From the NCBI GenBank assembly GCA_963733255.1, contig CAVTCH010000019.1, positions 452,328 to 516,327 of the forward strand: a stretch of DNA of 64,000 nucleotides. Direction: 5' to 3'. The notes under the pieces were generated by a model. The model was not told where the DNA came from, searched no databases, and saw only the letters and a program-made list of their open reading frames with translations. Shown here piece after piece: positions 1 to 64,000 of the stretch (positions are counted from its first letter, which is position 1; each line of letters begins with the position of its first letter). This DNA is from an uncultured Actinomycetes bacterium. GTDB taxonomy: Bacteria > Actinomycetota > Thermoleophilia > UBA2241. A program made the translations under genes and the position numbers.

Positions 1-233
1 GCGGCATACACTCACCTCCTATCGCGAATGCTCCCGCAAACGGACGAGTTCATAACGGCCGCGCCATGAGTGTCCCCCCGGCCGGCGCGATGAGCGCGTC
101 CTTGGGCGGCGCGATGGGCGTGTCCCCCGGCCGGGGCGATGAACCTGCCCCTGACCGGCGCAAACGGTGTTTCGGCGGCCGCCGCGGCGGCTACATCGCT
201 ACGGACCGGACACCACGTCGACGGAGGCCCACG

Positions 234-1232
234 ATGGAACACCGAATGTTGGGCAGCAGCGATCTGCGCGTGTCCGAGATCGCGCTGGGATCATGGCTGA
301 CGTATTCAGGGGGAGTCGGCCGGGAGCGCACCGAGGCCTGCACTCGAGCGGCCTTCGAAGCAGGCATCGACTTCTTCGACACGGCCAACGTGTACGGCCG
401 CGGCGCGGCAGAACAGGTCTGGGGCGAGATCCTGTCGAGCTACCCGCGCGACTCCTACGTCCTGGCCACGAAGCTGTTCTGGCCGATGGCCGACGACCAT
501 TCGGGCGGCCTGTCGGCGGGCGAGGTGCACACACAGCTCGACGCCTCGCTCGAGCGCCTGCGCACCGACTACGTCGACCTCTACCAGTGCCACCGCTTCG
601 ACGCCGCGACGCCGATCGAAGAGACGATGGCGGCCCTGAGCGACGTAGTGCGGGCCGGCAAGGCGCGCTGGATCGGCTTCAGCGAGTGGACCCCCGAGCA
701 GATCCGGGCGGCGCTCGAGGTGCCGGGTGCCGAGAAGTTCGTCTCCTCCCAGCCGCAGTACAACCTGCTGTGGCGCGGCCCCGAGGTCGAGGTGTTCGGG
801 CTGTGCTCGCGTCACGGCATCGGTCAGATCGTCTTCTCGCCCCTGGCTCAGGGCGTGCTGACGGGCAAGTACGTCGCACGCCAGGCGGTGCCGGCCGACT
901 CGCGGGCGGCGCATCCGGACATGGGTCAGTTCGTGCAGGGCTGGTTGCGCGAGCCCGTGCTGGAGGCGGTGCAGCGGCTGCGGCCCGTCGCCGATCAGGC
1001 CGGCCTCTCGCTGTCGAACCTCGCGCTCGCCTGGGTGTTGCGCCGCCCCGAAGTCGCTGCGGCGATCGTGGGCGCATCGCGCCCGGAGCAGATCTTCGAG
1101 AACGCCGCCGCGTCGGCCGTGAAGCTCTCTGCCGACACGCTGGCAGCGATCGATGAGGCGCTCGACGGCGTGGCGGTGCGAGAGTTCGTGCTCGCCTACG
1201 GCGCTGCCGCGGGCGTCACGCATCGCCCCTGA
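234..1232 (+). CDS. Aldo/keto reductase family oxidoreductase (Kv-beta/YhdN-like)
   Basis: Translation MEHRMLGSSDLRVSEIALGSW..., typical AKR N-terminus and length (~330 aa). ATG at 234 is preceded by GGAGG. The listed ORF start at 66 looks like a spurious N-terminal extension. Confidence 0.85.
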   Translation: MEHRMLGSSDLRVSEIALGSWLTYSGGVGRERTEACTRAAFEAGIDFFDTANVYGRGAAEQVWGEILSSYPRDSYVLATKLFWPMADDHSGGLSAGEVHTQLDASLERLRTDYVDLYQCHRFDAATPIEETMAALSDVVRAGKARWIGFSEWTPEQIRAALEVPGAEKFVSSQPQYNLLWRGPEVEVFGLCSRHGIGQIVFSPLAQGVLTGKYVARQAVPADSRAAHPDMGQFVQGWLREPVLEAVQRLRPVADQAGLSLSNLALAWVLRRPEVAAAIVGASRPEQIFENAAASAVKLSADTLAAIDEALDGVAVREFVLAYGAAAGVTHRP

Positions 1233-1256
1233 GCAGAGGCGAGGCGGAAGTCACGA

Positions 1257-1320
1257 GTCGTCCTTCAGAAAGGTCGGCGCGGGCGTTGCGAACCGTCCTT
1301 CAGAAGGGCCGGCACAGGCG
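1257..1320 (+). promoter_or_regulatory. Imperfect 29-bp direct repeat x2 (CGTCCTTCAGAARGGYCGGCRCRGGCG) upstream of the repeat-protein/grpE/J-domain operon
   Basis: Two copies at about 1257-1285 and 1292-1320 seen directly in the sequence. No CIRCE or HAIR consensus found. Confidence 0.35.
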
Positions 1321-1537
1321 CCAAGCTCCCCCGACCGTCGCCTGATCTTCCTGCAGACAGCGGAAAAGCACTGTACCTTTCGCCGCCGCTGCCGATGATG
1401 TGAGAGACGATCGGAGTCGGCCGGGGCGCACACCTTCCCACGTGGCGGGCCTGAGATCCACCCGACGCCCGTGCGGCCCGCTCGGACGGCGCCTCTCTCG
1501 TCGGGGCTGGAAGAGGAGACTTGTGGAACTCACGCAG

Positions 1538-3466
1538 ATGACCGACGAAGAGTTGCGCGACTTCGTCCGCTCCCGCTCCAACGCCGAGCTCACGACCATC
1601 CTCACCGCTCGCAGAGCCCGGCGACCGCACTCGCGCCGGCACCTGGCGCACGCACTTCGTTTGCGACCGCTCCGGCCCCGACGCGACGACCAGGAGACAC
1701 ACGACGGCCACACGGAGGAGCTCACGAAGCTCGCGCCCCTGGTGGCCGCCGAGATCGCTCAGCGCCCGCAGGACGCGAGCCTCGCGGCCGTGGCCCGGAT
1801 GCTCGGCAACGGCCTGTCGGCACTCGGTCGCTTTGGCGATGCCCTGGCTCATTTCGAGGAGGCCCAGGCCCTCTACGCGCGCTTCGGGCAGGACGCCGAA
1901 GCGGCCCGCTGCGCCGTCGACCGCGCCTGCATGCTGGCCGCCCTGAATCGCTTTCAGGAAGCCCTCGTGGGCTTCCAGGAGGCGCAGGCCGCCGCCGCGC
2001 GCACCGGCCAGACCGACGAGGCGGCCCGCTGCGCCATGAACTGCGCCGTCATGCTCGCGTGCCTGGGCCGCTTTGAAGAGGCTCTTGCCGGCTTCGACGC
2101 CGTGCGCACGACTTACGCCCGACGCGGTAACGAGGCCGTGGTGGCTCGCTGCACGGTGGGCCACGCCGATGCGCTGCGCGGCCTGGGCCGCGGCCGCGAG
2201 GCGCTGGCCGGTTTCAGGGAGGCGCAGGCCGTCTTTTCGCGACTCGGCGAAAGGACCGAGGCGGCGCGCTGCATGGTGGACGGCGCGTGCGTTCTGCTCA
2301 GCCTGGGCCGCTTTGAGGAAGCTCTGGGCGGATTCGACGAGGCACGGGCCGTCTACGCACGATCCGGGCACGAGGCCGACGTCGCCGACTGCACCATGAA
2401 CCGCGCCGTCGCCTTCGACGGCATGGGCCGCTTCGACGAAGCCCTGGCCGAGTTCGAGGAGGCACGGGCGGTCCACGCGCGCCTCGGGCACGACGTCGCA
2501 TCGGCGCGCTGCACGATGGGTCACGCCAACTCGCTGCGCGGTCTGAGCCGCTTCGACGAGGCCCTGACCGGCTTCGATCGGGCCCAGGCCGTCTTCACGC
2601 GTTTCGGCCAGAAGATCGAAGCGGCCCGCTGCACCGTGAACCGCGCCAACGTGCTCGCCGGACTGGGCCGCTTTGAGGAAGCTCTGGGCGGTTACGAGGA
2701 GGCGCAGAGCATCCTCGTCGGCTTCGGGCAGGAGGCCGAGGTGGCCCTCTGCACGATGAACCGCGCCGTCGCGCTCGCCAACCTGGGGCGCTTTCAAGAG
2801 GCCCTGGCCGACTACGAGAAGGCACAGTCGGTCTTCGGCCGTTGCGGCCAGGATATCGAGGCGGCCCGTTGCACGATGAACCACGCCAACGTGCTCGCCG
2901 GACTGGGGCGCTATCAGGAGGCCCTGACAGGCTACGACGAGACCGGAGCGGTCGTGGCGCAGGCCGGCCAGAAGGCCGAATCGGCCCGCTGCACGATGAA
3001 CCGCGCGGTCGCGCTCGCCGGTCTGGGGCGTTTCCAGGAGGCTCTGGCCGGCTACGACGAGGCACGAGCCGTCTACGCACAGCTCGGTCAGGAGCCCGAG
3101 GTGGCCCGCTGCACGATGAACCGCGCCACGGCCCTTGCCAGCCTCGGTCGCTTTGAGGAAGCCGCGGCCCGCTTCGAGGAGGCCCAAGCCGTCTACCGCC
3201 GCCACGGCCAGGAGATCGACGCGGCCCGCTGCACCCTGGGCCAGGCCAACGCGCTGGCCAGCCTGGGCCGCTTTCAGGAGGCTCTGGCCGGCTTCGAGGA
3301 GGCGCGCACCGTCTATGCGCGCTCCGGCCTGAAGGTCGAAGCGGCCCGCTGCACGATGAACCGCGCGACCGCGCTCAGCAACCTGGGGCGCTTCGATGAG
3401 GCCTCTACCGGCTTCGATGAGGCGCGAGCCGTCTACGCGCGCTTCGGCCAGGAGGCCTGGTCATGA
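1538..3466 (+). CDS. Tandem-repeat helical (TPR-like) protein, about 17 near-identical 40-aa units each carrying a conserved Cys
   Basis: Protein is built of repeats like ARCTMNRAVALANLGRFQEALADYEKAQSVFGRCGQDIEA. ATG at 1538, with an in-frame GTG at 1523 and GAGGAG at 1512. The stop overlaps the grpE ATG (ATGA). Confidence 0.7.
   Translation: MTDEELRDFVRSRSNAELTTILTARRARRPHSRRHLAHALRLRPLRPRRDDQETHDGHTEELTKLAPLVAAEIAQRPQDASLAAVARMLGNGLSALGRFGDALAHFEEAQALYARFGQDAEAARCAVDRACMLAALNRFQEALVGFQEAQAAAARTGQTDEAARCAMNCAVMLACLGRFEEALAGFDAVRTTYARRGNEAVVARCTVGHADALRGLGRGREALAGFREAQAVFSRLGERTEAARCMVDGACVLLSLGRFEEALGGFDEARAVYARSGHEADVADCTMNRAVAFDGMGRFDEALAEFEEARAVHARLGHDVASARCTMGHANSLRGLSRFDEALTGFDRAQAVFTRFGQKIEAARCTVNRANVLAGLGRFEEALGGYEEAQSILVGFGQEAEVALCTMNRAVALANLGRFQEALADYEKAQSVFGRCGQDIEAARCTMNHANVLAGLGRYQEALTGYDETGAVVAQAGQKAESARCTMNRAVALAGLGRFQEALAGYDEARAVYAQLGQEPEVARCTMNRATALASLGRFEEAAARFEEAQAVYRRHGQEIDAARCTLGQANALASLGRFQEALAGFEEARTVYARSGLKVEAARCTMNRATALSNLGRFDEASTGFDEARAVYARFGQEAWS
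1772..3463 (+). repeat. About 17 tandem 120-bp coding repeats (intragenic)
   Basis: Recurrent DNA motif gcggcccgctgcacgatgaaccgcgcc... with 120-bp period. Units are nearly identical at nucleotide level. Confidence 0.8.
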
Positions 3467-4170
3467 CCGACGACCACGCCTGCGACCCGGACGAGCCGGT
3501 GACGCCCCAGATCGACAGTGATCGCACCAGGGTAGACCCCGAGCCATGGGTCGCAAGAGGCAGGTTGCGAGACGCCCTGGCGGAGGCGGTCGCAAGCTAC
3601 GCCTCGACGGACGCGGCCGCGAGGAGCACAGCCCCCGCCGAAACGGCCTTCGGCGATCAGCCCGCCACAGCCTCCGGCGATCGGCCCGCCATGGGCGCGC
3701 CGGCCGAGGCGAACGGACACGCGACGCGCCTGCACCCCGTCGCCACGCCGAGCGGCGACCATCTCGCCCAGCTACAGCGCCTGCAGGCCGATTTCGAGAA
3801 CTACCGCAGACGCGTCCGGCGCGACAGCGAGGCGCTCGCGCTGCACGCCGGCGAGGGCGTGATCGAGTCCCTGCTGCCGGTCGTCGACGGCATGCGGCGG
3901 GCACTCGAGGCGGCCGCACGACACGAGGAGGGGCAGCTCGTCAAGGGCGTGGAGCTCGTCGCTGGCCAGCTGAGCACGGTGCTGGCGAGCCACGGTCTCG
4001 ATGAGGTGCCGGCCGCTCCCGGCATGCCGTTCGACCCGAACGTGCACGAAGCGGTGGCGGCCCAGGAGTCGGCTGCGCACACCGAGGGCATGATCAGCGC
4101 CGTGCTCGAGCCCGGCTACCTGCTCCACGGCAGGCTTCTGCGCCCAGCCCGCGTGATCGTGGCGACGTAG
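3463..4170 (+). CDS. grpE: Nucleotide exchange factor GrpE
   Basis: C-terminal region LQADFENYRRRVRRDSE...PFDPNVHEAV...GYLLHGRLLRPARVIV matches GrpE signature regions. Low-complexity N-terminus is typical. Confidence 0.85.
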   Translation: MTDDHACDPDEPVTPQIDSDRTRVDPEPWVARGRLRDALAEAVASYASTDAAARSTAPAETAFGDQPATASGDRPAMGAPAEANGHATRLHPVATPSGDHLAQLQRLQADFENYRRRVRRDSEALALHAGEGVIESLLPVVDGMRRALEAAARHEEGQLVKGVELVAGQLSTVLASHGLDEVPAAPGMPFDPNVHEAVAAQESAAHTEGMISAVLEPGYLLHGRLLRPARVIVAT

Positions 4171-4173
4171 TCG

Positions 4174-4584
4174 ATGACCGACTACTACCACATCCTGGGA
4201 GTGAAGCGCAGCGCCTCGCACGACGAGATCCGCAAGGCCTTTCGCAAGCTTGCGCGCCGGTACCACCCAGACAAGAACCCCGGCGACAAGGCGTCGGAGG
4301 AGAAGTTCAAGGAGGCCAACGAAGCCCACGGCACGCTCTCCGACCCCGCCAGGCGCAAGCAGTACGACGAGATGCTGCGCCTGGGCGTCGTCGACTCGCG
4401 AGCCGACGACTCTCGGCCCGGCCGGCACGGCTTCGACCCTCGCACGTTCCAGCGCGCCGACCAGGCCTTCCAGATGGGCTGCTTCGGCGACATCCTGGCG
4501 AACCTGTTCGATGGCCTGGATCAGAACGGACGCCGCGGCGCCGACCTGCGGACCGACGTGACGTTCGAGGGCGCCGTCGAGTGA
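4174..4584 (+). CDS. J-domain protein (DnaJ-like co-chaperone, J domain only, 136 aa)
   Basis: [36 protein letters not shown] with the HPD motif. No DnaJ zinc-finger or C-terminal domains. Confidence 0.85.
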
Positions 4585-4708
4585 CGCGCCGCCCGTCCAC
4601 GGCGGGTCGCGTGCTCTTGCCCGGAGCGCGCCGAGGTCCGTGGACGGCGAGCGCCGGCATCAGTACCATGAGCCGAGCCGCGACAACCAGTCTGGGAGAC
4701 GACACGTC

Positions 4709-4912
4709 ATGGACTGCAATCACACCCGGAACCTGACCGCGTGCACCTGCACCTACGAGCCGTGCCCGCGCAAGGGGACCTGCTGCGAGTGCGTGCGCTT
4801 CCACCTCGACATGCGTGAGCTGCCGGCCTGCGTCTTCGACGCCCGTGGCGAGCGCACGTTCGATCGTTCCTTCGAGCATTTCGCCAGGCTGATGGGCGAG
4901 GGTCGCCTGTAA
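4709..4912 (+). CDS. Small Cys-rich protein (CNHTRNLTACTCTYEPCPRKGTCCECVRFH; DUF6485-like)
   Basis: 67-aa ORF from ATG 4709 with GGGAGA upstream and 10 Cys in a conserved-looking pattern. Family assignment is from memory and uncertain. Confidence 0.45.
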   Translation: MDCNHTRNLTACTCTYEPCPRKGTCCECVRFHLDMRELPACVFDARGERTFDRSFEHFARLMGEGRL

Positions 4913-4929
4913 GCCCACCCGTTCCTAAA

Positions 4930-4966
4930 GAGGGAACGCGGCGGGCCGCGTCACGCTGCGCGTGAC
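4930..4966. terminator. Perfect GC-rich palindrome (GGCGGGCCGCGTCACGC..GCGTGACGCGGCCCGCC), likely bidirectional terminator between convergent genes
   Basis: Seen directly. Lies between the stop of the + gene (4912) and the stop of the - gene (5036). Confidence 0.6.
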
Positions 4967-5035
4967 GCGGCCCGCCCTGCGGATGCGTTCGTGTCGAGTG
5001 CCCGGCAGGCAAAAGCCTGCCCTGTCGTTGCGTGT

Positions 5036-6040
5036 CTACTTCACCTTGAGGATCGCAGTCCTCACATGGGTCTGCTTGTTGCCGGCCGCGTCGGTCGCCC
5101 GAGCGACGATCCTGTAGGTGCCTCTGATCAGCGACCTGCGCAGCTTGAACGAGACGGCGACCGTCTTGTTCAGCGCCACGCCGCTCGCGGTGGTGGCGGC
5201 CAGTTTGCGTCCGGTCCTTGTGGTCAGCGTCAGCGACACCTTGGCGGTCGAGCAGCCCGGCATCGCGTCGGTGACCTTCAGGTGGACCTTCAGCACATCG
5301 CCACGGCCGGCATGGCCGGCTCGCACGCTGAGCGGCGCGGGAGCACAGACCGGCACCGGCAGCGAGGCGGCCGAACCGCAATCGAACACGATCGCGGCGT
5401 CGTAGACGGCGGGGCTCGAGCTTGCGTCGATCGTGCCGCAGACGGCGACCTCGTCGCCGAGGGCGACGTCGGCCAGGGTGGTCACGGTCCCGCCGGCCCA
5501 GGCGGCCGGCGAGAACAGCCTCGTGCCCGGGGTGATGGTCACGATCAACGTGCCGCTCAGACCGTCGGTGCCGTGGGCCACGGTCAGGGTCAGCAGATCG
5601 TTGGTCGTGTCGGCGGCGGTGACGGCGCCCACGCAGGCGAAGCGCGGCATGCGCACGCAGACACGCTGCGCCGTGTAGACGGCGGGACTGGAGCTGGCGT
5701 CGACGGTGCCGCAGACCCGCGCCAGCTCACCGACGGTGACCTGGTCGAGGGTGATCGTGGTCGCTTCGGCGCAATGCGGCCCCTCGCGATCCGCCTGCAG
5801 GAAGAGCTGGGTGTCCGGCGTGATGAGCACGGTCAGGGAGCCGGTAAGGCCGTGCGAGCCGTGCGCCACGGTCAGGGTCAACAGGTCGTTCGTCGTATCG
5901 ACGGCGGTGACGGTGCCGGCGGCAAAGAAGGAGTTCGCGTCGCCGCCGGGGATGCACTGGGGGCGAGATTGAGCCAGGGCGGCGGGCACGCAGACAAGAC
6001 AGGCGAGCAGCACGGCGAGGAGAGGAAGGGATCGTTTCAT
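5036..6040 (-). CDS. Secreted protein with internal ~100-aa tandem duplication and Ig-like C-terminus
   Basis: Signal peptide MKRSLPLLAVLLACLVCVPAALAQ from ATG 6040 (GGAGG RBS). Two repeats both contain TTNDLLTLTVAHG...CGT(V/I)DASSSPAVY. Confidence 0.6.
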   Translation of the reverse strand: MKRSLPLLAVLLACLVCVPAALAQSRPQCIPGGDANSFFAAGTVTAVDTTNDLLTLTVAHGSHGLTGSLTVLITPDTQLFLQADREGPHCAEATTITLDQVTVGELARVCGTVDASSSPAVYTAQRVCVRMPRFACVGAVTAADTTNDLLTLTVAHGTDGLSGTLIVTITPGTRLFSPAAWAGGTVTTLADVALGDEVAVCGTIDASSSPAVYDAAIVFDCGSAASLPVPVCAPAPLSVRAGHAGRGDVLKVHLKVTDAMPGCSTAKVSLTLTTRTGRKLAATTASGVALNKTVAVSFKLRRSLIRGTYRIVARATDAAGNKQTHVRTAILKVK

Positions 6041-6240
6041 GGGGCCTCCATGGTCGTGGCAGCAAGGCTCGTCCGTCTGTTCGCCGCTGAGGCGCACAGC
6101 CAGGTCCGGGCGGACCTCGCTCCCCCTTCGGGACACTTCCCTTCTGCTTGTCGGCAGGGATCCCGGAAGGACAAGGCCGCACCGTCACAAAGCATCCCCG
6201 GCTTTGGCAACGGTCCGCGGCCACGTCGGCGCACGCGGCG

Positions 6241-7152
6241 CTACCGGGCGATGGCGCGCAGCTCCCGCCAGGCGGCCAGCACGAACGCCGGGCTGCCGGC
6301 CTGGGCGAAGTGGGGCGCAAGATCGCGGTCCGTGTGAGCCTGGACCGCGGCCCAGATGGCTTTCAGCGCTTCGCGAGTGGCGCTGCCCGGCACACCGTCG
6401 AGCTCCCGCTCCTCGATGCGCCTCACCGGCCGGACCTCCCAGCTGCTGGCGGCGATGAACACCTCGGAGGCGGCCTGAAGATCGCCGACGCGACAGCCGC
6501 GCTCGGCGATCGTGAGGCGTTCCCTGAGCACACGCCGGGTGATCGAGTCGAGGATGCCTTCGCTGAGCGGCGGCGTGCACAGGACGCCGTCGCCTGCGAC
6601 CCAGAACACGGAGCCCGTCTGAGCTTCGAGGACACGCCCGTCCGGGGCCACGAGAAGAGCTTCGTCGAAGCCCCGCTCCCGCGCGAGACGCTGCGCGAGC
6701 ATGTTCGCCGCATAGGAGATCGTCTTGGCCCCGGCAAGGCACGGCCGCGGCTGGTCGGCCACGATGGCGAGAGCCGCGGCGTCCAGGGTCGTCAGGAGCG
6801 GCTGCCCGAGGAGCACTCGATTGCCTCCCCTGGTGAGGACGATGCGCAGGTCGAAGCTCAGGTCGGCCTGGTCGCCGGCGCATAACGCGCCCACAAGCGC
6901 GGCGACGTCGGCCTCGACATCGGTCCGTGAAAAGGGCAGACGCAGCACCTGACAGGAGCGCTCCATGCGGTCGAGGTGATCGGCGAGCAGAAAGGGCTTG
7001 CCGAGATAGACGCGCAAGTATTCGAAGCACCCGTCGCCACGCAGCAGGCCGTCGTCCGTGGCGGGGATCGCGGCGTCGGCGAGGTTGCAGAGCCGGCCGT
7101 TGATCATGGCCTGATACCGCACGGAGCTGAGCGGGCGAGCCGGCGCTACCAT
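6241..7152 (-). CDS. Class IV aminotransferase (D-amino-acid/branched-chain aminotransferase or aminodeoxychorismate lyase family)
   Basis: Fold-type IV PLP enzyme pattern (GDGCFEYLRVY..., TRGG, EAQTGSVFWV). ATG 7152 with AAGGAGG RBS. Confidence 0.8.
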   Translation of the reverse strand: MVAPARPLSSVRYQAMINGRLCNLADAAIPATDDGLLRGDGCFEYLRVYLGKPFLLADHLDRMERSCQVLRLPFSRTDVEADVAALVGALCAGDQADLSFDLRIVLTRGGNRVLLGQPLLTTLDAAALAIVADQPRPCLAGAKTISYAANMLAQRLARERGFDEALLVAPDGRVLEAQTGSVFWVAGDGVLCTPPLSEGILDSITRRVLRERLTIAERGCRVGDLQAASEVFIAASSWEVRPVRRIEERELDGVPGSATREALKAIWAAVQAHTDRDLAPHFAQAGSPAFVLAAWRELRAIAR

Positions 7153-7342
7153 CCGCGCCTCCTTTCCGTAGATGCCCTGACCACCCGGTGCGTCCGACGT
7201 CGCCGTGGGCGCCCGGCTTTCGGCCGGGAAGGCGGATCTCGGCGGACGGACTCTCGTTTTTTCGGCGATCGCCGTACCGAGAGCCTGTGCTAACGTTAGC
7301 ACACCGGCCGCGAGGGACCGGGGGGTACGAAAGGAGCCTTCA

Positions 7343-9037
7343 ATGAGTGAGATCCGCTTGCGGCGGTCGCGGCCGCTACGCTACGCGGCCGGCTGCGTCC
7401 TGCTGATCGTCGCCTTCGTCGTCGCGCTGTCGGCCTGTGGCAGTTCGTCGAACAGCACCACCGGCACGAGCGCCACGCAGTCGGGCACGCCGCAGCGCGG
7501 CGGCACGCTGGTCATGACCTTTCAGGCTGAGCCGGTGACGCTCGACCCGGCCGTCGACTTCGAGGGACCCGGCTGGGCCATGGAGCACTGCCTCTTCGGC
7601 AACCTGCTGAACTACAGCAGCGGACCCGGGGCGGCCGGCACCAAGATCATCGCCGACATGGCGACGGTGGTGCCGACGGTCGCAAACGGCGGCATCACGA
7701 ACGGTGGCAAGACCTACATCTTCCACATCAGGCCGGGCATCAAGTTCGCGCCCCCGGTGAGCCGCGAGGTCACAGCCCAGGACTTCGTCTACAGCTTCCA
7801 GCGCATGATGAGCCTGCCGGCGGCGCCGGCCAAGGGCTACTACAGCGGCATCGTCGGCCTGCAGGCCTTCCTGAACGGCAAGGCCAAGACGATCACAGGC
7901 TACAAGGCGACCGACAACTACACGCTCGAGGTCGACCTGCAGAAGCCGGTCGCCACCTTCCTGAACATCATGGAGATGCCCTTCAGCGCGCCGGTGGCCA
8001 AGGAGTGGGTCGCCAAGTGGGGCTCCCAGATCGGCCGCCACCCCCTGGGGACCGGACCGTACATGCTCGAGCACTGGGTGCCGAGCCAGGACCTCGTGCT
8101 GAAGCGTAATCCCAACTACACCGGCACGGGCGGGTACGTCGACAGCATGCATTTCGAGTACTCGATCACGCCGACGACCGGCATCCTCAAGGTCCAGAGC
8201 GGCGACGCCGACATCGCCGGCGACTACATCCCGCCGGCCAACTACCCGCAGCTGATCGCCAATCCGCAGTGGAAGAGCCAGGTCGTAGCCGAACCGGCCG
8301 TCGCGCTCAACTGCCTGTTCATGAACATCACCGTCAAGCCATACGACAACCTGCTTGTACGGCAGGCCATCGCCTGGTCGATCGATCGCGCCAAGATCGT
8401 CAAGCTGCTCTCGGGCACCGGCATCGCCTTGAACCAGATCTACCCCGCCGGCCTGCCCGGCCATGTCGACGGCGCCGCCGGCAACTTCTACGGCTACGAC
8501 CAGGCCAAGGCCAAGACGCTGCTCACCCAGGCCGGCTACCCCAAAGGCTTCTCGACCACGCTCTACTCGAGCAACGTGGCGCCCTGGCCGACGATCCTCC
8601 AGTCCATCCAGTACGACCTCTCGCAGGTCGGCATCAAGGCTTCGATCAAGCTCCTCGACCAGTCGTCGTACTGGCCGCTGATCGGCAAGAAGGGAGCCGC
8701 CGGCGCCGGCATGAACAACTGGTGGATGGACTACCCCGACCCGTTCGACTTCATCAGCGGCATGCTCAGCAAGAGCACTGCCATCAACCTGGGCAGCAAC
8801 CCGAGCTTCTGGTGGGACCCCAAGATCGAGACGGCGCTGATACAGGCCCAGTCCATGCTCGACCCGGCCGCGCGCCTGGCCAAGTTCGACCAGATGCAGA
8901 CCTACATCATGAGCCAGGCTCCGATCGTGCCGCTGTACCAGTCCGTGGTCACGACGCTGCACTCCAAGCGCACCGGCGGCGTCTACCTGCACCCGGTCTG
9001 GATCTTCGACTACCAGCACTACTGGATCAACAAGTAG
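7343..9037 (+). CDS. ABC transporter substrate-binding lipoprotein, family 5 (peptide/nickel/opine type)
   Basis: Lipoprotein signal (LSACGSS), then SBP_bac_5-like sequence. AAGGAG RBS before ATG 7343. No cognate permease or ATPase genes adjacent. Confidence 0.85.
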   Translation: MSEIRLRRSRPLRYAAGCVLLIVAFVVALSACGSSSNSTTGTSATQSGTPQRGGTLVMTFQAEPVTLDPAVDFEGPGWAMEHCLFGNLLNYSSGPGAAGTKIIADMATVVPTVANGGITNGGKTYIFHIRPGIKFAPPVSREVTAQDFVYSFQRMMSLPAAPAKGYYSGIVGLQAFLNGKAKTITGYKATDNYTLEVDLQKPVATFLNIMEMPFSAPVAKEWVAKWGSQIGRHPLGTGPYMLEHWVPSQDLVLKRNPNYTGTGGYVDSMHFEYSITPTTGILKVQSGDADIAGDYIPPANYPQLIANPQWKSQVVAEPAVALNCLFMNITVKPYDNLLVRQAIAWSIDRAKIVKLLSGTGIALNQIYPAGLPGHVDGAAGNFYGYDQAKAKTLLTQAGYPKGFSTTLYSSNVAPWPTILQSIQYDLSQVGIKASIKLLDQSSYWPLIGKKGAAGAGMNNWWMDYPDPFDFISGMLSKSTAINLGSNPSFWWDPKIETALIQAQSMLDPAARLAKFDQMQTYIMSQAPIVPLYQSVVTTLHSKRTGGVYLHPVWIFDYQHYWINK

Positions 9038-9050
9038 GCGCCGGCATCGG

Positions 9051-9090
9051 CGATCGCGGGGCGGCGGCCGGCGCCGCCGCCCCGCGATCG
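9051..9090. terminator. GC-rich perfect palindrome downstream of the SBP gene
   Basis: CGATCGCGGGGCGGCGG-ccggcg-CCGCCGCCCCGCGATCG seen directly. Confidence 0.55.
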
Positions 9091-9101
9091 CGACGCGTGC
9101 G

Positions 9102-9353
9102 ATGGACGACGCAAAGGCAGCCATCGTGGCCAGCCGTCTCGACGAGGGAAGCGCCCGTGAGGCGCTGCAGCGGCTGATCGCGGCGCTGCTCGAAGTAGAA
9201 GACCGCTACCGCTTCTTGCTCAGCCAGGACATCCTGCGGACCTCACACCAGGACGACGGCGCGCTCGAGGAGCGCCTGGGGCGGCCGATACGACGACTCT
9301 TCGAGCGCGGCAGAGCTGCCGGCGAGTTCTCGCGCTCGCTCAGAGCCGACTGA
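9102..9353 (+). pseudogene. Possible remnant of a TetR-family regulator (C-terminal ligand-domain-like fragment only, no HTH)
   Basis: 83-aa ORF starts immediately after a terminator hairpin. Resembles TetR C-terminal helices but lacks an N-terminal DNA-binding domain. Confidence 0.25.
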
Positions 9354-9427
9354 ATGATGGCCGCCCTGGGCGCCGTGCTCGTGGCCGTTGCCGTCGAGAT
9401 CGCGCCCTGAGCGGGTGCCCTGGAAAG

Positions 9428-9465
9428 GCTGAGATTCGCGGCGCGACCGCGCCGCGAATCTCAGC
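9428..9465. terminator. Palindrome GCTGAGATTCGCGGCGCG..CGCGCCGCGAATCTCAGC at the 3' end of fmdB copy 1
   Basis: Seen directly. Overlaps the stop of the minus-strand gene. Confidence 0.5.
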
Positions 9466-9466
9466 C

Positions 9467-9667
9467 TCAGCCGAACGGACTGCCCGTCGGCGCGCCGCAC
9501 CCGGAGCTCGACCCGGAGCTGCCACTCAGAAAGCTCGAGAACTTCTGGTGTACGTTGCGCGAGCCGCACTTGGGGCATTCCTCCTGCTCGGCCCTGATGA
9601 AGCCGATCGAGAACACCTCGAAGGCGTGATCGCAATCCGCACACACGAAATCGTAAAGTGCCACCAT
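9467..9667 (-). CDS. FmdB-family zinc-ribbon protein (CxxC...CPKCGS), copy 1
   Basis: MVALYDFVCADCDHAFEV...CPKCGSRNVHQKFS... followed by a Gly/Ser-rich tail. Confidence 0.8.
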   Translation of the reverse strand: MVALYDFVCADCDHAFEVFSIGFIRAEQEECPKCGSRNVHQKFSSFLSGSSGSSSGCGAPTGSPFG

Positions 9668-9791
9668 GCCTCGCTTTCTTTCAGTCACTGTGTTGACACC
9701 GGCGCACGGCACGAGCAGACGGTGACGAGCGTGAGCTCGACCCGCCGCGAACCGGCGCTGAGCGGCGCGACCGCGCCGCGGGCGATCAGCC

Positions 9792-9986
9792 TCAGCCGTA
9801 GCTCGTGCGCTGGGCGCCGCACTGGGGGTTCGTCAGTGAGCCGTTGCGCAGGAAGCTCGCCAGCGTCTGGCGCACGTTGCGCGAGCCGCACTTGGGGCAG
9901 CGCTTCTGCTTCTCTTTGATCGCGCTTCGGGTGACGACCCCGAAGGCGTGCTTGCAGTCGGTGCACACGAGATCGAAGTCGGCCAT
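9792..9986 (-). CDS. FmdB-family zinc-ribbon protein, copy 2 (paralog)
   Basis: MADFDLVCTDCKHAFGV...CPKCGSRNVRQTLASF... Start overlaps the stop of the upstream ferredoxin-like gene. Confidence 0.8.
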   Translation of the reverse strand: MADFDLVCTDCKHAFGVVTRSAIKEKQKRCPKCGSRNVRQTLASFLRNGSLTNPQCGAQRTSYG

Positions 9987-10183
9987 CAGCGCACCGACAC
10001 CTCGTCGGCGACCAGCGAGAACACGTGGCAAAGCTGGGTGCAGGCGCCGCACTCGGTGCAGAGCTCGTGATCGATGCGCGGCGCGCTGAAGATGTCGTCC
10101 TGGATGATGGCGCCCTCGGGGCACCTGCTCGCCGCCGGACAGGGGTGGTTCTGGGGGCACGCGCTGACATTGACTGAGATCAT
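9986..10183 (-). CDS. Small 4Fe-4S ferredoxin-like protein
   Basis: CTECGACTQLC (CxxCxxCxxxC) plus a second degenerate Cys cluster. GGGAGA RBS. Confidence 0.5.
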   Translation of the reverse strand: MISVNVSACPQNHPCPAASRCPEGAIIQDDIFSAPRIDHELCTECGACTQLCHVFSLVADEVSVR

Positions 10184-10208
10184 CGAGCTTCTCCCGTGGT
10201 GGTCGGCG

Positions 10209-10550
10209 TTAACTGGATGTTGCCAGGCTCTCCGGTTCGAGCGCGCGAGCGCGCAGCGCGAGTTCGTGGCCGAGGATCTCGTCGATCAGCCGGCAGGCCT
10301 CGGCGAGCCGCGGGTCGACGACCTCCCACAGCACCTGGCCGTCCTGCCGTGTGCGCTTCACCAGGCCTTCGCGCTGCAACACCGCGAGGTGTTGGGAGAC
10401 GTTGGGACGGCTCACGTCGAGCAGTTCGGCGAGCTCGCTCGGCGTGCGTGCCCCACCGCAGAGGCGGTGCATGAGCTCGTGTCGCGTAGGGTTGGCGAGG
10501 GCCGCGAAGACGGCGGCGTGAATGGCGTAGCGCTGTCGATCGTCGTTCAT
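10209..10550 (-). CDS. ArsR/SmtB-family transcriptional regulator
   Basis: NPTRHELMHRL...ELAELLDVSRPNVSQHLAVLQREGLV is a classic ArsR wHTH. Confidence 0.85.
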   Translation of the reverse strand: MNDDRQRYAIHAAVFAALANPTRHELMHRLCGGARTPSELAELLDVSRPNVSQHLAVLQREGLVKRTRQDGQVLWEVVDPRLAEACRLIDEILGHELALRARALEPESLATSS

Positions 10551-10568
10551 GACCCCATTATCACCAAG

Positions 10569-10584
10569 TTTCGCAATTTCGCAA
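10569..10584. promoter_or_regulatory. Tandem TTTCGCAA TTTCGCAA motif in the divergent arsR/osmC intergenic region (candidate operator)
   Basis: Seen directly in the 158-bp AT-richer intergenic region. Confidence 0.3.
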
Positions 10585-10708
10585 CATGGAAATCTGCTTG
10601 TCGGTGTCGTAGACTCTTGGAGAGGCTCTCTGAGAGGCTCCGCGAGACCTGCGTTCGATGTACGCAAGAGAGACGGTTGCACTCTCTCGAAAGAAAGGAT
10701 CCCGACTC

Positions 10709-11101
10709 ATGGACATGCAGATCTACTTTCCGGGCGGCAAGCGCGTCTATGCCGACTTCGCCGGCTTCACCGTCGAGACCGACCAGCCGGCAGGCAGCGG
10801 CGGCGACGGCTCGGCGCCGGCGCCCTTCGACCTGTTCCTGGCCTCGATCGGCACCTGCGCCGGCATCTACGCGCTCGGCTTCATGCAGCAGCGTGGCATC
10901 GACCCGCAGGGTTCCGGTCTCACCATGCGGTCGCACTCCGACCCCGATGTCGGGCTCATCACCAGGATCGAGCTCGAGCTCAAGCTGCCGGCCGGCTTTC
11001 CAGAGAAGTACCGCGACGCCATCGTGAGCGCCATGAACCTGTGTACGGTGAAGAAGCACCTGGCAAAGGCCCCGGCCTTCGAGCTCACCGCGGTGGTCTG
11101 A
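10709..11101 (+). CDS. OsmC/Ohr-family protein
   Basis: MDMQIYFPGGKRVYADFAGFTVETDQP...IGTCAGIY... matches the OsmC fold family. AAAGAAAGGA RBS. Confidence 0.85.
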   Translation: MDMQIYFPGGKRVYADFAGFTVETDQPAGSGGDGSAPAPFDLFLASIGTCAGIYALGFMQQRGIDPQGSGLTMRSHSDPDVGLITRIELELKLPAGFPEKYRDAIVSAMNLCTVKKHLAKAPAFELTAVV

Positions 11102-11682
11102 TGGCCGACGCCTTCGACCCCTGCCACGCCGGTCGCCTCGAAGACCCGGCGCGTCTCGAGTCACTGCCGCCGGAGCACGTCGTGAGACTCCTGCGACTGC
11201 GCGGCGACGAGACCGTCGTCGACTACGGCGCCGGGACCGGCATCTACACCGTGGCGGTGGCGGCCGCCCTGCCGCGCGGACGGGTGATCGCCGTCGAGGC
11301 CCTGCCACAGCTGGCAGAGCTGCTGCGAGCGAAGGTCACCCCGGAGCTCGGCGAGCGGCTCGAGATCGTCGAGACCGACGCCAACGAGGTCGCCGCGCCC
11401 GACGGCCAGGCCGACCGCGTGCTCATGGTCGACGTTCTGCACCACCTGTACGACCAGCCCGCGGCGCTGTCTGAGGTGACGCGCCTGCTGCGCCCCGGCG
11501 GCCGCTTCGTCGTCGTGGACTGGGGCGATCTCGAGCGCCCGGTGGGCCCCCCATGCGGCCACGTTCTCGGTCTTGCCGCGGTGCGCGATCTGATCGCACG
11601 CATGGGCCTCGACGAGATCGAAGCCCACGAACCGCAAACGGAACTGCCGTATCATCTCGTCGTGGTCGCCGCCAAGCCGTAA
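11101..11682 (+). CDS. Class I SAM-dependent methyltransferase (small, ~193 aa)
   Basis: VVDYGAGTGIYT (motif I), RVLMVDVLHH and PGGRFVVVDW. Start overlaps the osmC stop (TGATG). Confidence 0.8.
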   Translation: MADAFDPCHAGRLEDPARLESLPPEHVVRLLRLRGDETVVDYGAGTGIYTVAVAAALPRGRVIAVEALPQLAELLRAKVTPELGERLEIVETDANEVAAPDGQADRVLMVDVLHHLYDQPAALSEVTRLLRPGGRFVVVDWGDLERPVGPPCGHVLGLAAVRDLIARMGLDEIEAHEPQTELPYHLVVVAAKP

Positions 11683-11813
11683 GCCGGCGCGGCGGCGCGG
11701 ACCGAGACGATCAGGCCACGCGGTGCCGCCACGTCGCGCCCGTCGGCCACGCTGACGACGCCGGCGACCGACTTCGTCGTCGCGGCTCAGGCCTGCGGCA
11801 CCACGTGGCGCGC

Positions 11814-12194
11814 CTAGTGTTGGCAGGCGCCGTCCATACCGACCACCGGCAGGCCGCCCTTCACGAAGGCGTCGACCGACGTCTGCACGTCGCTGCCGAG
11901 ACCTGCAAGCACCGCGATGCCGACCTGGTTGAAGCCCATCAGCGGGCGCCCGCCGATGCCGTCGACGACGATGGCGTCGACTTGATGTTCGGCCAACACC
12001 ATCACAGGGGCCATGCAGCCGCCTTCGACATGCGGCGCGTTCTGCAGCACTTCGACCTCACCGATCTTGCCGTCGAGCACGTCGACCATGGTGAAGCACT
12101 CGGCGCGGCCGAAGTGGCCGGAGCGGCGGGCGGTGAGGCCGCCGGGCGCCTCGGAAGGAACGGCGATGCGGATCGTCTTGCTGTCTTCAGTCAT
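11814..12194 (-). CDS. NifX/NifB-like dinitrogenase FeMo-cofactor-binding family protein
   Basis: IAVPSE...GHFGRAECFTMVDV...NAPHVEGGCMAPVMVLAEHQVDAIVVDGIGGRP...GIAVLAG is the Nitro_FeMo-Co fold pattern. AGGAGA RBS. Confidence 0.75.
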   Translation of the reverse strand: MTEDSKTIRIAVPSEAPGGLTARRSGHFGRAECFTMVDVLDGKIGEVEVLQNAPHVEGGCMAPVMVLAEHQVDAIVVDGIGGRPLMGFNQVGIAVLAGLGSDVQTSVDAFVKGGLPVVGMDGACQH

Positions 12195-12240
12195 GAGCCT
12201 CGTTCTCCTATCGATTGAGGAACACGTACGATCGGTGTGA

Positions 12241-12768
12241 TCAGTCGGTGCGACCCCCGGAGCCGCCGCGACGAGCGCGGCAGCCGGGCGGGCTGCCTTG
12301 GCCGGACGGGCTGCCCTGCGCGCAGCGTCCGCGACCGCCGCCGCGCCCGCAGCGAGGGCCGCCGCGCCAGCAGACACCGACGTCGGCAGACCCACACTTC
12401 GGGCACGACGACGCGCGGCTGCTCTCTTCGTCGGCGGTCCACAGCTCCTGGCACGAAAAGCAGCGCCACTGCCGCGGCTCGACGCGATACTGCCCGCCGC
12501 CGATCACGATGGCCTTGCCGCCGACCAGGGCCTCGGCGACCTTGGCCCGGCCGCGCTCGAGCACCCGGCCCACCGTCTGCCGCGAGACGCCCATGGCCGC
12601 GGCCGCCTCCTCGTGACTAAGCCCGTCGAGGTCGACCAGGCGGATGGCTTCGAGCTCGTCGACGGCGAGCGGGAGCTGGTCGAGCTCTCGAGCCGGCACG
12701 CCGGCCGGCTTGAACAGTGTGACTCGCGGGACACCGCCAACGGCGCGCTCAATCGGAGGTCGCGCCAC
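12241..12768 (-). CDS. DUF134 (UPF0251) predicted DNA-binding protein with Cys-rich C-terminal extension
   Basis: TLFKPAGVPARELDQLPLAVDELEAIRLVDLDGLSHEEAAAAMGVSRQTVGRVLERGRAKVAEALVGGKAIVI matches the DUF134 sigma-70-region-4-like core. GTG start. Confidence 0.75.
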   Translation of the reverse strand: MARPPIERAVGGVPRVTLFKPAGVPARELDQLPLAVDELEAIRLVDLDGLSHEEAAAAMGVSRQTVGRVLERGRAKVAEALVGGKAIVIGGGQYRVEPRQWRCFSCQELWTADEESSRASSCPKCGSADVGVCWRGGPRCGRGGGRGRCAQGSPSGQGSPPGCRARRGGSGGRTD

Positions 12769-12875
12769 GGCCCGCTCCAGGAGTTAGTAGCATATGCCCA
12801 TTATAACGACCGGTCCGTCGGCCTTCAAGCGGGCGTTCTCAGGCCGGTCCGTCGCGCCCCTCAAGCCGGCCGGGG

Positions 12876-13397
12876 CTACCGGCCGTACGCCGCCCGGTAG
12901 CGATCGCAGAGCTCGACGTAGGTCTGTTTGAAGACCCGCCAGGCCGCCTTGAACTCGTCGTCGACGGGGCGGTCGAGGAGGCGCGCCGGCACACCCGCGG
13001 CGATGGCCGCCGGCGGCACGACGGCGCGCTGCGGCACGACCGCCCCTTCGGCTACGACCGCCCACTCGCCGACGTCGGCCCAGTCGCTTACGACTGCTCC
13101 CATGCCGATGACCGCGTAGTCGGCCAGGGACGCGTTGTGCACGACGCAGCCGTGACCGAGCGTCACCCACGAACCGATCGTGCAGATCTCGCCGGGGCGA
13201 GCGTGCACCACGCAGTTGTCTTCGATCGCAGAGCAGTCACCCACCACGATCCGTCCATAGTCGCCGCGCAGGCGCGCGCCCGGACCGATCCAGCAGCGAT
13301 CGCCAACGGTCACGTCACCCAGCACATCCGCCGAGGGATGCACCCAGGTCCCTTCGCCCAAGCGGGGGCTCCTGCCCTCAAAGGGAGCCAGGCTCAC
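12876..13397 (-). CDS. Gamma-carbonic-anhydrase-like / hexapeptide-repeat (PaaY/YrdA family) protein
   Basis: Left-handed beta-helix hexapeptide repeats (VGDRCWIGPGARLRGD..., IEDNCVVH..., IGSWVTLGHGCVVH). GTG start overlaps the upstream stop. Confidence 0.85.
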   Translation of the reverse strand: MSLAPFEGRSPRLGEGTWVHPSADVLGDVTVGDRCWIGPGARLRGDYGRIVVGDCSAIEDNCVVHARPGEICTIGSWVTLGHGCVVHNASLADYAVIGMGAVVSDWADVGEWAVVAEGAVVPQRAVVPPAAIAAGVPARLLDRPVDDEFKAAWRVFKQTYVELCDRYRAAYGR

Positions 13398-14143
13398 GAC
13401 CGGCTCACGCCCGACTTCAGGCTCGGGTCAAAGAAGTCGCAGCGCTCTCGGGCGCACTGCGCGTTGCGCGCCGGGTAGCCGCAGCGCACGCCATCATCCG
13501 CCGGCAAGTCGATCGCGAGATGGTCGTGCAGGTAATCGACGGCCGCCCGCACTGCGACTCGCGACGCCCGCTTACAGCAGCGCGGCTCCCCGTCGACCAT
13601 GCGGGCCAGCGCGTGGGCGGTCGCGCCCAGGGCGAGCGAGCGCTGTTCTCCCTTCAGTGGGCTCGCACCCGTGAGAGCGCTGACCGCGACCCCGACGCCG
13701 ACGGCGGCGCCACAGGCGCCGTAGTAGCCACACCACCCGCCCGGCACCTTGGCGGCCCGTTTCAGGGCCCCCTCAAGGCATCCGTCGGGGATCGCGACAC
13801 CGGCGTTGCGGACCGCGGCGATGATCACGCCCGGGACTATGGCGTGGTGCTCGGGACCGTGCATGGGCAACCCCGGATGGGCCATCACCTGTTCGAGGAT
13901 CGCCGCCGGGTCGGCGAGCGTCGTGGTGGTCAGCACGTGCCGTACGGCCTCCATCGCCGTCCTGCCGTGACAGGCGTCGCACACGAAATGTCCCGCGGGG
14001 CAGTAGATGAGCGTCGCCTGCTCCGCGCCGCACAGGTCGCAGACGCGCTCGACAGGATCGGTGGCATAGACCAGGGCCTTGCCGCACACGCCGCAGTCCG
14101 TCATCGATGCCATGTGCTCGGACGTCATCGTGTCGTCGATCAC
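13394..14143 (-). CDS. Cys-rich metal-binding protein of unknown function (possibly DUF5714-like)
   Basis: N-terminal CxxC pairs (DCGVCGK, CDLCGAE, CDACHG), central GPEHHAIVPGVIIAAV and GGWCGYYGACGAA, C-terminal Cys cluster. Family call is tentative. Confidence 0.4.
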   Translation of the reverse strand: MIDDTMTSEHMASMTDCGVCGKALVYATDPVERVCDLCGAEQATLIYCPAGHFVCDACHGRTAMEAVRHVLTTTTLADPAAILEQVMAHPGLPMHGPEHHAIVPGVIIAAVRNAGVAIPDGCLEGALKRAAKVPGGWCGYYGACGAAVGVGVAVSALTGASPLKGEQRSLALGATAHALARMVDGEPRCCKRASRVAVRAAVDYLHDHLAIDLPADDGVRCGYPARNAQCARERCDFFDPSLKSGVSRS

Positions 14144-14209
14144 GAGCTGCGCTGCTGTGCCCGTCCCGCCACAGACGGCGCCGCTCTGACTTCGGGGACG
14201 ATCATGACT

Positions 14210-14620
14210 CTAGAGCACCTGCACGACGTCGGCATCCTCGCAACGCGAGATGTACTCGGCGATGCCGACGATGTCGTCGACCAGGTCGACGAAGTCGTCG
14301 AGCGCGCCGGCGCCCCAGATCTTGCCGGCCGTGCCGCAGCAATGGATGCGGACCTTGCCGTCGACCTTGAGCTTGCGCAAGCTGTCGAGGGGCGCCGGCA
14401 CCGCGTTGCCGGCCATGCCGGCGGCCATCTCCTGGGCCAGCTCGGGGCGGTCGCTGTAAGTGCCGTTGCCGGCCACGTCCTTGCGAAAGGCGTAAGCGCC
14501 GCCGAGCAGCAGGTAGATGTCGACGTCCATGTCGAGAGCCACGGCGCCGCCCGTGACCGTGCTGGTGACGACGAGCTTCTCGAGACTGCCGCTCGCCAGA
14601 CCGATGACCATAGAGCTCAT
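14210..14620 (-). CDS. DsrE/DsrF-like family protein (small, 136 aa)
   Basis: DsrE-fold pattern (IGLASGSLEKLVVTSTV..., VRIHCCGTAGKIWGAG). Purine-rich RBS. Confidence 0.5.
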   Translation of the reverse strand: MSSMVIGLASGSLEKLVVTSTVTGGAVALDMDVDIYLLLGGAYAFRKDVAGNGTYSDRPELAQEMAAGMAGNAVPAPLDSLRKLKVDGKVRIHCCGTAGKIWGAGALDDFVDLVDDIVGIAEYISRCEDADVVQVL

Positions 14621-14681
14621 GGTGTCCCCCTCTGCCTCAGGTGGATGGGTCGCCGCCCGCACTCGCGGTCGTTGAACGCCG

Positions 14682-15212
14682 CTAGATGAACAGATTCACG
14701 TTGGCTTCGTCGGCCTCGCCGAGGTAGGTCGCCACTCCGGCGAACTCGAGCCCGTCGATGAGCTCCTCCTCCTTGAACCCGAGGATGTCCATCGAGAGCG
14801 TGCAGGCGATGAACTTCACGCCCTGCTCCCTGGCGGTGTCGACCAGCTCCTCGAGCGACATGGCGTTGGCCTTCTTCATGACCTGCTTCATGAGCGGCGC
14901 GCCGGCGCCGGCGAAGTTCATCTTGGACAGCCCGAGGTGACGCGTGCCCTTGGGCATCATCTTGCCGAACATGGCCTGCAGGGCGCTCTTTTTGTCGGTC
15001 GTCTGCACCTTCTCGGGCTTACGCAGGATGTTCAGACCCCAGAACGTGAAGAACATGGTGACGTCGTCGCCCATCGCCGCGGCGCCGTTGGCGATGATGA
15101 AGGCGGCCATGACGCGGTCGAAGTCGCCGCTGAACAGGATGATCGTCTTCTTGGTGGTCGTCGCGGGAGCGCTCTCCTCGCTCTCCACGATGGCTTGAGT
15201 CTGTTCGTCCAT
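14682..15212 (-). CDS. DsrE/DsrF-like family protein (COG2044-type, 176 aa)
   Basis: KKTIILFSGDFDRVMAAFIIANGAAAMGDDVTMFFTFWGL...KFIACTLSMDILG... typical of DsrE-family sulfur-relay proteins with a conserved Cys. AAGGGGGA RBS. Confidence 0.6.
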   Translation of the reverse strand: MDEQTQAIVESEESAPATTTKKTIILFSGDFDRVMAAFIIANGAAAMGDDVTMFFTFWGLNILRKPEKVQTTDKKSALQAMFGKMMPKGTRHLGLSKMNFAGAGAPLMKQVMKKANAMSLEELVDTAREQGVKFIACTLSMDILGFKEEELIDGLEFAGVATYLGEADEANVNLFI

Positions 15213-15223
15213 GTCGTCCCCCT

Positions 15224-16201
15224 TCAGGCTACGTAGGCTTCGCGGAGATACTGCGAGATGTCGGTGAAGCGCATCGTGTCGCCGGCCGCGGTGCTCAGGT
15301 TCACGAAGCACATCGGGCACATGGTGACGCAGTCGGGGGCCACGTCGCGTAGCTGGGCCACGCGCTTGGCGGCGTTGGCCGCCGCCTTGGCCGGGTAGAG
15401 CGATTCGATCGGGCCGCCGCAGCACCAGGTCTGACGGCCCGCGTTCTCGGGGTCGCGTACGGTGAGGCCCGCGGCCGCGAGCAGCTCACGCGGTTCGTCC
15501 ACCATGCTCTCGTACCGGGCGAAGACGCACGAGTCGTGCATCACCACCTCACCGGAGCGCCCGGCCGCACCGTTCCCGCTCGCGACGAGCCCCTTCTCGG
15601 CCAGGACTTCGAGGTAGCTGCGGACCTCTACGTCGTAGCCCTGGAGGATCTTCGGATAGACACTGCGCAGCATGGTCGTGGTGTGCGGGTCGATCGTGAT
15701 GACCTGCTTCACGCCGTGCTTTCTGAAGACGGCCTGTACGCGGCGGGCATGGGCGGCCACGACCTCGTCGGCGCCCAGGTCGTAGGCCAGAGCGCCCGAG
15801 TAAAGGTCGTCCTCGTAGAGCGCGCCGAAGGCGACTCCGGCCTTGCGCAGCAGATGGACGACGTTGATCGGGACCTGGTCGTACTGGGCGCGCTCCTGCG
15901 CCGAGGGCCGCGCCATGAAGGCCGAGATGTTCACCAGGCGATTGACCCGGCGCCCGACGCCGGTCAGGCCGGCCAGCCACGAGTCGCCCAGCCGCTGCTC
16001 GGCCTTCACGAGCCCCTCGATGTAGGGGATGAGCTGGTACATCATGCCGGTGTAGAGGACGGTCTCGCCGCCGCGCGGCAACCCAAGGCCCTCGGTCCAC
16101 TTGGTCGAGACTCTGGCGGACAGCGGCAGCACCGACTTACGCAGGCGCAGGTTGTCGGCCAAAATACCGATGACGTCGCCGGTCGGTAGGGGCATGGTCA
16201 T
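15224..16201 (-). CDS. hdrB: Heterodisulfide reductase subunit B-like (HdrB; single C-terminal CCG domain)
   Basis: C-terminal DSC..x33..WCCGGP..x34..CVTMCPMC is a CCG cysteine-rich domain. The N-terminal half has no Cys. AGGAGGA RBS. Confidence 0.8.
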   Translation of the reverse strand: MTMPLPTGDVIGILADNLRLRKSVLPLSARVSTKWTEGLGLPRGGETVLYTGMMYQLIPYIEGLVKAEQRLGDSWLAGLTGVGRRVNRLVNISAFMARPSAQERAQYDQVPINVVHLLRKAGVAFGALYEDDLYSGALAYDLGADEVVAAHARRVQAVFRKHGVKQVITIDPHTTTMLRSVYPKILQGYDVEVRSYLEVLAEKGLVASGNGAAGRSGEVVMHDSCVFARYESMVDEPRELLAAAGLTVRDPENAGRQTWCCGGPIESLYPAKAAANAAKRVAQLRDVAPDCVTMCPMCFVNLSTAAGDTMRFTDISQYLREAYVA

Positions 16202-16207
16202 CTCCTC

Positions 16208-16513
16208 CTAGAGTCCGAAGACGGTACGGTCGATGTGGTGGCGCAGCGTGCGCACGTTTTCGGCGATGTGCACGCCCGACGGACAGTTCTCCTCGCACAT
16301 CTTGCACAGCAGGCACGAGAAGACCGTCTCGGTCTCGGCGCGCACGCGGTCCTCCATGCCCAGGAGCACGTAGCGAAACAGCTTGCGGGGCTGCACCTCG
16401 ACCCCCATCGGGCAGATCGCCGAGCACACGCCGCAGTTCATGCAGGCGTCGGCGTTGAATCCGTCCGCGCGGTCGAGCTCGGCCGCCAGTGCGGGGTTCA
16501 CGAGAACCGTCAT
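16208..16513 (-). CDS. hdrC: Heterodisulfide reductase subunit C-like (HdrC; 2x[4Fe-4S])
   Basis: CMNCGVCSAICPMG and CLLCKMCEENCPSG ferredoxin motifs. ATG overlaps the upstream stop (ATGA). Confidence 0.8.
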   Translation of the reverse strand: MTVLVNPALAAELDRADGFNADACMNCGVCSAICPMGVEVQPRKLFRYVLLGMEDRVRAETETVFSCLLCKMCEENCPSGVHIAENVRTLRHHIDRTVFGL

Positions 16514-16809
16514 GAGCCCTCCCTGGCGATGATCTGATACCGGAAGTAGCCCTCGTCGGTGACTTCCTTGATCTCGGCCAGCCAGCCGTACTTGCGCAGG
16601 CCCATGACCCAGAACATCACCTCGTGGGACGGACGTTCGACGGCCGCCGCGATCTCAGGCACCGTGAGGGGCCCCTCAGCGAGCGCCGCCAGGATGCGGC
16701 GCCGCATCACCTGTTCGTCGCGCACGATCTCGCGCACGTCGCGGTTGCCGGGGGACGCCTCTCTGACGGTCGTGCCGCCGGCGCCGTGGTTGTCGTGTGC
16801 CGGCGTCAT
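16510..16809 (-). CDS. Small conserved hypothetical protein between hdrA and hdrC (winged-helix-like, ~99 aa)
   Basis: C-terminal 99 aa of the long listed ORF (MTPAHDNHG...RRRILAALAEGPLTVPEIAAAVERPSHEVMFWVMGLRKYGWLAEIKEV...). Translationally coupled on both sides (ATGA overlaps). Confidence 0.5.
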   Translation of the reverse strand: MTPAHDNHGAGGTTVREASPGNRDVREIVRDEQVMRRRILAALAEGPLTVPEIAAAVERPSHEVMFWVMGLRKYGWLAEIKEVTDEGYFRYQIIAREGS

Positions 16810-18545
16810 GAGCAGCTCACCTCCAGGAGGCCGTCGATCATGGCCTTGATCTGGGCGTCGGTGTAGCCCTGCAGGTCGATCGCTTCGGTGGGACACACCG
16901 GCACGCAGCCGCCGCAGCCCTTGCAGGCCGTGCGGATGACACCGGCGACCGCCTTGCCGTCGGCCTCGACCTGCTCGAGGGCATCGTAGGGGCAGGCTTC
17001 CACGCACTTGCCGCACCAGGTGCAGGCGTCCGTATCGACCAGCGCCACCATCGGGTCGAGCTCGGCGAAGCCGCGCTTCAGGATGGCGCCGCTTTGCGTG
17101 ACGGCCGCGAGGCCGCTGGCCACCGCTTCGGCCGAGTTCTTGGGCGACTGGCAGGCGCCGCAGATGTAGACGCCGTCGACGACCGTCTCGACGGGGCGCA
17201 GCTTGGGATGGATCTCGTTGAAGAAGCCGTCGTTGCCGACGGGCAGCTTGAGCACGCTGACCAGCTCGCCGTTCTCGCGCGACACCATGCCGGTGACGAG
17301 CACCACGAGGTCGGCCGGGATGGACACCTCTTCGCCGCCGGTGAGCAGGTCGCGAGTGGTGACTTCGAGCCCGCCGGTGACGAGATTCCTCACCGCCGGC
17401 GGCTCGTCGTCGGGCACGCGCAGGTAGACCGAGCCCTTCTCGCGCGACTCGCTCCACAGCAGCTCGTACTTGCCGTAGGTGCGCATGTCACGGTAGAGGT
17501 GGTACTGGCGCAGCGCCGGGTCGCCCTTGGCGGCCGCTTCGAGCGCCGCATGCACGGCGGCCGTGCAACAGTAGCGCGAACAGTACGGGTGCCCGCCCTC
17601 GACGTCTTCGCCCTGACGGCTGCCGACGCAGTAGACGTAGGCGATCGTCTTGACCGGCCGGCCGTTGTACTGCAGCGGCCCGTCCGCCTGGTCGAGCATC
17701 TGCTTGAACTCGGGAAGGGTGACGACTCCCTCCACGCCGTAGCCGAACTCGCCGGCCGCGGGCTCGTAGGTGTCGAAGCCGGTGGCCACGACGACGGAGC
17801 CGACCTCTACTTGGATGGTCTCGAGCTTCTCGCCCTGGATGGCTATCGTCATCTGGTAGTTGCCGAAGCTGCCGCTCTTCCCCATCACCTCGGCATCGGT
17901 GAACACGGTGACGGCCGGATGGCTGCGCACCTTCGCTTCGAGGCCGGCCACCAGGTCGGCGCCATCGCGGCCGTGCGGGTACATCTCACCGAAGCCGGCG
18001 ACCCAGCCGCCGAGCCGTGGCTCCTTCTCTACGAGAAAGACGGAGAGCCCGATCTCGGCCAGCCCGAGGGCCGCCCGCAGACCGGCGATGCCGCCGCCCA
18101 CGACGAGGCTCCTGGGAGTCGTCTCTACGACGATCGGTTCGAGGGGCTCGGTCAGACGCGTGCGGTTGATGCCGGCGCGCACCAGGCGCACCGCCTTCTC
18201 GGTCGCACCTTCGTGGTCGTCGGTGTGCGTCCACGAGCACTGCTCGCGCACGTTCACCTGCGTGTACTGGAAGGGGTTCATACCGGCGCGCCTGGCCACG
18301 TCACGGAAGGTGACCGTGTGCAACTTGGGCGAGCACGAGGCCACGACGAGCGCGTCGAGGCCCTTCTCGTGGGCGTCCTGCACGATCTCCTGCTGGGTCG
18401 CGTCGGAGCAGGTGAACATTGCCGTGCGGGCGACCACGACGTCGGCGTCGTGCTCGACCGCGGCGACCACCTGCTCGACGTCGACGTAGTCGCTGATGTT
18501 GCCGCCGCACTGGCAGACGTACACGCCGATCTTGCGGCCGCTCAT
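16806..18545 (-). CDS. hdrA: Heterodisulfide reductase subunit A (HdrA, full-length methanogen-type)
   Basis: N-terminal HdrA-specific Cys domain KIGVYVCQCGGNISDYVD...FTCSD...ASCSP, FAD site VVGGGIAGLRAALGLAEIG, C-terminal CVGSRQ...CSRYCC and 2x[4Fe-4S] (CTWCGKCVEACP, CKGCGGCVPVCP). Confidence 0.85.
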   Translation of the reverse strand: MSGRKIGVYVCQCGGNISDYVDVEQVVAAVEHDADVVVARTAMFTCSDATQQEIVQDAHEKGLDALVVASCSPKLHTVTFRDVARRAGMNPFQYTQVNVREQCSWTHTDDHEGATEKAVRLVRAGINRTRLTEPLEPIVVETTPRSLVVGGGIAGLRAALGLAEIGLSVFLVEKEPRLGGWVAGFGEMYPHGRDGADLVAGLEAKVRSHPAVTVFTDAEVMGKSGSFGNYQMTIAIQGEKLETIQVEVGSVVVATGFDTYEPAAGEFGYGVEGVVTLPEFKQMLDQADGPLQYNGRPVKTIAYVYCVGSRQGEDVEGGHPYCSRYCCTAAVHAALEAAAKGDPALRQYHLYRDMRTYGKYELLWSESREKGSVYLRVPDDEPPAVRNLVTGGLEVTTRDLLTGGEEVSIPADLVVLVTGMVSRENGELVSVLKLPVGNDGFFNEIHPKLRPVETVVDGVYICGACQSPKNSAEAVASGLAAVTQSGAILKRGFAELDPMVALVDTDACTWCGKCVEACPYDALEQVEADGKAVAGVIRTACKGCGGCVPVCPTEAIDLQGYTDAQIKAMIDGLLEVSCS

Positions 18546-21259
18546 GCCTGCACCTTCACTTTCGCTCCGTCGGCTACCTTTGCCCTCTCGAGGTGGGCGG
18601 CGGCCTGGGCCACCGCGGCGCCCGCGTGGAGGATGGAATCGGGGATATCCTTGGCGCCGGCCGCCGCCCCGGCGACAAAGACGCCCGGCAGGTTGGTCCG
18701 GCCGGGATCCAGGTCTTCGTCGGCCTCGCCGACGTAGTAGTAGTCGTCGAGTGCGAGAGCGCCGTCTTCGAACAGGGCCGGCGCCTCGCCGTTGGGCTGC
18801 ACGCCGACGGCCAGCACGACGAGGTCGTGTTCGGCCTCGGCCGGTTCGCCGCCGTTCTCGATGTCCTCGTACCGCAGCACGAGGTTGCCCTCACCGGTCT
18901 CGGTGATGCCCGAGACGCGGCCTTTGACGAAGTTGGCGCCCATGTCCTTGGCCTGCTGGTAGAACTCGTCGTAGCCCTTCCCCACCGAACGCACGTCGAT
19001 GTAGTAGACAGTCACGTCGGCAAGCGGCAGGGCGCCCATGATGAGCTGGTTCTGCTTGACCGAGTACATGCAGCAGATCTTGGAGCACAGCGGGTTGCCG
19101 ACGGTGTCGTCGCGCGAGCCGGTGCACATGACGTAGGCGATGTTGTCGGGCACCTTGCCGTCGCTGGGCCGCAGCACGGCGTTGTAGGGCCGGGTCGGCG
19201 CCAGAAGGCGGTCCATCTGCATGCCGGTGATGACGTTCTTGTAACGCCCGTAGCCGTACTGTGGCTTGGCGTCGGCGGCAAAGAGCCCGAAGCCGGTGGC
19301 CAGCACGACCGCGCCGACCTCGACGTCGATCTCGCGGCCGCGATCGTCGAGCTTGATGGCGTCGGCCGGACAGGCGTCGACGCAGGCGTGACACTCCGAG
19401 CAGACGCCGCAGTCGAGACAGCGAGCCGCGCCCAGGAACGCCTCGTCTTCGCTCAACGGGCCCTCGGTCTCGCTGAAGTCGGTGGGCGCCGCGCTCATGG
19501 CGGCGCTCGACTCGAACGGCTCGCGACGATCGTACGAGTCCTGCCTGGCAAGCACCTCGGCCTTGTCGACCACCGGCAGCGCCTCGTCGAAGGCGTCGGC
19601 GTCGAGCTCCGCGCCCTGGAGATAGCGGTCGATCATGAAGGCGGCGCGGCGACCCTGACCGACGGCGGTCGTGATCATGGTCGGGCCGGTGACGACGTCG
19701 CCGGCGGCGAACACCTGCGGCACGCTGGTCTGCAGCGTCGCCTCGTCGGCCTTGAGCGTGTGATTGCCGTTGGTCTCGAGGCCGAACGCGTCCGTGTCGG
19801 CGCCCATGCCCGCGGCCACGATGACCACGTCGCACTCCAGACTCTGGCGCTGTGTCTCGTCGTACTCGGGGTGGAAGCGCCCGGCGGGATCGAACACACA
19901 GGTGCAGACCTTGAGCTCGGCGCCCTGCACGCGGCCGTCGCCGGTGAAGTGATCGATGCCCCAGCCGTCGTGCAGCGTGATGCCTTCGGCCTGAGCCTCT
20001 TCGACTTCGAAGTCGTGGGCCGGCATCTCCTCGCAGCACTCGAGGCTGACCTGGTCGACCGAAGCGGCCGCGAGACGGCGCGCGGTGCGCGCCGCGTCGA
20101 TGGCGACGTTACCGCCGCCGACCACCAGGACGCGCTTGCCGGAGAGCTCGACGGGCTCGCCGAGCTTGACGGCTCGCAGGAACGCCAGCGCACTCTGCAC
20201 GCCGGCGAGCTCTTCGCCGGGCACCCGCAGGCCCACCGACTTGTGCGTGCCGGTAGCCAGCAGCACAGCGTCGAAGCCGTCGTTTGCGAGCGCCGTCGCG
20301 TTCTCGACACGCACGCCGGTGGCGATCTCGACTCCGATCGCCGTGACGTTGGCGACGTCGTGGTCGACGACCTCGTTGGGCAGCCGGTACGCGGGGATGG
20401 CGAGGCTCAGCATGCCGCCCGGCTTGGGCGCCGCCTCGAAGATCTTGACGCCGTAGCCGCGGCGCGCGAGCTGCCAGGCGGCGGTGAGGCCGGCCGGACC
20501 CGACCCGACGACGGCGACCTTCTTGCCGTTGGGCTCGGGCTGTGCCGGGGCCTGCGGCTCGGCCTGGCCGTAGCGCCGGTCCGCGATGAAACGCTTGAGA
20601 CGACGGATCGGCAGTGGACCTTCGATCTCGCCGCGCGTGCACTCGTCCTCGCAGGGCGCATAGCAGGCGCGCCCGAGGCTGCCTACCAGCGGTGTGGTCT
20701 CCAGCACCAGGTCGAACGCCTGGTCGTATTCGCCGCTGCGCACCCGTGCCACGTAACCGTGCGCCTTGATGCCGGCCGGGCAGTTGTAGGTGCAGGGCGA
20801 GACGCCGGCGCGGTCGATGACCGCCTTCTTGGGCACCGCCTGCGGAAACGCGATATATGCCGCCCGTCGCGACACCATGTCGGCGTTGAACTCGTCGGGC
20901 ACGGCCACGTTGCAGGCCATCTCGCACAGGCGGCAGCCGGTACAGGCGGCCTCGTCTATGAACTTGGGCTTCTGGCGGACGGTGGCGTGGTAGCCGCCGT
21001 TGCCGTCGCCGCGGATGCCGTCGACCTCGGCGTAGGTGAGCACATCGATGTTGGGATGGTGGATGGTGGCGGCCATCTTGGGGGTGGAGATGCAGCTCGC
21101 GCAGTCGAGTGTCGGAAACACCTTGCTGAGCAGGATCATCTTGCCGCCGACGCTGGCCTGCTTTTCGACGACGAGCACCTTGTAGCCCATGTCGCCCAGC
21201 TTGAGCGCCGACTCCATCCCCCCGATGCCGCTGCCGACCACCAGAGCGTCGTACTTCAT
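18542..21259 (-). CDS. HdrA-like / glutamate-synthase-small-subunit (GltD-like NAD(P)H) fusion protein (HdrL-like, 905 aa)
   Basis: N-terminal FAD site plus FPTLDCASCI (HdrA signature) and ferredoxin insert. Middle SPCTYNCPAGI, GKKVAVVGSGPAGLTAAWQLARRGYGVKIFE, AAGD (GltD-like). C-terminal HdrA half (CTGSRDD, CSKICC). Confidence 0.8.
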   Translation of the reverse strand: MKYDALVVGSGIGGMESALKLGDMGYKVLVVEKQASVGGKMILLSKVFPTLDCASCISTPKMAATIHHPNIDVLTYAEVDGIRGDGNGGYHATVRQKPKFIDEAACTGCRLCEMACNVAVPDEFNADMVSRRAAYIAFPQAVPKKAVIDRAGVSPCTYNCPAGIKAHGYVARVRSGEYDQAFDLVLETTPLVGSLGRACYAPCEDECTRGEIEGPLPIRRLKRFIADRRYGQAEPQAPAQPEPNGKKVAVVGSGPAGLTAAWQLARRGYGVKIFEAAPKPGGMLSLAIPAYRLPNEVVDHDVANVTAIGVEIATGVRVENATALANDGFDAVLLATGTHKSVGLRVPGEELAGVQSALAFLRAVKLGEPVELSGKRVLVVGGGNVAIDAARTARRLAAASVDQVSLECCEEMPAHDFEVEEAQAEGITLHDGWGIDHFTGDGRVQGAELKVCTCVFDPAGRFHPEYDETQRQSLECDVVIVAAGMGADTDAFGLETNGNHTLKADEATLQTSVPQVFAAGDVVTGPTMITTAVGQGRRAAFMIDRYLQGAELDADAFDEALPVVDKAEVLARQDSYDRREPFESSAAMSAAPTDFSETEGPLSEDEAFLGAARCLDCGVCSECHACVDACPADAIKLDDRGREIDVEVGAVVLATGFGLFAADAKPQYGYGRYKNVITGMQMDRLLAPTRPYNAVLRPSDGKVPDNIAYVMCTGSRDDTVGNPLCSKICCMYSVKQNQLIMGALPLADVTVYYIDVRSVGKGYDEFYQQAKDMGANFVKGRVSGITETGEGNLVLRYEDIENGGEPAEAEHDLVVLAVGVQPNGEAPALFEDGALALDDYYYVGEADEDLDPGRTNLPGVFVAGAAAGAKDIPDSILHAGAAVAQAAAHLERAKVADGAKVKVQA

Positions 21260-21696
21260 GCTGCCGATGCCTTTCGGGAGGGGCCGAGCTTGGTCAGGGA
21301 CGCGGAGAACTCGTGCATGTAGTTGGTAAAGGGCTCGGCACAGACCGAGCAGATGGCCGCCATGCGCAGCCGCTGGGGCTCATAGCCGTGGTCCACGAGC
21401 AACGCCTGAGCGTCGGCCATGATCTGTGAGGTGCGCTCGCTGCAGTCGGACAGGTAGGCGCATTCGTCGCCGTCAGCGGCCACGAAGACGCCGTCGAAGC
21501 CCTGCTGGATCGCGTAGAGCGCCCAGCTCGGCTTGATGCCGCTCGTGCAGGGCACGCTGATCACCATGACGTTGGGCGAGTAGTGCATGTGCGAGCTGCC
21601 GGCCAGATCGATGCCCGGGTCGGAGATGTTGTTGGTCGAAAGCACAAGGATGCGCGGCTCGAAGCCCTGCTCGTCGCGTGACTGCAGATCCGCCAT
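21256..21696 (-). CDS. mvhD: MvhD/FlpD-like hydrogenase delta-subunit family protein
   Basis: VISVPCTSG...GFDGVFVAADGDECAYLSDCSE aligns to the MvhD core. The N-terminal CCxxC motif is replaced by LSTNNIS. Confidence 0.7.
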   Translation of the reverse strand: MADLQSRDEQGFEPRILVLSTNNISDPGIDLAGSSHMHYSPNVMVISVPCTSGIKPSWALYAIQQGFDGVFVAADGDECAYLSDCSERTSQIMADAQALLVDHGYEPQRLRMAAICSVCAEPFTNYMHEFSASLTKLGPSRKASAA

Positions 21697-21698
21697 CA

Positions 21699-21950
21699 CT
21701 ACTTCATCTTCTTGACGTACAACTTCATGAAGCTGGGCTCCTCGACCACGCCGAGAAACTCATGGCCCATCTTCTTGCACCAGGCGGGAAGGTCTTTCTG
21801 GGTGCCGGTGTCAGTCGCCTGGACCTCCATGACGCCGCCCACCGAGACACTCGGGATGCCCTTCTTGGCGGCCAGGATGGGGCCCGGGCACGACGTGCCT
21901 CGCGCGTCCACGACCTTCTCTACCTGGATGGTGCTGAGGTCTTCTGACAT
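21699..21950 (-). CDS. tusA: TusA-like sulfur carrier protein
   Basis: VDARGTSCPGPILAAKKG...EVQATDTGTQKDLPAWCKKMGHEF with the CPxP motif. AAGGAGAGGA RBS. Confidence 0.75.
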   Translation of the reverse strand: MSEDLSTIQVEKVVDARGTSCPGPILAAKKGIPSVSVGGVMEVQATDTGTQKDLPAWCKKMGHEFLGVVEEPSFMKLYVKKMK

Positions 21951-22093
21951 GGTCCTCTCCTTCACGATGGTGGGGCCTGAGGCCCGGTCCTGCTGCTTGT
22001 GTTTGTGAACTCTTTCGCAAGGAACGGCGTGCAAGGGCGTCGTTCGCTCCTGCGATGGGCTGTGATCTATCCCCTGGCTCGCTTGCCGGTGTT

Positions 22094-22540
22094 CTAGGCC
22101 GACGCCACCGTGGCGACCGGCTCTGAAGGCTGTGCCGAAGCTGCCGGCGTCTCGGCTGCCGGTGACGGCGCCGCGTCGAGCCGCTCGGCGGCCTGCAGCG
22201 ACTCGCCCTGCGCCTGATGCTGTTCCACCAGCGCCTGGCGGATCAGGGCGCACGCCTGCAGGAACTTCTGATTGGTGACGTGGTAGTAGACCGTCTGGGC
22301 CGCTTTGCGCGACGCGACGAGCCGACGCTCTTTGAGCACGCGCAGATGCTGCGACACGTTGTGCACAGAGATGCCGATCTCAATCGCCAGATCGCCGACG
22401 CACTTCTCGCCGTCGCCGAGTGCGTGCAGAAGTGCCTGGCGATGCTCGTTGGCGAGCGCCTTGCAGAGCTCGGCGTGCATGCGAAAGAGAGGCTCGAGGT
22501 CGGTTGTGGGGGTGTCTGTGATGTTGTCCGTTATTTGCAT
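22094..22540 (-). CDS. ArsR-family transcriptional regulator (sHdrR-like position upstream of the hdr array)
   Basis: LANEHRQALLHALGDGEKCVGDLAIEIGISVHNVSQHLRVLKERRLV is an ArsR wHTH. Co-directional, immediately upstream of tusA. Confidence 0.8.
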   Translation of the reverse strand: MQITDNITDTPTTDLEPLFRMHAELCKALANEHRQALLHALGDGEKCVGDLAIEIGISVHNVSQHLRVLKERRLVASRKAAQTVYYHVTNQKFLQACALIRQALVEQHQAQGESLQAAERLDAAPSPAAETPAASAQPSEPVATVASA

Positions 22541-22723
22541 ACTTGCTTATATACTACAACGCAGCGACGAGCGTCAAGCGCTCGTAGGCCCGCACCGACG
22601 GCCTTACCCGCGGGCAGGACTACCGGTCGTGCCCCGCCCGGTAGCGCTCGCGGGAGCGGGTCGAACGAGCGCACCGTGACCTTCGCGGTATCATCGATAG
22701 ACCCCAACGAACGAGGAGCGTGC

Positions 22724-23038
22724 ATGGCTGAGGCAAGGATCGAGAGCGGTGTCTGCGGCATGACGACCACCGTGCGGACCACGAGCGCAGGGCGCAGCGT
22801 CCGCGTCGAGTTCGAAAGCGACTGCGGCTACGTGCAGGCCCTGGCGGAGGCGCTGAGCGAGGTCGACCCGTTCCGAGAGATCAGCTACCGCGGCGAGGGT
22901 CCCCTCACCCTGCGCCTCGCGGCGGAGCACCTCGTGCACCCGGCCTGTCCGGTGCCGGCGGGCACGATCAAGGCTATCGAGGTAGCGGCGGGGCTGGCGC
23001 TGCCCAAGGACGCACACATTCGACCCAGCAAGGACTGA
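22724..23038 (+). CDS. Hypothetical protein (104 aa)
   Basis: ATG 22724 with GAGGAG RBS. No recognisable domain. Confidence 0.4.
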   Translation: MAEARIESGVCGMTTTVRTTSAGRSVRVEFESDCGYVQALAEALSEVDPFREISYRGEGPLTLRLAAEHLVHPACPVPAGTIKAIEVAAGLALPKDAHIRPSKD

Positions 23039-23044
23039 CACCGT

Positions 23045-23080
23045 CAGGGGGCGGGAGTGCTTTCGCACTCCCGCCCCCTG
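23045..23080. terminator. Perfect 16-bp-stem palindrome (CAGGGGGCGGGAGTGC-tttc-GCACTCCCGCCCCCTG), bidirectional terminator
   Basis: Seen directly between convergent genes. Confidence 0.6.
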
Positions 23081-23135
23081 GTCTTCTTCTCAGTCGCCGG
23101 TCTTCCGCTCCGCCGGCGCACCTCGGTCGCCGTCT

Positions 23136-24809
23136 CTACGCCGCCGGCATACCTTCGAGCGCCGGTTCTCCGGCCGGCTCACAGGTCCCGAGTACCTCGT
23201 CGCACGGCTCCGGGCGACCCTTGTGCCGCGCGGAGCTGAGCCGTAGCGACCCGGTCCAGGTGGTGACCAGCGCCACCAGGAAGCCGGCGAAGATCACGCC
23301 GCTGGCGACCGCCAGACCCACGGAGAAGCCGTGCGTCAGCGCGGTGGCCAGGACGTGTGGCGACAGGCCTCCGCCCGCGCCGGAGGCCGCCGCATTGCCG
23401 GCCTGCGCCGCGGCCCCGCCGGCGGCGTGCGCCGCGGCCGCCGCGGCCGCTGTCTGCGACTTGACACTGCCGGCGACTGCCGTCCAGGCGATCGTGCCGA
23501 TCGCCGCCAGGCCGATCGAGCCGCCGATCTGCTGCCCGACGTTGAACAGGCCCGATGCCGCACCGGCCTCGTCGTCTCTGAGGTGCGAGACCACCATCAG
23601 GGTCATCGGCACGAACAGCAGGCCCATGCCGAGGCTGACCAGAAGTTGACCCGGCAGCAGGTTCACGAGGTAGCTGCCGTGCGGGTCGAGCCGCGACAGG
23701 TACAGAAAGCCGGCGCTCGCCAGGAGTGGACCGGCCAGCACCAGCGGCCGCACGCCCACCCGCACGACGAGCACGCGAGCCACCAGCGTGCTGACGATGA
23801 TGATCACGATCGGGAAGGGCAGCCAGGCCAGCCCTGCCTTGATCGGGCTGTAGCCCCAGATCGTCTGCACGTAGAGGGTCAGAAAGAAGAACACGGCGAA
23901 CAGCGCCGTGCCGAGCAGCAGCGAGATCACGTAGGCGCCCGAGCGCCGGCGCGACCTGAGCAGGTGCAGCGGCAGCTCGGGGTGGCTGCTGCGCAGCTCG
24001 ATGGCCACAAACGAGACGAGCAGCAGCGCGGCGGCGGTGAGCGAGGCGATCGTCTGGAACTGACCCCAGTGCGACACGCCGTTGCTGCCCGCGGCCGCGT
24101 GCGTCAGGCCGTAGACCAGCAGCGCAAGGCCCGCCGTGCTCGTGATCACGCCGGGGATGTCGAGGCGACTCTTGAGCCGGACCGACGACACGAGGGCGAT
24201 CGGCGCCAGGACGAGGACCGCGATGCCGATCGGCACATTGACGAAGAGCACCCACCGCCACGACACGTAGGTGGTGAGGATCCCGCCCAGCAGCAGTCCT
24301 ATGGCGCCGCCCGCGCCGCTCATACCGGCATAGACGCCGAGGGCGCGGGTACGCGGGGGTCCCATGGGAAAGGTGGTGGCGATCAGGGCCAGGGCGGTCG
24401 GTGCGATCAGCGCGGCGCCCGAGCCCTGCAGCACGCGAGCAGAGAGCAGCCACCACTGGGTGGTGGCGAAGCCGCCCAGCAGCGACCCGACCGAGAAGAC
24501 GGCGATCCCGACGATGAAGATGCGCCGCCGCCCGTAGATGTCGCCCAGCCGTCCGCCCAGCAGCAGCAGGCTGCCGAACGAGAGCGCATAGGCGGTGACG
24601 ATCCATTCAAGGCCAGCGCCGCTGAAACCCAGTGAGCGCTGGATGTGGGGCAAGGCGACGTTCACTATCGTCGCGTCGAGCACGATCATCAACTGCGCCG
24701 TGGCGATCACGAAGAGCGCGAGGCCAAGGTGGCGCGGCACGTTCTTGGCCGGCTGCGGGGGCGGCGCGGGCGACGAGGCCGCCGCGGCCACGTGTGTCTG
24801 TGAAGCCAT
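23136..24809 (-). CDS. MFS transporter, DHA2-family-like 14-TMS drug/H+ antiporter
   Basis: LDATIVNVALPHIQRSLGF...GRLGDIYGRRRIF with many TM segments. GGAGGGAGA RBS. Confidence 0.85.
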   Translation of the reverse strand: MASQTHVAAAASSPAPPPQPAKNVPRHLGLALFVIATAQLMIVLDATIVNVALPHIQRSLGFSGAGLEWIVTAYALSFGSLLLLGGRLGDIYGRRRIFIVGIAVFSVGSLLGGFATTQWWLLSARVLQGSGAALIAPTALALIATTFPMGPPRTRALGVYAGMSGAGGAIGLLLGGILTTYVSWRWVLFVNVPIGIAVLVLAPIALVSSVRLKSRLDIPGVITSTAGLALLVYGLTHAAAGSNGVSHWGQFQTIASLTAAALLLVSFVAIELRSSHPELPLHLLRSRRRSGAYVISLLLGTALFAVFFFLTLYVQTIWGYSPIKAGLAWLPFPIVIIIVSTLVARVLVVRVGVRPLVLAGPLLASAGFLYLSRLDPHGSYLVNLLPGQLLVSLGMGLLFVPMTLMVVSHLRDDEAGAASGLFNVGQQIGGSIGLAAIGTIAWTAVAGSVKSQTAAAAAAAHAAGGAAAQAGNAAASGAGGGLSPHVLATALTHGFSVGLAVASGVIFAGFLVALVTTWTGSLRLSSARHKGRPEPCDEVLGTCEPAGEPALEGMPAA

Positions 24810-24881
24810 GTGGGTCTCCCTCCACACTCGAGCCGGACGGCGGACGGACGAACCCCCTCGTCGTCCGGGATAAGTGGACCA

Positions 24882-24895
24882 AATCAGTCCTGATT
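24882..24895. promoter_or_regulatory. Inverted repeat AATCAG-TC-CTGATT upstream of the MFS gene (candidate operator)
   Basis: Seen directly, about 75 bp upstream of the start. Confidence 0.25.
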
Positions 24896-25029
24896 GTCCT
24901 ACCGCAGGATGACGCGGGCGAAACCCCATCTGCGGCCGTACGATGTCGCGCGCCGGCGGGGGACTTGCCTGGCTAGGTGTGGCTGAGGTCGCTCGACGAG
25001 AGGCGCGAGCCTGACGAGCCTCGCGAGCT

Positions 25030-25962
25030 TCAGCCCCCGCGGCTCGACTTGCGTGCGCTCTCCAGCTGAGCGAGCGTCGGAATGCCCTTGTTGCCGAGCT
25101 GGGTGACCTTCAGTCCCGCAGACCAGGCGGCGGTGTCGAAGCACTCGGCGGGCGCCAGGCCCCGGGCGAGCGCCCAGGCGTACGCGCCGTGGAAGGTATC
25201 GCCGGCTCCGCAGGAATCCACCGCGAGCAGCGGAGCGGCACCCCAGCGCCGCAGATGCTCGGGCCCCTTCCCCGTCGTGAAGAGCCCGCCCTTTGGCCCC
25301 TGGGTCACCCCGAGCACCCCCCGGCCGGTGTCGCTCCAGAGTTCGCGGGCCGCCCTTTCCGCCGGCTGCCCCATCTCCCTCAGCACGTACTTCTCGGGCG
25401 CTATCACGTGATCGGCGCGCCCCAGCAGGCCTCGCGTCCACGGTCGTCCGGACCCTGTATCGAGGACCGTGGTCAGGCCCCGCTTCTCACATTCGTCGAG
25501 CGCCGCCGTCGCAAGGAGCTCGTCGGTCGAGTCCAGAAGGGCGACGTCGACTCCTTCAAGAAAGTCGGGCAGTCGCTCGATCGTACGCGCGTCGGCCATG
25601 GGCTGCGGCAGCCAGATGATCGTCCGGGTCGCATCGCCCCGCGCCAGGATGACGGCCGAGTGCTGCGAGGGCTGGTCGTAGGCGACCCACGTGCAGTCCA
25701 CGCCCTCGGCGTCCAGTTGTTCCCTGAGGACCTGGGCATGCGTGCCGGTCCCGCACGTCGCCAGAAGCCTGGTGGGGCCTCCCAGTCTCGACGCCGCGAT
25801 CGCACCCCGACCCGCCAGTCCCCCCACCGCCGTCTGATGCTCGAGCGCAGGAGTCACTGAGTCGGCCTTGGGATAGTCGTCGAGGACGTACAGGTAGTCG
25901 ACCGTCGCCATCCCTATCATCGCGACCACCGGCCGACGGCTCGGTCCCGGTTCAGCACTCAT
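25030..25962 (-). CDS. PfkB-family carbohydrate kinase
   Basis: VAMIGMATVDYLY...GG...GAIAA... and C-terminal DSCGAGDTFHGAYAWALA (PfkB signature 2). Confidence 0.85.
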   Translation of the reverse strand: MSAEPGPSRRPVVAMIGMATVDYLYVLDDYPKADSVTPALEHQTAVGGLAGRGAIAASRLGGPTRLLATCGTGTHAQVLREQLDAEGVDCTWVAYDQPSQHSAVILARGDATRTIIWLPQPMADARTIERLPDFLEGVDVALLDSTDELLATAALDECEKRGLTTVLDTGSGRPWTRGLLGRADHVIAPEKYVLREMGQPAERAARELWSDTGRGVLGVTQGPKGGLFTTGKGPEHLRRWGAAPLLAVDSCGAGDTFHGAYAWALARGLAPAECFDTAAWSAGLKVTQLGNKGIPTLAQLESARKSSRGG

Positions 25963-25967
25963 GCAGA

Positions 25968-26018
25968 CCTCTCGTGGTCATTCGTTCTCGTGATCGTCCG
26001 CTCTCGTGATCATTCGCG
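25968..26018. promoter_or_regulatory. Three imperfect 17-bp direct repeats (YCTCGTGRTCRTYCG) in the divergent pfkB/aldolase promoter region
   Basis: Seen directly. Confidence 0.35.
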
Positions 26019-26150
26019 GACGCCACGATCCTAACACCGGCCACCCATTCCCAGCCGCGGGCCGGTCCGACCTGCGTGCCCCAAAGGCGGATTCGGTACA
26101 ATCGCTACAATCCCCGATACGGATCCACGACCCCCTGAAGGAGACTGTCC

Positions 26151-27431
26151 ATGACGTACGCAGAGGATTTCGAGAAAGCCCTCCAGGTAGGCCGTCCGCC
26201 CAACATCAAGGCCCTGTTTCCGAACTCCAGGGCGCTGCTCGTGAGCGGCAAGGTCGTCGACCGGGCGATGCGGGCCAAGGGCAAGGCCATCGCGATGGCC
26301 GCGAACGGCCGCAACACGTTCGCCATCCGCGGGGCGCTGCGGGCGGCGCAGCGGGCCAACGCCGTCGTCATCATCGAGATCGCCAAGTCGGAGGGCGGGC
26401 AGAAGGCCTACTGCCCGGTGAACTACTGGAACATGGCGCGCATCGTCGACGCTCTCTGCAACGAGATGGGCATCACCGTCCCCGTCGCCGTGCACGCCGA
26501 CCACTACGGCATCAAGAACGACCAGGACCTCGAGGCGGCCAAGGTCGAGGTCCCCACCATGTTCGAGGCGGGTATCACGTCGATCGCCATCGACGCGTCG
26601 CACCAGCCCAACGACCGGAACCTGCTCGCCAACCTCGCCATCAACCCCTTCATCCCGGCGTGGTCGGGGCTCGAGACCGAGGTCGGCGAGATCAAGGGCT
26701 CCAGCGGGCTGTCGACCCCCGACGAGGCGCTCTTTCTCATCAAGGGCCTCAACGCCCACGGCATCTTCGCCGACTGGATCGCGTTGAACAACGGCACCAC
26801 GCACGGCATCGAGGCGTCGTCGGCCGGCATCCAGGTCGAGCTCACCGCCGAGGTCCACGCGGCCCTCACGCCCTACAACGTGAGCGGCGCCCAGCACGGC
26901 ACCTCGGGCAACAGCTCCGAGCGGCTCCGTGAGATCGCCGACAGGACCCACACGACCAAGGCCAACGTGGCCACCGCCCTCCAGATGATCTCCTGGGGCC
27001 TCGAGGTCAACGACTACGGCAACGCTCAGCTCGACGCCGACGGGGCCTTCATCAAGGTCAAGGGCGAGGGTGTGACCGAGGAGATGTGGGCCGACGTCGT
27101 CGCCTACGCCGACGAGAAGGGCTGGAAGAAGGGCGACTACAAGAACCTGAACCTGCCCTTCGAGAACAGGTTCTTAGCCCAGCCCGCCGACATCCGCGCG
27201 CGCATGGCCAGGCGGGTCGAGGACTTCGCCTACAAGATGATGACCGAGGTCCTCAACGGGCAGGACACAGCGCCGCTCGGCGTCGAGGCGATCCTGGCCG
27301 CCGGCTCCCACGACCTCAAGCCCAAGGTGGGACGGCTCGAAGACCCCGGCGAGTGGACCGAGGCGAAGATCGTCGAGAGGGCGCAGTCGCTCGACAGCGA
27401 CAAGGGCGCCGCGGGGCATTTCGACGACTGA
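26151..27431 (+). CDS. Class II (metal-dependent) ketose-bisphosphate aldolase family protein (long form)
   Basis: AVHADHYG (HxDHG-like), EVGEIKGSSG and NNGTTHG resemble class II FBA/tagatose-bisP aldolase motifs. GAAGGAGA RBS. Confidence 0.6.
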   Translation: MTYAEDFEKALQVGRPPNIKALFPNSRALLVSGKVVDRAMRAKGKAIAMAANGRNTFAIRGALRAAQRANAVVIIEIAKSEGGQKAYCPVNYWNMARIVDALCNEMGITVPVAVHADHYGIKNDQDLEAAKVEVPTMFEAGITSIAIDASHQPNDRNLLANLAINPFIPAWSGLETEVGEIKGSSGLSTPDEALFLIKGLNAHGIFADWIALNNGTTHGIEASSAGIQVELTAEVHAALTPYNVSGAQHGTSGNSSERLREIADRTHTTKANVATALQMISWGLEVNDYGNAQLDADGAFIKVKGEGVTEEMWADVVAYADEKGWKKGDYKNLNLPFENRFLAQPADIRARMARRVEDFAYKMMTEVLNGQDTAPLGVEAILAAGSHDLKPKVGRLEDPGEWTEAKIVERAQSLDSDKGAAGHFDD

Positions 27432-27464
27432 GAGCGGCGGGCGCGGCCCGCGGGAGCGCTTCTC

Positions 27465-29027
27465 TCAGAGATCGTCCGAACGGGCGTTCTCGAGCGCCGG
27501 CGAGAGCTTGGCCCCGAGCCGGCGCGCGAAGTCGAGCTCCGCGTCGCTGAACACCCGCACGCTTCTGCCATAGAGGAGCAGACAACCGGTCACGACATCG
27601 TCGCTCAGCAGCGGCACCGTCAGCACCGAGCGCAGCCCGTGGGTGGCGGCCAGACCCACGTCGGTGGCGGCGGCCTGCATGTCGGCGGTGGCGAAGGGCT
27701 GCCTGTAGGCCACGGCGCGGGTGGCGTTGGGAGCCTGGCTGCGCGTCAGCCGCAGCCCGACCTGGGCGGCGTCGAGACCACACTGCCAGCGCACCACCCA
27801 GACCGACCCCTCGCGCAGCTCGATGGCGCCGGCATCGCACGAAAGGGCCCGCACCGCTTCGTCGAGGCTGCCCTGCAGGATCGCACTGAGCTCGAGCGTC
27901 GAGCCGACCAGAGAGTCGAGCGCGTCGAGCGCGTCGTCCAGCCCGGCGCGAGCGGCCGGCTCCCGGGCTTCGACACAAACCTCTGCCGGGTTCGCGAGGG
28001 GCCGCTCTCTCGATACCTCGGGCTCCGCGGCCCCGACCCCGAGCTCCTCTGTCGTGGCCCGGCACCGCTCGGGCGCCCGGCCCTCTTCCCCGCCGGACTT
28101 GCGGTCGGTGAGATCCTCGACGATGGCGGCGAACCTGTCGGGGCCACAGCAGACCGCGGCGACACGCAGCCGGCGCTCCGTCGCTGTGCAAGCGGCCTCG
28201 CAGACGAAGGGTTCGCCGCCGGCGGCCACGCGGGCGTACTCGGCAAGGTGGGGCGTGTCGCCGGCGCCCGACAGCTCGCTGACAAGCTGCCCGCGGACAT
28301 GCTCGACCGCACAGCCCGTGTGGCGCTCGAAAGCCGGATTCGCGTCGAGGATACGAAGGTCGAGCGCACGGCCCCCCTCGTCCCCCTCGTCGACCACCTC
28401 GCACAGAGCGACACCTTCGGCCATGTTCTCGAACAGCGCCCGGAAGCGCCGTTCGCTGTCGCTCAGCGCTCTCAGATAGCCGTCGCGCTCGGCCTCGGCG
28501 GCCCGATGTGGCAACCTCGTACCGACCGAAGCGTGGACCGGGCCCTCGGCTGGCGACGGCGCCCGCCGGACCGCTCGCATGACGAGGAGCACTTCGAGAC
28601 CGCCGTCGACGTTCAGGGTCATCTCGTCGCAGAGCCGCGACATGAGAAACAGGCCACGACCGCGCTCGCTCGCGGGGTCGGGCGCCGGCTCGGGATCGAA
28701 GGCGGCGGTGTCGAAGCCGCGCCCCCTGTCTTTGACCAGGACCCGCAGGTCGTCACCCTGAAAACCAAGGAAGATCTCGATCTGCTCGGCCGAACCGCCG
28801 TGGCTGATCGCGTTGGTGCAGGCCTCGTCGACACAGAGCACCATGTCTTCGACGGTCCGCTGCTCGGCGCAGTAGAGCGTCAGGTAGTCGCGAGCGAAAC
28901 CGCGGATGCGCGACAGGCACACGGCCTGCGGGTCTGCCGCGAAGCGCTGCCGCGGCGTCGAGGTGACCACGGTCTGAGCCCGAAGGGGCACTGCGGGCTC
29001 AGCGACGCACGACGATCTGCTGTCCAA
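27465..29027 (-). CDS. Multi-domain sensor: N-terminal HATPase_c (RsbW/SpoIIAB-like anti-sigma kinase) - PAS - GAF
   Basis: VDEACTNAISHGG...DRGRGF...GRGLFLM (HATPase). RFRALFENMAEGVALC (PAS). C-terminal GAF-like region. Start codon uncertain (TTG at 29027). Confidence 0.7.
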   Translation of the reverse strand: MDSRSSCVAEPAVPLRAQTVVTSTPRQRFAADPQAVCLSRIRGFARDYLTLYCAEQRTVEDMVLCVDEACTNAISHGGSAEQIEIFLGFQGDDLRVLVKDRGRGFDTAAFDPEPAPDPASERGRGLFLMSRLCDEMTLNVDGGLEVLLVMRAVRRAPSPAEGPVHASVGTRLPHRAAEAERDGYLRALSDSERRFRALFENMAEGVALCEVVDEGDEGGRALDLRILDANPAFERHTGCAVEHVRGQLVSELSGAGDTPHLAEYARVAAGGEPFVCEAACTATERRLRVAAVCCGPDRFAAIVEDLTDRKSGGEEGRAPERCRATTEELGVGAAEPEVSRERPLANPAEVCVEAREPAARAGLDDALDALDSLVGSTLELSAILQGSLDEAVRALSCDAGAIELREGSVWVVRWQCGLDAAQVGLRLTRSQAPNATRAVAYRQPFATADMQAAATDVGLAATHGLRSVLTVPLLSDDVVTGCLLLYGRSVRVFSDAELDFARRLGAKLSPALENARSDDL

Positions 29028-29064
29028 AACGATCTCATCCTGTCCAGAGAGTGACGGTCCGCGC

Positions 29065-29132
29065 CTCGAGACGATGGGCGACTCGAGACGACGGGCTGCT
29101 CGAGACGATCGGCGACTCGAGACGATGGACTT
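29065..29132. repeat. 17-bp tandem repeat x4 (CTCGAGACGATGGGCGA-like) in the promoter region of the sensor gene
   Basis: Seen directly. Confidence 0.7.
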
Positions 29133-29188
29133 CTAGATGGGATCGCCGGCTTCCTGCCTGCGGGCGTTGCAAAGCGCCCCCAGGGCTC

Positions 29189-29620
29189 TCACTTCACCGT
29201 GACGACGGCGTGCATGGCGGCCAGCGTCTTGTGGATCGAGCACTCGTAGAAGTACACGCCCTTGGCCGAGAACGTGAAGCTGAACGATTGGCCCGGGCTT
29301 AGGGTCGTGCTGGCGAAGACGCTCGTCGTCGTCGTGTTGAGCGCGATGCTCTTGGTCGAGACGACGTTGTGAGGGACGCTGTCGTCGTTCGTCCAGGTCA
29401 CCTTGGTGCCGGGCTTCACGGTCAGCGAGTGCGGTGTGAAGGAGAAGTTCTGGATCACGACGGTGGCGCCTGCGGCCGTGGCGCTGGGCGTGCTCGCCGG
29501 TGTGGACGTGCCGCCGCTTGACGAGCTACCGCCGCAAGCGGCCATGACCACGGTGAGCACGAGCACGGTAGCGATGCCGGGCAGCGACCCTGTCCGGACT
29601 CTTGCGAAGCCGATCTTCAT
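29189..29620 (-). CDS. Cupredoxin (plastocyanin/pseudoazurin-like blue copper) lipoprotein
   Basis: Lipoprotein signal (VVMAACGGSS). Type-1 Cu ligand pattern H(PHNV)...C-x2-H-x4-M (YFYECSIHKTLAAM). AGGAGGA RBS. Confidence 0.8.
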   Translation of the reverse strand: MKIGFARVRTGSLPGIATVLVLTVVMAACGGSSSSGGTSTPASTPSATAAGATVVIQNFSFTPHSLTVKPGTKVTWTNDDSVPHNVVSTKSIALNTTTTSVFASTTLSPGQSFSFTFSAKGVYFYECSIHKTLAAMHAVVTVK

Positions 29621-29836
29621 ATGGGGCGTTCCTCCTGCGGTCAGCGGTCCGATCGAGGGGTCCGATCGAGGGCTGCCTTTTCCCGCTGCCTTTCCCCGTC
29701 GCCGACCGGCGGAGACCGTTCAGCCGGCCCGGATGTGGGTCCCCTATTGCCCGTCAGGTGGCATCAGGTGCGCGCCGACTGGGTAGTGAGGGGGTGCGAT
29801 CGAGGTTCTGACCATCGGCCTGTGAAGGGAGAGGCT

Positions 29837-30127
29837 ATGACCACAAGCAGCGAAGAGCTCGCCGCCGTGGAGATCAACGGCAGCAGCCTGCCCCATTCTC
29901 ATGCCGTGCTCATCGAGACCTCGCGGGGCTGGCACATCGAGCTCGACGACGTGCCCGCCGACAGCTGCCCGTTCGTCCGGGCGCGCTGTGAGATCAGCTT
30001 CGACACCTGGGAAGGGGACCACTACGCAGGGACCGTCGCGGCCAGCTTCGCCACCGACGACGCCGGCTACCTGCTTCTGACCGGCGTCGGAGAGCTGCGG
30101 CGCAGCGCCGCCGCGGATGTCGCCTAG
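29837..30127 (+). CDS. Hypothetical protein (97 aa)
   Basis: ATG with GAAGGGAGAGG RBS. No known domain recognised. Confidence 0.4.
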   Translation: MTTSSEELAAVEINGSSLPHSHAVLIETSRGWHIELDDVPADSCPFVRARCEISFDTWEGDHYAGTVAASFATDDAGYLLLTGVGELRRSAAADVA

Positions 30128-30262
30128 AGCGGCTGTCGCCCGGGCAGGAGCCGGCTCACGCGGCCTTGCCTGCCCGGCGCGCCCGCGGTGACCGGGCGAA
30201 CGCTGCCCGCGACCGTGCTCGCCTGACGCGTCGCATCTTCGCCCAGGATCCACGACAGGATC

Positions 30263-30874
30263 GTGATCTACAGCGTCGGACACTCTTCGCTTGCGTTGCC
30301 GGAGTTCGAGGCGCTGCTGGCCGGAGCTGCCGTCACGACCCTGTGGGATATCCGCTCGTACCCCACGTCGCGCTGGCCGTGGTTCGCCCGCGCGGCGCTC
30401 GAGGAGCGCCTTGTGAGCAGCGGCGTACAGTACCGCTGGACGAAGGCCCTCGGCGGGCGCCAGGCGGCGCCGCACCACGGCGCGCCGTCGCGAGGGGAGA
30501 TCACGCCGCCGGACGGTGGCGGCGCGCCCACGCTCTTTGCGGCGCCGCCCGGCGGCGCCGCGAGCTGGCAGTCAGAGGGCTTCTCGAACTACATGTGGTA
30601 CATGGCCGGCGAGGAGTTCCTGGCAGCGGCGGCCGAGCTGTTACAGGCCGGTCGCCGCGGCGACCTCGCGATCATGTGCGCCGAGGCGCTCTGGTGGCGT
30701 TGCCACCGTGCGATGGTCGCCGACTTCGTCGTCTACGCCGGGGGCGAGGTCGTCCATCTGCAGCCGCGGCGCACGCTCCACAGCGCCGTCATCGGGGATC
30801 GTCTCGCACGCTATGCGCCCGAAGTGGTAGCCGCCTGGGACACGTATCTCGCCGCACCCGGGAGCACGTCGTGA
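30263..30874 (+). CDS. DUF488-family protein
   Basis: VIYSVGHSSLALPEF...WDIRSYPTSR matches the DUF488 N-terminus. GTG start. Confidence 0.7.
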   Translation: MIYSVGHSSLALPEFEALLAGAAVTTLWDIRSYPTSRWPWFARAALEERLVSSGVQYRWTKALGGRQAAPHHGAPSRGEITPPDGGGAPTLFAAPPGGAASWQSEGFSNYMWYMAGEEFLAAAAELLQAGRRGDLAIMCAEALWWRCHRAMVADFVVYAGGEVVHLQPRRTLHSAVIGDRLARYAPEVVAAWDTYLAAPGSTS

Positions 30875-30946
30875 GTGTCGCTGTGCGGCGGCCCGCGTCG
30901 GCCGGGCGGCCGATGCTCTATAGTCGGCTCTGAAAGGAGCCGCCGC

Positions 30947-32221
30947 ATGACAGACTATCTGAAGAAGGCCCCGCCCAGGGCCGCGGCCGACCAGACCCAG
31001 GTCCGCGAGACGGTGGCGGCGATCATCGCCGACGTGCGCGTCCGCGGCCTCGATGCCGTGCGTGCCTACTCGCACCGGTTCGACGGCTGGGATCCACCCA
31101 CGTTCAAGGTCGGCCCCGACGAGGTCGAGCGCGCCCGCGCGGCCATCGCGCCCGAGGTGCTCGCGTCGCTCGACTTCGCTCACATCCAGATCAGGGACTT
31201 CGCCGAACGCCAGCGCGCCAGCATGAGCGACTTCGAAGTCGAGACGCTGCCCGGCGTCTTCCTGGGCCAGAAGCAGATCCCCGTGCGCAGCGCCGGGGCC
31301 TACGTACCGGGCGGCAAGTACCCCATGCTGATGTCCGCCCAGATGAGCGTGCTCACCGCCAAGGTCGCCGGCGTCGAGCGCGTGGTGGCCTGCGCACCGC
31401 CCTACGAGGGCCGCGGGATGTTCCCTGAGATGCTCTGGTCGATCGCGCTCGCCGGCGCCGACGAGATCTGGTGCGTCGGGGGTGTCCAGGCGCTCGCCCT
31501 CATGGCCTGCGGCGCCGAGGGTTACGAGCCGGTCGACTTCATCGCGGGGCCCGGCAACATGTACGTCGCCGAAGCCAAGCGCCAGCTCTTTGGCGAGGTC
31601 GGCATCGACCTGCTGGCCGGGCCCACCGAGATCCTCGTGATCGCCGACGACGCGGCCGACCCGCGCGTGGTGGCGGCCGACCTGCTGGGCCAGGCCGAGC
31701 ACGGGCCGACCTCACCGGCGATCCTCGTCTGCCTGTCGCGAGCCGTCGCCGAAGCGGTCGCCACCGAGATCGAACGCCAGCTCCCCGAGCTGCCGACCCG
31801 CGAGGTAGCCGCACGATCGTGGACCGACTACGGCGAGATCGTCGTGGTCGCCGACCGCGACGAGGCGGTGGCGGTCGCCGACGGCTACGCGCCCGAGCAT
31901 CTCGAGGTACAGACGGTCGATCCCGGGTGGTACCTCGAGCACCTCCGCAACTACGGCACGCTCTGCGTGGGCGAAGAGGCCACGATCACATTCTCCGACA
32001 AGGCGATCGGCACCAACCACACGTTGCCGACGGGCCGCGCGGCGCGCTACACGGGTGGCCTGTGGGTCGGCAAGTTCTTGAAGACGGTCACCTATCAGCG
32101 CTGCACGCGGGAGGGCGCGCTCACGATCGCCCCGCACGCCGGCCGCCTGGCCGACGCCGAGCACATGATCGGCCACGGCAAGACCGCCTACCTGCGCATG
32201 GACAAGTACGGCACTGTGTGA
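30947..32221 (+). CDS. hisD: Histidinol dehydrogenase family protein (HisD or paralog)
   Basis: SAGAYVPGGKYP, LLAGPTEILVIADD, IAGPGN, GQAEHGP. AAAGGAG RBS. Not in a his operon. Confidence 0.8.
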   Translation: MTDYLKKAPPRAAADQTQVRETVAAIIADVRVRGLDAVRAYSHRFDGWDPPTFKVGPDEVERARAAIAPEVLASLDFAHIQIRDFAERQRASMSDFEVETLPGVFLGQKQIPVRSAGAYVPGGKYPMLMSAQMSVLTAKVAGVERVVACAPPYEGRGMFPEMLWSIALAGADEIWCVGGVQALALMACGAEGYEPVDFIAGPGNMYVAEAKRQLFGEVGIDLLAGPTEILVIADDAADPRVVAADLLGQAEHGPTSPAILVCLSRAVAEAVATEIERQLPELPTREVAARSWTDYGEIVVVADRDEAVAVADGYAPEHLEVQTVDPGWYLEHLRNYGTLCVGEEATITFSDKAIGTNHTLPTGRAARYTGGLWVGKFLKTVTYQRCTREGALTIAPHAGRLADAEHMIGHGKTAYLRMDKYGTV

Positions 32222-32329
32222 GCAGCCGCGCTACCGGCCGCGTCACTGGCCGCGTTATTGGAAGGGCTACCGACGGTGTTACCGACCGCGTTTGCGGCCG
32301 CGGGCGGCGCGAGGCCGCTCCCCCGCGGC

Positions 32330-32608
32330 CTACAGGCCGGTACCTCGCTCGCGCTTGTGGGTGAGACACGCCTCGCAGTAGTCGTCCTGGTTGTAGACCG
32401 ACAGCAGGGCCTGACAGCGCCGACATCGGCGCGCGACCCTCTGGGCGTCCCAGTCCGCCGTCTCCTCGCGGAGGCGCTGGCGCTCGGACGAGAGGAGCCT
32501 GAAGCCGGAGTCCGCGAGGCAGTGAAGGCAGCGTCCGGTGTCCATCTCCGAGCCGAGACCGGCGAGCTTGGCGCCACACGACCTGCAGTAGACGTACCGA
32601 TAGGGCAT
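32330..32608 (-). CDS. Small Cys-rich zinc-ribbon-like hypothetical protein
   Basis: CRSCGAK...CLHC...CRRCQ...CEAC gives four CxxC pairs. Confidence 0.35.
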   Translation of the reverse strand: MPYRYVYCRSCGAKLAGLGSEMDTGRCLHCLADSGFRLLSSERQRLREETADWDAQRVARRCRRCQALLSVYNQDDYCEACLTHKRERGTGL

Positions 32609-32794
32609 GGAGTCCAGACTACCATCGTGTCGCGCGATGGAGGTCGATCAGGCCGGCGCCACCTCAGGCCGGATCGCCGGATCGGCGGCGCCGTCAATCT
32701 GATCGAGCGGCCGCGGAGCAGGCGCGCCCGACGCAGCGGTTTCTGAGGGGCCGCTACCGGGTAGCTTGGCGCTCGGCTTCCAAGGAGGGCTGCG

Positions 32795-33262
32795 ATGCAG
32801 GGTGAAGCAAGGGTGATCGACGAGCTCAACGCCAGACTGGCCGAGGAGCTCACCGCCATCAATCAGTACATGGTCCACGCGGAGATGTGCGACGACTGGC
32901 ACTACAAGCGCCTGGCGGACCCCATCAAGCAGCGTTCGATCGTGGAGATGAAGCACGCCGAGCGGCTGATCGAGCGCATCCTCTTTCTGGACGGCCGCCC
33001 GATCGTCAGCAACCTCAACGAGATCCATATCGGCGGCGCCGTCCCGGACATGCACGCCAACGACCTGGCCATCGAAGTCGACGCCGTCAAGGCCTACAAC
33101 GAGAGCATCCACGTCTGCGCCGATCTGAAGGACGACGGCAGCAAGGAGATGCTCGAGGCGATCCTCGCCGACGAAGAGGGCCACGTCGACTGGCTCGAGG
33201 CCCAGCTCGCCCAGATCGAGCAGGCCGGCCGCGAGAACTACCTGGCTGAGCAGATCGAGTAA
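32795..33262 (+). CDS. bfr: Bacterioferritin
   Basis: MQGEARVIDELNARLAEELTAINQYMVHAEMCDDWHYKRLA...EMKHAERLIERILFLDG is highly characteristic. AAGGAGGG RBS. Confidence 0.9.
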   Translation: MQGEARVIDELNARLAEELTAINQYMVHAEMCDDWHYKRLADPIKQRSIVEMKHAERLIERILFLDGRPIVSNLNEIHIGGAVPDMHANDLAIEVDAVKAYNESIHVCADLKDDGSKEMLEAILADEEGHVDWLEAQLAQIEQAGRENYLAEQIE

Positions 33263-33298
33263 ACGGCACAGACCCGACCGCGGCTCGACCGGCTCAAG

Positions 33299-35080
33299 CT
33301 AGGCGCGCGCCGAAACCTCTTCTGACGCCACAGGCTCAGGCTGGGCGCCGGCGCTGCGGACGTCGTCGTCGAGCAGCGCCAGCGCCTTGGCCGCGACGGT
33401 CGCCCTGAAGGCCAGCCTCAGTGCCGACAGGGAGTCCGGTCCCTGGTACGGCGCCTTGAGCCGGAGCTTCACGCGGAAGGGCAGGAGCACCTTCGCCGGC
33501 TTCACCGCCGCGACCACCTGATGGCGGACGCCGGTCGGCGTGTGGCCGGGCGCCGCCAGCGCGGCGAGCAGCGTCATGGCGGCGCCTTCGTCCAAGACGT
33601 TCTCGATGGCGCTCGAGGTCAACGTATCGACGATCGTCCGCAGGATACCCTCGTCTTCGAGGAACATGCTGTCGTCGGGGACAGAGGCGTACCGCGCGAG
33701 CGGGATCGAGCGCGTCCTGCGGTCGACGATCGCCGGGAGGGCCCGGCCGTATCTGCGCAGCTCCTCGGGGAGGGTGCGAGCCACCGCGACGACGCGCCGT
33801 GACAGCAGCGGGTTCACCACCTCGACGTAGCGGCACTTGATCTCGGTCAGCGGGGCCAGCGCGTAGGGGATGTAGACCTGATGGCTGAGACGGTCACGGT
33901 ACACCGTGGGCCCCTCGTCGGCGCGCGGCTGCAGACGCTGTGGCCAGTGCTGCTCGGCCAGGCCGAGGCGATGCACGAGGTGGCCTTCGGGGTAGTCGCC
34001 GACGAGCGTGCCGTGCGCGTGCCGGCGCGCCCCGTCGTGGGTGGCCATTCGAGTCCGCACGACGAGGGGCTCGTCGCCGCGGATGACGCCGTACGCGCCT
34101 TCGGCGTACAGGTCGCGCCACATCGCGCAGCCGTCGACGTAGGCGGCGAAGGCGTCGGTCGAGCCCTCTCCGAGCTCGATGAAGCGCTGGAACGCGAGGC
34201 TGAGACCTTCGGCCGGTCGGTCGAAGTACAGATACCGGTGCTTGGCGTGAAAGCGCCGGGCGACGACGCGCGCGACGTAGGCGTCGGACAGCGGGTTGCC
34301 GGGAGACTCGCGCGTCGTCCAGGTGATGCACCTCGGCGTGCGTCCGGCGCGGTCCAGGCCCTCGAGGATGGCGCGACTGTCGCGACCGCCCGAGAGCGGC
34401 AGAAGCCAGCGCTCCGTGTCGATGTCGAGGTTGGCGCAGCTCCAGCCCACCGCATCGCGCAGGCGGTCGAGGTGCTCGCGGACACTGCCCGGCTCCGGCA
34501 CGAAGAAGGCCGGCTGCTGGACCAGCTCCTCCCGCCACGTGCGCCGGTCCAGGGTGAGCCGTGAGTCTGACGGCAGGCGCTTGACGCGCTCGTCCCACAC
34601 GGCGTCGGGGCCGAGCGTGCCGCACACCAGAAACCATGTCACGGCCTCGCGGTTCAGGTTGAGACCACCGAGCAGGGCGACCACCGCCCGTTGCGAAGTG
34701 GACACGATGAGGCGCCGCTCATCGAGCGCGTACCAGAGCGAGCGGGTCGCGGTCGCGTCGGTCACGAGCTCGACGGTCTCATGGTCGTATCTGACGAGCG
34801 CGTACGTACCGTCGGGCGGCTCGCTGCCGACCTGCCACCACTGACCCGCGGGGCCGATGGTCACGCCGATCATGACGGCACCGTCGGTCACGGAGACGCC
34901 CTCGGGGGACGGATTCACGACCACCCCGCGCAGGTCGGGCGCGTCGATCACCTGGACCGGGCGGGCCTCGATGTTGTCGGGTGACAGTCGTTCGGCGACT
35001 CGCAGGAGTCGCGCGCTCGAGTCGAGCGCGCCGCCGTCGCCGCGCTCCGCGCGCACGCACTCAAGGATGAGATCCGCCAT
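33299..35080 (-). CDS. Asparagine synthetase B-family protein lacking the N-terminal nucleophile Cys
   Basis: PP-loop LPLSGGRDSRAIL (SGGxDS). N-terminus MADLILEC... has no Cys2. Confidence 0.7.
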   Translation of the reverse strand: MADLILECVRAERGDGGALDSSARLLRVAERLSPDNIEARPVQVIDAPDLRGVVVNPSPEGVSVTDGAVMIGVTIGPAGQWWQVGSEPPDGTYALVRYDHETVELVTDATATRSLWYALDERRLIVSTSQRAVVALLGGLNLNREAVTWFLVCGTLGPDAVWDERVKRLPSDSRLTLDRRTWREELVQQPAFFVPEPGSVREHLDRLRDAVGWSCANLDIDTERWLLPLSGGRDSRAILEGLDRAGRTPRCITWTTRESPGNPLSDAYVARVVARRFHAKHRYLYFDRPAEGLSLAFQRFIELGEGSTDAFAAYVDGCAMWRDLYAEGAYGVIRGDEPLVVRTRMATHDGARRHAHGTLVGDYPEGHLVHRLGLAEQHWPQRLQPRADEGPTVYRDRLSHQVYIPYALAPLTEIKCRYVEVVNPLLSRRVVAVARTLPEELRRYGRALPAIVDRRTRSIPLARYASVPDDSMFLEDEGILRTIVDTLTSSAIENVLDEGAAMTLLAALAAPGHTPTGVRHQVVAAVKPAKVLLPFRVKLRLKAPYQGPDSLSALRLAFRATVAAKALALLDDDVRSAGAQPEPVASEEVSARA

Positions 35081-35249
35081 CAGTCCCCGCCCCCCGCTTC
35101 AGCCTTCGGCTCTCGCGCCGGTTCCGGCTGTACATAGTACGTACGCCATGCGTCGTCGTCTACCGGCCCGCACCCCAGGCGCAGAGTCGCCTTCGAGATC
35201 GGCGTGGCCCACGCGGGCAACGACGTTCTCGATCTGTGCGAAACGGAGC

Positions 35250-37154
35250 TCAGGCGGCGGCCGGCTCGCGCCCGCCGGTCAGCGCCGCCCGGGCGCGGGC
35301 GGCGCGCACCGCCTCCGTGAGCGTCACGATGTCGTAGACGCCGTAGTGACGGCGGCCGTTGATGAAGAACGTGGGTGTCCCTGTGACGCCGCTCAGGTCG
35401 GCGCTGTCGACATCGCGGGCGATATGGGCGGCGCCGGAGTAGCGGCGCAGGTCGTCGGAGAAACGCTCCTCATCGAGCCCGAGCTCACGGGCGAAGCCGA
35501 GCAGGTCCGACATGCGCAGCTTGTCCTGATGGGCCAGCAGGCGATCGTGCATCCCCCAGAAAGCGCCCTGCGCCGCCGCGGCCTCCGAGGCCTCGGCGGC
35601 AAGCTGCGCCGAGGGATGCACGTCGTTCAGGGGCAGATGCCGCCACACGTAGCGCACGTCGCCCGAACCCGCCAAGAGCTCACGCACGACCGCTTCCGCC
35701 TGCCCGCAGAAGGGGCACTCGAAGTCGGCGTACTCGACGAAGGTCACGGGCGCGTCGCGCGGTCCGCGCACGTGGTCGTGCTCGTTGTCGACCGGTACGG
35801 CCAGGTCGACGATCGGCTCCGACGAGCCGAGCAGCGCCCGCAGCCGGGAGCGCCGCGGCAGCAGGTCGATCAGGCGAAACACCGCCCACGTCGAGCAGGC
35901 GGCGAGGAGCGCGGCGCTGAGCACACCGATCGTCGCCTCCTCGAGCCGCAGGCCGCTGAAGGCGAGGCTCGCCACGAGCAGGGAGACGGTGAAGCCGACT
36001 CCCGCGGCCGCGCCCCCGCCGACGACCGCCGCCCAACCGACCGGTGGCCGCAAACGACCACCGCTCATCCGGTTCACGAGCAGCGAGGCGCCGAGGATAC
36101 CGACCGGCTTGCCGACCACGTAGCCGGCCACGATGCCCAGCGTGATGGGCGACGTGAACGCCCGCGAGAGAGAGCCGCCACTCAACTGGACGCCGGCGTT
36201 CGCCAGCGCGAACAGAGGCACGATGACGTAGCTCGTCCACGGGTGCAGGCGCGCCGCCAGGCGCTCGTTCCCAGAGATCGCCGACTCGACGCCGCTGCGC
36301 GCGGCCCGGGCGAGCTCGGGAGTCGGCTGCTCCCTGAAGAGCCGAAAGCGCTCACTCGCCCGCTCGAGGTCCGGGCGAGCCGCGGGGTAGGCGTACACCA
36401 TGAGTCCCAGGACCAGGCCGACCACGACCGGATCGACGCCCGACTCGTACAGCGCGATCCAGGCGCCCAGGCCAAAGGCCCCGTAGATCAGCCCGAACCG
36501 GCGCCCACCGCGGCGCAGCACCACGGCGCAGGCCAGCAGGCCGATCGCGGAGAGCAGCGGCAGCACGGCGATCGAACGGCTGTACACGGTCGCGATGACC
36601 ACCAGGGCGACCAGGTCGTCGACCACGACGACGGTCAGCACGAAGGCGCGCAGGCGCCCCGGCAGCTTCGGTCCGACGAGCGCCAGAACGCCGAGGGCGA
36701 ACGCGGTGTCGGTCGACATGGCCACGCCCCAGCCGTGCGCGGCTCCGCCGCCGGCGTTGAACGCCAGGTAGATCAGCACCGCCGCGGCCATACCCGACAG
36801 GCCGGCCAGAACGGGAAGGGCCGCGCGCCGTCGCTCGCGCAACTCGCCCAGGTCGAACTCGCGCCGAGCTTCGAGCCCGACGACGAAGAAGAAGAACGTC
36901 ATGAGGCCGCTGTTGACCCAGTGCCGCAGGTCCAGCGCGATCGCCGCCGAGCCCAGGTGCACCGAAAGCTTCGTCTGCCAGAGCGTGACATACGACGACG
37001 GCGCCAGGTTCACCCACAGGAGCGCGACGACGGTGGCCCCGAGCAGCACGGTGGCGCTACCCGTCTCGGTGCGCAGGAACTCGCGCAGCGGCGTCTCGAG
37101 GTTGCGCGTCCAGGCGGTGCCGCGCGCGAGCGGCCTCGGCTGCGCCTCAGCCAT
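35250..37154 (-). CDS. nhaA: Na+/H+ antiporter NhaA fused to C-terminal DsbA-like thioredoxin domain
   Basis: NhaA TM core (LWVNLAPS..., [13 protein letters not shown]) plus C-terminal [11 protein letters not shown] ... [14 protein letters not shown] at 37154, with TTG alternative at 37184. Confidence 0.85.
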
Positions 37155-37180
37155 GTCGGGCTCGTGGTCTGAACGGCCCT

Positions 37181-37807
37181 TCAAGCAGCGAGGCGATCGA
37201 CCATCTCGGACGCAGTCAAATGAGCCACATAGACCGGCGCCCCGGGCTGGATCTTGCGCCCGCCCTGAGCAAGGCTGCCGACGTCCACCGGGTCGAAGCC
37301 GATCTCGTCGATCAGGGTGGCCACGGCGCGTTTGGCCTCAGTGTCATCGCCGGCCAGCGGCACGGCCAGCCGTCCGCCCGCGCCCCGCGGCCTGCCCTCG
37401 TCGGCCAGCACATCCCAGCGCACCGCGTTGAACGCCTTGACGAGACGCGCTTGCGGCAGATGCTCCTGCAGGAGCTCGCTCGACGTCAGGCGGTCGTCGT
37501 CGAGCTCAGGGAAGTGGCCGTCGCGCTGCGGGTAGTAGTTGTCGGTATCGACGACGATCTTGCCTCTGACCGGCTCGGGCGGCACCGTGCGGTACTGCCC
37601 CAGCGGTATCGAGACGATGACCACATCACCGTACCGGGCGGCCTCATCGACGGTCAGCGCCCGCGCGTTCGGGCCCAGGCTCGCCACGCGCGCCTCCAGC
37701 GAGTGCGGTCCGTGGGCGTTGGCCAGCGCAATGTCGTGGCCGGCGGCGGCGAGCTTGGCGGCCAGGGTACCGCCGATGTGGCCGGCGCCGATGATCCCTA
37801 TCTTCAT
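37181..37807 (-). CDS. NADP-binding F420-dependent-NADP-reductase (Npd/FNO)-like oxidoreductase
   Basis: [28 protein letters not shown]... is a Rossmann F420_oxidored-type N-terminus. Confidence 0.6.
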
Positions 37808-37892
37808 GTTCCACCTCACTGGTTGCGTCACGACGGCCCGCGCGCCGTCGCCGTTTGGCCGGCGCTCCGAGCGCCGGTGTTCCTTGCGCAAA

Positions 37893-38531
37893 TCAGTCCA
37901 GCGGCCAGCGGCCAAGTACTTCGCGGGCGGTGCCGAAGGCGCCGAGCCGGCATGCCGCGAGAGCCGTCACGATCACCTCGAAGGGCTGAAACGAGTTCGT
38001 CAAGCCTGAGGCCAACCGTTCGTCGCCCAGGCCGAGCGAAAGGTGCGGAGAATACTCCTGCCCGGTGCCGTCGACCGCGAACCGTTCGACGTATCTGACC
38101 GTCCCGTCGCCTACGGGCGACTCTCCCGGCAGCGCAAAGAAGGCCGCCCGGCTGAGCCTCGGGGCGGCCAGCGAAGCCAGCGCCGCGACGAGCTCCATCT
38201 GCAGAGTCGCGAGCGCCGGCCGCCGCTCGACATCTGCGCTGACCAGGACGATCGGCGGCGTGGTGTCCAGGGCGCCTGTGACCAGGCCGATCGCCGAGAG
38301 CCGAAGGTCACCGGTCCGCCTCGTCTCGGCGACCACCGCGGCGGCCGCCAGGACCGCGTCGAGATCGGCGCCGGCGATGGGCCGCTGCAGGACGGTGATG
38401 TGCGGCAGATGCGTCTCGTCAAAAGCGAAGCCGGAGCCCAGGTCGTCCCGCAGCGCCGCATTGAGGGCTTCGACTCGCTTCCGCGTCTCATCGTCGGGAA
38501 CGAGAAGCAGGTTGATCGCGAGCTCGTTCAC
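37893..38531 (-). CDS. 2H phosphoesterase superfamily protein (LigT/2'-5' RNA ligase-like)
   Basis: Two H-x-T/S-x motifs (HITVLQ, HLSLGL). GTG start. Confidence 0.55.
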   Translation of the reverse strand: MNELAINLLLVPDDETRKRVEALNAALRDDLGSGFAFDETHLPHITVLQRPIAGADLDAVLAAAAVVAETRRTGDLRLSAIGLVTGALDTTPPIVLVSADVERRPALATLQMELVAALASLAAPRLSRAAFFALPGESPVGDGTVRYVERFAVDGTGQEYSPHLSLGLGDERLASGLTNSFQPFEVIVTALAACRLGAFGTAREVLGRWPLD

Positions 38532-38712
38532 GTAGGACGCAGGTCGTCGTCATGCCGGCGGCCACACAGCACGCAGCGGAAGCGGCACAAAGAGTCCAGC
38601 TCCATGAGAGGCCTCGCCTTGGAGCACAGGTCCGATACCCGCAAGGTGCTCGCTGGCGCTCCGGCTCAAACGGAGCGCTCGGCCTAGCGACGGCGCGACC
38701 CCGGCGGGGCGC

Positions 38713-40440
38713 TCAGGAGTCGAAGGGCGGTGAGTGCGGCCCGGAGTCGACGGGCGGGGGCGGCCCCTCGTCGGCCTTGCGAGAGGCCAGCACGTCGGCT
38801 GCGCGCACGCCGAGATACACCTCCACTCGTCCGCCCATCGTCGAAAGATCGAGGCCCAGGACCTGCTCTATGCGCGCCAGGCGTTTGCGCAGCGTGTTGC
38901 GGTGCAGATACAGCCCGTCCGCCGTTTCGCTCACCGAGCAGCCGTGCGCCAGATAGGCGTGTAACGTAGCGTCGAGCTCAGAGCCGCGGCTATCGTCGGC
39001 GTCGCGCAGACGATCGACGACGCCCGCCTTCAGGCTGCGCAACGTTTCCCCAGACAGGCTGTCGAGGATCACGTACCGCCCGCCCATGTCCTCGAACACC
39101 GTCACGAACGATCCTGCGCTGCCGGCCGGCCCGTGCCGCAGCGCAAGCCGCGCTTGCCCGGCGGCACGCGGCACACTTTCGATGCCGGTCATCGACGCGG
39201 ACACGCCGATCGCGATCCCCGACAGGTTCATGCGGCCGGACAGCGCCGCCGCGATCTCATCAAAGAGACCTCGCGCCGCCGGCCCGGACACCGCGCCGGG
39301 AGTCGGACACAACACCAGCCCCTGGTCCGCATCCCAGTCGGCGAGGAACGGCAGGGCGCGCTCCCCGAACACCTCGTCGACACCGGCGAGCATCGTCTCG
39401 ACGAGCTCACCCGACGCGGGGCGGCCGCTCGACGGCGTCGTGACCGCAAGCGCGGCCACGCGCCATGGGGTGTTCGGCTCGATGCCGTGATACGAGAGAC
39501 GCTCGGCGAGCTCGGCCGAGTTGCCGCGCTGGTAGAGCAGCCGCTCGAGCAGGCCGGAACGAGTGCGGTGGATATCGCCGAACGCATGCCTGCCCGTGAG
39601 CTCGACCTCGAGAAGACGCTGCGCGAACGACAGCGACGCGTCGGCCAGCTCGGAGATGAGTCGCCCGGCCGGATAGGCGACGAGAAGGAGCTGCCGGACA
39701 CTCCCGGCACGGCGCACCTCGCGGAATCCGACGTAGCGATCGTCGAGCTCGAAGAAGGAGCGCGGCGCGCCCTGCTCCACGAGACGCCTGTACTCGCGCC
39801 AGGCCCGCGCGGCGAACTCGTCGTCGTCTGCCGACCCGCGGGCGGCGGACCACCGGGCCACGGTCGCGCCTCGGCGGTCGAGCACCGCGGCGTCGGCGTC
39901 GAGCAGCTCGGCCAGCCGGCGAACGAGAGCCTCGACACTCTGCTCGTCGAGAAGGGCTTCCACGAGATGCTGCTGCATCGCCACGCTGCGACGCAGGCGG
40001 TGCATGTCGCGCGAAGTGAACGCGTTGAAGACGTAGCTCGTGACCCGTCGGAACGGCGTCTCAGGGGGAACGCGAAGCACCGGCAGACCCTCGTCGTCGC
40101 CGGCAGCCAGCATCACGTCGGGGATGGCGCTCACGTTGGGCGTGATGGCGACCCCGACGCCGACCATGCCGCTGCGTTTGAGCAGGCGCACGAGCTCGGC
40201 CCCTGATTCGGGGTTGCCTTCGAGCCGCGGTCCGGTCGTGAGGACGACGCTTCCCTGCACCATCCAGGGAGTGGGATCGTCGAGGTCGCCGATGTAGACC
40301 GCTTCAATCGCCCGCGACAACCCGGCGTGCCCGGCGACGACCTCGAGGTGAAGGTCGCGCGCCTGCGCGAGCTCGGCGACCGTCAGACTCGCCTCGAGCG
40401 AGGAATGGTCGGGCGAGAGAGGTGAAGTGTGCGACTGCAT
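38713..40440 (-). CDS. PucR/CdaR-family transcriptional regulator
   Basis: C-terminal PucR HTH (LHAYLAHGCSVSETADGLYLHRNTLRKRLARIEQVLGLDL) and N-terminal PucR-type sensory domain. Confidence 0.8.
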   Translation of the reverse strand: MQSHTSPLSPDHSSLEASLTVAELAQARDLHLEVVAGHAGLSRAIEAVYIGDLDDPTPWMVQGSVVLTTGPRLEGNPESGAELVRLLKRSGMVGVGVAITPNVSAIPDVMLAAGDDEGLPVLRVPPETPFRRVTSYVFNAFTSRDMHRLRRSVAMQQHLVEALLDEQSVEALVRRLAELLDADAAVLDRRGATVARWSAARGSADDDEFAARAWREYRRLVEQGAPRSFFELDDRYVGFREVRRAGSVRQLLLVAYPAGRLISELADASLSFAQRLLEVELTGRHAFGDIHRTRSGLLERLLYQRGNSAELAERLSYHGIEPNTPWRVAALAVTTPSSGRPASGELVETMLAGVDEVFGERALPFLADWDADQGLVLCPTPGAVSGPAARGLFDEIAAALSGRMNLSGIAIGVSASMTGIESVPRAAGQARLALRHGPAGSAGSFVTVFEDMGGRYVILDSLSGETLRSLKAGVVDRLRDADDSRGSELDATLHAYLAHGCSVSETADGLYLHRNTLRKRLARIEQVLGLDLSTMGGRVEVYLGVRAADVLASRKADEGPPPPVDSGPHSPPFDS

Positions 40441-40491
40441 GGTGCAACACTACAGCGAAGTGCGCCGGCACACCCGCGATCACCGCCCACG

Positions 40492-40563
40492 GACGACAGT
40501 GGTCCGGCGGACGACAGTGGTCCGGCGGACGACAGTGGTCCGGCGGACGACAGTGGTCCGGCG
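40492..40563. repeat. 18-bp perfect tandem repeat x4 (GACGACAGTGGTCCGGCG) plus a degenerate 5th unit, intergenic
   Basis: Seen directly between the pucR start and the ADH stop. Confidence 0.85.
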
Positions 40564-40612
40564 GGCGCGACGACGCGGGGGGTAGCGCGCCGCGCCCGCC
40601 GGTGTGCCGGCG

Positions 40613-41776
40613 TCAGGCCGAATAGGCCTCCCGGAACAGCTTGAGGTAGTCCTCGTAACCGATCTCCCGGGCGTTGTCGGGCGAGCAGACGTGGTCTGCC
40701 GACAGGCGCGCCAAGGCTTCGAGGTCGTCGCTCGTGAGAGTCTCCAGCTCGCGCAATCCGGGCAGGCCGATCTGAGCGCTGAGGGCGCGGGTGGCCCCGA
40801 CCAGTGAACGCGCCGCTTCGGCGTCGGTCATGCCGGGCTTGCCGGCGCCCAGCGCCCGGGCGACGGCCGCGTGTCGGGCCGGGTCCGCTTCGAGGTTGAA
40901 CTCGAGCACGAACGGCAGGAAGACAGCACAGGCGACGCCGTGCGGCGTGCCGCGCAGGCCACCGAGGCTCTCCCCCATGCAGTGCACGGCGCCCACGTCG
41001 GCGTTCATGAACGCCATGCCGGCCAGCGTGCTCGCGAGGAGCATGTCACAGCGGGCGACGGTGTCGCCCCCGTCCTGGACCGCCGCCGGCAGCGCGTGGG
41101 CGATCAGTTCGATCGCTCGCAAGGCAAGAGCGTCGCTCACGGGGTTTGCCACCTGGCAGGTATACGCCTCGATGGCATGGACCAGGGCGTCAGCGCCGGT
41201 CGCGGCGGTCACGTTCGCCGGTAGCGATGCGGTGAGGTCGGGATCGACGATCGCCACGTCGGGGGCGATCCTCGGGTCGAGAAGGGTCATCTTGTAGCGG
41301 TGCTCTTCGTCGGTGATGACGGCGACCCACGTCACCTCGCTGCCGGTGCCCGCGGTCGTGGGCACGGCCAGCATGGGCAGCGGCTCCTTCTCGAGCTGCC
41401 GCGGGTCCTCCCAGTCCTTGACCCGGCCGCCGTTGGTCACGAGCGCCGCGGCCGCCTTGGCGGTGTCCAGGGCACTCCCCCCGCCCAGCCCGACGATGCC
41501 TTGCGCACCGAAGGCGACCGCGGCCGCCGCAGCGGCGCAGCACTCACGGTCGGATGGATTGGCGGAGACATCGCTGAAGACGGCCGACTCGACGCCCGCC
41601 TCACCGAGGGCCTCACGCGCTTTGTCGGCGAGGCCGGCGGCGACGATCCCAGGGTCGGTCACAAGCAGGACACGCTGACCCGCCAGAGCGCGCGCTTCGC
41701 CGCCCAGCTCCGCCAGCCTTCCCGCGCCAAAGACGATCCTGGTGCCGAGCTGATAGGTGAAACTCATGTCAGCCAT
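40613..41776 (-). CDS. Iron-containing alcohol dehydrogenase (lactaldehyde reductase/FucO-like)
   Basis: GGGSALDTAKAAA, AVPTTAGTGSEVT and His-rich metal site (HAIEAY..., HCMGESLGG). Confidence 0.85.
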   Translation of the reverse strand: MADMSFTYQLGTRIVFGAGRLAELGGEARALAGQRVLLVTDPGIVAAGLADKAREALGEAGVESAVFSDVSANPSDRECCAAAAAAVAFGAQGIVGLGGGSALDTAKAAAALVTNGGRVKDWEDPRQLEKEPLPMLAVPTTAGTGSEVTWVAVITDEEHRYKMTLLDPRIAPDVAIVDPDLTASLPANVTAATGADALVHAIEAYTCQVANPVSDALALRAIELIAHALPAAVQDGGDTVARCDMLLASTLAGMAFMNADVGAVHCMGESLGGLRGTPHGVACAVFLPFVLEFNLEADPARHAAVARALGAGKPGMTDAEAARSLVGATRALSAQIGLPGLRELETLTSDDLEALARLSADHVCSPDNAREIGYEDYLKLFREAYSA

Positions 41777-41857
41777 CTCCTCTGTCCTCCTTGCGAAGAC
41801 ACCTTTGCCGCACAGAGCCGGGCGAAGCGCGAAGTCAGACCGCGACCTCCCCCGCCG

Positions 41858-42793
41858 TCACGCCATGACGAGAGCGGCAACTGCCTTCTCGGTGTGCATG
41901 CGGTTCTCGCCCTGGTCCCAGAAGACGCAGTAGGGGCTTTCGATGACCTCGTCGACCATGTCCTCGCCGCGCGTGCCGGGCAGGCAGTGCATGTAGATCA
42001 CGTCGGGCTTGGCCATCTGGATGACGCGCATGTTGACCTGGTAGGGGGCGAAGTCCTTGACGCGCTGTTCCCTGTTCTCGGTGGCCATCGAGTGCCAGGT
42101 GTTGCCGTAGATCACGTCGGCGGCGGTGGCGACCTCTTCGAGATCCCTGGTGTAGACGATCTTCGACCCGCTGAGCCTGGCCCACTTCTGCGCGACGGCG
42201 AGCTGCTCGGCGTTCGGCTGATAGTCGTCGTTGGGCTGCGCCGCGTAGAAGTCCATGCCCGTCATGGCGCAGCCCATCATGAGCGAGTGGCAGACGTTCC
42301 AGATGTCGCCGAGATAGCCGACCTTGAGACCCTTGTAGGCGACCTTCTTCTCTTTGATCGTCATGAGGTCGCAGAGCCCCTGGCAGGGGTGCGTCTCGTT
42401 GGTCAGCGCGTTGATCACCGGGTTGCGCATGTACTGCGCAAACTCCTCGACGACCTCCTGGCCGAAGGTGCGGATGAACAGGCCCTCGCAGTAACGATCG
42501 ATGATGCGCGCCGTGTCGCGGATGGGCTCGCCACGACTGGTCTGCATCTGGTCGGGGCTCATGTAGAAGGTCTGGCCGCCGAGCTGAGCGATACCGGCCT
42601 GAAAGCTCAGGCGTGTGCGCGTCGACAGCTTCTCGAAGATCAGGGCCACGGTCTTTCCCTGCAGCGGCTGGTAGATCTCGCCCATGGCGCGCTTGCGCTT
42701 GAGCTCTATCGCGGTGTCCACCAGATAGCCGACTTCTTCGGGTGTGAAGTCGGCGAGCTTCAGGAAGTCTTTGCCCTTGAAATGATGCTGCAT
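41858..42793 (-). CDS. Ornithine carbamoyltransferase (catabolic type likely; could be another ATCase/OTCase-family transferase)
   Basis: STRTR, HPCQ and HCLP motifs. N-terminus MQHHFKGKDFLKLADFTPEE resembles E. coli ArgI/ArcB-like OTCases. GAGAGGAGAAG RBS. Confidence 0.85.
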   Translation of the reverse strand: MQHHFKGKDFLKLADFTPEEVGYLVDTAIELKRKRAMGEIYQPLQGKTVALIFEKLSTRTRLSFQAGIAQLGGQTFYMSPDQMQTSRGEPIRDTARIIDRYCEGLFIRTFGQEVVEEFAQYMRNPVINALTNETHPCQGLCDLMTIKEKKVAYKGLKVGYLGDIWNVCHSLMMGCAMTGMDFYAAQPNDDYQPNAEQLAVAQKWARLSGSKIVYTRDLEEVATAADVIYGNTWHSMATENREQRVKDFAPYQVNMRVIQMAKPDVIYMHCLPGTRGEDMVDEVIESPYCVFWDQGENRMHTEKAVAALVMA

Positions 42794-42985
42794 GTGCTTC
42801 TCCTCTCGATCAGCTCCAGCGGAGCTGCGTGCTTCGACCACGGCCATCACGGCAGACATCAGGGAATGCCACCCGCCGTCCCGACCCGCCGGGGATCAGG
42901 GGTCGCCGTCGCCTCCCTTGCCGCCTGCGGCCCGGCCGGGACCGGCCGACTTGCCGATCCCGGCCGGGCCGCGCGACAGCACCGT

Positions 42986-44458
42986 TCAGACGGGCTTCTC
43001 CAGACTTGCCAGCTCCCGATCGCTCTCTTCGATCGCCGCCCGCTCCGACGCGGGATCGAAGTTGCGCACCAGGATCAGGTAGACGATCGCGGTCACGACG
43101 GCGCCCACGATCCACGAGATGTCCACGCTGTTGATCTGCTTGGCCAGAGGCCCTGTGTAGTAGCTCTTCAGGGTGACCAGGTTGAGCAGCACCATGAAGG
43201 GGATCTCGGCGATGAAACCGGCGGCGTAGGCGATCAGGCCGTTGCGTGACCAGACTCCGTAGAGGCCGTGGGGCTTGAAGATCTCGATGATGGCGTAGTG
43301 CCCGCGGCGCACGAAGAAGAAGTCGATCAGGTTGGTCACCGTCCACGGCACCAGCAGGTAGAGCATGAGCGTGAGGACGGTATCGACGACGCCGACCGCG
43401 CTCGTGGAGATCAGCTTGGCGATCACGAACCAGATCACCGTCAGGCCCAGGATGGTGACCACCCTGGCTCCCCGGGTCGGGGTGACCTTGCGGAACGAGT
43501 CGACGCCGGCCAGGGTCGTCAGCATGCCGCCGTAGGCGTTCATGCCCATGGTCGCCGCCAGGGCGATCGCCGACAGAAGGGCCGTCACCGAACCGAGATA
43601 ACCGAACACGTTGTTGCCGGCCGTCTTCAAGCCGACCAGCCCGTCGGTCGCGCCCAGCCGGATCGCCAGCCAGGCGCCCAGCGCGATCAGCCAGATGGCC
43701 GGGGTCGCGGCGCCGGCGAACACGTAGCCGATGATCTTGCCCTTCGGCGTGTCGCGCGGCAGATAGCGCGAGTAGTCGGACACGTAGCCCGCGTAGGTGA
43801 TGTTGTAGGCCGCGGCGGCGGAGAACTGAGCCATGAAGCCGGTCCAGTTGAAGCCGTAGGGCGTGTGGCTCGTGACGTGGCCGGCGTGGCCGGTGAGCAC
43901 GGCGATCGAGATGATGGCCACGAGCGGCAGCAGGATGTACAGCAGCCATCTGAAGACGCGGTGCACCCAGTCGTGGCCGTAGATCGCCAGCAGAGCGGCG
44001 CCGACGGTCGCCACGACGGCGACCAGGTTGGCGTTCCAGCCGAACGTGCCGTGCAGCCCTTCGGAGAGAAGCACCTGGTCGGCGACGTTGAACGCCATGT
44101 AGGTGAACAGCACGGCAAACAGGGCGACGATGACTCCCCGGAACCCGAACTGGGCGCGCGACTGGATCATCTGAGGCAGCCCGAAGGTCGGGCCCTGGCT
44201 GGCGTGGAAGGCCATGAAGCAGGTGCCGACCAGGATGCCGGTCGTGCCGGCAAAGATCGTCCACCAGAGCGACAGGCCAAAGGCCGGCCCGATGAAACCG
44301 ATCGGGATGGTGAAGTACTGGAAGTTGCCCAGGAACCACAGAGGCGCCTGCTGCCAGGTCTTGCCGTGACGCTCGTTGTCCGGGATCCAGTCGATCGAGC
44401 GCACCTCAATGCCACGAATGCCGTTCGATGAGCGTGCGGGTTTGGTCTCAGTTGCCAT
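42986..44458 (-). CDS. NCS1-family nucleobase:cation symporter (cytosine/purine/hydantoin/allantoin permease type)
   Basis: 12-TMS protein with NCS1-like N-terminus (WIPDNERHGKTWQQAPLWFLGNFQ). AGGGGAG RBS. Confidence 0.85.
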   Translation of the reverse strand: MATETKPARSSNGIRGIEVRSIDWIPDNERHGKTWQQAPLWFLGNFQYFTIPIGFIGPAFGLSLWWTIFAGTTGILVGTCFMAFHASQGPTFGLPQMIQSRAQFGFRGVIVALFAVLFTYMAFNVADQVLLSEGLHGTFGWNANLVAVVATVGAALLAIYGHDWVHRVFRWLLYILLPLVAIISIAVLTGHAGHVTSHTPYGFNWTGFMAQFSAAAAYNITYAGYVSDYSRYLPRDTPKGKIIGYVFAGAATPAIWLIALGAWLAIRLGATDGLVGLKTAGNNVFGYLGSVTALLSAIALAATMGMNAYGGMLTTLAGVDSFRKVTPTRGARVVTILGLTVIWFVIAKLISTSAVGVVDTVLTLMLYLLVPWTVTNLIDFFFVRRGHYAIIEIFKPHGLYGVWSRNGLIAYAAGFIAEIPFMVLLNLVTLKSYYTGPLAKQINSVDISWIVGAVVTAIVYLILVRNFDPASERAAIEESDRELASLEKPV

Positions 44459-44510
44459 GGCAAGCTCCCCTATCGCTTGTCGCAAAGGACTGTTGCGCGC
44501 TGGGCACCGT

Positions 44511-45395
44511 CTAGTTCCTTTCTGTAGAGGACGACGAACCGGTCAACGCCGTCGCCGGCGCGCTGACTGCTGCGTAGAGTTCCGGTCGGCGATCTCGCAG
44601 TTGCGAGCCATAACCCGCTCTTGCCTCGTCGGTGCGATCGTGGTCGATCGTGGCGACCAGCAGTCCGTCGGGCTCGTCGCCGAGGCCGGTCACCGGGCGG
44701 CCGAGACAGTCGACCACGCGGGAGTGACCCGAGAACCGCGCCTCACCGTCGACGCCGCAGCGGTTGACCGCGATCATGGGAGTGACGTTGTCGTAGGCGC
44801 GGGCCGCGACGGCGAGGTCCCAGTCCTCGACGTAGGGATCCTCCCAGGCGCCGATCGTCACCAGAAGGTCGGCTCCGGCAAGGGCGTGCGTGCGCGCGAC
44901 CTCAGGAAAGGCCGCGTCCCAGCAGATCATCACGCCGAGCCGACCGATCGACGTGGCGATGCTCGCCAGATCGTCGCCGTTCGCAAAGAAGCGACGCTCG
45001 CTCTCGAGACAGTGAGTCTTGCGATACGAGGCGATCGGCCGGCCGTTGCGCTCGAACACGGCCGCCGAGTCGTAGATGAGCCCGGAGGTGGCGGAGGCCT
45101 CCGCATAGCCCGCGACGAGCACGACATCAAGCTCCGCGGCGAGGCTCGCCAGGCGCCGCAAGCTCTCGCCCTCGGGCCAGCGTTCTGCCAGCGAGCTGAA
45201 CGCCCGACCGGCCGAGTACCCCGTCACGCCCAGCTCCGGGACCACGAGAAGGTCGAGCTGCGGATGCTCCGCCTTCATCGTCCGGCCCAGACGCTCGATC
45301 TTCGAGACGTTCGCGGCCGGATCGCCGGTGATCGACACGAGCTGCAGACCACCGGTCACGATGGCGGATGGGCGCGATCGCGGCATCGCGCTCAC
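44511..45395 (-). CDS. Carbon-nitrogen hydrolase (nitrilase superfamily; N-carbamoyl amidohydrolase-like)
   Basis: E-K-C triad context (VVPELGVTGY, YRKTHC, GVMICWD). Confidence 0.8.
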   Translation of the reverse strand: MSAMPRSRPSAIVTGGLQLVSITGDPAANVSKIERLGRTMKAEHPQLDLLVVPELGVTGYSAGRAFSSLAERWPEGESLRRLASLAAELDVVLVAGYAEASATSGLIYDSAAVFERNGRPIASYRKTHCLESERRFFANGDDLASIATSIGRLGVMICWDAAFPEVARTHALAGADLLVTIGAWEDPYVEDWDLAVAARAYDNVTPMIAVNRCGVDGEARFSGHSRVVDCLGRPVTGLGDEPDGLLVATIDHDRTDEARAGYGSQLRDRRPELYAAVSAPATALTGSSSSTERN

Positions 45396-45398
45396 GAC

Positions 45399-46256
45399 TC
45401 AGGCGTCTCGCAGAAGCGGGAAGGTCATGCAGTGCGGACCGCCACCGCCTTTGAGGATCTCCGTGATCTCGGGGGCGATGACACTCAGGCCCAGTGCCCG
45501 GAGTCTCTCGTTGACAGCCGAGTTGCCGGCAAAGGTCAGCACCCGATCGTCACCGAGCGCCTGGATGTTGCAGTGGTGCTTGAGAACGCCGGCGCTGGGC
45601 ACCTCGATCAGCTCGAACCCGCGCTTGCGCAACATGCGCAGGAAGTGCTCGGGCATCTGCTCGACCGCGCAGACGGCGACGCCGGGTGCGACGATGTTGA
45701 ACGCCATGTCCAGGTGCAGGTTCTTCGACGGGATCTGGATGCCGGTGACCGTGTAGCCCAGCGGTTCCAGGATCTCGGCGGCGTTGCGCAACCCTTCCCA
45801 GTCGGTGCGAGCCGCGATGCCGTGCACGATGGTGGACTCATCGAGCAGCCAGAAATCGCCGCCTTCGAAGGTCCCCCGGCTCACCTTGCCGACGACGGGT
45901 ATGCCGAGCTCGCGGATCTTCTTCAGGTAGTGAAGGTCCTCGCCCTGGCGGATGGGCTCCCGGAAACTGCCGATCAACGCCCCCTCGGCGACACAGACGC
46001 CGAAGTCCCGGGCGTAGACCATGTACGGCAGCTCGGGATCGGGCTCGATGAGCACGACCTCGACTCCGGCGTCGCCGTACGCCTGGACGAGCTCGGCATG
46101 CTCGCGACGGAAGGCCGCCTCGTCGGGTCGCTCACCACGCGCCAGCACACCCCGCGTGATCTCGTTGATGGGCTGGAAGTTGAAGAACTCCGGTGGGCAA
46201 AGGAGCACCCTGCGAAGCTTGCCCGTCGCGTTTTGCACGTATCGCTGATCGGCCAT
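45399..46256 (-). CDS. Amidinotransferase-superfamily hydrolase (DDAH / arginine-deiminase / agmatine-deiminase-like)
   Basis: C-terminal GGGGPHCMT catalytic-Cys motif. About 285 aa. GGGAGGAG RBS. Confidence 0.6.
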   Translation of the reverse strand: MADQRYVQNATGKLRRVLLCPPEFFNFQPINEITRGVLARGERPDEAAFRREHAELVQAYGDAGVEVVLIEPDPELPYMVYARDFGVCVAEGALIGSFREPIRQGEDLHYLKKIRELGIPVVGKVSRGTFEGGDFWLLDESTIVHGIAARTDWEGLRNAAEILEPLGYTVTGIQIPSKNLHLDMAFNIVAPGVAVCAVEQMPEHFLRMLRKRGFELIEVPSAGVLKHHCNIQALGDDRVLTFAGNSAVNERLRALGLSVIAPEITEILKGGGGPHCMTFPLLRDA

Positions 46257-46414
46257 CTGCGTGTGCTCCTCCCTCGAAACAAGAGTGTGAGGAGAACGTA
46301 TGCACTGCGCCGACACCGAAGAAGTGGACTCGCGCACAGGATGTGTGGCTGCCGAGGTGCGCGCGCACACTCGTCTCGCGTGGTCTTTGGACCACGCTTC
46401 CGGGGCCGAGACAC

Positions 46415-47158
46415 CTATACCCAGACGATCAGCACCTGCTTCATCGCCTGGACGTAGGGGTGGTCGGCGCAATCGACCGACACCAGGCGCAGCCGCAGAT
46501 CGAGGTCGGCGTACTCGGCATGCCCCGCCTGGATCAGGAGGCGCTTGGCCTTGCGATCGTAGTACGGCTCAGGCGGCGCTGCCGTGGTCTTGCCGGCTTC
46601 GAGCAGGGGTTCGATGCTCGTCGCCCTTCTGAGGCCGAGCCCGTGGGAGAGACGGTCGCTTCGAGTGGCGTAGGTCCACTTGCCTTCCGCGGTCTCCGTC
46701 ACCTGAAGAAAGACGGTGTAGCCGTCGACCGTGACCATGTGGGTCTGGCGTCGCGCGTACCGCCGCCGGGGATCGGTGTAGCGCCGGCAGGCGCAGAGGG
46801 CGTTGATCCTGCGGTTGTCCAGGATATCGGCTCTTCCGACCTGCGCCAGGATGTCCTGCGTGAGGCGGCGGTCCCAGTCGGGCCTGGTCTCGAGGCTCGC
46901 CTCGACCAGGAGCTCGTCGACGAGGCTGAGCGACAGGAGCTCCTGCCCGTTCGGCAGGAGCCCACAGATGAGCTCGGTGATGGGGCAGGTGTCGTTTGCG
47001 ATGAGGTCGAGCACCGCGGCATACGGGGGCACGAGGAAGTGGTCTCCTCGCTCTCGCGCCTGAGCGATCCGCTGGTTCACGTCGGCGACCAGCCTGCGGC
47101 GCAGGTCCGGCCGGAGATCGCCCATCTGCATGTCTGAGCGTTTCATCGCTTCGGTCAT
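46415..47158 (-). CDS. Hypothetical protein (248 aa)
   Basis: GGAGAGAG RBS. No domain recognised. Confidence 0.4.
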   Translation of the reverse strand: MTEAMKRSDMQMGDLRPDLRRRLVADVNQRIAQARERGDHFLVPPYAAVLDLIANDTCPITELICGLLPNGQELLSLSLVDELLVEASLETRPDWDRRLTQDILAQVGRADILDNRRINALCACRRYTDPRRRYARRQTHMVTVDGYTVFLQVTETAEGKWTYATRSDRLSHGLGLRRATSIEPLLEAGKTTAAPPEPYYDRKAKRLLIQAGHAEYADLDLRLRLVSVDCADHPYVQAMKQVLIVWV

Positions 47159-47482
47159 CTCTCTCCGTGCCTTCTGGGGGGCCTGGCGTCGTTCGGTGTC
47201 GGCGGCACGTCGACAGGCGAGCCGGCGTGCGTAGATGAGTATCCCACAGAGGTGACATGCGGGCGGCGATGGGCGTACCGGTCGCAGCCGAACGAGATGC
47301 CCCTTCAGGCGTTCTCGAGGGTGCGTTGCCCAGGCAGGGCCGTCGCTGCCCACCACACCCTGATGTTCCCTGCGCCCGGGGATGGACCCGGCCACAATCG
47401 GGTATCATGCCGAGCCGACCGTTCCGTCGCTCACCGGCAGCGATCTGGTCCCGGCCCGCTTTCAGCGAAGGGAGCCCTGACG

Positions 47483-48481
47483 GTGCACCACGTCTACCAT
47501 ATGAGTTACCTCCAGGCGATCGTCATCGGCATCATCCAGGGCATCACGGAGCTCTTCCCGATCTCAAGCCTGGGCCACACGGTGCTCATCCCCTCGTGGT
47601 TCGGAGGGAGCTGGGCCACGCTCGTCAAGCAAGAGTCCATGGCCGAGAGCCCCTACCTTGCCTTCATCGTTGGGCTGCACCTCGCCACCGCCGTCGTGCT
47701 CATCGGCTTCTACCTGCGCGAGTGGACGCGCATCGTGACCGGTCTGGTGCGCTCCGTCGCCAGGCGACGCATCGCCACCGACAGCGAGCGTCTGGCGTGG
47801 CTCATAGTGCTGGCCACGATCCCGGTCGGGATCCTCGGTCTTGTCTTCGAGCATCAGTTCCGCGTGCTCTTCGCCAAGCCGGGGGTCGCGGCGTTCTTTC
47901 TGATGTTCAACGGCCTGATCCTGTTCGCCGGAGAGCTGTACCGGCGGCGCAACCTGCGCCTGACCACGCAAGGACGCCGACCTGAGGCCGCGGAGACGCT
48001 GCACGTGGCGGCGTCGAGCACGGGCCGACCCGCCGAAACGAAGACCCGCTTCCGCGACGAGCGCATCGTGCCGATGGACGAAGCCGCCGAGCACGAGCTG
48101 GGGCATGTCGGCTTCGGCAGCGCTCTGGTGATCGGCGCCTCCCAGGCGCTGGCGCTGCTGGCCGGCATCAGCCGCGAAGGCGTCGCCATGACCGGCGGCC
48201 TGTTCCGCGGCCTCAACAACGAGAACGCCCTGCGTTTCTCGTTCCTGCTCTCGACCCCCGTGATCCTCGCGGCCGGGCTCCTCAAGCTGCCGGACCTGAC
48301 CGGCCCGCTCGGCGCCGGTGTCCGCGGTCCGGTCCTGGCCGGCGCCGTCGCCGCTGCCGCCTCGTCACTGTTTGCGATCGTCTTTCTGTCGCGCTGGTTC
48401 AAGACTCGCACGCTGGTGCCGTTTGCCGTCTACTGTCTGGCGTTCGGGCTGATCTCGCTCGTGCACTTTGCGATCTTCTGA
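47483..48481 (+). CDS. uppP: Undecaprenyl-diphosphatase UppP (BacA)
   Basis: IIQGITELFPISSLGH signature. GTG 47483 preceded by GAAGGGAG, with alternative ATG at 47501. Confidence 0.85.
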   Translation: MHHVYHMSYLQAIVIGIIQGITELFPISSLGHTVLIPSWFGGSWATLVKQESMAESPYLAFIVGLHLATAVVLIGFYLREWTRIVTGLVRSVARRRIATDSERLAWLIVLATIPVGILGLVFEHQFRVLFAKPGVAAFFLMFNGLILFAGELYRRRNLRLTTQGRRPEAAETLHVAASSTGRPAETKTRFRDERIVPMDEAAEHELGHVGFGSALVIGASQALALLAGISREGVAMTGGLFRGLNNENALRFSFLLSTPVILAAGLLKLPDLTGPLGAGVRGPVLAGAVAAAASSLFAIVFLSRWFKTRTLVPFAVYCLAFGLISLVHFAIF

Positions 48482-48538
48482 CCGCAGGCGGCTCACCCGG
48501 TCTCACACCCCGACCCGACGGCAGCTCACCCCATGCCC

Positions 48539-49777
48539 TCAGACCGCTTCCGCCTCGTCGGTGTCCGTCTGGTCGGAGATCTCGCCGCGCGCCCCTTTTC
48601 GCGCCTGACGCAGGAACTTCAGCCCGATGATCGGATACACGAAGATGGAGACCAGGCCGGCGGCCACCAGGGCCACGGCCGTGCGCGGTCGCATCTGCCC
48701 CTCCTCCAGGCCTATGGCGGTGATGACCACGATCATCGGCAAGCCGGTGGCCGAGAAGAACATCAGCGCGCGCCGTTCGAGCCTGCTCAGCCGCCGCCGG
48801 TAGAGCAGCACCGGCAGCCCCCGCACAACGAGCATGGCGATCAGGAGCACGGGGATCGCGAGCAGGATCCAGGGGTCGCGGCCGATCGTGCCAAGGTCAA
48901 AACTCAAGCCGGTCGCCACGAAGAAGACCGGTATGAAGACGCCGTAGCCGATCGTGTGCAGCCGCACGGCGACCGTCTCGGCCTCGGGACCGCCACTGGC
49001 CAGGCGTACGATCATGCCCGCAGCGAAGGCCCCCAGCAGAGCGTCGAGGCCAAGGGCGAAGGCCAGCAGGACCAGCGCGACGAGCACGAGCAGCGACAGG
49101 CGCACGGCAAGCTGAGCGCTGGTCTGCATCGTCTCGTGGACCAGCCGCACGACCCGCGGCGGGCGCCAGCGCGCCGACAGCACCGCGATCGCCACGGCGG
49201 CGACGGCGAACAGGACGAGCAGCAGCGCGTTCGCCGAAGGCCGCCGCACGCCGAGCAACACGGTGACGGCGACGATCGGGCCGAACTCGCCGACGGTCCC
49301 CACCGCGAGCACGAACGGCCCGAAGCGCGTGTCCAGCACGCCCTCGTCGCGCAGGATGGGCAGCAACGGCCCCAGCGCGGTGGTCGACAGCGCCAGGCCG
49401 ACGAAGAGCGCCGAGAGCACGAGACCGGTCGCCTGCAGCAGGCCGGCGATGGCCAGACCCAGAACGACCGAGATGGCCCAGCCCGCGCCGGCCAGCCCGA
49501 TCGGCCGGCCCTCGACGCGCCGCGGCTCGACTTCGTACCCGGCCAGGAAGATCAGGTACGACAGGCCGAACCTGGCGAAGATGTCGACCAGGTCGGTGCG
49601 CGAAGCGATGCCCAGCACGGAAGGCCCGATGAGAATGCCGAGCCCGATCTCGGCGACGATGCTGGGAATGCGCGGCCGCCGCACGAGGTCGGCGAGCAGC
49701 ACCGCAACGACGCCCGCGGCCACCACGAGGCAGAGGCTGCCCAGGTCTGCCTCACTGATCGTCACCGCGGCGATCAT
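48539..49777 (-). CDS. Cation:proton antiporter (CPA1/CPA2, Na+/H+ exchanger family)
   Basis: 12-13 TMS with IAEIGLGILIGPSVLG and FLAGYEV motifs. Confidence 0.8.
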   Translation of the reverse strand: MIAAVTISEADLGSLCLVVAAGVVAVLLADLVRRPRIPSIVAEIGLGILIGPSVLGIASRTDLVDIFARFGLSYLIFLAGYEVEPRRVEGRPIGLAGAGWAISVVLGLAIAGLLQATGLVLSALFVGLALSTTALGPLLPILRDEGVLDTRFGPFVLAVGTVGEFGPIVAVTVLLGVRRPSANALLLVLFAVAAVAIAVLSARWRPPRVVRLVHETMQTSAQLAVRLSLLVLVALVLLAFALGLDALLGAFAAGMIVRLASGGPEAETVAVRLHTIGYGVFIPVFFVATGLSFDLGTIGRDPWILLAIPVLLIAMLVVRGLPVLLYRRRLSRLERRALMFFSATGLPMIVVITAIGLEEGQMRPRTAVALVAAGLVSIFVYPIIGLKFLRQARKGARGEISDQTDTDEAEAV

Positions 49778-50306
49778 GGTCGTCGCCTCCGCATCGGCCC
49801 CGGGGGTCGCCTCTTTGCCGGCCGGCGGGCCCGCGTCGCCCCTCGCCGCAGTCTTCCCCACCGACCGCGGAACCCTGCCGAGCGCCGTTACGGGAGCGCG
49901 GGAGACGCACCGGCCGCACATCTCCACAGGCCCTGGCACGTTTCGTCCGGACTGCATCGAGAAGCCATGTCGCCGGGCCGCGGCTCGACCAGAGAGCGAA
50001 TCACCCGAAACGGGTGAGGGCGGCCCCCGGGTTCACAGCTAGCCTGAATCCGACCATGCGACGCGCTACACCACCAGAAGGACATCGTGATGGCCCAGCC
50101 TCACAGCGAAGCCGGTCGACGGCAGCAGTTCGCTGCGCAGGTCGGCCAAGCCGGCTCCGACAGGCAACGACGCCCCAACGAGCCGATGAAGTGACTAGTG
50201 CTACACTCGCAATGAGCGTGCTGGTGGACGTGACGCGATCCCGCTGCCCGGATGGCAAAGTCACGGAGGGGCATGGCATGGTGAGACGGCCGGTCTCGGT
50301 GCCGTC

Positions 50307-52583
50307 ATGACGACCAGGCATCCCGACAAGTGGCACGGGCCCGCAGTGCCGGAGGTACCTGCGGACAAAGCCGAGCCCCTTGTGCCCCCCGCCTATACCC
50401 TGCGACCTCTCGAGTCGCGACTGCGTCCGCCGCGACCTTCTCTGGCGCTCGTGCGGCGCGACTCACTGCTTGCCTTCCTGGCGGCCTCGACCGCGCCGTT
50501 GACGCTCGTCTCGGCTCCGGCCGGCGCCGGCAAGACGACCCTGTTGCTGCAGTGGTTCGACGAGAGCACGCTGCCCAAGACCTGGCTGACGCTCGCCGCC
50601 GACGCCGACGACCCCGTCGTCCTGCTGACCTATCTCGCCCTCGCCCTGGGCCGCGTGGCCGATACCGGCCCCACCGTGCTGGAGTGGCTGCGCCTGCCGG
50701 CGCCGCCTATCCGCGAGGCGATCCTGCCGACTCTCGCTGCGGCGCTGGCCGCCGCGCCGCCGTTTCTGGTCGTGCTCGACGACGGCCAGCGCCTTACCGC
50801 GGAGCCCTGCTGGCAGTTGCTGGCCGTGCTGTTCGAGGCGCTGCCCGCCGACGCCCGCGTGGCGATCGCCACGCGCCGCGACCCCGAGATCCCGCTCGCT
50901 CGACTGCGCGCGGCCGGCCGCCTGGCCGAGCTGCGTTTCGCCGAGCTCGCCCTCAACGATGGCGAGGCGACACGGCTGCTGGAGATGAACGGCCATCACG
51001 CCGACGAGCAGGTCGTCGCGGCCCTGCTGGGTGTCACCGAAGGCTGGGCGGCGGGCCTTTACCTGGCGGCCCTGTCGAGCGACGCCAAGGGTGTCGCACG
51101 CGGCGGGCCGCCCGGCGACCGGCGCGAGGTGGGGCGCTACCTGACCAGCGAGGTGCTGGCCCAGCAGACGGCCGAGCTGCGCCACTTCATGCTCGAGACC
51201 TCGATCCTCGAGCGACTCTGCCCCGACCTCTGTCGCGCGGTCACCGGCCGCGACGACTCCGACGAGCTGCTGCGCCGCCTGGCGGGCGAGAACCTCTTCG
51301 TCTGGGCTCTGGATGAAGACGAGACGTGGTACCGCTACCATCACCTCTTCGCCGAGCACCTGCAGGCGGAGCTCGCGCGGCGGCCGCGTGCCGAAGTCGC
51401 CCGCCTGCACGCGCGCGCCGCCCGCTGGTTCGAAGCCGAAGACGAGGTCGAGAACGCCGTACGACACTGGCTGGCGGCAGGCGAGGTGGCGAGCGCCGCG
51501 GCGGTCGTCGGTCGCATCGCCCTGGACTATCTGTATCGCAGCGGCCACGTGGAGACGGTGCGCCGCTGGCTCGAGCTGTTCAGCGACGAGCAGATCCAGA
51601 GCGACGTGCCACTCACCCTGGTGGCCGGCCTGGTCTACACGGCAAGCGGCGATCCCAGGTTGGGAGGTCTGTGGGCTGGTGCGACGTTGGGCGAACGTCT
51701 CGACGATAGCCTCACTCCCGACGGAGGCATCACGCTGTGCGGCCTGCAGGCGTTGCTGCGGGCGGTCACGAGTGCCGAGGGCGTGACGCGGATGCGCGCG
51801 GACGCCGAGCTGGCCGCCTGCCCGCAGGCCGCCTTCAGCCCCCTTTGGCGCTCAGGGGCGGGCGCCCTTCTCGGGTACGCCCGGTGGCTGCTGGGCGACA
51901 ACGCGGGGGCGCGCGACGTCCTTTGTCTCGCGGTCCGGGAAGGGCGAGCGTCGAACGTGAATGCGGAGCTCGGTGCGCTCGGTCACTTGTCGCTTGTCGC
52001 TGCCGATGAAGACCGCTGGGACGAGGCGCGATCATGGGCCGACCAGGCCAGGCGGCGCTTCGCGGAATCACAGTTTGCCCGTATCCCACCCATGGTGGTG
52101 GTCTTTCTTGCTCAGGCCAGAGTGCTCGCTCACCAGGGCGCCGCCGATGCCGGCGACCCGGCCGCCGTGGCTGCCGCCATGTTCGAGCAGGGAGAGCTGT
52201 GGCCGTGGGCGGCGACCCTGACGGCCACGATTCTTGCCGAGGTGTACTTCGACCTCGGCGAGATGGAAGCGGCACAGCGCTGGACGAGCGCCGCCACCGG
52301 CTGCCTTGTTGGCTGGCCGGACGCCGGCATCCTGCGAGATCGGGTGGCACGACTCACCTCGAGCTTGCTGGCGCGCCGCGGCGTTCAGTCACTGACCCGG
52401 GCCGAAAGCCGGGTACTGGAGTTGCTTCCCACGCAACTCTCGGGCGACGAGGTCGCCACCCGCCTGGTCGTCTCGCCCAACACCGTGAGGTCTCACGTCC
52501 GCGCCATCTACCGCAAGCTGGGTGCGAGCTCGCGAACACAGGCCGTAGAACGCGCCCGCGAGGTCGGCCTCCTGGCGAAGTAG
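50307..52583 (+). CDS. LAL-type (MalT-like ATPase) LuxR-family transcriptional regulator
   Basis: P-loop SAPAGAGKTT near the N-terminus, long helical/TPR-like middle, C-terminal LuxR HTH (ESRVLELLPTQLSGDEVATRLVVSPNTVRSHVRAIYRKLG). Start codon uncertain (no clear SD). Confidence 0.8.
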   Translation: MTTRHPDKWHGPAVPEVPADKAEPLVPPAYTLRPLESRLRPPRPSLALVRRDSLLAFLAASTAPLTLVSAPAGAGKTTLLLQWFDESTLPKTWLTLAADADDPVVLLTYLALALGRVADTGPTVLEWLRLPAPPIREAILPTLAAALAAAPPFLVVLDDGQRLTAEPCWQLLAVLFEALPADARVAIATRRDPEIPLARLRAAGRLAELRFAELALNDGEATRLLEMNGHHADEQVVAALLGVTEGWAAGLYLAALSSDAKGVARGGPPGDRREVGRYLTSEVLAQQTAELRHFMLETSILERLCPDLCRAVTGRDDSDELLRRLAGENLFVWALDEDETWYRYHHLFAEHLQAELARRPRAEVARLHARAARWFEAEDEVENAVRHWLAAGEVASAAAVVGRIALDYLYRSGHVETVRRWLELFSDEQIQSDVPLTLVAGLVYTASGDPRLGGLWAGATLGERLDDSLTPDGGITLCGLQALLRAVTSAEGVTRMRADAELAACPQAAFSPLWRSGAGALLGYARWLLGDNAGARDVLCLAVREGRASNVNAELGALGHLSLVAADEDRWDEARSWADQARRRFAESQFARIPPMVVVFLAQARVLAHQGAADAGDPAAVAAAMFEQGELWPWAATLTATILAEVYFDLGEMEAAQRWTSAATGCLVGWPDAGILRDRVARLTSSLLARRGVQSLTRAESRVLELLPTQLSGDEVATRLVVSPNTVRSHVRAIYRKLGASSRTQAVERAREVGLLAK

Positions 52584-52646
52584 AGGGCTCTGTCCGGAGC
52601 CGGCGCTGCCCTGACGCGAACCACGCGCGGCGGCGCGATGCGCTGG

Positions 52647-54113
52647 TCAGGCGCCCGTCGCGATCTCGATCCGTCCTTGCCTGATCGCCTTGGTCACGAG
52701 CTCGTAGTCGCGCTCGGCCTGGTCGGCATAGGCTTCGGCGAAGTCGGCGATGACCTGATCGAAGTGGTCACTCGAGCCGATGTAGGCGGCGATCGCCATG
52801 CGATCGCCGGAGCGAGCGTGAGCGCGGGCCAGGGTCCAGCCGCAGAGCCCGGCGTACACTCCCAGGCCGGCCGGTCGCACGCGATCGACCGGGATCGCCC
52901 CTTTGAGGTCGTGAAGCTGACGCCAGTAGAGGTCGCGGCGCGCCGGACCGCTGGCCCGCACCCAGCCCAGAAAGGTGTCGCTGGCCGCCTGCATCAGGCG
53001 CTGGCCGGTCACGACGCGGTGGCCGTGGTTCGCGTAGCGGCTGCGACCGGCATAGGCCTCGAGCACCGAAGGTCCGGCCTCCTTGAGCTGCAGGATCAAC
53101 GGATCGCCGTCGTCGCGACCCATGAACAGCGCGATCAGATCCCAGGTACCGACGCTGCCCACACCGACCACCTTGAAGGCCAGGTCGACGAAGGCGTAGC
53201 GGTCGAGCAACGTGCGCCACTCGTCGGAGAGGGTGCGGCGGTAGTCGGCAAAGGCGCGGCGACCGACATCTTCCATGGCGGCCTGTTCCGCGGTGAGGTG
53301 GGCGATGAGTGGCGGCCGGTCGACAAAGCGCGGCACGCCGTCGATCAGGGTGGTGAGCTTGTGGAACGCCTCGATGCTGTTGTGTGTCCGCGCCTTGGCG
53401 ACCATCGCCATGGTCGTCTTGGCGCGAGCGCCGGCGGTCTCCTTGACGATGGCCAGGGCGTCCTCTGCCGTTACGCGCGAATACCAGACCGTGCGGTTGT
53501 CCAGGGTCGCATAGCGGGCCATCCAGGTGCGATACGAGCACACCGCGGCCAGTGCCGCATCGTGGCCCTGGGCGGCCGTGAAGCCCCGTTCGCGAGCGGC
53601 GATGACAATGCTCGTGGCCAGGCGCTTGAGGTCCCACTCCCAGGGCCCGGGCGCGGTCTCGTCGAAGTCGTTGACGTCGAAGATCAGGCTGCGGTTGGGC
53701 GCGGCGAAGACACCGAAGTTCATGAGGTGAGCGTCGCCGCAGAGCTGCACCCTCAGACCTGAGGTGGGCGTCGTTGCAAGGTCGGCGGCCATGGCCAGAG
53801 CCGCCCCACGGTAGAAGGCAAACGGGGAGACCGACATACGGCCCCAGCGCACCGGTACCAGCCCGGGGACACGGCCTGCGTCCTGACTGCGCAGTAAGGC
53901 GACGGGATCGGGGCGCTCCGCCGCCGGTCTCCAGACCGCGTGTGCCGAGCGCGGCGCCACCTGGCGAGCCGCCCTGCCCAGGGCGGCGTGCTCACGGGCC
54001 GCCTGCCAACCCCCGTTGACGAGCGCCAGCGGCGCGCTTCGGGGTCGCGTCACCCGCTCTTCCTCGATCGCGATCCAGGTAGCCAGCGTTTGGGCCGTGC
54101 CTTGTCTGCCCAT
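52647..54113 (-). CDS. DUF2252-family protein
   Basis: SPFAFYRGAALAMAADL...LCGDAHLMNFG...FDVNDFDET... is typical DUF2252. Start chosen at MGRQGT, so uncertain. Confidence 0.7.
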   Translation of the reverse strand: MGRQGTAQTLATWIAIEEERVTRPRSAPLALVNGGWQAAREHAALGRAARQVAPRSAHAVWRPAAERPDPVALLRSQDAGRVPGLVPVRWGRMSVSPFAFYRGAALAMAADLATTPTSGLRVQLCGDAHLMNFGVFAAPNRSLIFDVNDFDETAPGPWEWDLKRLATSIVIAARERGFTAAQGHDAALAAVCSYRTWMARYATLDNRTVWYSRVTAEDALAIVKETAGARAKTTMAMVAKARTHNSIEAFHKLTTLIDGVPRFVDRPPLIAHLTAEQAAMEDVGRRAFADYRRTLSDEWRTLLDRYAFVDLAFKVVGVGSVGTWDLIALFMGRDDGDPLILQLKEAGPSVLEAYAGRSRYANHGHRVVTGQRLMQAASDTFLGWVRASGPARRDLYWRQLHDLKGAIPVDRVRPAGLGVYAGLCGWTLARAHARSGDRMAIAAYIGSSDHFDQVIADFAEAYADQAERDYELVTKAIRQGRIEIATGA

Positions 54114-54387
54114 CTCCACCCCGGGGCCGGCGATTTCGTCCGCTTGCAGGTCTACGGAGGTGGTTCCCCTTCCACCAGTCCGCCAGTCGTCGATGCGTGG
54201 CACCCGGCGTGCTCGGGCCCTCAGGGCTCGGGGCAGGTTGACCCTCGCCCGCGACGTGGGTACTTTCACAGGATCGACGCGCCCAGCTTCGGCGACGGCC
54301 TGAGCGCTCGGCAGAAGGGAGTGACCAACGCCTTCGAGACGACCCCCACTGGCAACCATCGCGGGACTGGCGGCGATCGTCGTCTGC

Positions 54388-54948
54388 GTGGCGCTCGCGG
54401 TGGTGGCCTACGCCTACTATCCGCGGGCCTTCAGTCCGGCCGCCAACTGGATCAGCGACCTGGGTGACACCCTGCTCAGCCCCCGGGGCTCGATCTTCTT
54501 TCGAGTCGACATGGTCACCGTCGGCGCGGTGCTGGTTGCCTTCTTCGTCGGACTTTCATCCTGGCATCACGGCCAGCGTCTCATCTTCAGGGCGTTCCTT
54601 GGCCTCGGCCAGTTCAGCGGCCTGGTCGCCGCCGCGGCCCTGATGATGACCGGCTTCTACTCAGAGAACGACTCGGCGGCTCACGCGATCTGGGTCACCG
54701 TCCTGTTCATCGCCATGGCGAGCGCCGTCTGGTTCATCGGCTGGGCGCCGGTGTGGCATCCCCGTCTGCCCCGAAGGGTCCCCTATGTGGCCTGGGTCGC
54801 CTGCGCAGCCGACCTGGTCGCGATCATCGCCCATCGCCACTGGCTGGAGTGGCTCGCGGTAGCGCTGCTGCTGTGCTTCGTGGCCGCGGTCGCCCTGGGG
54901 ACCTGGACGATGACCCCGAGTCAGGTGTCCGGCGATCGTTCGCCCTGA
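54388..54948 (+). CDS. Integral membrane protein (DUF998-like)
   Basis: Multiple hydrophobic segments. Start may lie upstream. Confidence 0.45.
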   Translation: MALAVVAYAYYPRAFSPAANWISDLGDTLLSPRGSIFFRVDMVTVGAVLVAFFVGLSSWHHGQRLIFRAFLGLGQFSGLVAAAALMMTGFYSENDSAAHAIWVTVLFIAMASAVWFIGWAPVWHPRLPRRVPYVAWVACAADLVAIIAHRHWLEWLAVALLLCFVAAVALGTWTMTPSQVSGDRSP

Positions 54949-55001
54949 CGGCTCGGTCAACTCACGCCGCGCCGGCCGCACGCGATAGAGTACTTGCTGC
55001 C

Positions 55002-56447
55002 GTGAGCACCGACATCCGCTACATCGTGCTTTCCGACGCCCATCTCGGCGCCGCCAACAGCATCCTCACGCCGACGAAGGCCGAGGAGGCCAGGGGCGAG
55101 CGAGACCAGGCCGGTACCGTCATGAGCGGCCTGATCGACTGCCTCGCGACCCTGGTCGCCGCAAACCAGGGCGACCGCTTGCCGACCCTGGTCGCCTCGG
55201 GTGACCTGCTCGACCTCGCCCTCTCGCCGCCGGAGCAAGCCGTGCCGGTCCTGGGCCGGCTGCTGGTCGGCCTCTTGGCGCCGCGGCGGCCCGTCGTCGA
55301 CCACGAGGTCATCCTTCTGCCCGGCAACCACGACCACATCCTCTGGGAGTACACCCGAGAGCACTGGCTCGAGAAGCACCTGTCCGAGGTCATCCAGGGA
55401 GATCTCGCGGCGCCGGCGATGCGCCATCGCATCGGCCCGATGTGGCTCGACGAGCAGCCGCGCTACGAGGCCCCGCTGGTGTCGGAGGTCATGCGCGGAA
55501 CGGCACACCTGGACGACGCGCGCCTGCGCGTGCTCTACCCCGACCTGGCGCTGGCATCCTCCGATGGCAGTCGGGTCGTGCTGATCACCCACGGCCACTA
55601 CATCGAGTCGGTCAGCAAGGTCATGTCGGGGTTCCTGCGGACCCTCGCACCGAACGTGCCCGAGCCACTCGACGTCGAGACCATGGAGCAGGAGAACTGG
55701 CCCTGGCTCGACTTCTTCTTCTCGTCGATGACGCGCTCGGGCAGAGCCGGAGCGCTCGTGGAGAGCATCTACGACGCGCTGCAGGACGAGGCGGCCCTGT
55801 CTCGACTGCTCGATGAGGTGGCGCGCAGCATGACGGTCAAGAGCGGTCGCCTGGTGGGCACCGCGGAACGCCTCGGCATTCGCTGGGGCGTCGGGGCGCT
55901 GGTCGACATGATCGCCTCTGCGCGCGAGCGGGGCGTCACGACGGAGCTGCTGACCAAAGACACCCGGGACGGCCTTGGCAAGTACCTCGTCTCGCTGCGC
56001 TCGCGCCTCCGGGAAGACGGCCGCGCTCTGCCCAACGATGCCGCGCTGATCATCGGTCACACCCACAAGCCCTTTTGCCAATGGTGGCCCGACGCCTCCT
56101 GGCCGGGCGGCGGGCTGCGGGTTCACAACACCGGCGGCTGGGTGGTCGATCACGCCACGGCCCAACCCCTGATGGGAGGCGCGGTGGCGCTGGTCAGTGA
56201 CGATCTCGACGTGGCGCTCGTGCGACTCCACCAGCAGATCGACGACCCGCAGGACTGGCACGTCACGATCGATGCGATCGACGGCGACGGCTCGGAGGCG
56301 GCCTTCGCCGCCCATCTGCGCGCGCTGATCGAGGGCCACCCCGGCGTCTTTGCCTCGCTGGTGGACAGAGCGGCGCAGGCCGTGCGTGACCGGCGAGCCG
56401 CCAACCAGCTCCTGCTCGACAGTCGCCCGGAGATGCTGGGAGGCTAG
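55002..56447 (+). CDS. Calcineurin-like metallophosphoesterase with long C-terminal extension
   Basis: IVLSDAHLG and LLPGNHDH metal-binding motifs. GTG start with a weak SD. Confidence 0.7.
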   Translation: MSTDIRYIVLSDAHLGAANSILTPTKAEEARGERDQAGTVMSGLIDCLATLVAANQGDRLPTLVASGDLLDLALSPPEQAVPVLGRLLVGLLAPRRPVVDHEVILLPGNHDHILWEYTREHWLEKHLSEVIQGDLAAPAMRHRIGPMWLDEQPRYEAPLVSEVMRGTAHLDDARLRVLYPDLALASSDGSRVVLITHGHYIESVSKVMSGFLRTLAPNVPEPLDVETMEQENWPWLDFFFSSMTRSGRAGALVESIYDALQDEAALSRLLDEVARSMTVKSGRLVGTAERLGIRWGVGALVDMIASARERGVTTELLTKDTRDGLGKYLVSLRSRLREDGRALPNDAALIIGHTHKPFCQWWPDASWPGGGLRVHNTGGWVVDHATAQPLMGGAVALVSDDLDVALVRLHQQIDDPQDWHVTIDAIDGDGSEAAFAAHLRALIEGHPGVFASLVDRAAQAVRDRRAANQLLLDSRPEMLGG

Positions 56448-56525
56448 GGCCGTGAGGCCGTCGAGGTCGGCCTGATCGTCCGGCAGCTCCAACCGCCGCG
56501 CCTCGAGCCGTGAGCCCCCGCCCCC

Positions 56526-58535
56526 CTACGCCCAGCCCTCGAGCTCATCCCTATGTTCCCAGGCCCTCAGCCGCCGCATGCGGCGCCGCACCACGATCGA
56601 CGGACAGATCAGCAGGGCGGCGAGCAGCAGCACGGCCGCGGCGACCCGCAGACGGGCCGCGGTATGAGAGACGGGCGGGGGAGGGCTGCCGCCCCCGCCC
56701 CCCAGCGCGCCGCCGCTCACCTGGCCGATGCTCACGGGGACGCCGCTGATCGCACCCGCCGTGGCTCCCCCAGACGTGGCGACCTGCTGCTCGCTGGGCA
56801 CGACCAGGTCGGCTCCGCTCGTATTCGAGGTCGAGCCCGACGTGCCGGCCGTGCCGCTGCCGCCCAGGTCGATGCTCGTGCCCTGACCGGCGCCGACGCC
56901 CGTGCCGCTGCCCGCGCCGCCCACACCGGTGCCGGTGCCTGTGCCGGTTCCTGAGGCGGTGCCGTTGCCACCGGTCGCGCCACCGTTGCCTGAGCCAGTC
57001 GATTTGGTCTGGCCGGTCGTGTAGGTGAGCACGACATCGTTCAGCGAAGGCGCGAGCCACAGGTCGGTCTTGCGGGGCGCGTTGAGCACGAAGTCGAACC
57101 TGATCGTCGAGGTGACCGCACCGCGCACCGAGTAGCTGCCGGGGCGACGGAACTCGCGCCGATGTCCGTCCGCCAGGTAGTAGTGGACCGTCACCGACGT
57201 GCCGTTCAGCGTGCTGGCCCTCACGCGCAGCGTCACCAGATGGGCCTGCGTGGCTCCGCTTGCCAGGCGGAAGGTCTTCGTGTCGGCCTGGGCGCCGCCG
57301 CTGTTACCGATCAGGGCGACGTACTGGGCGCTCGTGTCGCACACCAGCAGGGCGCCGTCGATCCTGTCAGTGGCGACACCCGCCGGGGGCGCTCCGCTGG
57401 CGCGCTCGGCCAGCCGGGGAGCGGCGAGCGAGCCGGCGCTGCCGAGCCCGCTCGAGCTCCAGACGACGTCGTGGTCAGCGTTCACCTCGATCACCCGTCC
57501 GTTGCCCGTGTCGGCGATCAGCACGTCGCCGTTCGACTCAATCCCGGCGCCCAGTGGGCCGTTCAGATACCCGCCGCCGGCGCCGGCCACGCCCGAGACG
57601 CCATACTGCCACGACGGCGCCGTGCCACCGCTGACCACCTTGATGACCCGGTCGGCGCGCAAGTCGGTGATCAGGGTGGAGCCATCGCTTTCGCGCTCGA
57701 CGTCGGTCGGGCCCTCGAGCTGGTCGGCGCCGGTGCCGGGCGTGCCGCCGTAGCGCCACACCACATCGCTGGGATCTGCCCAGTTCACCTCGAGCACCTT
57801 GGGCGCGCTCGCCGCCTCGTCGGCGATCAGTACGGCCGGCCCGGAGTCGCCGGTGCCGTTCGCGACGTACTCTGCGCAAACGGGATCGGACAGCGCGTCG
57901 GCGCCGGTCCCCGTGTAGCTCCACAAGAGAGCGTCGGCGTTGTCGCGGTCGACCGCAAACACGCGCCCCGCGCCCGAGTCGGCGATGATGACGATACGGT
58001 GGCCGTCGCTGCCCCTCGTGAACTGCCACGTCCACGACGGCGTCTGAAGGACCGGGTCACCTGCGCCGCCAGCGTACGACCACACCGGCGTGACGCCGGC
58101 CGACAGTATCTTGACCTGACCGCCGCAGCAGACCAGCTCCGTGCCATCGGACAGCCATTGTGCCGACCCCAGGCCGCCGCCCGCCGCCCCTGTGGCCCGC
58201 GACCACAGGATCCTGCGGCCGAGCGTGAGCGTCTTGTCGGTGCCGCCGCTGACCTGAAGCCCACTGCTGCGGCGCTGCGAGAGACCGGTCAGGTAGAAGG
58301 CGTGACCCGGTGTGCCGAGCGCAAGGGTCGCGGTGTTTGCGCTCGCGCCGGCGCTCGCCGACGCCAGGGCGGCGCCCAGGGCGAGCACAGCGACGGCGGC
58401 CGCCACTGCGAAGAGCGACACGACCAGGCCGGGAGGCGGCGCCGAGGAAGCGGTCGAGGTCGTCGGGCGGCCCGGGGATGCCGAAGAGGCGGTCCCTCTT
58501 CTCGGCCGAGAAGTCGGATGCGTGGCCGGTCTCAT
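56526..58535 (-). CDS. Membrane-anchored NHL/YVTN-type beta-propeller protein with Gly/Thr/Ser-rich linker and C-terminal TM segment
   Basis: N-terminal signal-anchor (LVVSLFAVAAAVAVLALGAALASA). Repeated blades (IIADSGAGRVFAVD, LIADEAASAPKVLEVN, LITDLRADRVIKV, LIADTGNGRVIEVN). Linker GTGTGTGTGVGGAGSGTGVGAG. C-terminal TM plus RRRMRR. Confidence 0.6.
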   Translation of the reverse strand: MRPATHPTSRPRRGTASSASPGRPTTSTASSAPPPGLVVSLFAVAAAVAVLALGAALASASAGASANTATLALGTPGHAFYLTGLSQRRSSGLQVSGGTDKTLTLGRRILWSRATGAAGGGLGSAQWLSDGTELVCCGGQVKILSAGVTPVWSYAGGAGDPVLQTPSWTWQFTRGSDGHRIVIIADSGAGRVFAVDRDNADALLWSYTGTGADALSDPVCAEYVANGTGDSGPAVLIADEAASAPKVLEVNWADPSDVVWRYGGTPGTGADQLEGPTDVERESDGSTLITDLRADRVIKVVSGGTAPSWQYGVSGVAGAGGGYLNGPLGAGIESNGDVLIADTGNGRVIEVNADHDVVWSSSGLGSAGSLAAPRLAERASGAPPAGVATDRIDGALLVCDTSAQYVALIGNSGGAQADTKTFRLASGATQAHLVTLRVRASTLNGTSVTVHYYLADGHRREFRRPGSYSVRGAVTSTIRFDFVLNAPRKTDLWLAPSLNDVVLTYTTGQTKSTGSGNGGATGGNGTASGTGTGTGTGVGGAGSGTGVGAGQGTSIDLGGSGTAGTSGSTSNTSGADLVVPSEQQVATSGGATAGAISGVPVSIGQVSGGALGGGGGSPPPPVSHTAARLRVAAAVLLLAALLICPSIVVRRRMRRLRAWEHRDELEGWA

Positions 58536-58542
58536 TCCTCGC

Positions 58543-59754
58543 CTACCCGTCGCGGCCGTCGGGGATGAGGTGGACCGCCGCGGCCGGGATGACGAGCTCG
58601 ACGGCGGCGCCCGGCGCCGCCTCGAAGCCGTCGCCGTAGGCGCGCGGCACGAAGACGGTCAATCCCCCGGCGTCGACCGCGACCAGCCGGCCGTTGGCCG
58701 TCTCGCGCACGTCCACGACGTGGGCCGCGACGACGTTGTCGGCGAGCGGCAAGTGACCGTCGGCCACGCCCCGCCGCAGCACGATGTCGTCGGCGCGCAC
58801 GACCGCGGTCACCGGACCGCTGGTGGTCAGCGCGCCGCGAGCCGCTGCGTCCGCGCGCAGCACCAGGCCATCGGCCAGCGTCACCTCGCAACCGTCACTC
58901 TTGCCGAGCGAGCGAGCCGTCGCTGCCAGCACGTTGCGCGCCCCGGTGAGCCGCGCCACGGCAGCGCTGGCCGGGTGTGCGACGACCTCGTCGATCGGGC
59001 CGTCCTGGATAATTCGGCCGGCGATCAGCACGACGCAGCGGCGTGCCACCGCGAGCGCCTCGTCGAGACTGTGGGTGACGTGGATCATGGTCATGGCGAA
59101 CCGTTCATGCACCCTGACCAGCTCGGCCTGAAGCTCTTCGCGCGCCTCCGGATCGAGGGCGCTGAGCGGTTCGTCGAGCAGCAGCGCGCGGGGACGGGCG
59201 GCGAGCGCGCGGGCCAGCGCGACGCGCTGGCACTCACCGCCCGACAGCGTGCCGGGCCGGCGTCCGAGCAAGGCCGCGACGCCGAGCGCCTCGGCCACCT
59301 CGCGGACGCGGGCATTCCAGTCGGTGGCACTCGCGTGGGTCCGAGCGCCGCCGTCTTCCCCACTGGCCCGCGCCCGGTTCACGTAGCTCGCCTGCGGGGC
59401 GCCATCGCCGTTCACCCGCGAGCGCACGCCGGTCCAGCGCGCGAGCCCGCCGCCCGTGACCGTGGGTCCGAAGGCGATGTTGCGGGCCACCGTCAGGTGG
59501 GGGAACAGCAGCGGCCGCTGGCCGACCAGGCCGATGCCGCGGCGTTCGGGCGGCGCGCCGGTCACGTCGCGCTCGCCGGCCGCGATGCGACCCGCCGCGG
59601 CAGGCCGCAGGCCGGCGAGCGCCTCGAGCAGCACGCTCTTGCCGGCGCCGCTCGGACCCACGACGGCGAGGTACTCGCCGTCGGCCACCGCCAGATCGAC
59701 GGGACCGAGCGCGAAGCCGCCGGCGCGCACCTGCAGGGCGTCGGCGCGGATCAT
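58543..59754 (-). CDS. ABC transporter ATP-binding protein, ModC/WtpC-like with C-terminal TOBE/MOP-like domain
   Basis: Walker A GPSGAGKS, LSGGECQRVALARAL, DEPLSALD, and a C-terminal beta-rich domain. Start overlaps the permease stop (ATGA). Confidence 0.8.
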   Translation of the reverse strand: MIRADALQVRAGGFALGPVDLAVADGEYLAVVGPSGAGKSVLLEALAGLRPAAAGRIAAGERDVTGAPPERRGIGLVGQRPLLFPHLTVARNIAFGPTVTGGGLARWTGVRSRVNGDGAPQASYVNRARASGEDGGARTHASATDWNARVREVAEALGVAALLGRRPGTLSGGECQRVALARALAARPRALLLDEPLSALDPEAREELQAELVRVHERFAMTMIHVTHSLDEALAVARRCVVLIAGRIIQDGPIDEVVAHPASAAVARLTGARNVLAATARSLGKSDGCEVTLADGLVLRADAAARGALTTSGPVTAVVRADDIVLRRGVADGHLPLADNVVAAHVVDVRETANGRLVAVDAGGLTVFVPRAYGDGFEAAPGAAVELVIPAAAVHLIPDGRDG

Positions 59755-60605
59755 GCCCGCTCCTCGCGCCGGCCCGACATGGCGCGCACCACGATGAAGA
59801 CCACCAGTGCGACCAGCACGATCAGCAAGGCGGCCGGCTTGGCGGCGTTCAGGCCGAGACCTTCGAAACGTTCGTAGACGAGCACCGACATGGTCTTCGG
59901 GTTGTAGGCGAGGATGACGATGGCGCCGAACTCGCTCATGCCGCGCGCCCACATGAGCAACGCGCCGGCCAGCACGCCGCGGCGCGCCAGCGGCAGGGCG
60001 ATGCGCCAGAAGGCGACCCCGGGCGTGGCGCCCAGCGTGCGGGCCACCCGCTCGTAGCCGGGGTCGACCAGGGCGAAGGCCTCGCGAGCGGTGTCGACGA
60101 GAAACGGCAGGCTCACGAAGAGCATGGCCACCACGATGCCGGCCAGCGTGTCGGTGAAGGCGATGCCGAGGTGGGCGAAGCCGCGCCCGAACACGCCCGT
60201 ACGGCCGAAGACCAGCAGCAGCGCGAGACCGGCAGCGGTATGCGGAAAGACGATGGGCAGATCGATCAGGCCCTCGATCAGGCGCTTGCCGGCGAAGTTG
60301 CGGCGCGCCAGAAGATAGGCGAGGGGCACGCCGAACAGCGCCGCCAGCAGCGTAGCCAGCAGGGCCGCCTCGATCGAGGTGAACAGGGCCTGACGCACGT
60401 CGGCGGCGCGCATCGTGCTGATCAGCTCGTGCAGGCCGGTACCGGTGACCAGGGCGACGAGCGGGGCTGCCACGAAGATGAGCAGGATGAAGCCGAGCCC
60501 CCACGACACGACGGCGAAGGCGGCGGGGCGGCGGCGAGGCCGTACGGCCTCGCCGCCGCCCCGCCCCTTGCGCCCCTCGAGCGTGCCGGAGCCGGCCACG
60601 TTCAC
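59751..60605 (-). CDS. ABC transporter permease, ModB/CysTW-like
   Basis: Six TMS with an EAA-like loop (ARTLGATPGVAFWRIALPLAR). Confidence 0.8.
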   Translation of the reverse strand: MNVAGSGTLEGRKGRGGGEAVRPRRRPAAFAVVSWGLGFILLIFVAAPLVALVTGTGLHELISTMRAADVRQALFTSIEAALLATLLAALFGVPLAYLLARRNFAGKRLIEGLIDLPIVFPHTAAGLALLLVFGRTGVFGRGFAHLGIAFTDTLAGIVVAMLFVSLPFLVDTAREAFALVDPGYERVARTLGATPGVAFWRIALPLARRGVLAGALLMWARGMSEFGAIVILAYNPKTMSVLVYERFEGLGLNAAKPAALLIVLVALVVFIVVRAMSGRREERA

Positions 60606-60633
60606 GGCGTCCGCCCCAGATTCGTCCCCGCGC

Positions 60634-61764
60634 TCACGGCATCTGCCCCGCCTTCAGCGGCGCGCACAGCGGGCGTAGTGCCGCCGGCAACGCGTCGTAG
60701 TGGTCGACGAGCGCCGGCGTGATCGAGGGCTGATCGTCGGCCGCCAGGATGGCGCGCCCCTTGGGTCCCAGCAGAAAGGCGATGAAGCGCGCCGCGCCGA
60801 CCGGATCGCCGGCGGTGCTGGGGATGGTCACCGCGTAGGCGATCGGCGCACCCACGAAGACCGGCTTGACGCCGGCGAAGCGCTGAAAGGCGATCGAGAC
60901 GGCGACGCGGGCGTAGTCGGCGGCGTGGCTCTGCGAACCCAGATCGATCGCGGCCGGCAGTCGCACGAAGGGCAGGTGGTGCTGGCGGGCGACGCTCTCG
61001 TACTCGAAGGCGCAGTCGAGGTCGCCGGCCTCGAGCAGGGCGACCAGCTCGATGCTGGCGTCGCGTAGCACAAGACCGGTCCCCGACACGGCGTCGAGCA
61101 GCTCGGGCACGTCGACCACGTCGCGGCCGTCGCCGCTCGTCAGGGTGACGGGCGGCGAAAAGCGGCCGACCGTGACATCGGCGAAGAGGTGGTCGTCGTG
61201 GTAGTAGCGCTGCGCCAGGTCGAGCACCATGAGGGCCCGGTAGCCGGTGGCGTCGAAGCGCGGGTCGGCCAGGCCGAACTGCACGCCCGGGGTGGTGAGC
61301 GCGCGGATCCAGTCGCCCGAGGCAAAGAGCTTCGCGTACCTGCTGCTCGGCGCGTAGGCCAGCACCATGCGGTTGGTGGCAAAGACGGCGTACCAGTCCG
61401 CGGTCGGGTGCTTGGCGTCCTCCATCATGAGCGACACGAGGCTGGCGTCGGCGGAGGTGAGCACGTCGAAGCTGCGACCCAGGTCGGCGACCTGCCTGAT
61501 GACCTGGATGCTGCCATGGCTCTCGGTCTGCACACGCACGCCGGGGTGCGCCTGCTGGTAGGCCTGGGCCAGGCGGCCGAACGGGATGATGAGGCTGTCG
61601 GCGTCGACCAGCGACACGGTCGTGTCGGACGACGAGTGTGAGCAGGCGCCGGTCACGACCACACCCAACAGCGCGGCGGCGGCCAGCACCAGCGCCGCGG
61701 CCGCGCGCCAGCGCAGCCCCGCCGTCGCTCCCGCCCGCCTGCGACCGGTCATCGCCACCCTCAC
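60634..61764 (-). CDS. ABC substrate-binding lipoprotein, molybdate/tungstate (ModA/WtpA/TupA) type
   Basis: Lipoprotein signal (LLGVVVTGACS), periplasmic-binding type-II fold. Start overlaps the upstream gene stop. Confidence 0.7.
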   Translation of the reverse strand: MRVAMTGRRRAGATAGLRWRAAAALVLAAAALLGVVVTGACSHSSSDTTVSLVDADSLIIPFGRLAQAYQQAHPGVRVQTESHGSIQVIRQVADLGRSFDVLTSADASLVSLMMEDAKHPTADWYAVFATNRMVLAYAPSSRYAKLFASGDWIRALTTPGVQFGLADPRFDATGYRALMVLDLAQRYYHDDHLFADVTVGRFSPPVTLTSGDGRDVVDVPELLDAVSGTGLVLRDASIELVALLEAGDLDCAFEYESVARQHHLPFVRLPAAIDLGSQSHAADYARVAVSIAFQRFAGVKPVFVGAPIAYAVTIPSTAGDPVGAARFIAFLLGPKGRAILAADDQPSITPALVDHYDALPAALRPLCAPLKAGQMP

Positions 61765-62807
61765 TTGGGACGCAGCCGCACCTCGGTGATGCGTCCGATC
61801 GACTGGTCGTCGGTCAGGCCGGGGCCCACGAGGCGCAGCGGGAAGTAGTCGGGCGTGAGCGACTCACCGTCCATCTGGCCGGCCAGGATCCAATTCTTGT
61901 GCTTCAGCAGGTCGCGTGAGCTCAGAAAGGTCGTGACGCCGTTGGCCGCGATCAGCTCGACCCGGTAGCCCTTCGCGGCGAGCTTCACGTTGAACGCCCC
62001 GGCGCCGTGGGTGCGGCGATCGTCGACCGAGCCGACCACGAGCCACAGCGGAACGCCGGTCCAGCGCTGCCCCGACGAGTCCGAGTACTCACTGCCGTGG
62101 CAGCCCGGCGAGGCGCACGACACATACGACGCCTGCGTCAGCGTCGAGCTCGTATGGCCCTGCACCGCTACCTGCCACTGGCCCAGCGACTTCTTGACCT
62201 CGAGCCTGTCGACCCAGCGCACCGACCAGTGGCCGTCGACCACGACGTCGGCCCTAGGCTCGGCGAAGACCAGGTGCAGGGGGCCGTCCTCGGACGGGTC
62301 GAGCGGCTTGCCCTGGTGCCGGTAGGCAAGCACGAGCGTGAGCTTGGCCGCCGGCGGGCGTTCGGCGCCGGTCACCGGGTCGTAGGTGATGAAGTCGCCG
62401 CCGGCCGCCTGTCTGGCCGAGAAGGTCATGCCGTAGCCGTCCTTGGCGAGCACGGTGACGCCGTAGGAGGGATCGATGCCGCCGACCTGCGACGAAAGCT
62501 CGGAGAGCGGCACGCCGGTGTACTGGGTGGGGGCCGTGATCACCCCGACGCTGTTCTTGATGCCGGCGTAGCCGGTGTACGACGGCAGCGCCTCGAGTTG
62601 CGCCAAGGTGAACGATTTGCTGCCCTTTGCTCCGACGACGGTGACCACGACCGGTCCAGCCGGACTCTGCGACGCAGCGGTCGAGCCCGCCGAGCCGCAG
62701 CCGCCGAGGCCGCCGATGGTCAGCACCGCGGCCAGCACGAGCGCGGGGACGAGGAGCACGAGGACGATCAGACCGGCCGGCCTCGTGACGATGCTGCGAT
62801 GGCTCAT
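61761..62807 (-). CDS. Lipoprotein with tandem sulfite-oxidase-fold-like (YedY/MsrP-like molybdopterin-binding) half-domains, paralog 1
   Basis: Lipobox LGGCGS. FTLAQLEALP...YTGVPLSEL (first half, no Cys). CHGSEYSDSSGQRWTGVPLWLVVG...FPLRLVGPGLTDDQSIGRITEVRL (second half; compare YedY C-x11-W-GFPL and [25 protein letters not shown]). AAAGGA RBS. Confidence 0.45.
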   Translation of the reverse strand: MSHRSIVTRPAGLIVLVLLVPALVLAAVLTIGGLGGCGSAGSTAASQSPAGPVVVTVVGAKGSKSFTLAQLEALPSYTGYAGIKNSVGVITAPTQYTGVPLSELSSQVGGIDPSYGVTVLAKDGYGMTFSARQAAGGDFITYDPVTGAERPPAAKLTLVLAYRHQGKPLDPSEDGPLHLVFAEPRADVVVDGHWSVRWVDRLEVKKSLGQWQVAVQGHTSSTLTQASYVSCASPGCHGSEYSDSSGQRWTGVPLWLVVGSVDDRRTHGAGAFNVKLAAKGYRVELIAANGVTTFLSSRDLLKHKNWILAGQMDGESLTPDYFPLRLVGPGLTDDQSIGRITEVRLRPK

Positions 62808-62846
62808 GGCCGTCCTTTCGGCGCTCTCGTGCAAAACGGCAGGTGG

Positions 62847-62877
62847 GCGGGCGGGGCGCCTGCGGCGCCCCGCCCGC
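62847..62877. terminator. GC-rich palindrome (GGGCGGGGCGCC-tgc-GGCGCCCCGCCC) between the two paralogous SO-fold-like genes
   Basis: Seen directly. Confidence 0.45.
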
Positions 62878-62891
62878 GACACTCCTTCTCG

Positions 62892-63998
62892 TTACTTCAG
62901 CGGCAGCAGCACGACGCGCGTGACGCGGCCGATCTCCTGCGAAGCCTTGAGGCGCGGGCCGACCAGACGCAGCGGGAACGTAGAGCTGCCGAGCGTCAGG
63001 CCGTCGCGAGTCCAGGCGAGCACGACGTTGCGCCGGCCGTCGCCCTGGTAGACGATCAGGCGCGAGCTCACGATTCGCTTCAGCCCGGTCGAGGAGATGA
63101 CCTCGACGCGGTAGCCCTTGGTCGCGCGGACCGCATTGAAGGTCATGGTATTGCCGCCGTCGACCTCACCGACCAGCATGTAGAGCGGCACGCCGCGCCA
63201 CTTGTGGGCGAGCGTCGTGTAGGCGCCGTTGTGCGAGAATTCGTGGCAGTTCACGCAACTGGAGTAGTCGTTTCGCCTGATCGTGCGCGTCTGTCGCACG
63301 CCGTTGATCTTGAGCCCGGTGAGCTTGAGGCTCCAGTCCTTGGCCACCGAATCGACCACGTTCAGCTTGACGAGGTACTTGACGCTGTCGCTGCCGGTCA
63401 TGACCACGTTCTCGCTCGTGGCATTGCCGTCGGCGACCGCCAGGCGCAGAGGGCCGTCGCCGGCGGGCGGCGGACTCGGGTCGAACACGTGGCCGGCGGG
63501 ATCGCTGTACAGGAGGATCGGCGCGAACGGCCCAGTGTAGCTCGTCGACGACACCGGCTTCTTGGTGGTCGCGTCGTACAGCTGGGTCATCTGATCGACG
63601 TTGGTCAGCTGCGCGTCGGAGTACGTCTGCACGTAGTCGTCGGACCCGATGAACTCCACCGACTGGTTCGCGCCGAGCGGCGCGCCCAGCACATCCTCGA
63701 GGACGTCGGACAGCGCGATCCCCGACACGGCGTCGGGACCGTAGACGATGTTGCCGCTGTTCATGAACCCGGTCCAGCCGTTGAACACGGCGGCGCCCGG
63801 ACTCGACGCGGGCAGCGCCTGCAGGTCGGCCAGCGTGTACTCCTTCACGAAGGCGCCGTTGTGGCCCACCTGCAAGACGACGCTGGGCGACGGCGAGGGC
63901 CACGGCGTGGTGCCGAGGGCGGTCCCGCCGCGCGTCGCCCCCCGCGCCACGCTTCCGGCCAGCACGACACTGGCGGCCAGGATCGCGGCGACGACCAC
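62892..63998 (-). CDS. Paralog 2 of the SO-fold-like tandem-domain secreted protein (5' end probably beyond window)
   Basis: EYTLADLQALP...GWTGF...GIALSDVL (first half). CVNCHEFSHNGAYTTLAHKWRGVPLYMLVG...FPLRLVGPRLKASQEIGRVTRVVL (second half). Signal-peptide-like N-terminus runs to the window edge. Confidence 0.45.
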   Translation of the reverse strand: MVVAAILAASVVLAGSVARGATRGGTALGTTPWPSPSPSVVLQVGHNGAFVKEYTLADLQALPASSPGAAVFNGWTGFMNSGNIVYGPDAVSGIALSDVLEDVLGAPLGANQSVEFIGSDDYVQTYSDAQLTNVDQMTQLYDATTKKPVSSTSYTGPFAPILLYSDPAGHVFDPSPPPAGDGPLRLAVADGNATSENVVMTGSDSVKYLVKLNVVDSVAKDWSLKLTGLKINGVRQTRTIRRNDYSSCVNCHEFSHNGAYTTLAHKWRGVPLYMLVGEVDGGNTMTFNAVRATKGYRVEVISSTGLKRIVSSRLIVYQGDGRRNVVLAWTRDGLTLGSSTFPLRLVGPRLKASQEIGRVTRVVLLPLK

Positions 63999-64000
63999 CA

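Follow-up and report, generated by a model that had tools for sequence, protein, structure and literature searches.

Tandem SUOX-module proteins encoded with a WtpA-type tungstate/molybdate importer: candidate accessory proteins of metal acquisition in an uncultured actinobacterium

The locus described here, from an uncultured soil actinobacterium, appears to be the distal part of an operon for the acquisition of tungsten (or molybdenum). Two paralogous exported proteins encoded in it carry truncated modules of the sulfite oxidase (SUOX) fold, and judging from their sequences they are probably not Moco enzymes. We hold, with a little more confidence than doubt, that they are accessory proteins, repressed by the cofactor, which assist W/Mo acquisition outside the cytoplasm, possibly with redox activity and with a c-type haem on the C-type module. 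The operon is read as riboswitch, geneA, geneB, paralog 2 and paralog 1, then WtpA-WtpB-WtpC and a gene for an NHL-repeat surface protein. The features found in the window, that is the whole stretch of 64,000 nucleotides that was analysed, are listed in Table 1; the paralog 2 gene crosses the window end, and its 10 N-terminal codons fall outside.

Table 1. Features of the locus, in window coordinates
Feature	Position	Strand	Basis or remark
Paralog 2	62892 to beyond 64000	-	ORF and translation; full protein 378 aa
G-C-rich hairpin	62847-62877	-	directly after paralog 2 stop codon; 14 perfect pairs, 3-nt loop
CVNCH (C-x2-C-H) of paralog 2	63243-63257	-	paired Met codon 63144-63146, at position of paralog 1 His
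Paralog 1, 348-aa lipoprotein	61761-62807	-	PF00174, AF2, Foldseek
Lipobox Cys37 codon of paralog 1	62697-62699	-	LGGC
CASPGCH (C231-x4-C236-H237) of paralog 1	62097-62117	-	paired His267 codon 62007-62009
WtpA-type tungstate/molybdate-binding lipoprotein (SBP), 372 aa	60634-61752	-	TIGR03730; PDB 3k6u, 2onk
WtpB-like ABC permease	59751-60605	-	NF040839 best match; Pfam BPD_transp_1
WtpC-like ABC ATPase, C-terminal TOBE-like region	58543-59754	-	NF040840 best match; Pfam ABC_tran
NHL-repeat membrane protein, 669 aa	56526-58535	-	Pfam NHL E 9e-6

A preliminary description of this DNA placed paralog 2, a hairpin, paralog 1, the SBP, the permease and the ATPase in this order, all genes on the minus strand, and the open reading frames and the pairing of the hairpin bear this out. 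The listed genes do form a unit, but a larger one than was described, with the NHL-repeat gene downstream and two SUOX-module genes and a riboswitch upstream. The four genes from paralog 1 to the ATPase were also said to be linked by ATGA overlaps, and this holds only for the permease/ATPase junction (59751-59754). A GTGA overlap would join paralog 1 and the SBP gene if the latter started at GTG 61764, overlapping the paralog 1 stop codon; a start at ATG 61752, preceded by GAGGG and leaving an 8-nt spacer after paralog 1, is more likely. The SBP gene and the permease gene, which starts at GTG 60605, are separated by a 28-nt gap. Only 7 nt lie between the stop codon of the ATPase gene and the start of the NHL-repeat gene, and the two are probably on the same transcript. 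The NHL-repeat protein combines a hydrophobic N-terminal segment with a linker rich in Gly, Ser and Thr and a membrane anchor at the C-terminus. Its gene occupies the same position in L008-L011, the four closest loci, and in L005. The hairpin region folds with an MFE of -49.7 kcal/mol over a 101-nt stretch (z -2.9 against shuffles), and the U tract that follows it is only weak (GUUUU, 10 nt downstream); a terminator consensus scan did not call the hairpin after paralog 2. Hairpins differing in sequence occupy the same place in L008, L010, L011 and L033.

When it comes to the transporter, the SBP scores 256.2 bits against the WtpA model TIGR03730 (cutoff 242.75) and matches the ModA/WtpA structures 3k6u (E 1.2e-63) and 2onk (E 8e-53); in the alignment with these PDB relatives DxxGYR retains its Asp and xEL its Glu. 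By these sequence comparisons, which the preliminary description had proposed as a check of specificity, the SBP is of the Mo/W class and WtpA-type, not a clear match to the sulfate/thiosulfate binders (Sbp/CysP). Since WtpA retains the oxyanion ligands, the transported species should be an oxyanion and not a pterin. The permease matches the WtpB model NF040839 with E 1e-81 and 274 bits, under the equivalog cutoff of 340, while the ATPase matches the WtpC model NF040840 in two stretches (E 5e-74, 249.5 bits, cutoff 440) and has an insertion of about 45 aa at about residues 95-145. All three components resemble the archaeal-type ModA-WtpA systems (P. furiosus WtpA; A. fulgidus ModABC, 2onk; M. 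acetivorans, 3k6u), and the two acidic octahedral-coordination residues appear to be kept in the SBP (PMC11350598). Unlike the archaeal-type systems, the transporter belongs to a bacterium (Actinomycetota), its SBP is a lipoprotein, and up to four SUOX-module genes precede the transporter genes in the operon. To our knowledge, no SUOX-module accessory proteins have been described for WtpABC, TupABC or ModABC.

Over their full length the two paralogs share 33% identity (BLASTP E 6e-44). Paralog 1 consists of an N-type truncated SUOX module (about residues 50-205) and a C-type module (about 206-348), and in paralog 2 a signal or anchor peptide is followed by the same two types. The two related halves proposed for each paralog are recovered by profile-profile comparison of the N-half with the C-half (probability 96.2%, E 2.3e-9), revealing an internal duplication. 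The suggested sulfite-oxidase-like fold is also found. Paralog 1 matches PF00174 with 47.5 bits (E 2e-12, cutoff 24), while paralog 2 gives no match in Pfam, and a Foldseek search with the AF2 model of paralog 1 (pLDDT 90.4, pTM 0.74) returns sulfite oxidase (E 4e-7), YedY (E 3.6e-4) and PruR (E 5.5e-7, TM 0.65-0.74 across the entire PruR chain). The similarity to the SUOX family is significant; in both halves the PF00174 match is confined to profile positions 65-160 of 169, and the modules, of about 140 aa, are missing the N-terminal Moco-cleft segment. The motifs C-H...W(T/R)GVPL and FPLRLVGP(G/R)L are present as described, and the N-half has no Cys. It keeps D-G-Y, aligned to N102/Y104 of PruR, and the N-type module further retains Asp123, Tyr125, His193-Trp194, Lys197-Trp198 and the Lys84/Ser86 loop, residues of the ancestral pterin/oxyanion pocket. 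The C-half has the Cys and N-G-V where the N-half has D-G-Y, i.e., the pterin-stacking Tyr is lost.

From these motifs it had been proposed that both proteins are Moco- or tungstopterin-dependent oxidoreductases acting outside the cytoplasm, members of a diverged YedY/sulfite oxidase subfamily co-expressed with the importer; Cys236 would then ligate Mo/W. The PF00174 match and the fold agree with this, as do the near-invariant Cys, for which there is a weak alignment to the Mo-ligand Cys of plant sulfite oxidase, and the public annotation of the family, with 373 homologues of paralog 1, as 'molybdopterin-dependent oxidoreductase'. MoaA/MoaC/MoaB genes, of the kind suggested as a check, adjoin the transporter in Thermoleophilia, which also fits the proposal. 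With YedY/MsrP and sulfite oxidase/SorA (PF00174) the proteins share the core fold, the motifs W-x-G-V-P-L, D-G-Y, G-P-L-R-L and V-K-W, and, in the C-module, a Cys at the Mo-ligand position. Unlike these enzymes, they lack the first ~64 profile positions and the deep Moco cleft, a segment also missing from PruR (PMC11194511), and have no dimerisation domain. The Cys and the pterin-contact residues are split between modules, the half that keeps the Tyr being without Cys, and the operon has no MsrQ, SorB, haem b5 or other known SUOX redox partner. The sister genes geneA and geneB consist of Cys-less modules, and in the wider family most modules have no Cys at all.

The export signals also argue against cofactor-loaded enzymes. 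Known exported Moco enzymes that carry their cofactor leave the cell via Tat, while the signals here are of the Sec/lipoprotein type, which answers the question of TAT versus Sec raised in the preliminary description. Each paralog had been called a lipoprotein or secreted protein, and paralog 1 is a lipoprotein by its lipobox; the full N-terminus of paralog 2, MKRRRDLTILVVVAAIL..., has no lipobox Cys, and this protein is therefore predicted to be secreted or N-terminally anchored and not a lipoprotein. Among 151 family members, 127 have a lipobox, 88 (58%) have no RR and 18 are loosely Tat-like. Taken together, we consider the oxidoreductase proposal quite improbable.

PruR, the periplasmic pterin-binding protein Atu3496 of Agrobacterium tumefaciens (PDB 7kos, 7kou, 7kom, 7kp2, 7rkb), has a truncated SUOX fold unable to hold Moco (PMC11194511). 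It is a ~140-aa module exported by Sec, without a catalytic domain, and like the proteins studied here it is mislabelled in databases as a molybdopterin-dependent oxidoreductase (PMC13259868). Among solved structures, PruR proteins come closest in sequence and size, the homologue 7kom being the best PDB sequence match of the N-half profile (E 6.5e-5). The paralogs might thus be sensors or binders of free or excreted pterins, or of a cofactor precursor, outside the cell, modulating the transporter by analogy with PruR-DcpA. The N-half retains the pocket Tyr and an Asp/Asn, and some PruR groups have Asp in place of Asn (PMC13259868). This idea is nevertheless improbable. The modules lack Pro-Trp, the hallmark of PruR where the Cys formerly stood, the C-half has no pocket Tyr and instead carries Cys-His with His/Met, and the intact oxyanion ligands of WtpA point to a cargo other than a pterin. 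The partner is an ABC importer under a Moco/Tuco riboswitch and not a GGDEF/EAL protein such as DcpA, the diguanylate cyclase/phosphodiesterase partner of PruR. The proteins also differ from PruR in having two or more tandem modules and several paralogous genes per operon, and in being found in Actinomycetota, Chloroflexota and also as archaeal surface proteins, while PruR is from Proteobacteria.

The 'C-H' noted earlier is indeed present but belongs to a larger motif that had been overlooked, C-x4-C-H in paralog 1 and C-x2-C-H in paralog 2. C231, C236 and H237 are invariant in alignment A1; in alignment A2 the conservation of C236 and H237 is 90% or higher. The CH motif is coupled to a downstream DDxxx[H/M], which is found in 74 of the 95 modules with the motif and in 4 of the 204 without it. 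Orthologues of paralog 2 have CLSCH or CVNCH with Met, or Cx4CH with Met or His, so both His/Met and the x2/x4 spacings interchange inside this lineage. The modules thus carry a conserved Cys-His and His/Met site, as seen in the alignments, at the position of the SUOX Mo-ligand Cys.

CxxCH and Cx4CH are classical haem c motifs, and together with a paired His or Met they make the signature of a c-type haem site; on this sequence pattern the paralogs are possibly haem-binding. CcmE/CcmF genes are found about 5 kb downstream in 19 Thermoleophilia-type loci, and an archaeal Cys-less His/His four-repeat homologue adjoins ahbD-ahbA-ahbB-ahbC, but since the former is one-class synteny and the latter a single case, both neighbourhoods may be coincidental. 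Neither in the window nor up to 10 kb from the locus were genes for cytochrome c maturation seen. Modules missing one Cys retain the His-adjacent one, which fits a haem site. About half of the wider family, however, has Gly in place of the motif's first Cys, and in archaeal repeats the Cys position is shifted (C-x4-G-H, C-x2-H) or absent; such variability is unusual among c-type cytochromes. We know of no SUOX fold that binds haem. The NF041762 model ('GEGP motif-containing diheme protein') joins a similar module with c-type haems: its positions ~130-260 resemble the N-type module by profile (paralog 1 E 3e-5, Longilinea homologue down to E 1.5e-13), but the scores are far below the cutoff of 300 and the proteins are thus not members.

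Because C236 sits at the Mo-ligand position, the site could also hold Mo/W through a thiolate or another metal. Cys236, His237 and His267 (Met in paralog 2) would then bind, for instance, Cu(I), or Mo/W, in an extracytoplasmic metallochaperone or in thiometallate processing, with hand-off of tungstate or molybdate to WtpA. The dispensable first Cys fits such a non-haem site, the Cys-His and the distal His/Met being most conserved, and so does the tight association with the riboswitch and WtpABC. In oxidising compartments, replacement of His by Met is typical of Cu(I) sites too. Adjacent Cys and His seldom chelate one ion jointly, however, Met is a poor ligand for W(VI) or Mo(VI), and the spacings are those of haem c motifs. 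We know of no precedent for oxyanion hand-off through a thiolate, and consider a non-haem site conceivable but unlikely.

Upstream of paralog 2 and outside the window are the two additional SUOX-module genes, geneA and geneB, and, ~3 kb from the window end, a P3-less Moco/Tuco riboswitch. The riboswitch precedes four genes whose products are exported and consist solely of truncated SUOX-fold modules. In L002, L004, L005, L006 and L013 the Rfam model RF01055 scores 51-62 bits (cutoff 36) ahead of the first module gene, and with a model built in this analysis the element is detected in about 28 Actinomycetota loci, some 3 kb upstream of paralog 1. In the Chloroflexota locus L055 it is directly upstream of the lipoprotein gene; among the Chloroflexota loci scanned with Rfam the riboswitch was seen in only one of nine. 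Control of the module-gene cluster by the riboswitch is thus indicated by sequence matches. RNAs without the P3 stem correlate with tungsten cofactor metabolism, and in S. wolfei they precede 'putative sulphite oxidase' genes (PMC2408646). Genes of enzymes that use the cofactor can likewise follow Moco riboswitches (PMC2408646), so that regulation alone is compatible with the oxidoreductase reading too.

The proposed tie to a metal-uptake system is strengthened by the Moco/Tuco riboswitch that the cluster shares and by recurrence. In 80 species loci drawn from Actinomycetota and Chloroflexota, including the cultured Longilinea arvoryzae, WtpA is found downstream of the lipoprotein gene in 75 and WtpB in 72, so the WtpAB adjacency is near-universal in these two phyla. 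Transporter linkage is also found in the variants P0042, P0166 and L094.

If the paralogs are accessory proteins of W/Mo acquisition, the riboswitch would permit expression of the operon when the tungsten cofactor is scarce. The paralogs would cross the membrane unfolded via Sec, paralog 1 then being lipid-anchored, and the exported module proteins may form a cell-surface relay or antenna that captures or conditions W/Mo species and hands tungstate to WtpA, a lipoprotein, from which WtpBC would import it. With its ancestral pocket residues, the N-type module is the likely binding module, while the C-type module may carry a putative covalent c-type haem, attached outside the cell, with His/His ligation for paralog 1 and His/Met for paralog 2. 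From such a haem a redox role for the pair is proposed, e.g., release of W/Mo from reduced, sulfidic or mineral-bound forms. The relay is suggested by analogy with the Isd haem system, where NEAT-domain proteins deliver to the lipoprotein SBP IsdE and the permease IsdF. The likeness is in logic only: several paralogous exported proteins repeat a single binding module, differ in the depth at which they are anchored in a monoderm envelope, and are encoded with an SBP and an ABC importer under nutrient-responsive control. The fold is unrelated to that of the Isd proteins and the cargo is different, and module-to-module hand-off is inferred here.

The pairing of SUOX-module proteins with a W/Mo uptake operon recurs in hundreds of species. 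If the reading given here is true, the module proteins would be unstudied extracellular helpers of metal uptake.

The operon joins genes for a WtpABC-like transporter, under a tungsten/molybdenum cofactor (Tuco/Moco) riboswitch, to genes for several exported proteins built from truncated modules of the sulfite-oxidase (SUOX) fold, and one of the module types carries a conserved Cys-His/His(Met) site. Every gene of the unit lies on the minus strand in a region with a G+C content of 68-75%, and the order paralog 2, hairpin, paralog 1, solute-binding protein (SBP), permease, ATPase given in the preliminary description is confirmed by the ORF list and the sequence. The ATGA overlaps thought to link the genes from paralog 1 to the ATPase are found at the permease/ATPase junction only. 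The SBP and permease genes are separated by a 28-nt gap. With the ATG at 61752, which is preceded by GAGGG, as the SBP start codon, the distance from paralog 1 to the SBP gene is 8 nt; an alternative GTG start at 61764 would give a GTGA overlap with paralog 1. The gene following the ATPase gene encodes a protein with NHL repeats, a Gly/Ser/Thr-rich linker, and a membrane anchor at the C-terminus; beyond this locus, only the closest relatives (loci L008-L011 and L005) have it in this place.

Features of the operon and of related loci (window positions unless a locus is named; L002 is the same locus on a longer contig)
Feature	Position	Strand or location	Basis or remark
Moco/Tuco riboswitch RF01055, no P3 stem	L002 5689-5811 (window-equivalent ~66997-67119)	-	58.6 bits, cutoff 36
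geneA and geneB	L002 5992-6909 and 7073-8695	beyond window end	exported, SUOX-like modules without Cys-His
Paralog 2	62892 to beyond 64000	-	ORF list and sequence
Hairpin	62847-62877	-	sequence, fold
Paralog 1, 348 aa	61761-62807	-	ORF list and sequence
Solute-binding protein	60634-61752	-	ORF list and sequence
Permease	59751-60605	-	ORF list and sequence
ATPase	58543-59754	-	ORF list and sequence
NHL-repeat membrane protein, 669 aa	56526-58535	-	start 7 nt past ATPase stop codon
CcmE/CcmF neighbourhood	L004 15810-17020; L006 16331-17005	downstream of Wtp-Moa block

The hairpin between the paralogs consists of a stem of 14 perfect pairs and a loop of 3 nt, and folds with a z-score of -2.9 relative to shuffled sequences. 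It is without a proper U tract, and a consensus scan of 56400-64000 called neither terminators nor promoters, so that it is not a canonical intrinsic terminator. Equally strong hairpins of differing sequence directly follow the paralog 2 stop codon in the related loci L008, L010, L011, and L033; position and structure are thus conserved, while the sequence is not. This suggests an intra-operon attenuator or an mRNA-stability element dividing the upstream secreted proteins from the lipoprotein-transporter part.

Three metagenome contigs, with lengths of up to 1 Mb, carry the same locus and extend the operon past the window end. Upstream of paralog 2 lie first geneB, then geneA, and farthest upstream the riboswitch, about 3 kb past the window end in L002 and 5' of the first SUOX-module gene of the operon. 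GeneA encodes one module of the type that forms the N-terminal half of the paralogs (N-type) and an Ig-like domain, and geneB three to four modules, the last with a G-E-G-P-Y-R-F motif. With a covariance model built from six copies of the riboswitch, about 28 Actinomycetota loci show the element some 3 kb 5' of the gene for the paralog 1 homologue and on its strand; in one locus from Chloroflexota (L055) Rfam places it directly 5' of the lipoprotein gene. The element is duplicated in tandem at locus L009 (5563-5686 and 6999-7122), and in L006 a second copy precedes moaA. P3-less representatives of this riboswitch correlate with tungsten cofactor metabolism, and exceptions listed as unexplained include P3-less RNAs that precede genes for a 'putative sulphite oxidase' in Syntrophomonas wolfei (Regulski et al., 2008; PMC2408646).

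The SBP belongs to the molybdate/tungstate binders, as had been proposed: it scores 256.2 bits against the WtpA model TIGR03730 (cutoff 242.75), and its best PDB relatives, 3k6u (E 1.2e-63) and 2onk (E 8e-53), are of the archaeal ModA/WtpA class. The Asp of its D-A-T-G-Y-R and the Glu of its I-E-L align with D-P-A-G-Y-R and V-E-L of 3k6u, and these are taken to be the ligand residues, as in the A. fulgidus structure. In the WtpA class two acidic residues give an octahedral coordination of tungstate or molybdate (PMC11350598). The permease and the ATPase have WtpB (274 bits, equivalog cutoff 340) and WtpC (249.5 bits, equivalog cutoff 440) as their best NCBIfam matches. The ATPase has an insertion of about 45 aa (…VTGGGLARWTGVRSRVNGDGAPQASYVNRARASGEDGGARTHASATDW…; window ~59322-59472, minus strand) inside the ABC domain, and the NCBIfam models match it in two stretches flanking this insertion. 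Transport of sulfate or thiosulfate was considered and rejected, the CysT and CysW models scoring well below WtpB on the permease; no sulfate-binding-protein model is found among the NCBIfam matches of the SBP at E ≤ 1.

A scan using one genome per species, with the patterns Y[VS][NS]CASPGC and [DE]GHW..KW from the close-homologue alignment, gave 237 relatives. The best 80 come from Actinomycetota (Thermoleophilia and unnamed 'Actinomycetes' MAGs) and Chloroflexota (Anaerolineae), and include the cultured Longilinea arvoryzae KOME-1; since the patterns favour the Cx4C type, these 80 loci are a biased sample tilted toward such members. The coupling of the paralogs to a metal-uptake system holds throughout this sample: 75 of the 80 loci have WtpA just downstream and 72 have WtpB, the others being on contigs that end early. 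WtpA is also the neighbour of the variant P0042, of the single-Cys variant P0166, and of the multi-module protein at the P0170 locus. As for moa/moe genes nearby, the Thermoleophilia block runs on with a TOBE protein, MoaA, MoaC, and MoaB. Elsewhere in the window, translations of 14210-21379 (minus strand) display two large HdrA-like flavo/FeS proteins, a CCG-domain HdrB-like protein, and a DsrE-like protein, a putative heterodisulfide-reductase-like cluster that may hint at an anaerobic lifestyle. The translation of 1346-3466 (plus strand) gives a protein of about 700 aa that consists almost entirely of a TPR-like repeat of about 38 aa (…ARCTMNRAVAL..LGRF.EAL.G..EA..V…).

A full-length alignment of paralogs 1 and 2 gives 33% identity (E 6e-44), and the two related halves ascribed to each are evident in a profile alignment of N-half to C-half (96.2% probability, E 2.3e-9). 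The sulfite-oxidase-like fold was likewise correctly recognized, paralog 1 having a Pfam score of 47.5 bits against a cutoff of 24. When the halves are taken one by one, Oxidored_molyb (PF00174) is found in the N-half (22.3 bits) and the C-half (30.1 bits) of paralog 1 and in neither half of paralog 2. For paralog 1, AlphaFold2 gave a confident model from 63 sequences (pLDDT 90.4, pTM 0.74), which Foldseek matched to chicken sulfite oxidase (E 4e-7), to the periplasmic pterin-binder PruR (7kos, 7kom, 7kp2, and 7rkb; E from 5.5e-7, TM 0.65-0.74 over the whole PruR chain), and to YedY (E 3.6e-4), and the fold is therefore real. However, both halves of paralog 1 cover only positions 65-160 of the 169 in the PF00174 profile. 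The module is about 140 aa long, and its first strand corresponds to the strand that follows the cofactor-binding N-terminal segment of sulfite oxidase; upstream of this strand neither module has any sequence that could form that segment of the Moco cleft. The best PDB sequence relative of the N-half profile is the PruR homologue 7kom (E 6.5e-5), followed by a plant sulfite oxidase (0.008). The wider family comprises 1583 clusters among 50%-identity representatives (E ≤ 0.001); among its members are surface proteins that reach 3139 aa, contain as many as nine modules, and also have PKD, CBM96, and NosD-like domains. The majority of its modules have no Cys at all.

Both paralogs had been described as lipoproteins or secreted proteins. 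In paralog 1 a lipobox (LGGC) is present and a twin arginine absent; paralog 2 runs past the window end, and its complete N-terminus from L002, MKRRRDLTILVVVAAIL..., has no lipobox Cys. By motif counting alone, paralog 1 is assigned a Sec/lipobox signal, and a lipobox is found in 127 of the 151 family members of two-module size, an n-region RR is absent in 88 of 151 (58%), and a loosely Tat-like motif is present in only 18. A lipoprotein of Longilinea with three modules has a KK-type Sec lipoprotein signal. Tat export as a trait of the family was rejected, as the RR pairs (KRRRD in paralog 2, RRRR in some orthologues) vary between orthologues.

These properties bear on the reading of the paralogs as oxidoreductases dependent on Moco or tungstopterin, which was the central claim of the preliminary description and which agrees with the label 'molybdopterin-dependent oxidoreductase' given to the family in public databases. 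The SUOX core fold found by Pfam and Foldseek is what such an enzyme would have, but each half holds only an incomplete Moco domain. Exported Moco enzymes are folded and loaded with cofactor in the cytoplasm and then exported by Tat, and because of this cytoplasmic insertion a Tat signal is expected of exported enzymes of the SUOX family; paralog 1 has a lipobox and no RR. The residues for pterin contact and the Cys lie in separate domains: the N-half has D123-G-Y125 and no Cys, while the C-half has a Cys, but N-G-V at the aligned place. C236 does align with the Cys of CAGNRR in plant sulfite oxidase, though in a weak stretch scoring -1.3 bits. The sister proteins encoded by geneA and geneB are made of the same modules without Cys-His. 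The claim is thus not upheld, given the truncation, the Sec signals, the placing of Cys and pocket Tyr in different halves, and the Cys-less sister genes; true Moco enzymes are unlikely, and come third among the alternatives.

The truncation occurs at the same point in PruR, and crystal structures of PruR show a shortened pocket that fits a small pterin and is without the deep cleft needed by Moco (PMC11194511; PMC13259868). The modules of the paralogs share with PruR both the truncated SUOX fold of about 140-170 aa and the Sec signal, and the N-half alone has the pocket residues, D123 and Y125 being aligned with N102 and Y104 (A. tumefaciens numbering) via 7rkb/7kom. The paralogs might be pterin binders like PruR, the second most likely of the alternatives. 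They differ, however, in that the Pro-Trp of PruR at the position of the former Mo-ligand Cys is missing, position counting giving Ile83-Lys84 in the N-half and Cys-His in the C-half. The operon partner also differs, being WtpA and not a DcpA-type periplasmic domain protein with GGDEF/EAL. The family is best filed as degenerate-SUOX (PruR-like) proteins with a new architecture, a new partner, and possibly a new cofactor.

The 'C-H' motif noted in the second half of each paralog is present, but is longer than first described, namely CASPGCH in paralog 1 and CVNCH in paralog 2. C231, C236, and H237 are invariant among close homologues. In the wider family the motif takes the forms C-x4-C-H, C-x2-C-H, G-x4-C-H, and G-x2-C-H, and archaeal repeats have C-x4-G-H or no Cys. 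The His is its most constant residue; in bacterial lipoproteins that have lost one Cys the Cys next to the His is retained, and in about half of the two-module relatives the first Cys is a Gly. About 30 residues past the motif, V-D-D/G-x-x-x-H/M is found in 74 of the 95 modules with C-H versus 4 of the 204 without the His. The last residue of this downstream motif is always His in paralog 1, while in the paralog 2 lineage it switches between Met and His, and the spacing of the Cys-His motif between x2 and x4.

Taken at the level of sequence, Cys-His with a downstream His or Met has the look of a c-type haem site. A Sec signal combined with a CXXCH/CXnCH motif is a feature of c-type cytochromes, and Sec export fits with attachment of haem outside the cell. 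System I cytochrome c maturation is unusual in Actinomycetota. In Thermoleophilia-type MAGs, at 19 of the 80 loci, the Wtp-Moa block is followed some 5 kb farther downstream by genes for CcmE (of the CxxxY type, with a C-P-S-K-Y motif) and CcmF, and this would favour haem c; no maturation system was seen within the window or within 10 kb on either side of the locus. The products of ahbA-D carry out siroheme-dependent haem synthesis. At L089 (6001-12940) the archaeal family protein P0134 (1005 aa, Cys-free, four modules with His...His sites) is encoded directly 5' of ahbD-, ahbA-, ahbB-, and ahbC-like genes, and YcaO-TfuA genes nearby suggest that the host is a methanogen-related archaeon. This His/His homologue also points to haem, as does the resemblance of the N-type module to the core of the NCBIfam 'GEGP motif-containing diheme protein'. 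The ahb link is a single case, as a WtpABC-like operon was found where a second one was sought, at P0170. Against haem c stand the variability of the first Cys and the weak alignment of C236 with the Mo-ligand Cys, and we know of no precedent for haem in a SUOX fold. The Cys-His/His(Met) site might instead bind a non-haem metal, or Mo/W through its thiolate, and act as a chaperone, which is the main alternative and the first in likelihood.

We infer that the module proteins may assist a monoderm cell in acquiring W/Mo at its surface, as a capture relay similar in its logic to the Isd system of NEAT domains. In this relay the cargo would be bound in the N-type pocket, and redox chemistry would come from the C-type site, with haem as the favoured cofactor. 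Granted this explanation, the chance that the C-type site is a haem c site is close to even but somewhat below it. More doubtful, though possible, is the full proposal that truncated-SUOX extracytoplasmic c-type cytochromes with haem at the former Moco site, together with the Cys-less sister modules, constitute a riboswitch-controlled surface relay that redox-conditions W/Mo and delivers it to WtpABC in monoderms. Modules related to those of the paralogs occur also in archaeal surface proteins.

Uptake of W/Mo is usually described as involving a binding protein, a permease, and an ATPase. Here and in the relatives, WtpABC operons have a fourth conserved, cofactor-regulated class of exported proteins, with matches in 237 species and an adjoining WtpA in 75 of the best 80 loci examined. 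A literature search gave no study of this family. The family would offer a concrete explanation for the Tuco-type riboswitches in front of the 'sulphite oxidase' genes of Syntrophomonas wolfei, the exception noted in 2008. If capture or processing is the role of its members, the name 'molybdopterin-dependent oxidoreductase' would be wrong for thousands of database entries, and it would have to be asked how monoderm bacteria of soils and sediments are supplied with W/Mo when it is present at trace levels, or in sulfidic or mineral-bound forms. Should the Cys-His/His(Met) site prove to bind haem, the SUOX fold would provide a clear example of a cofactor site taken over by a different cofactor.
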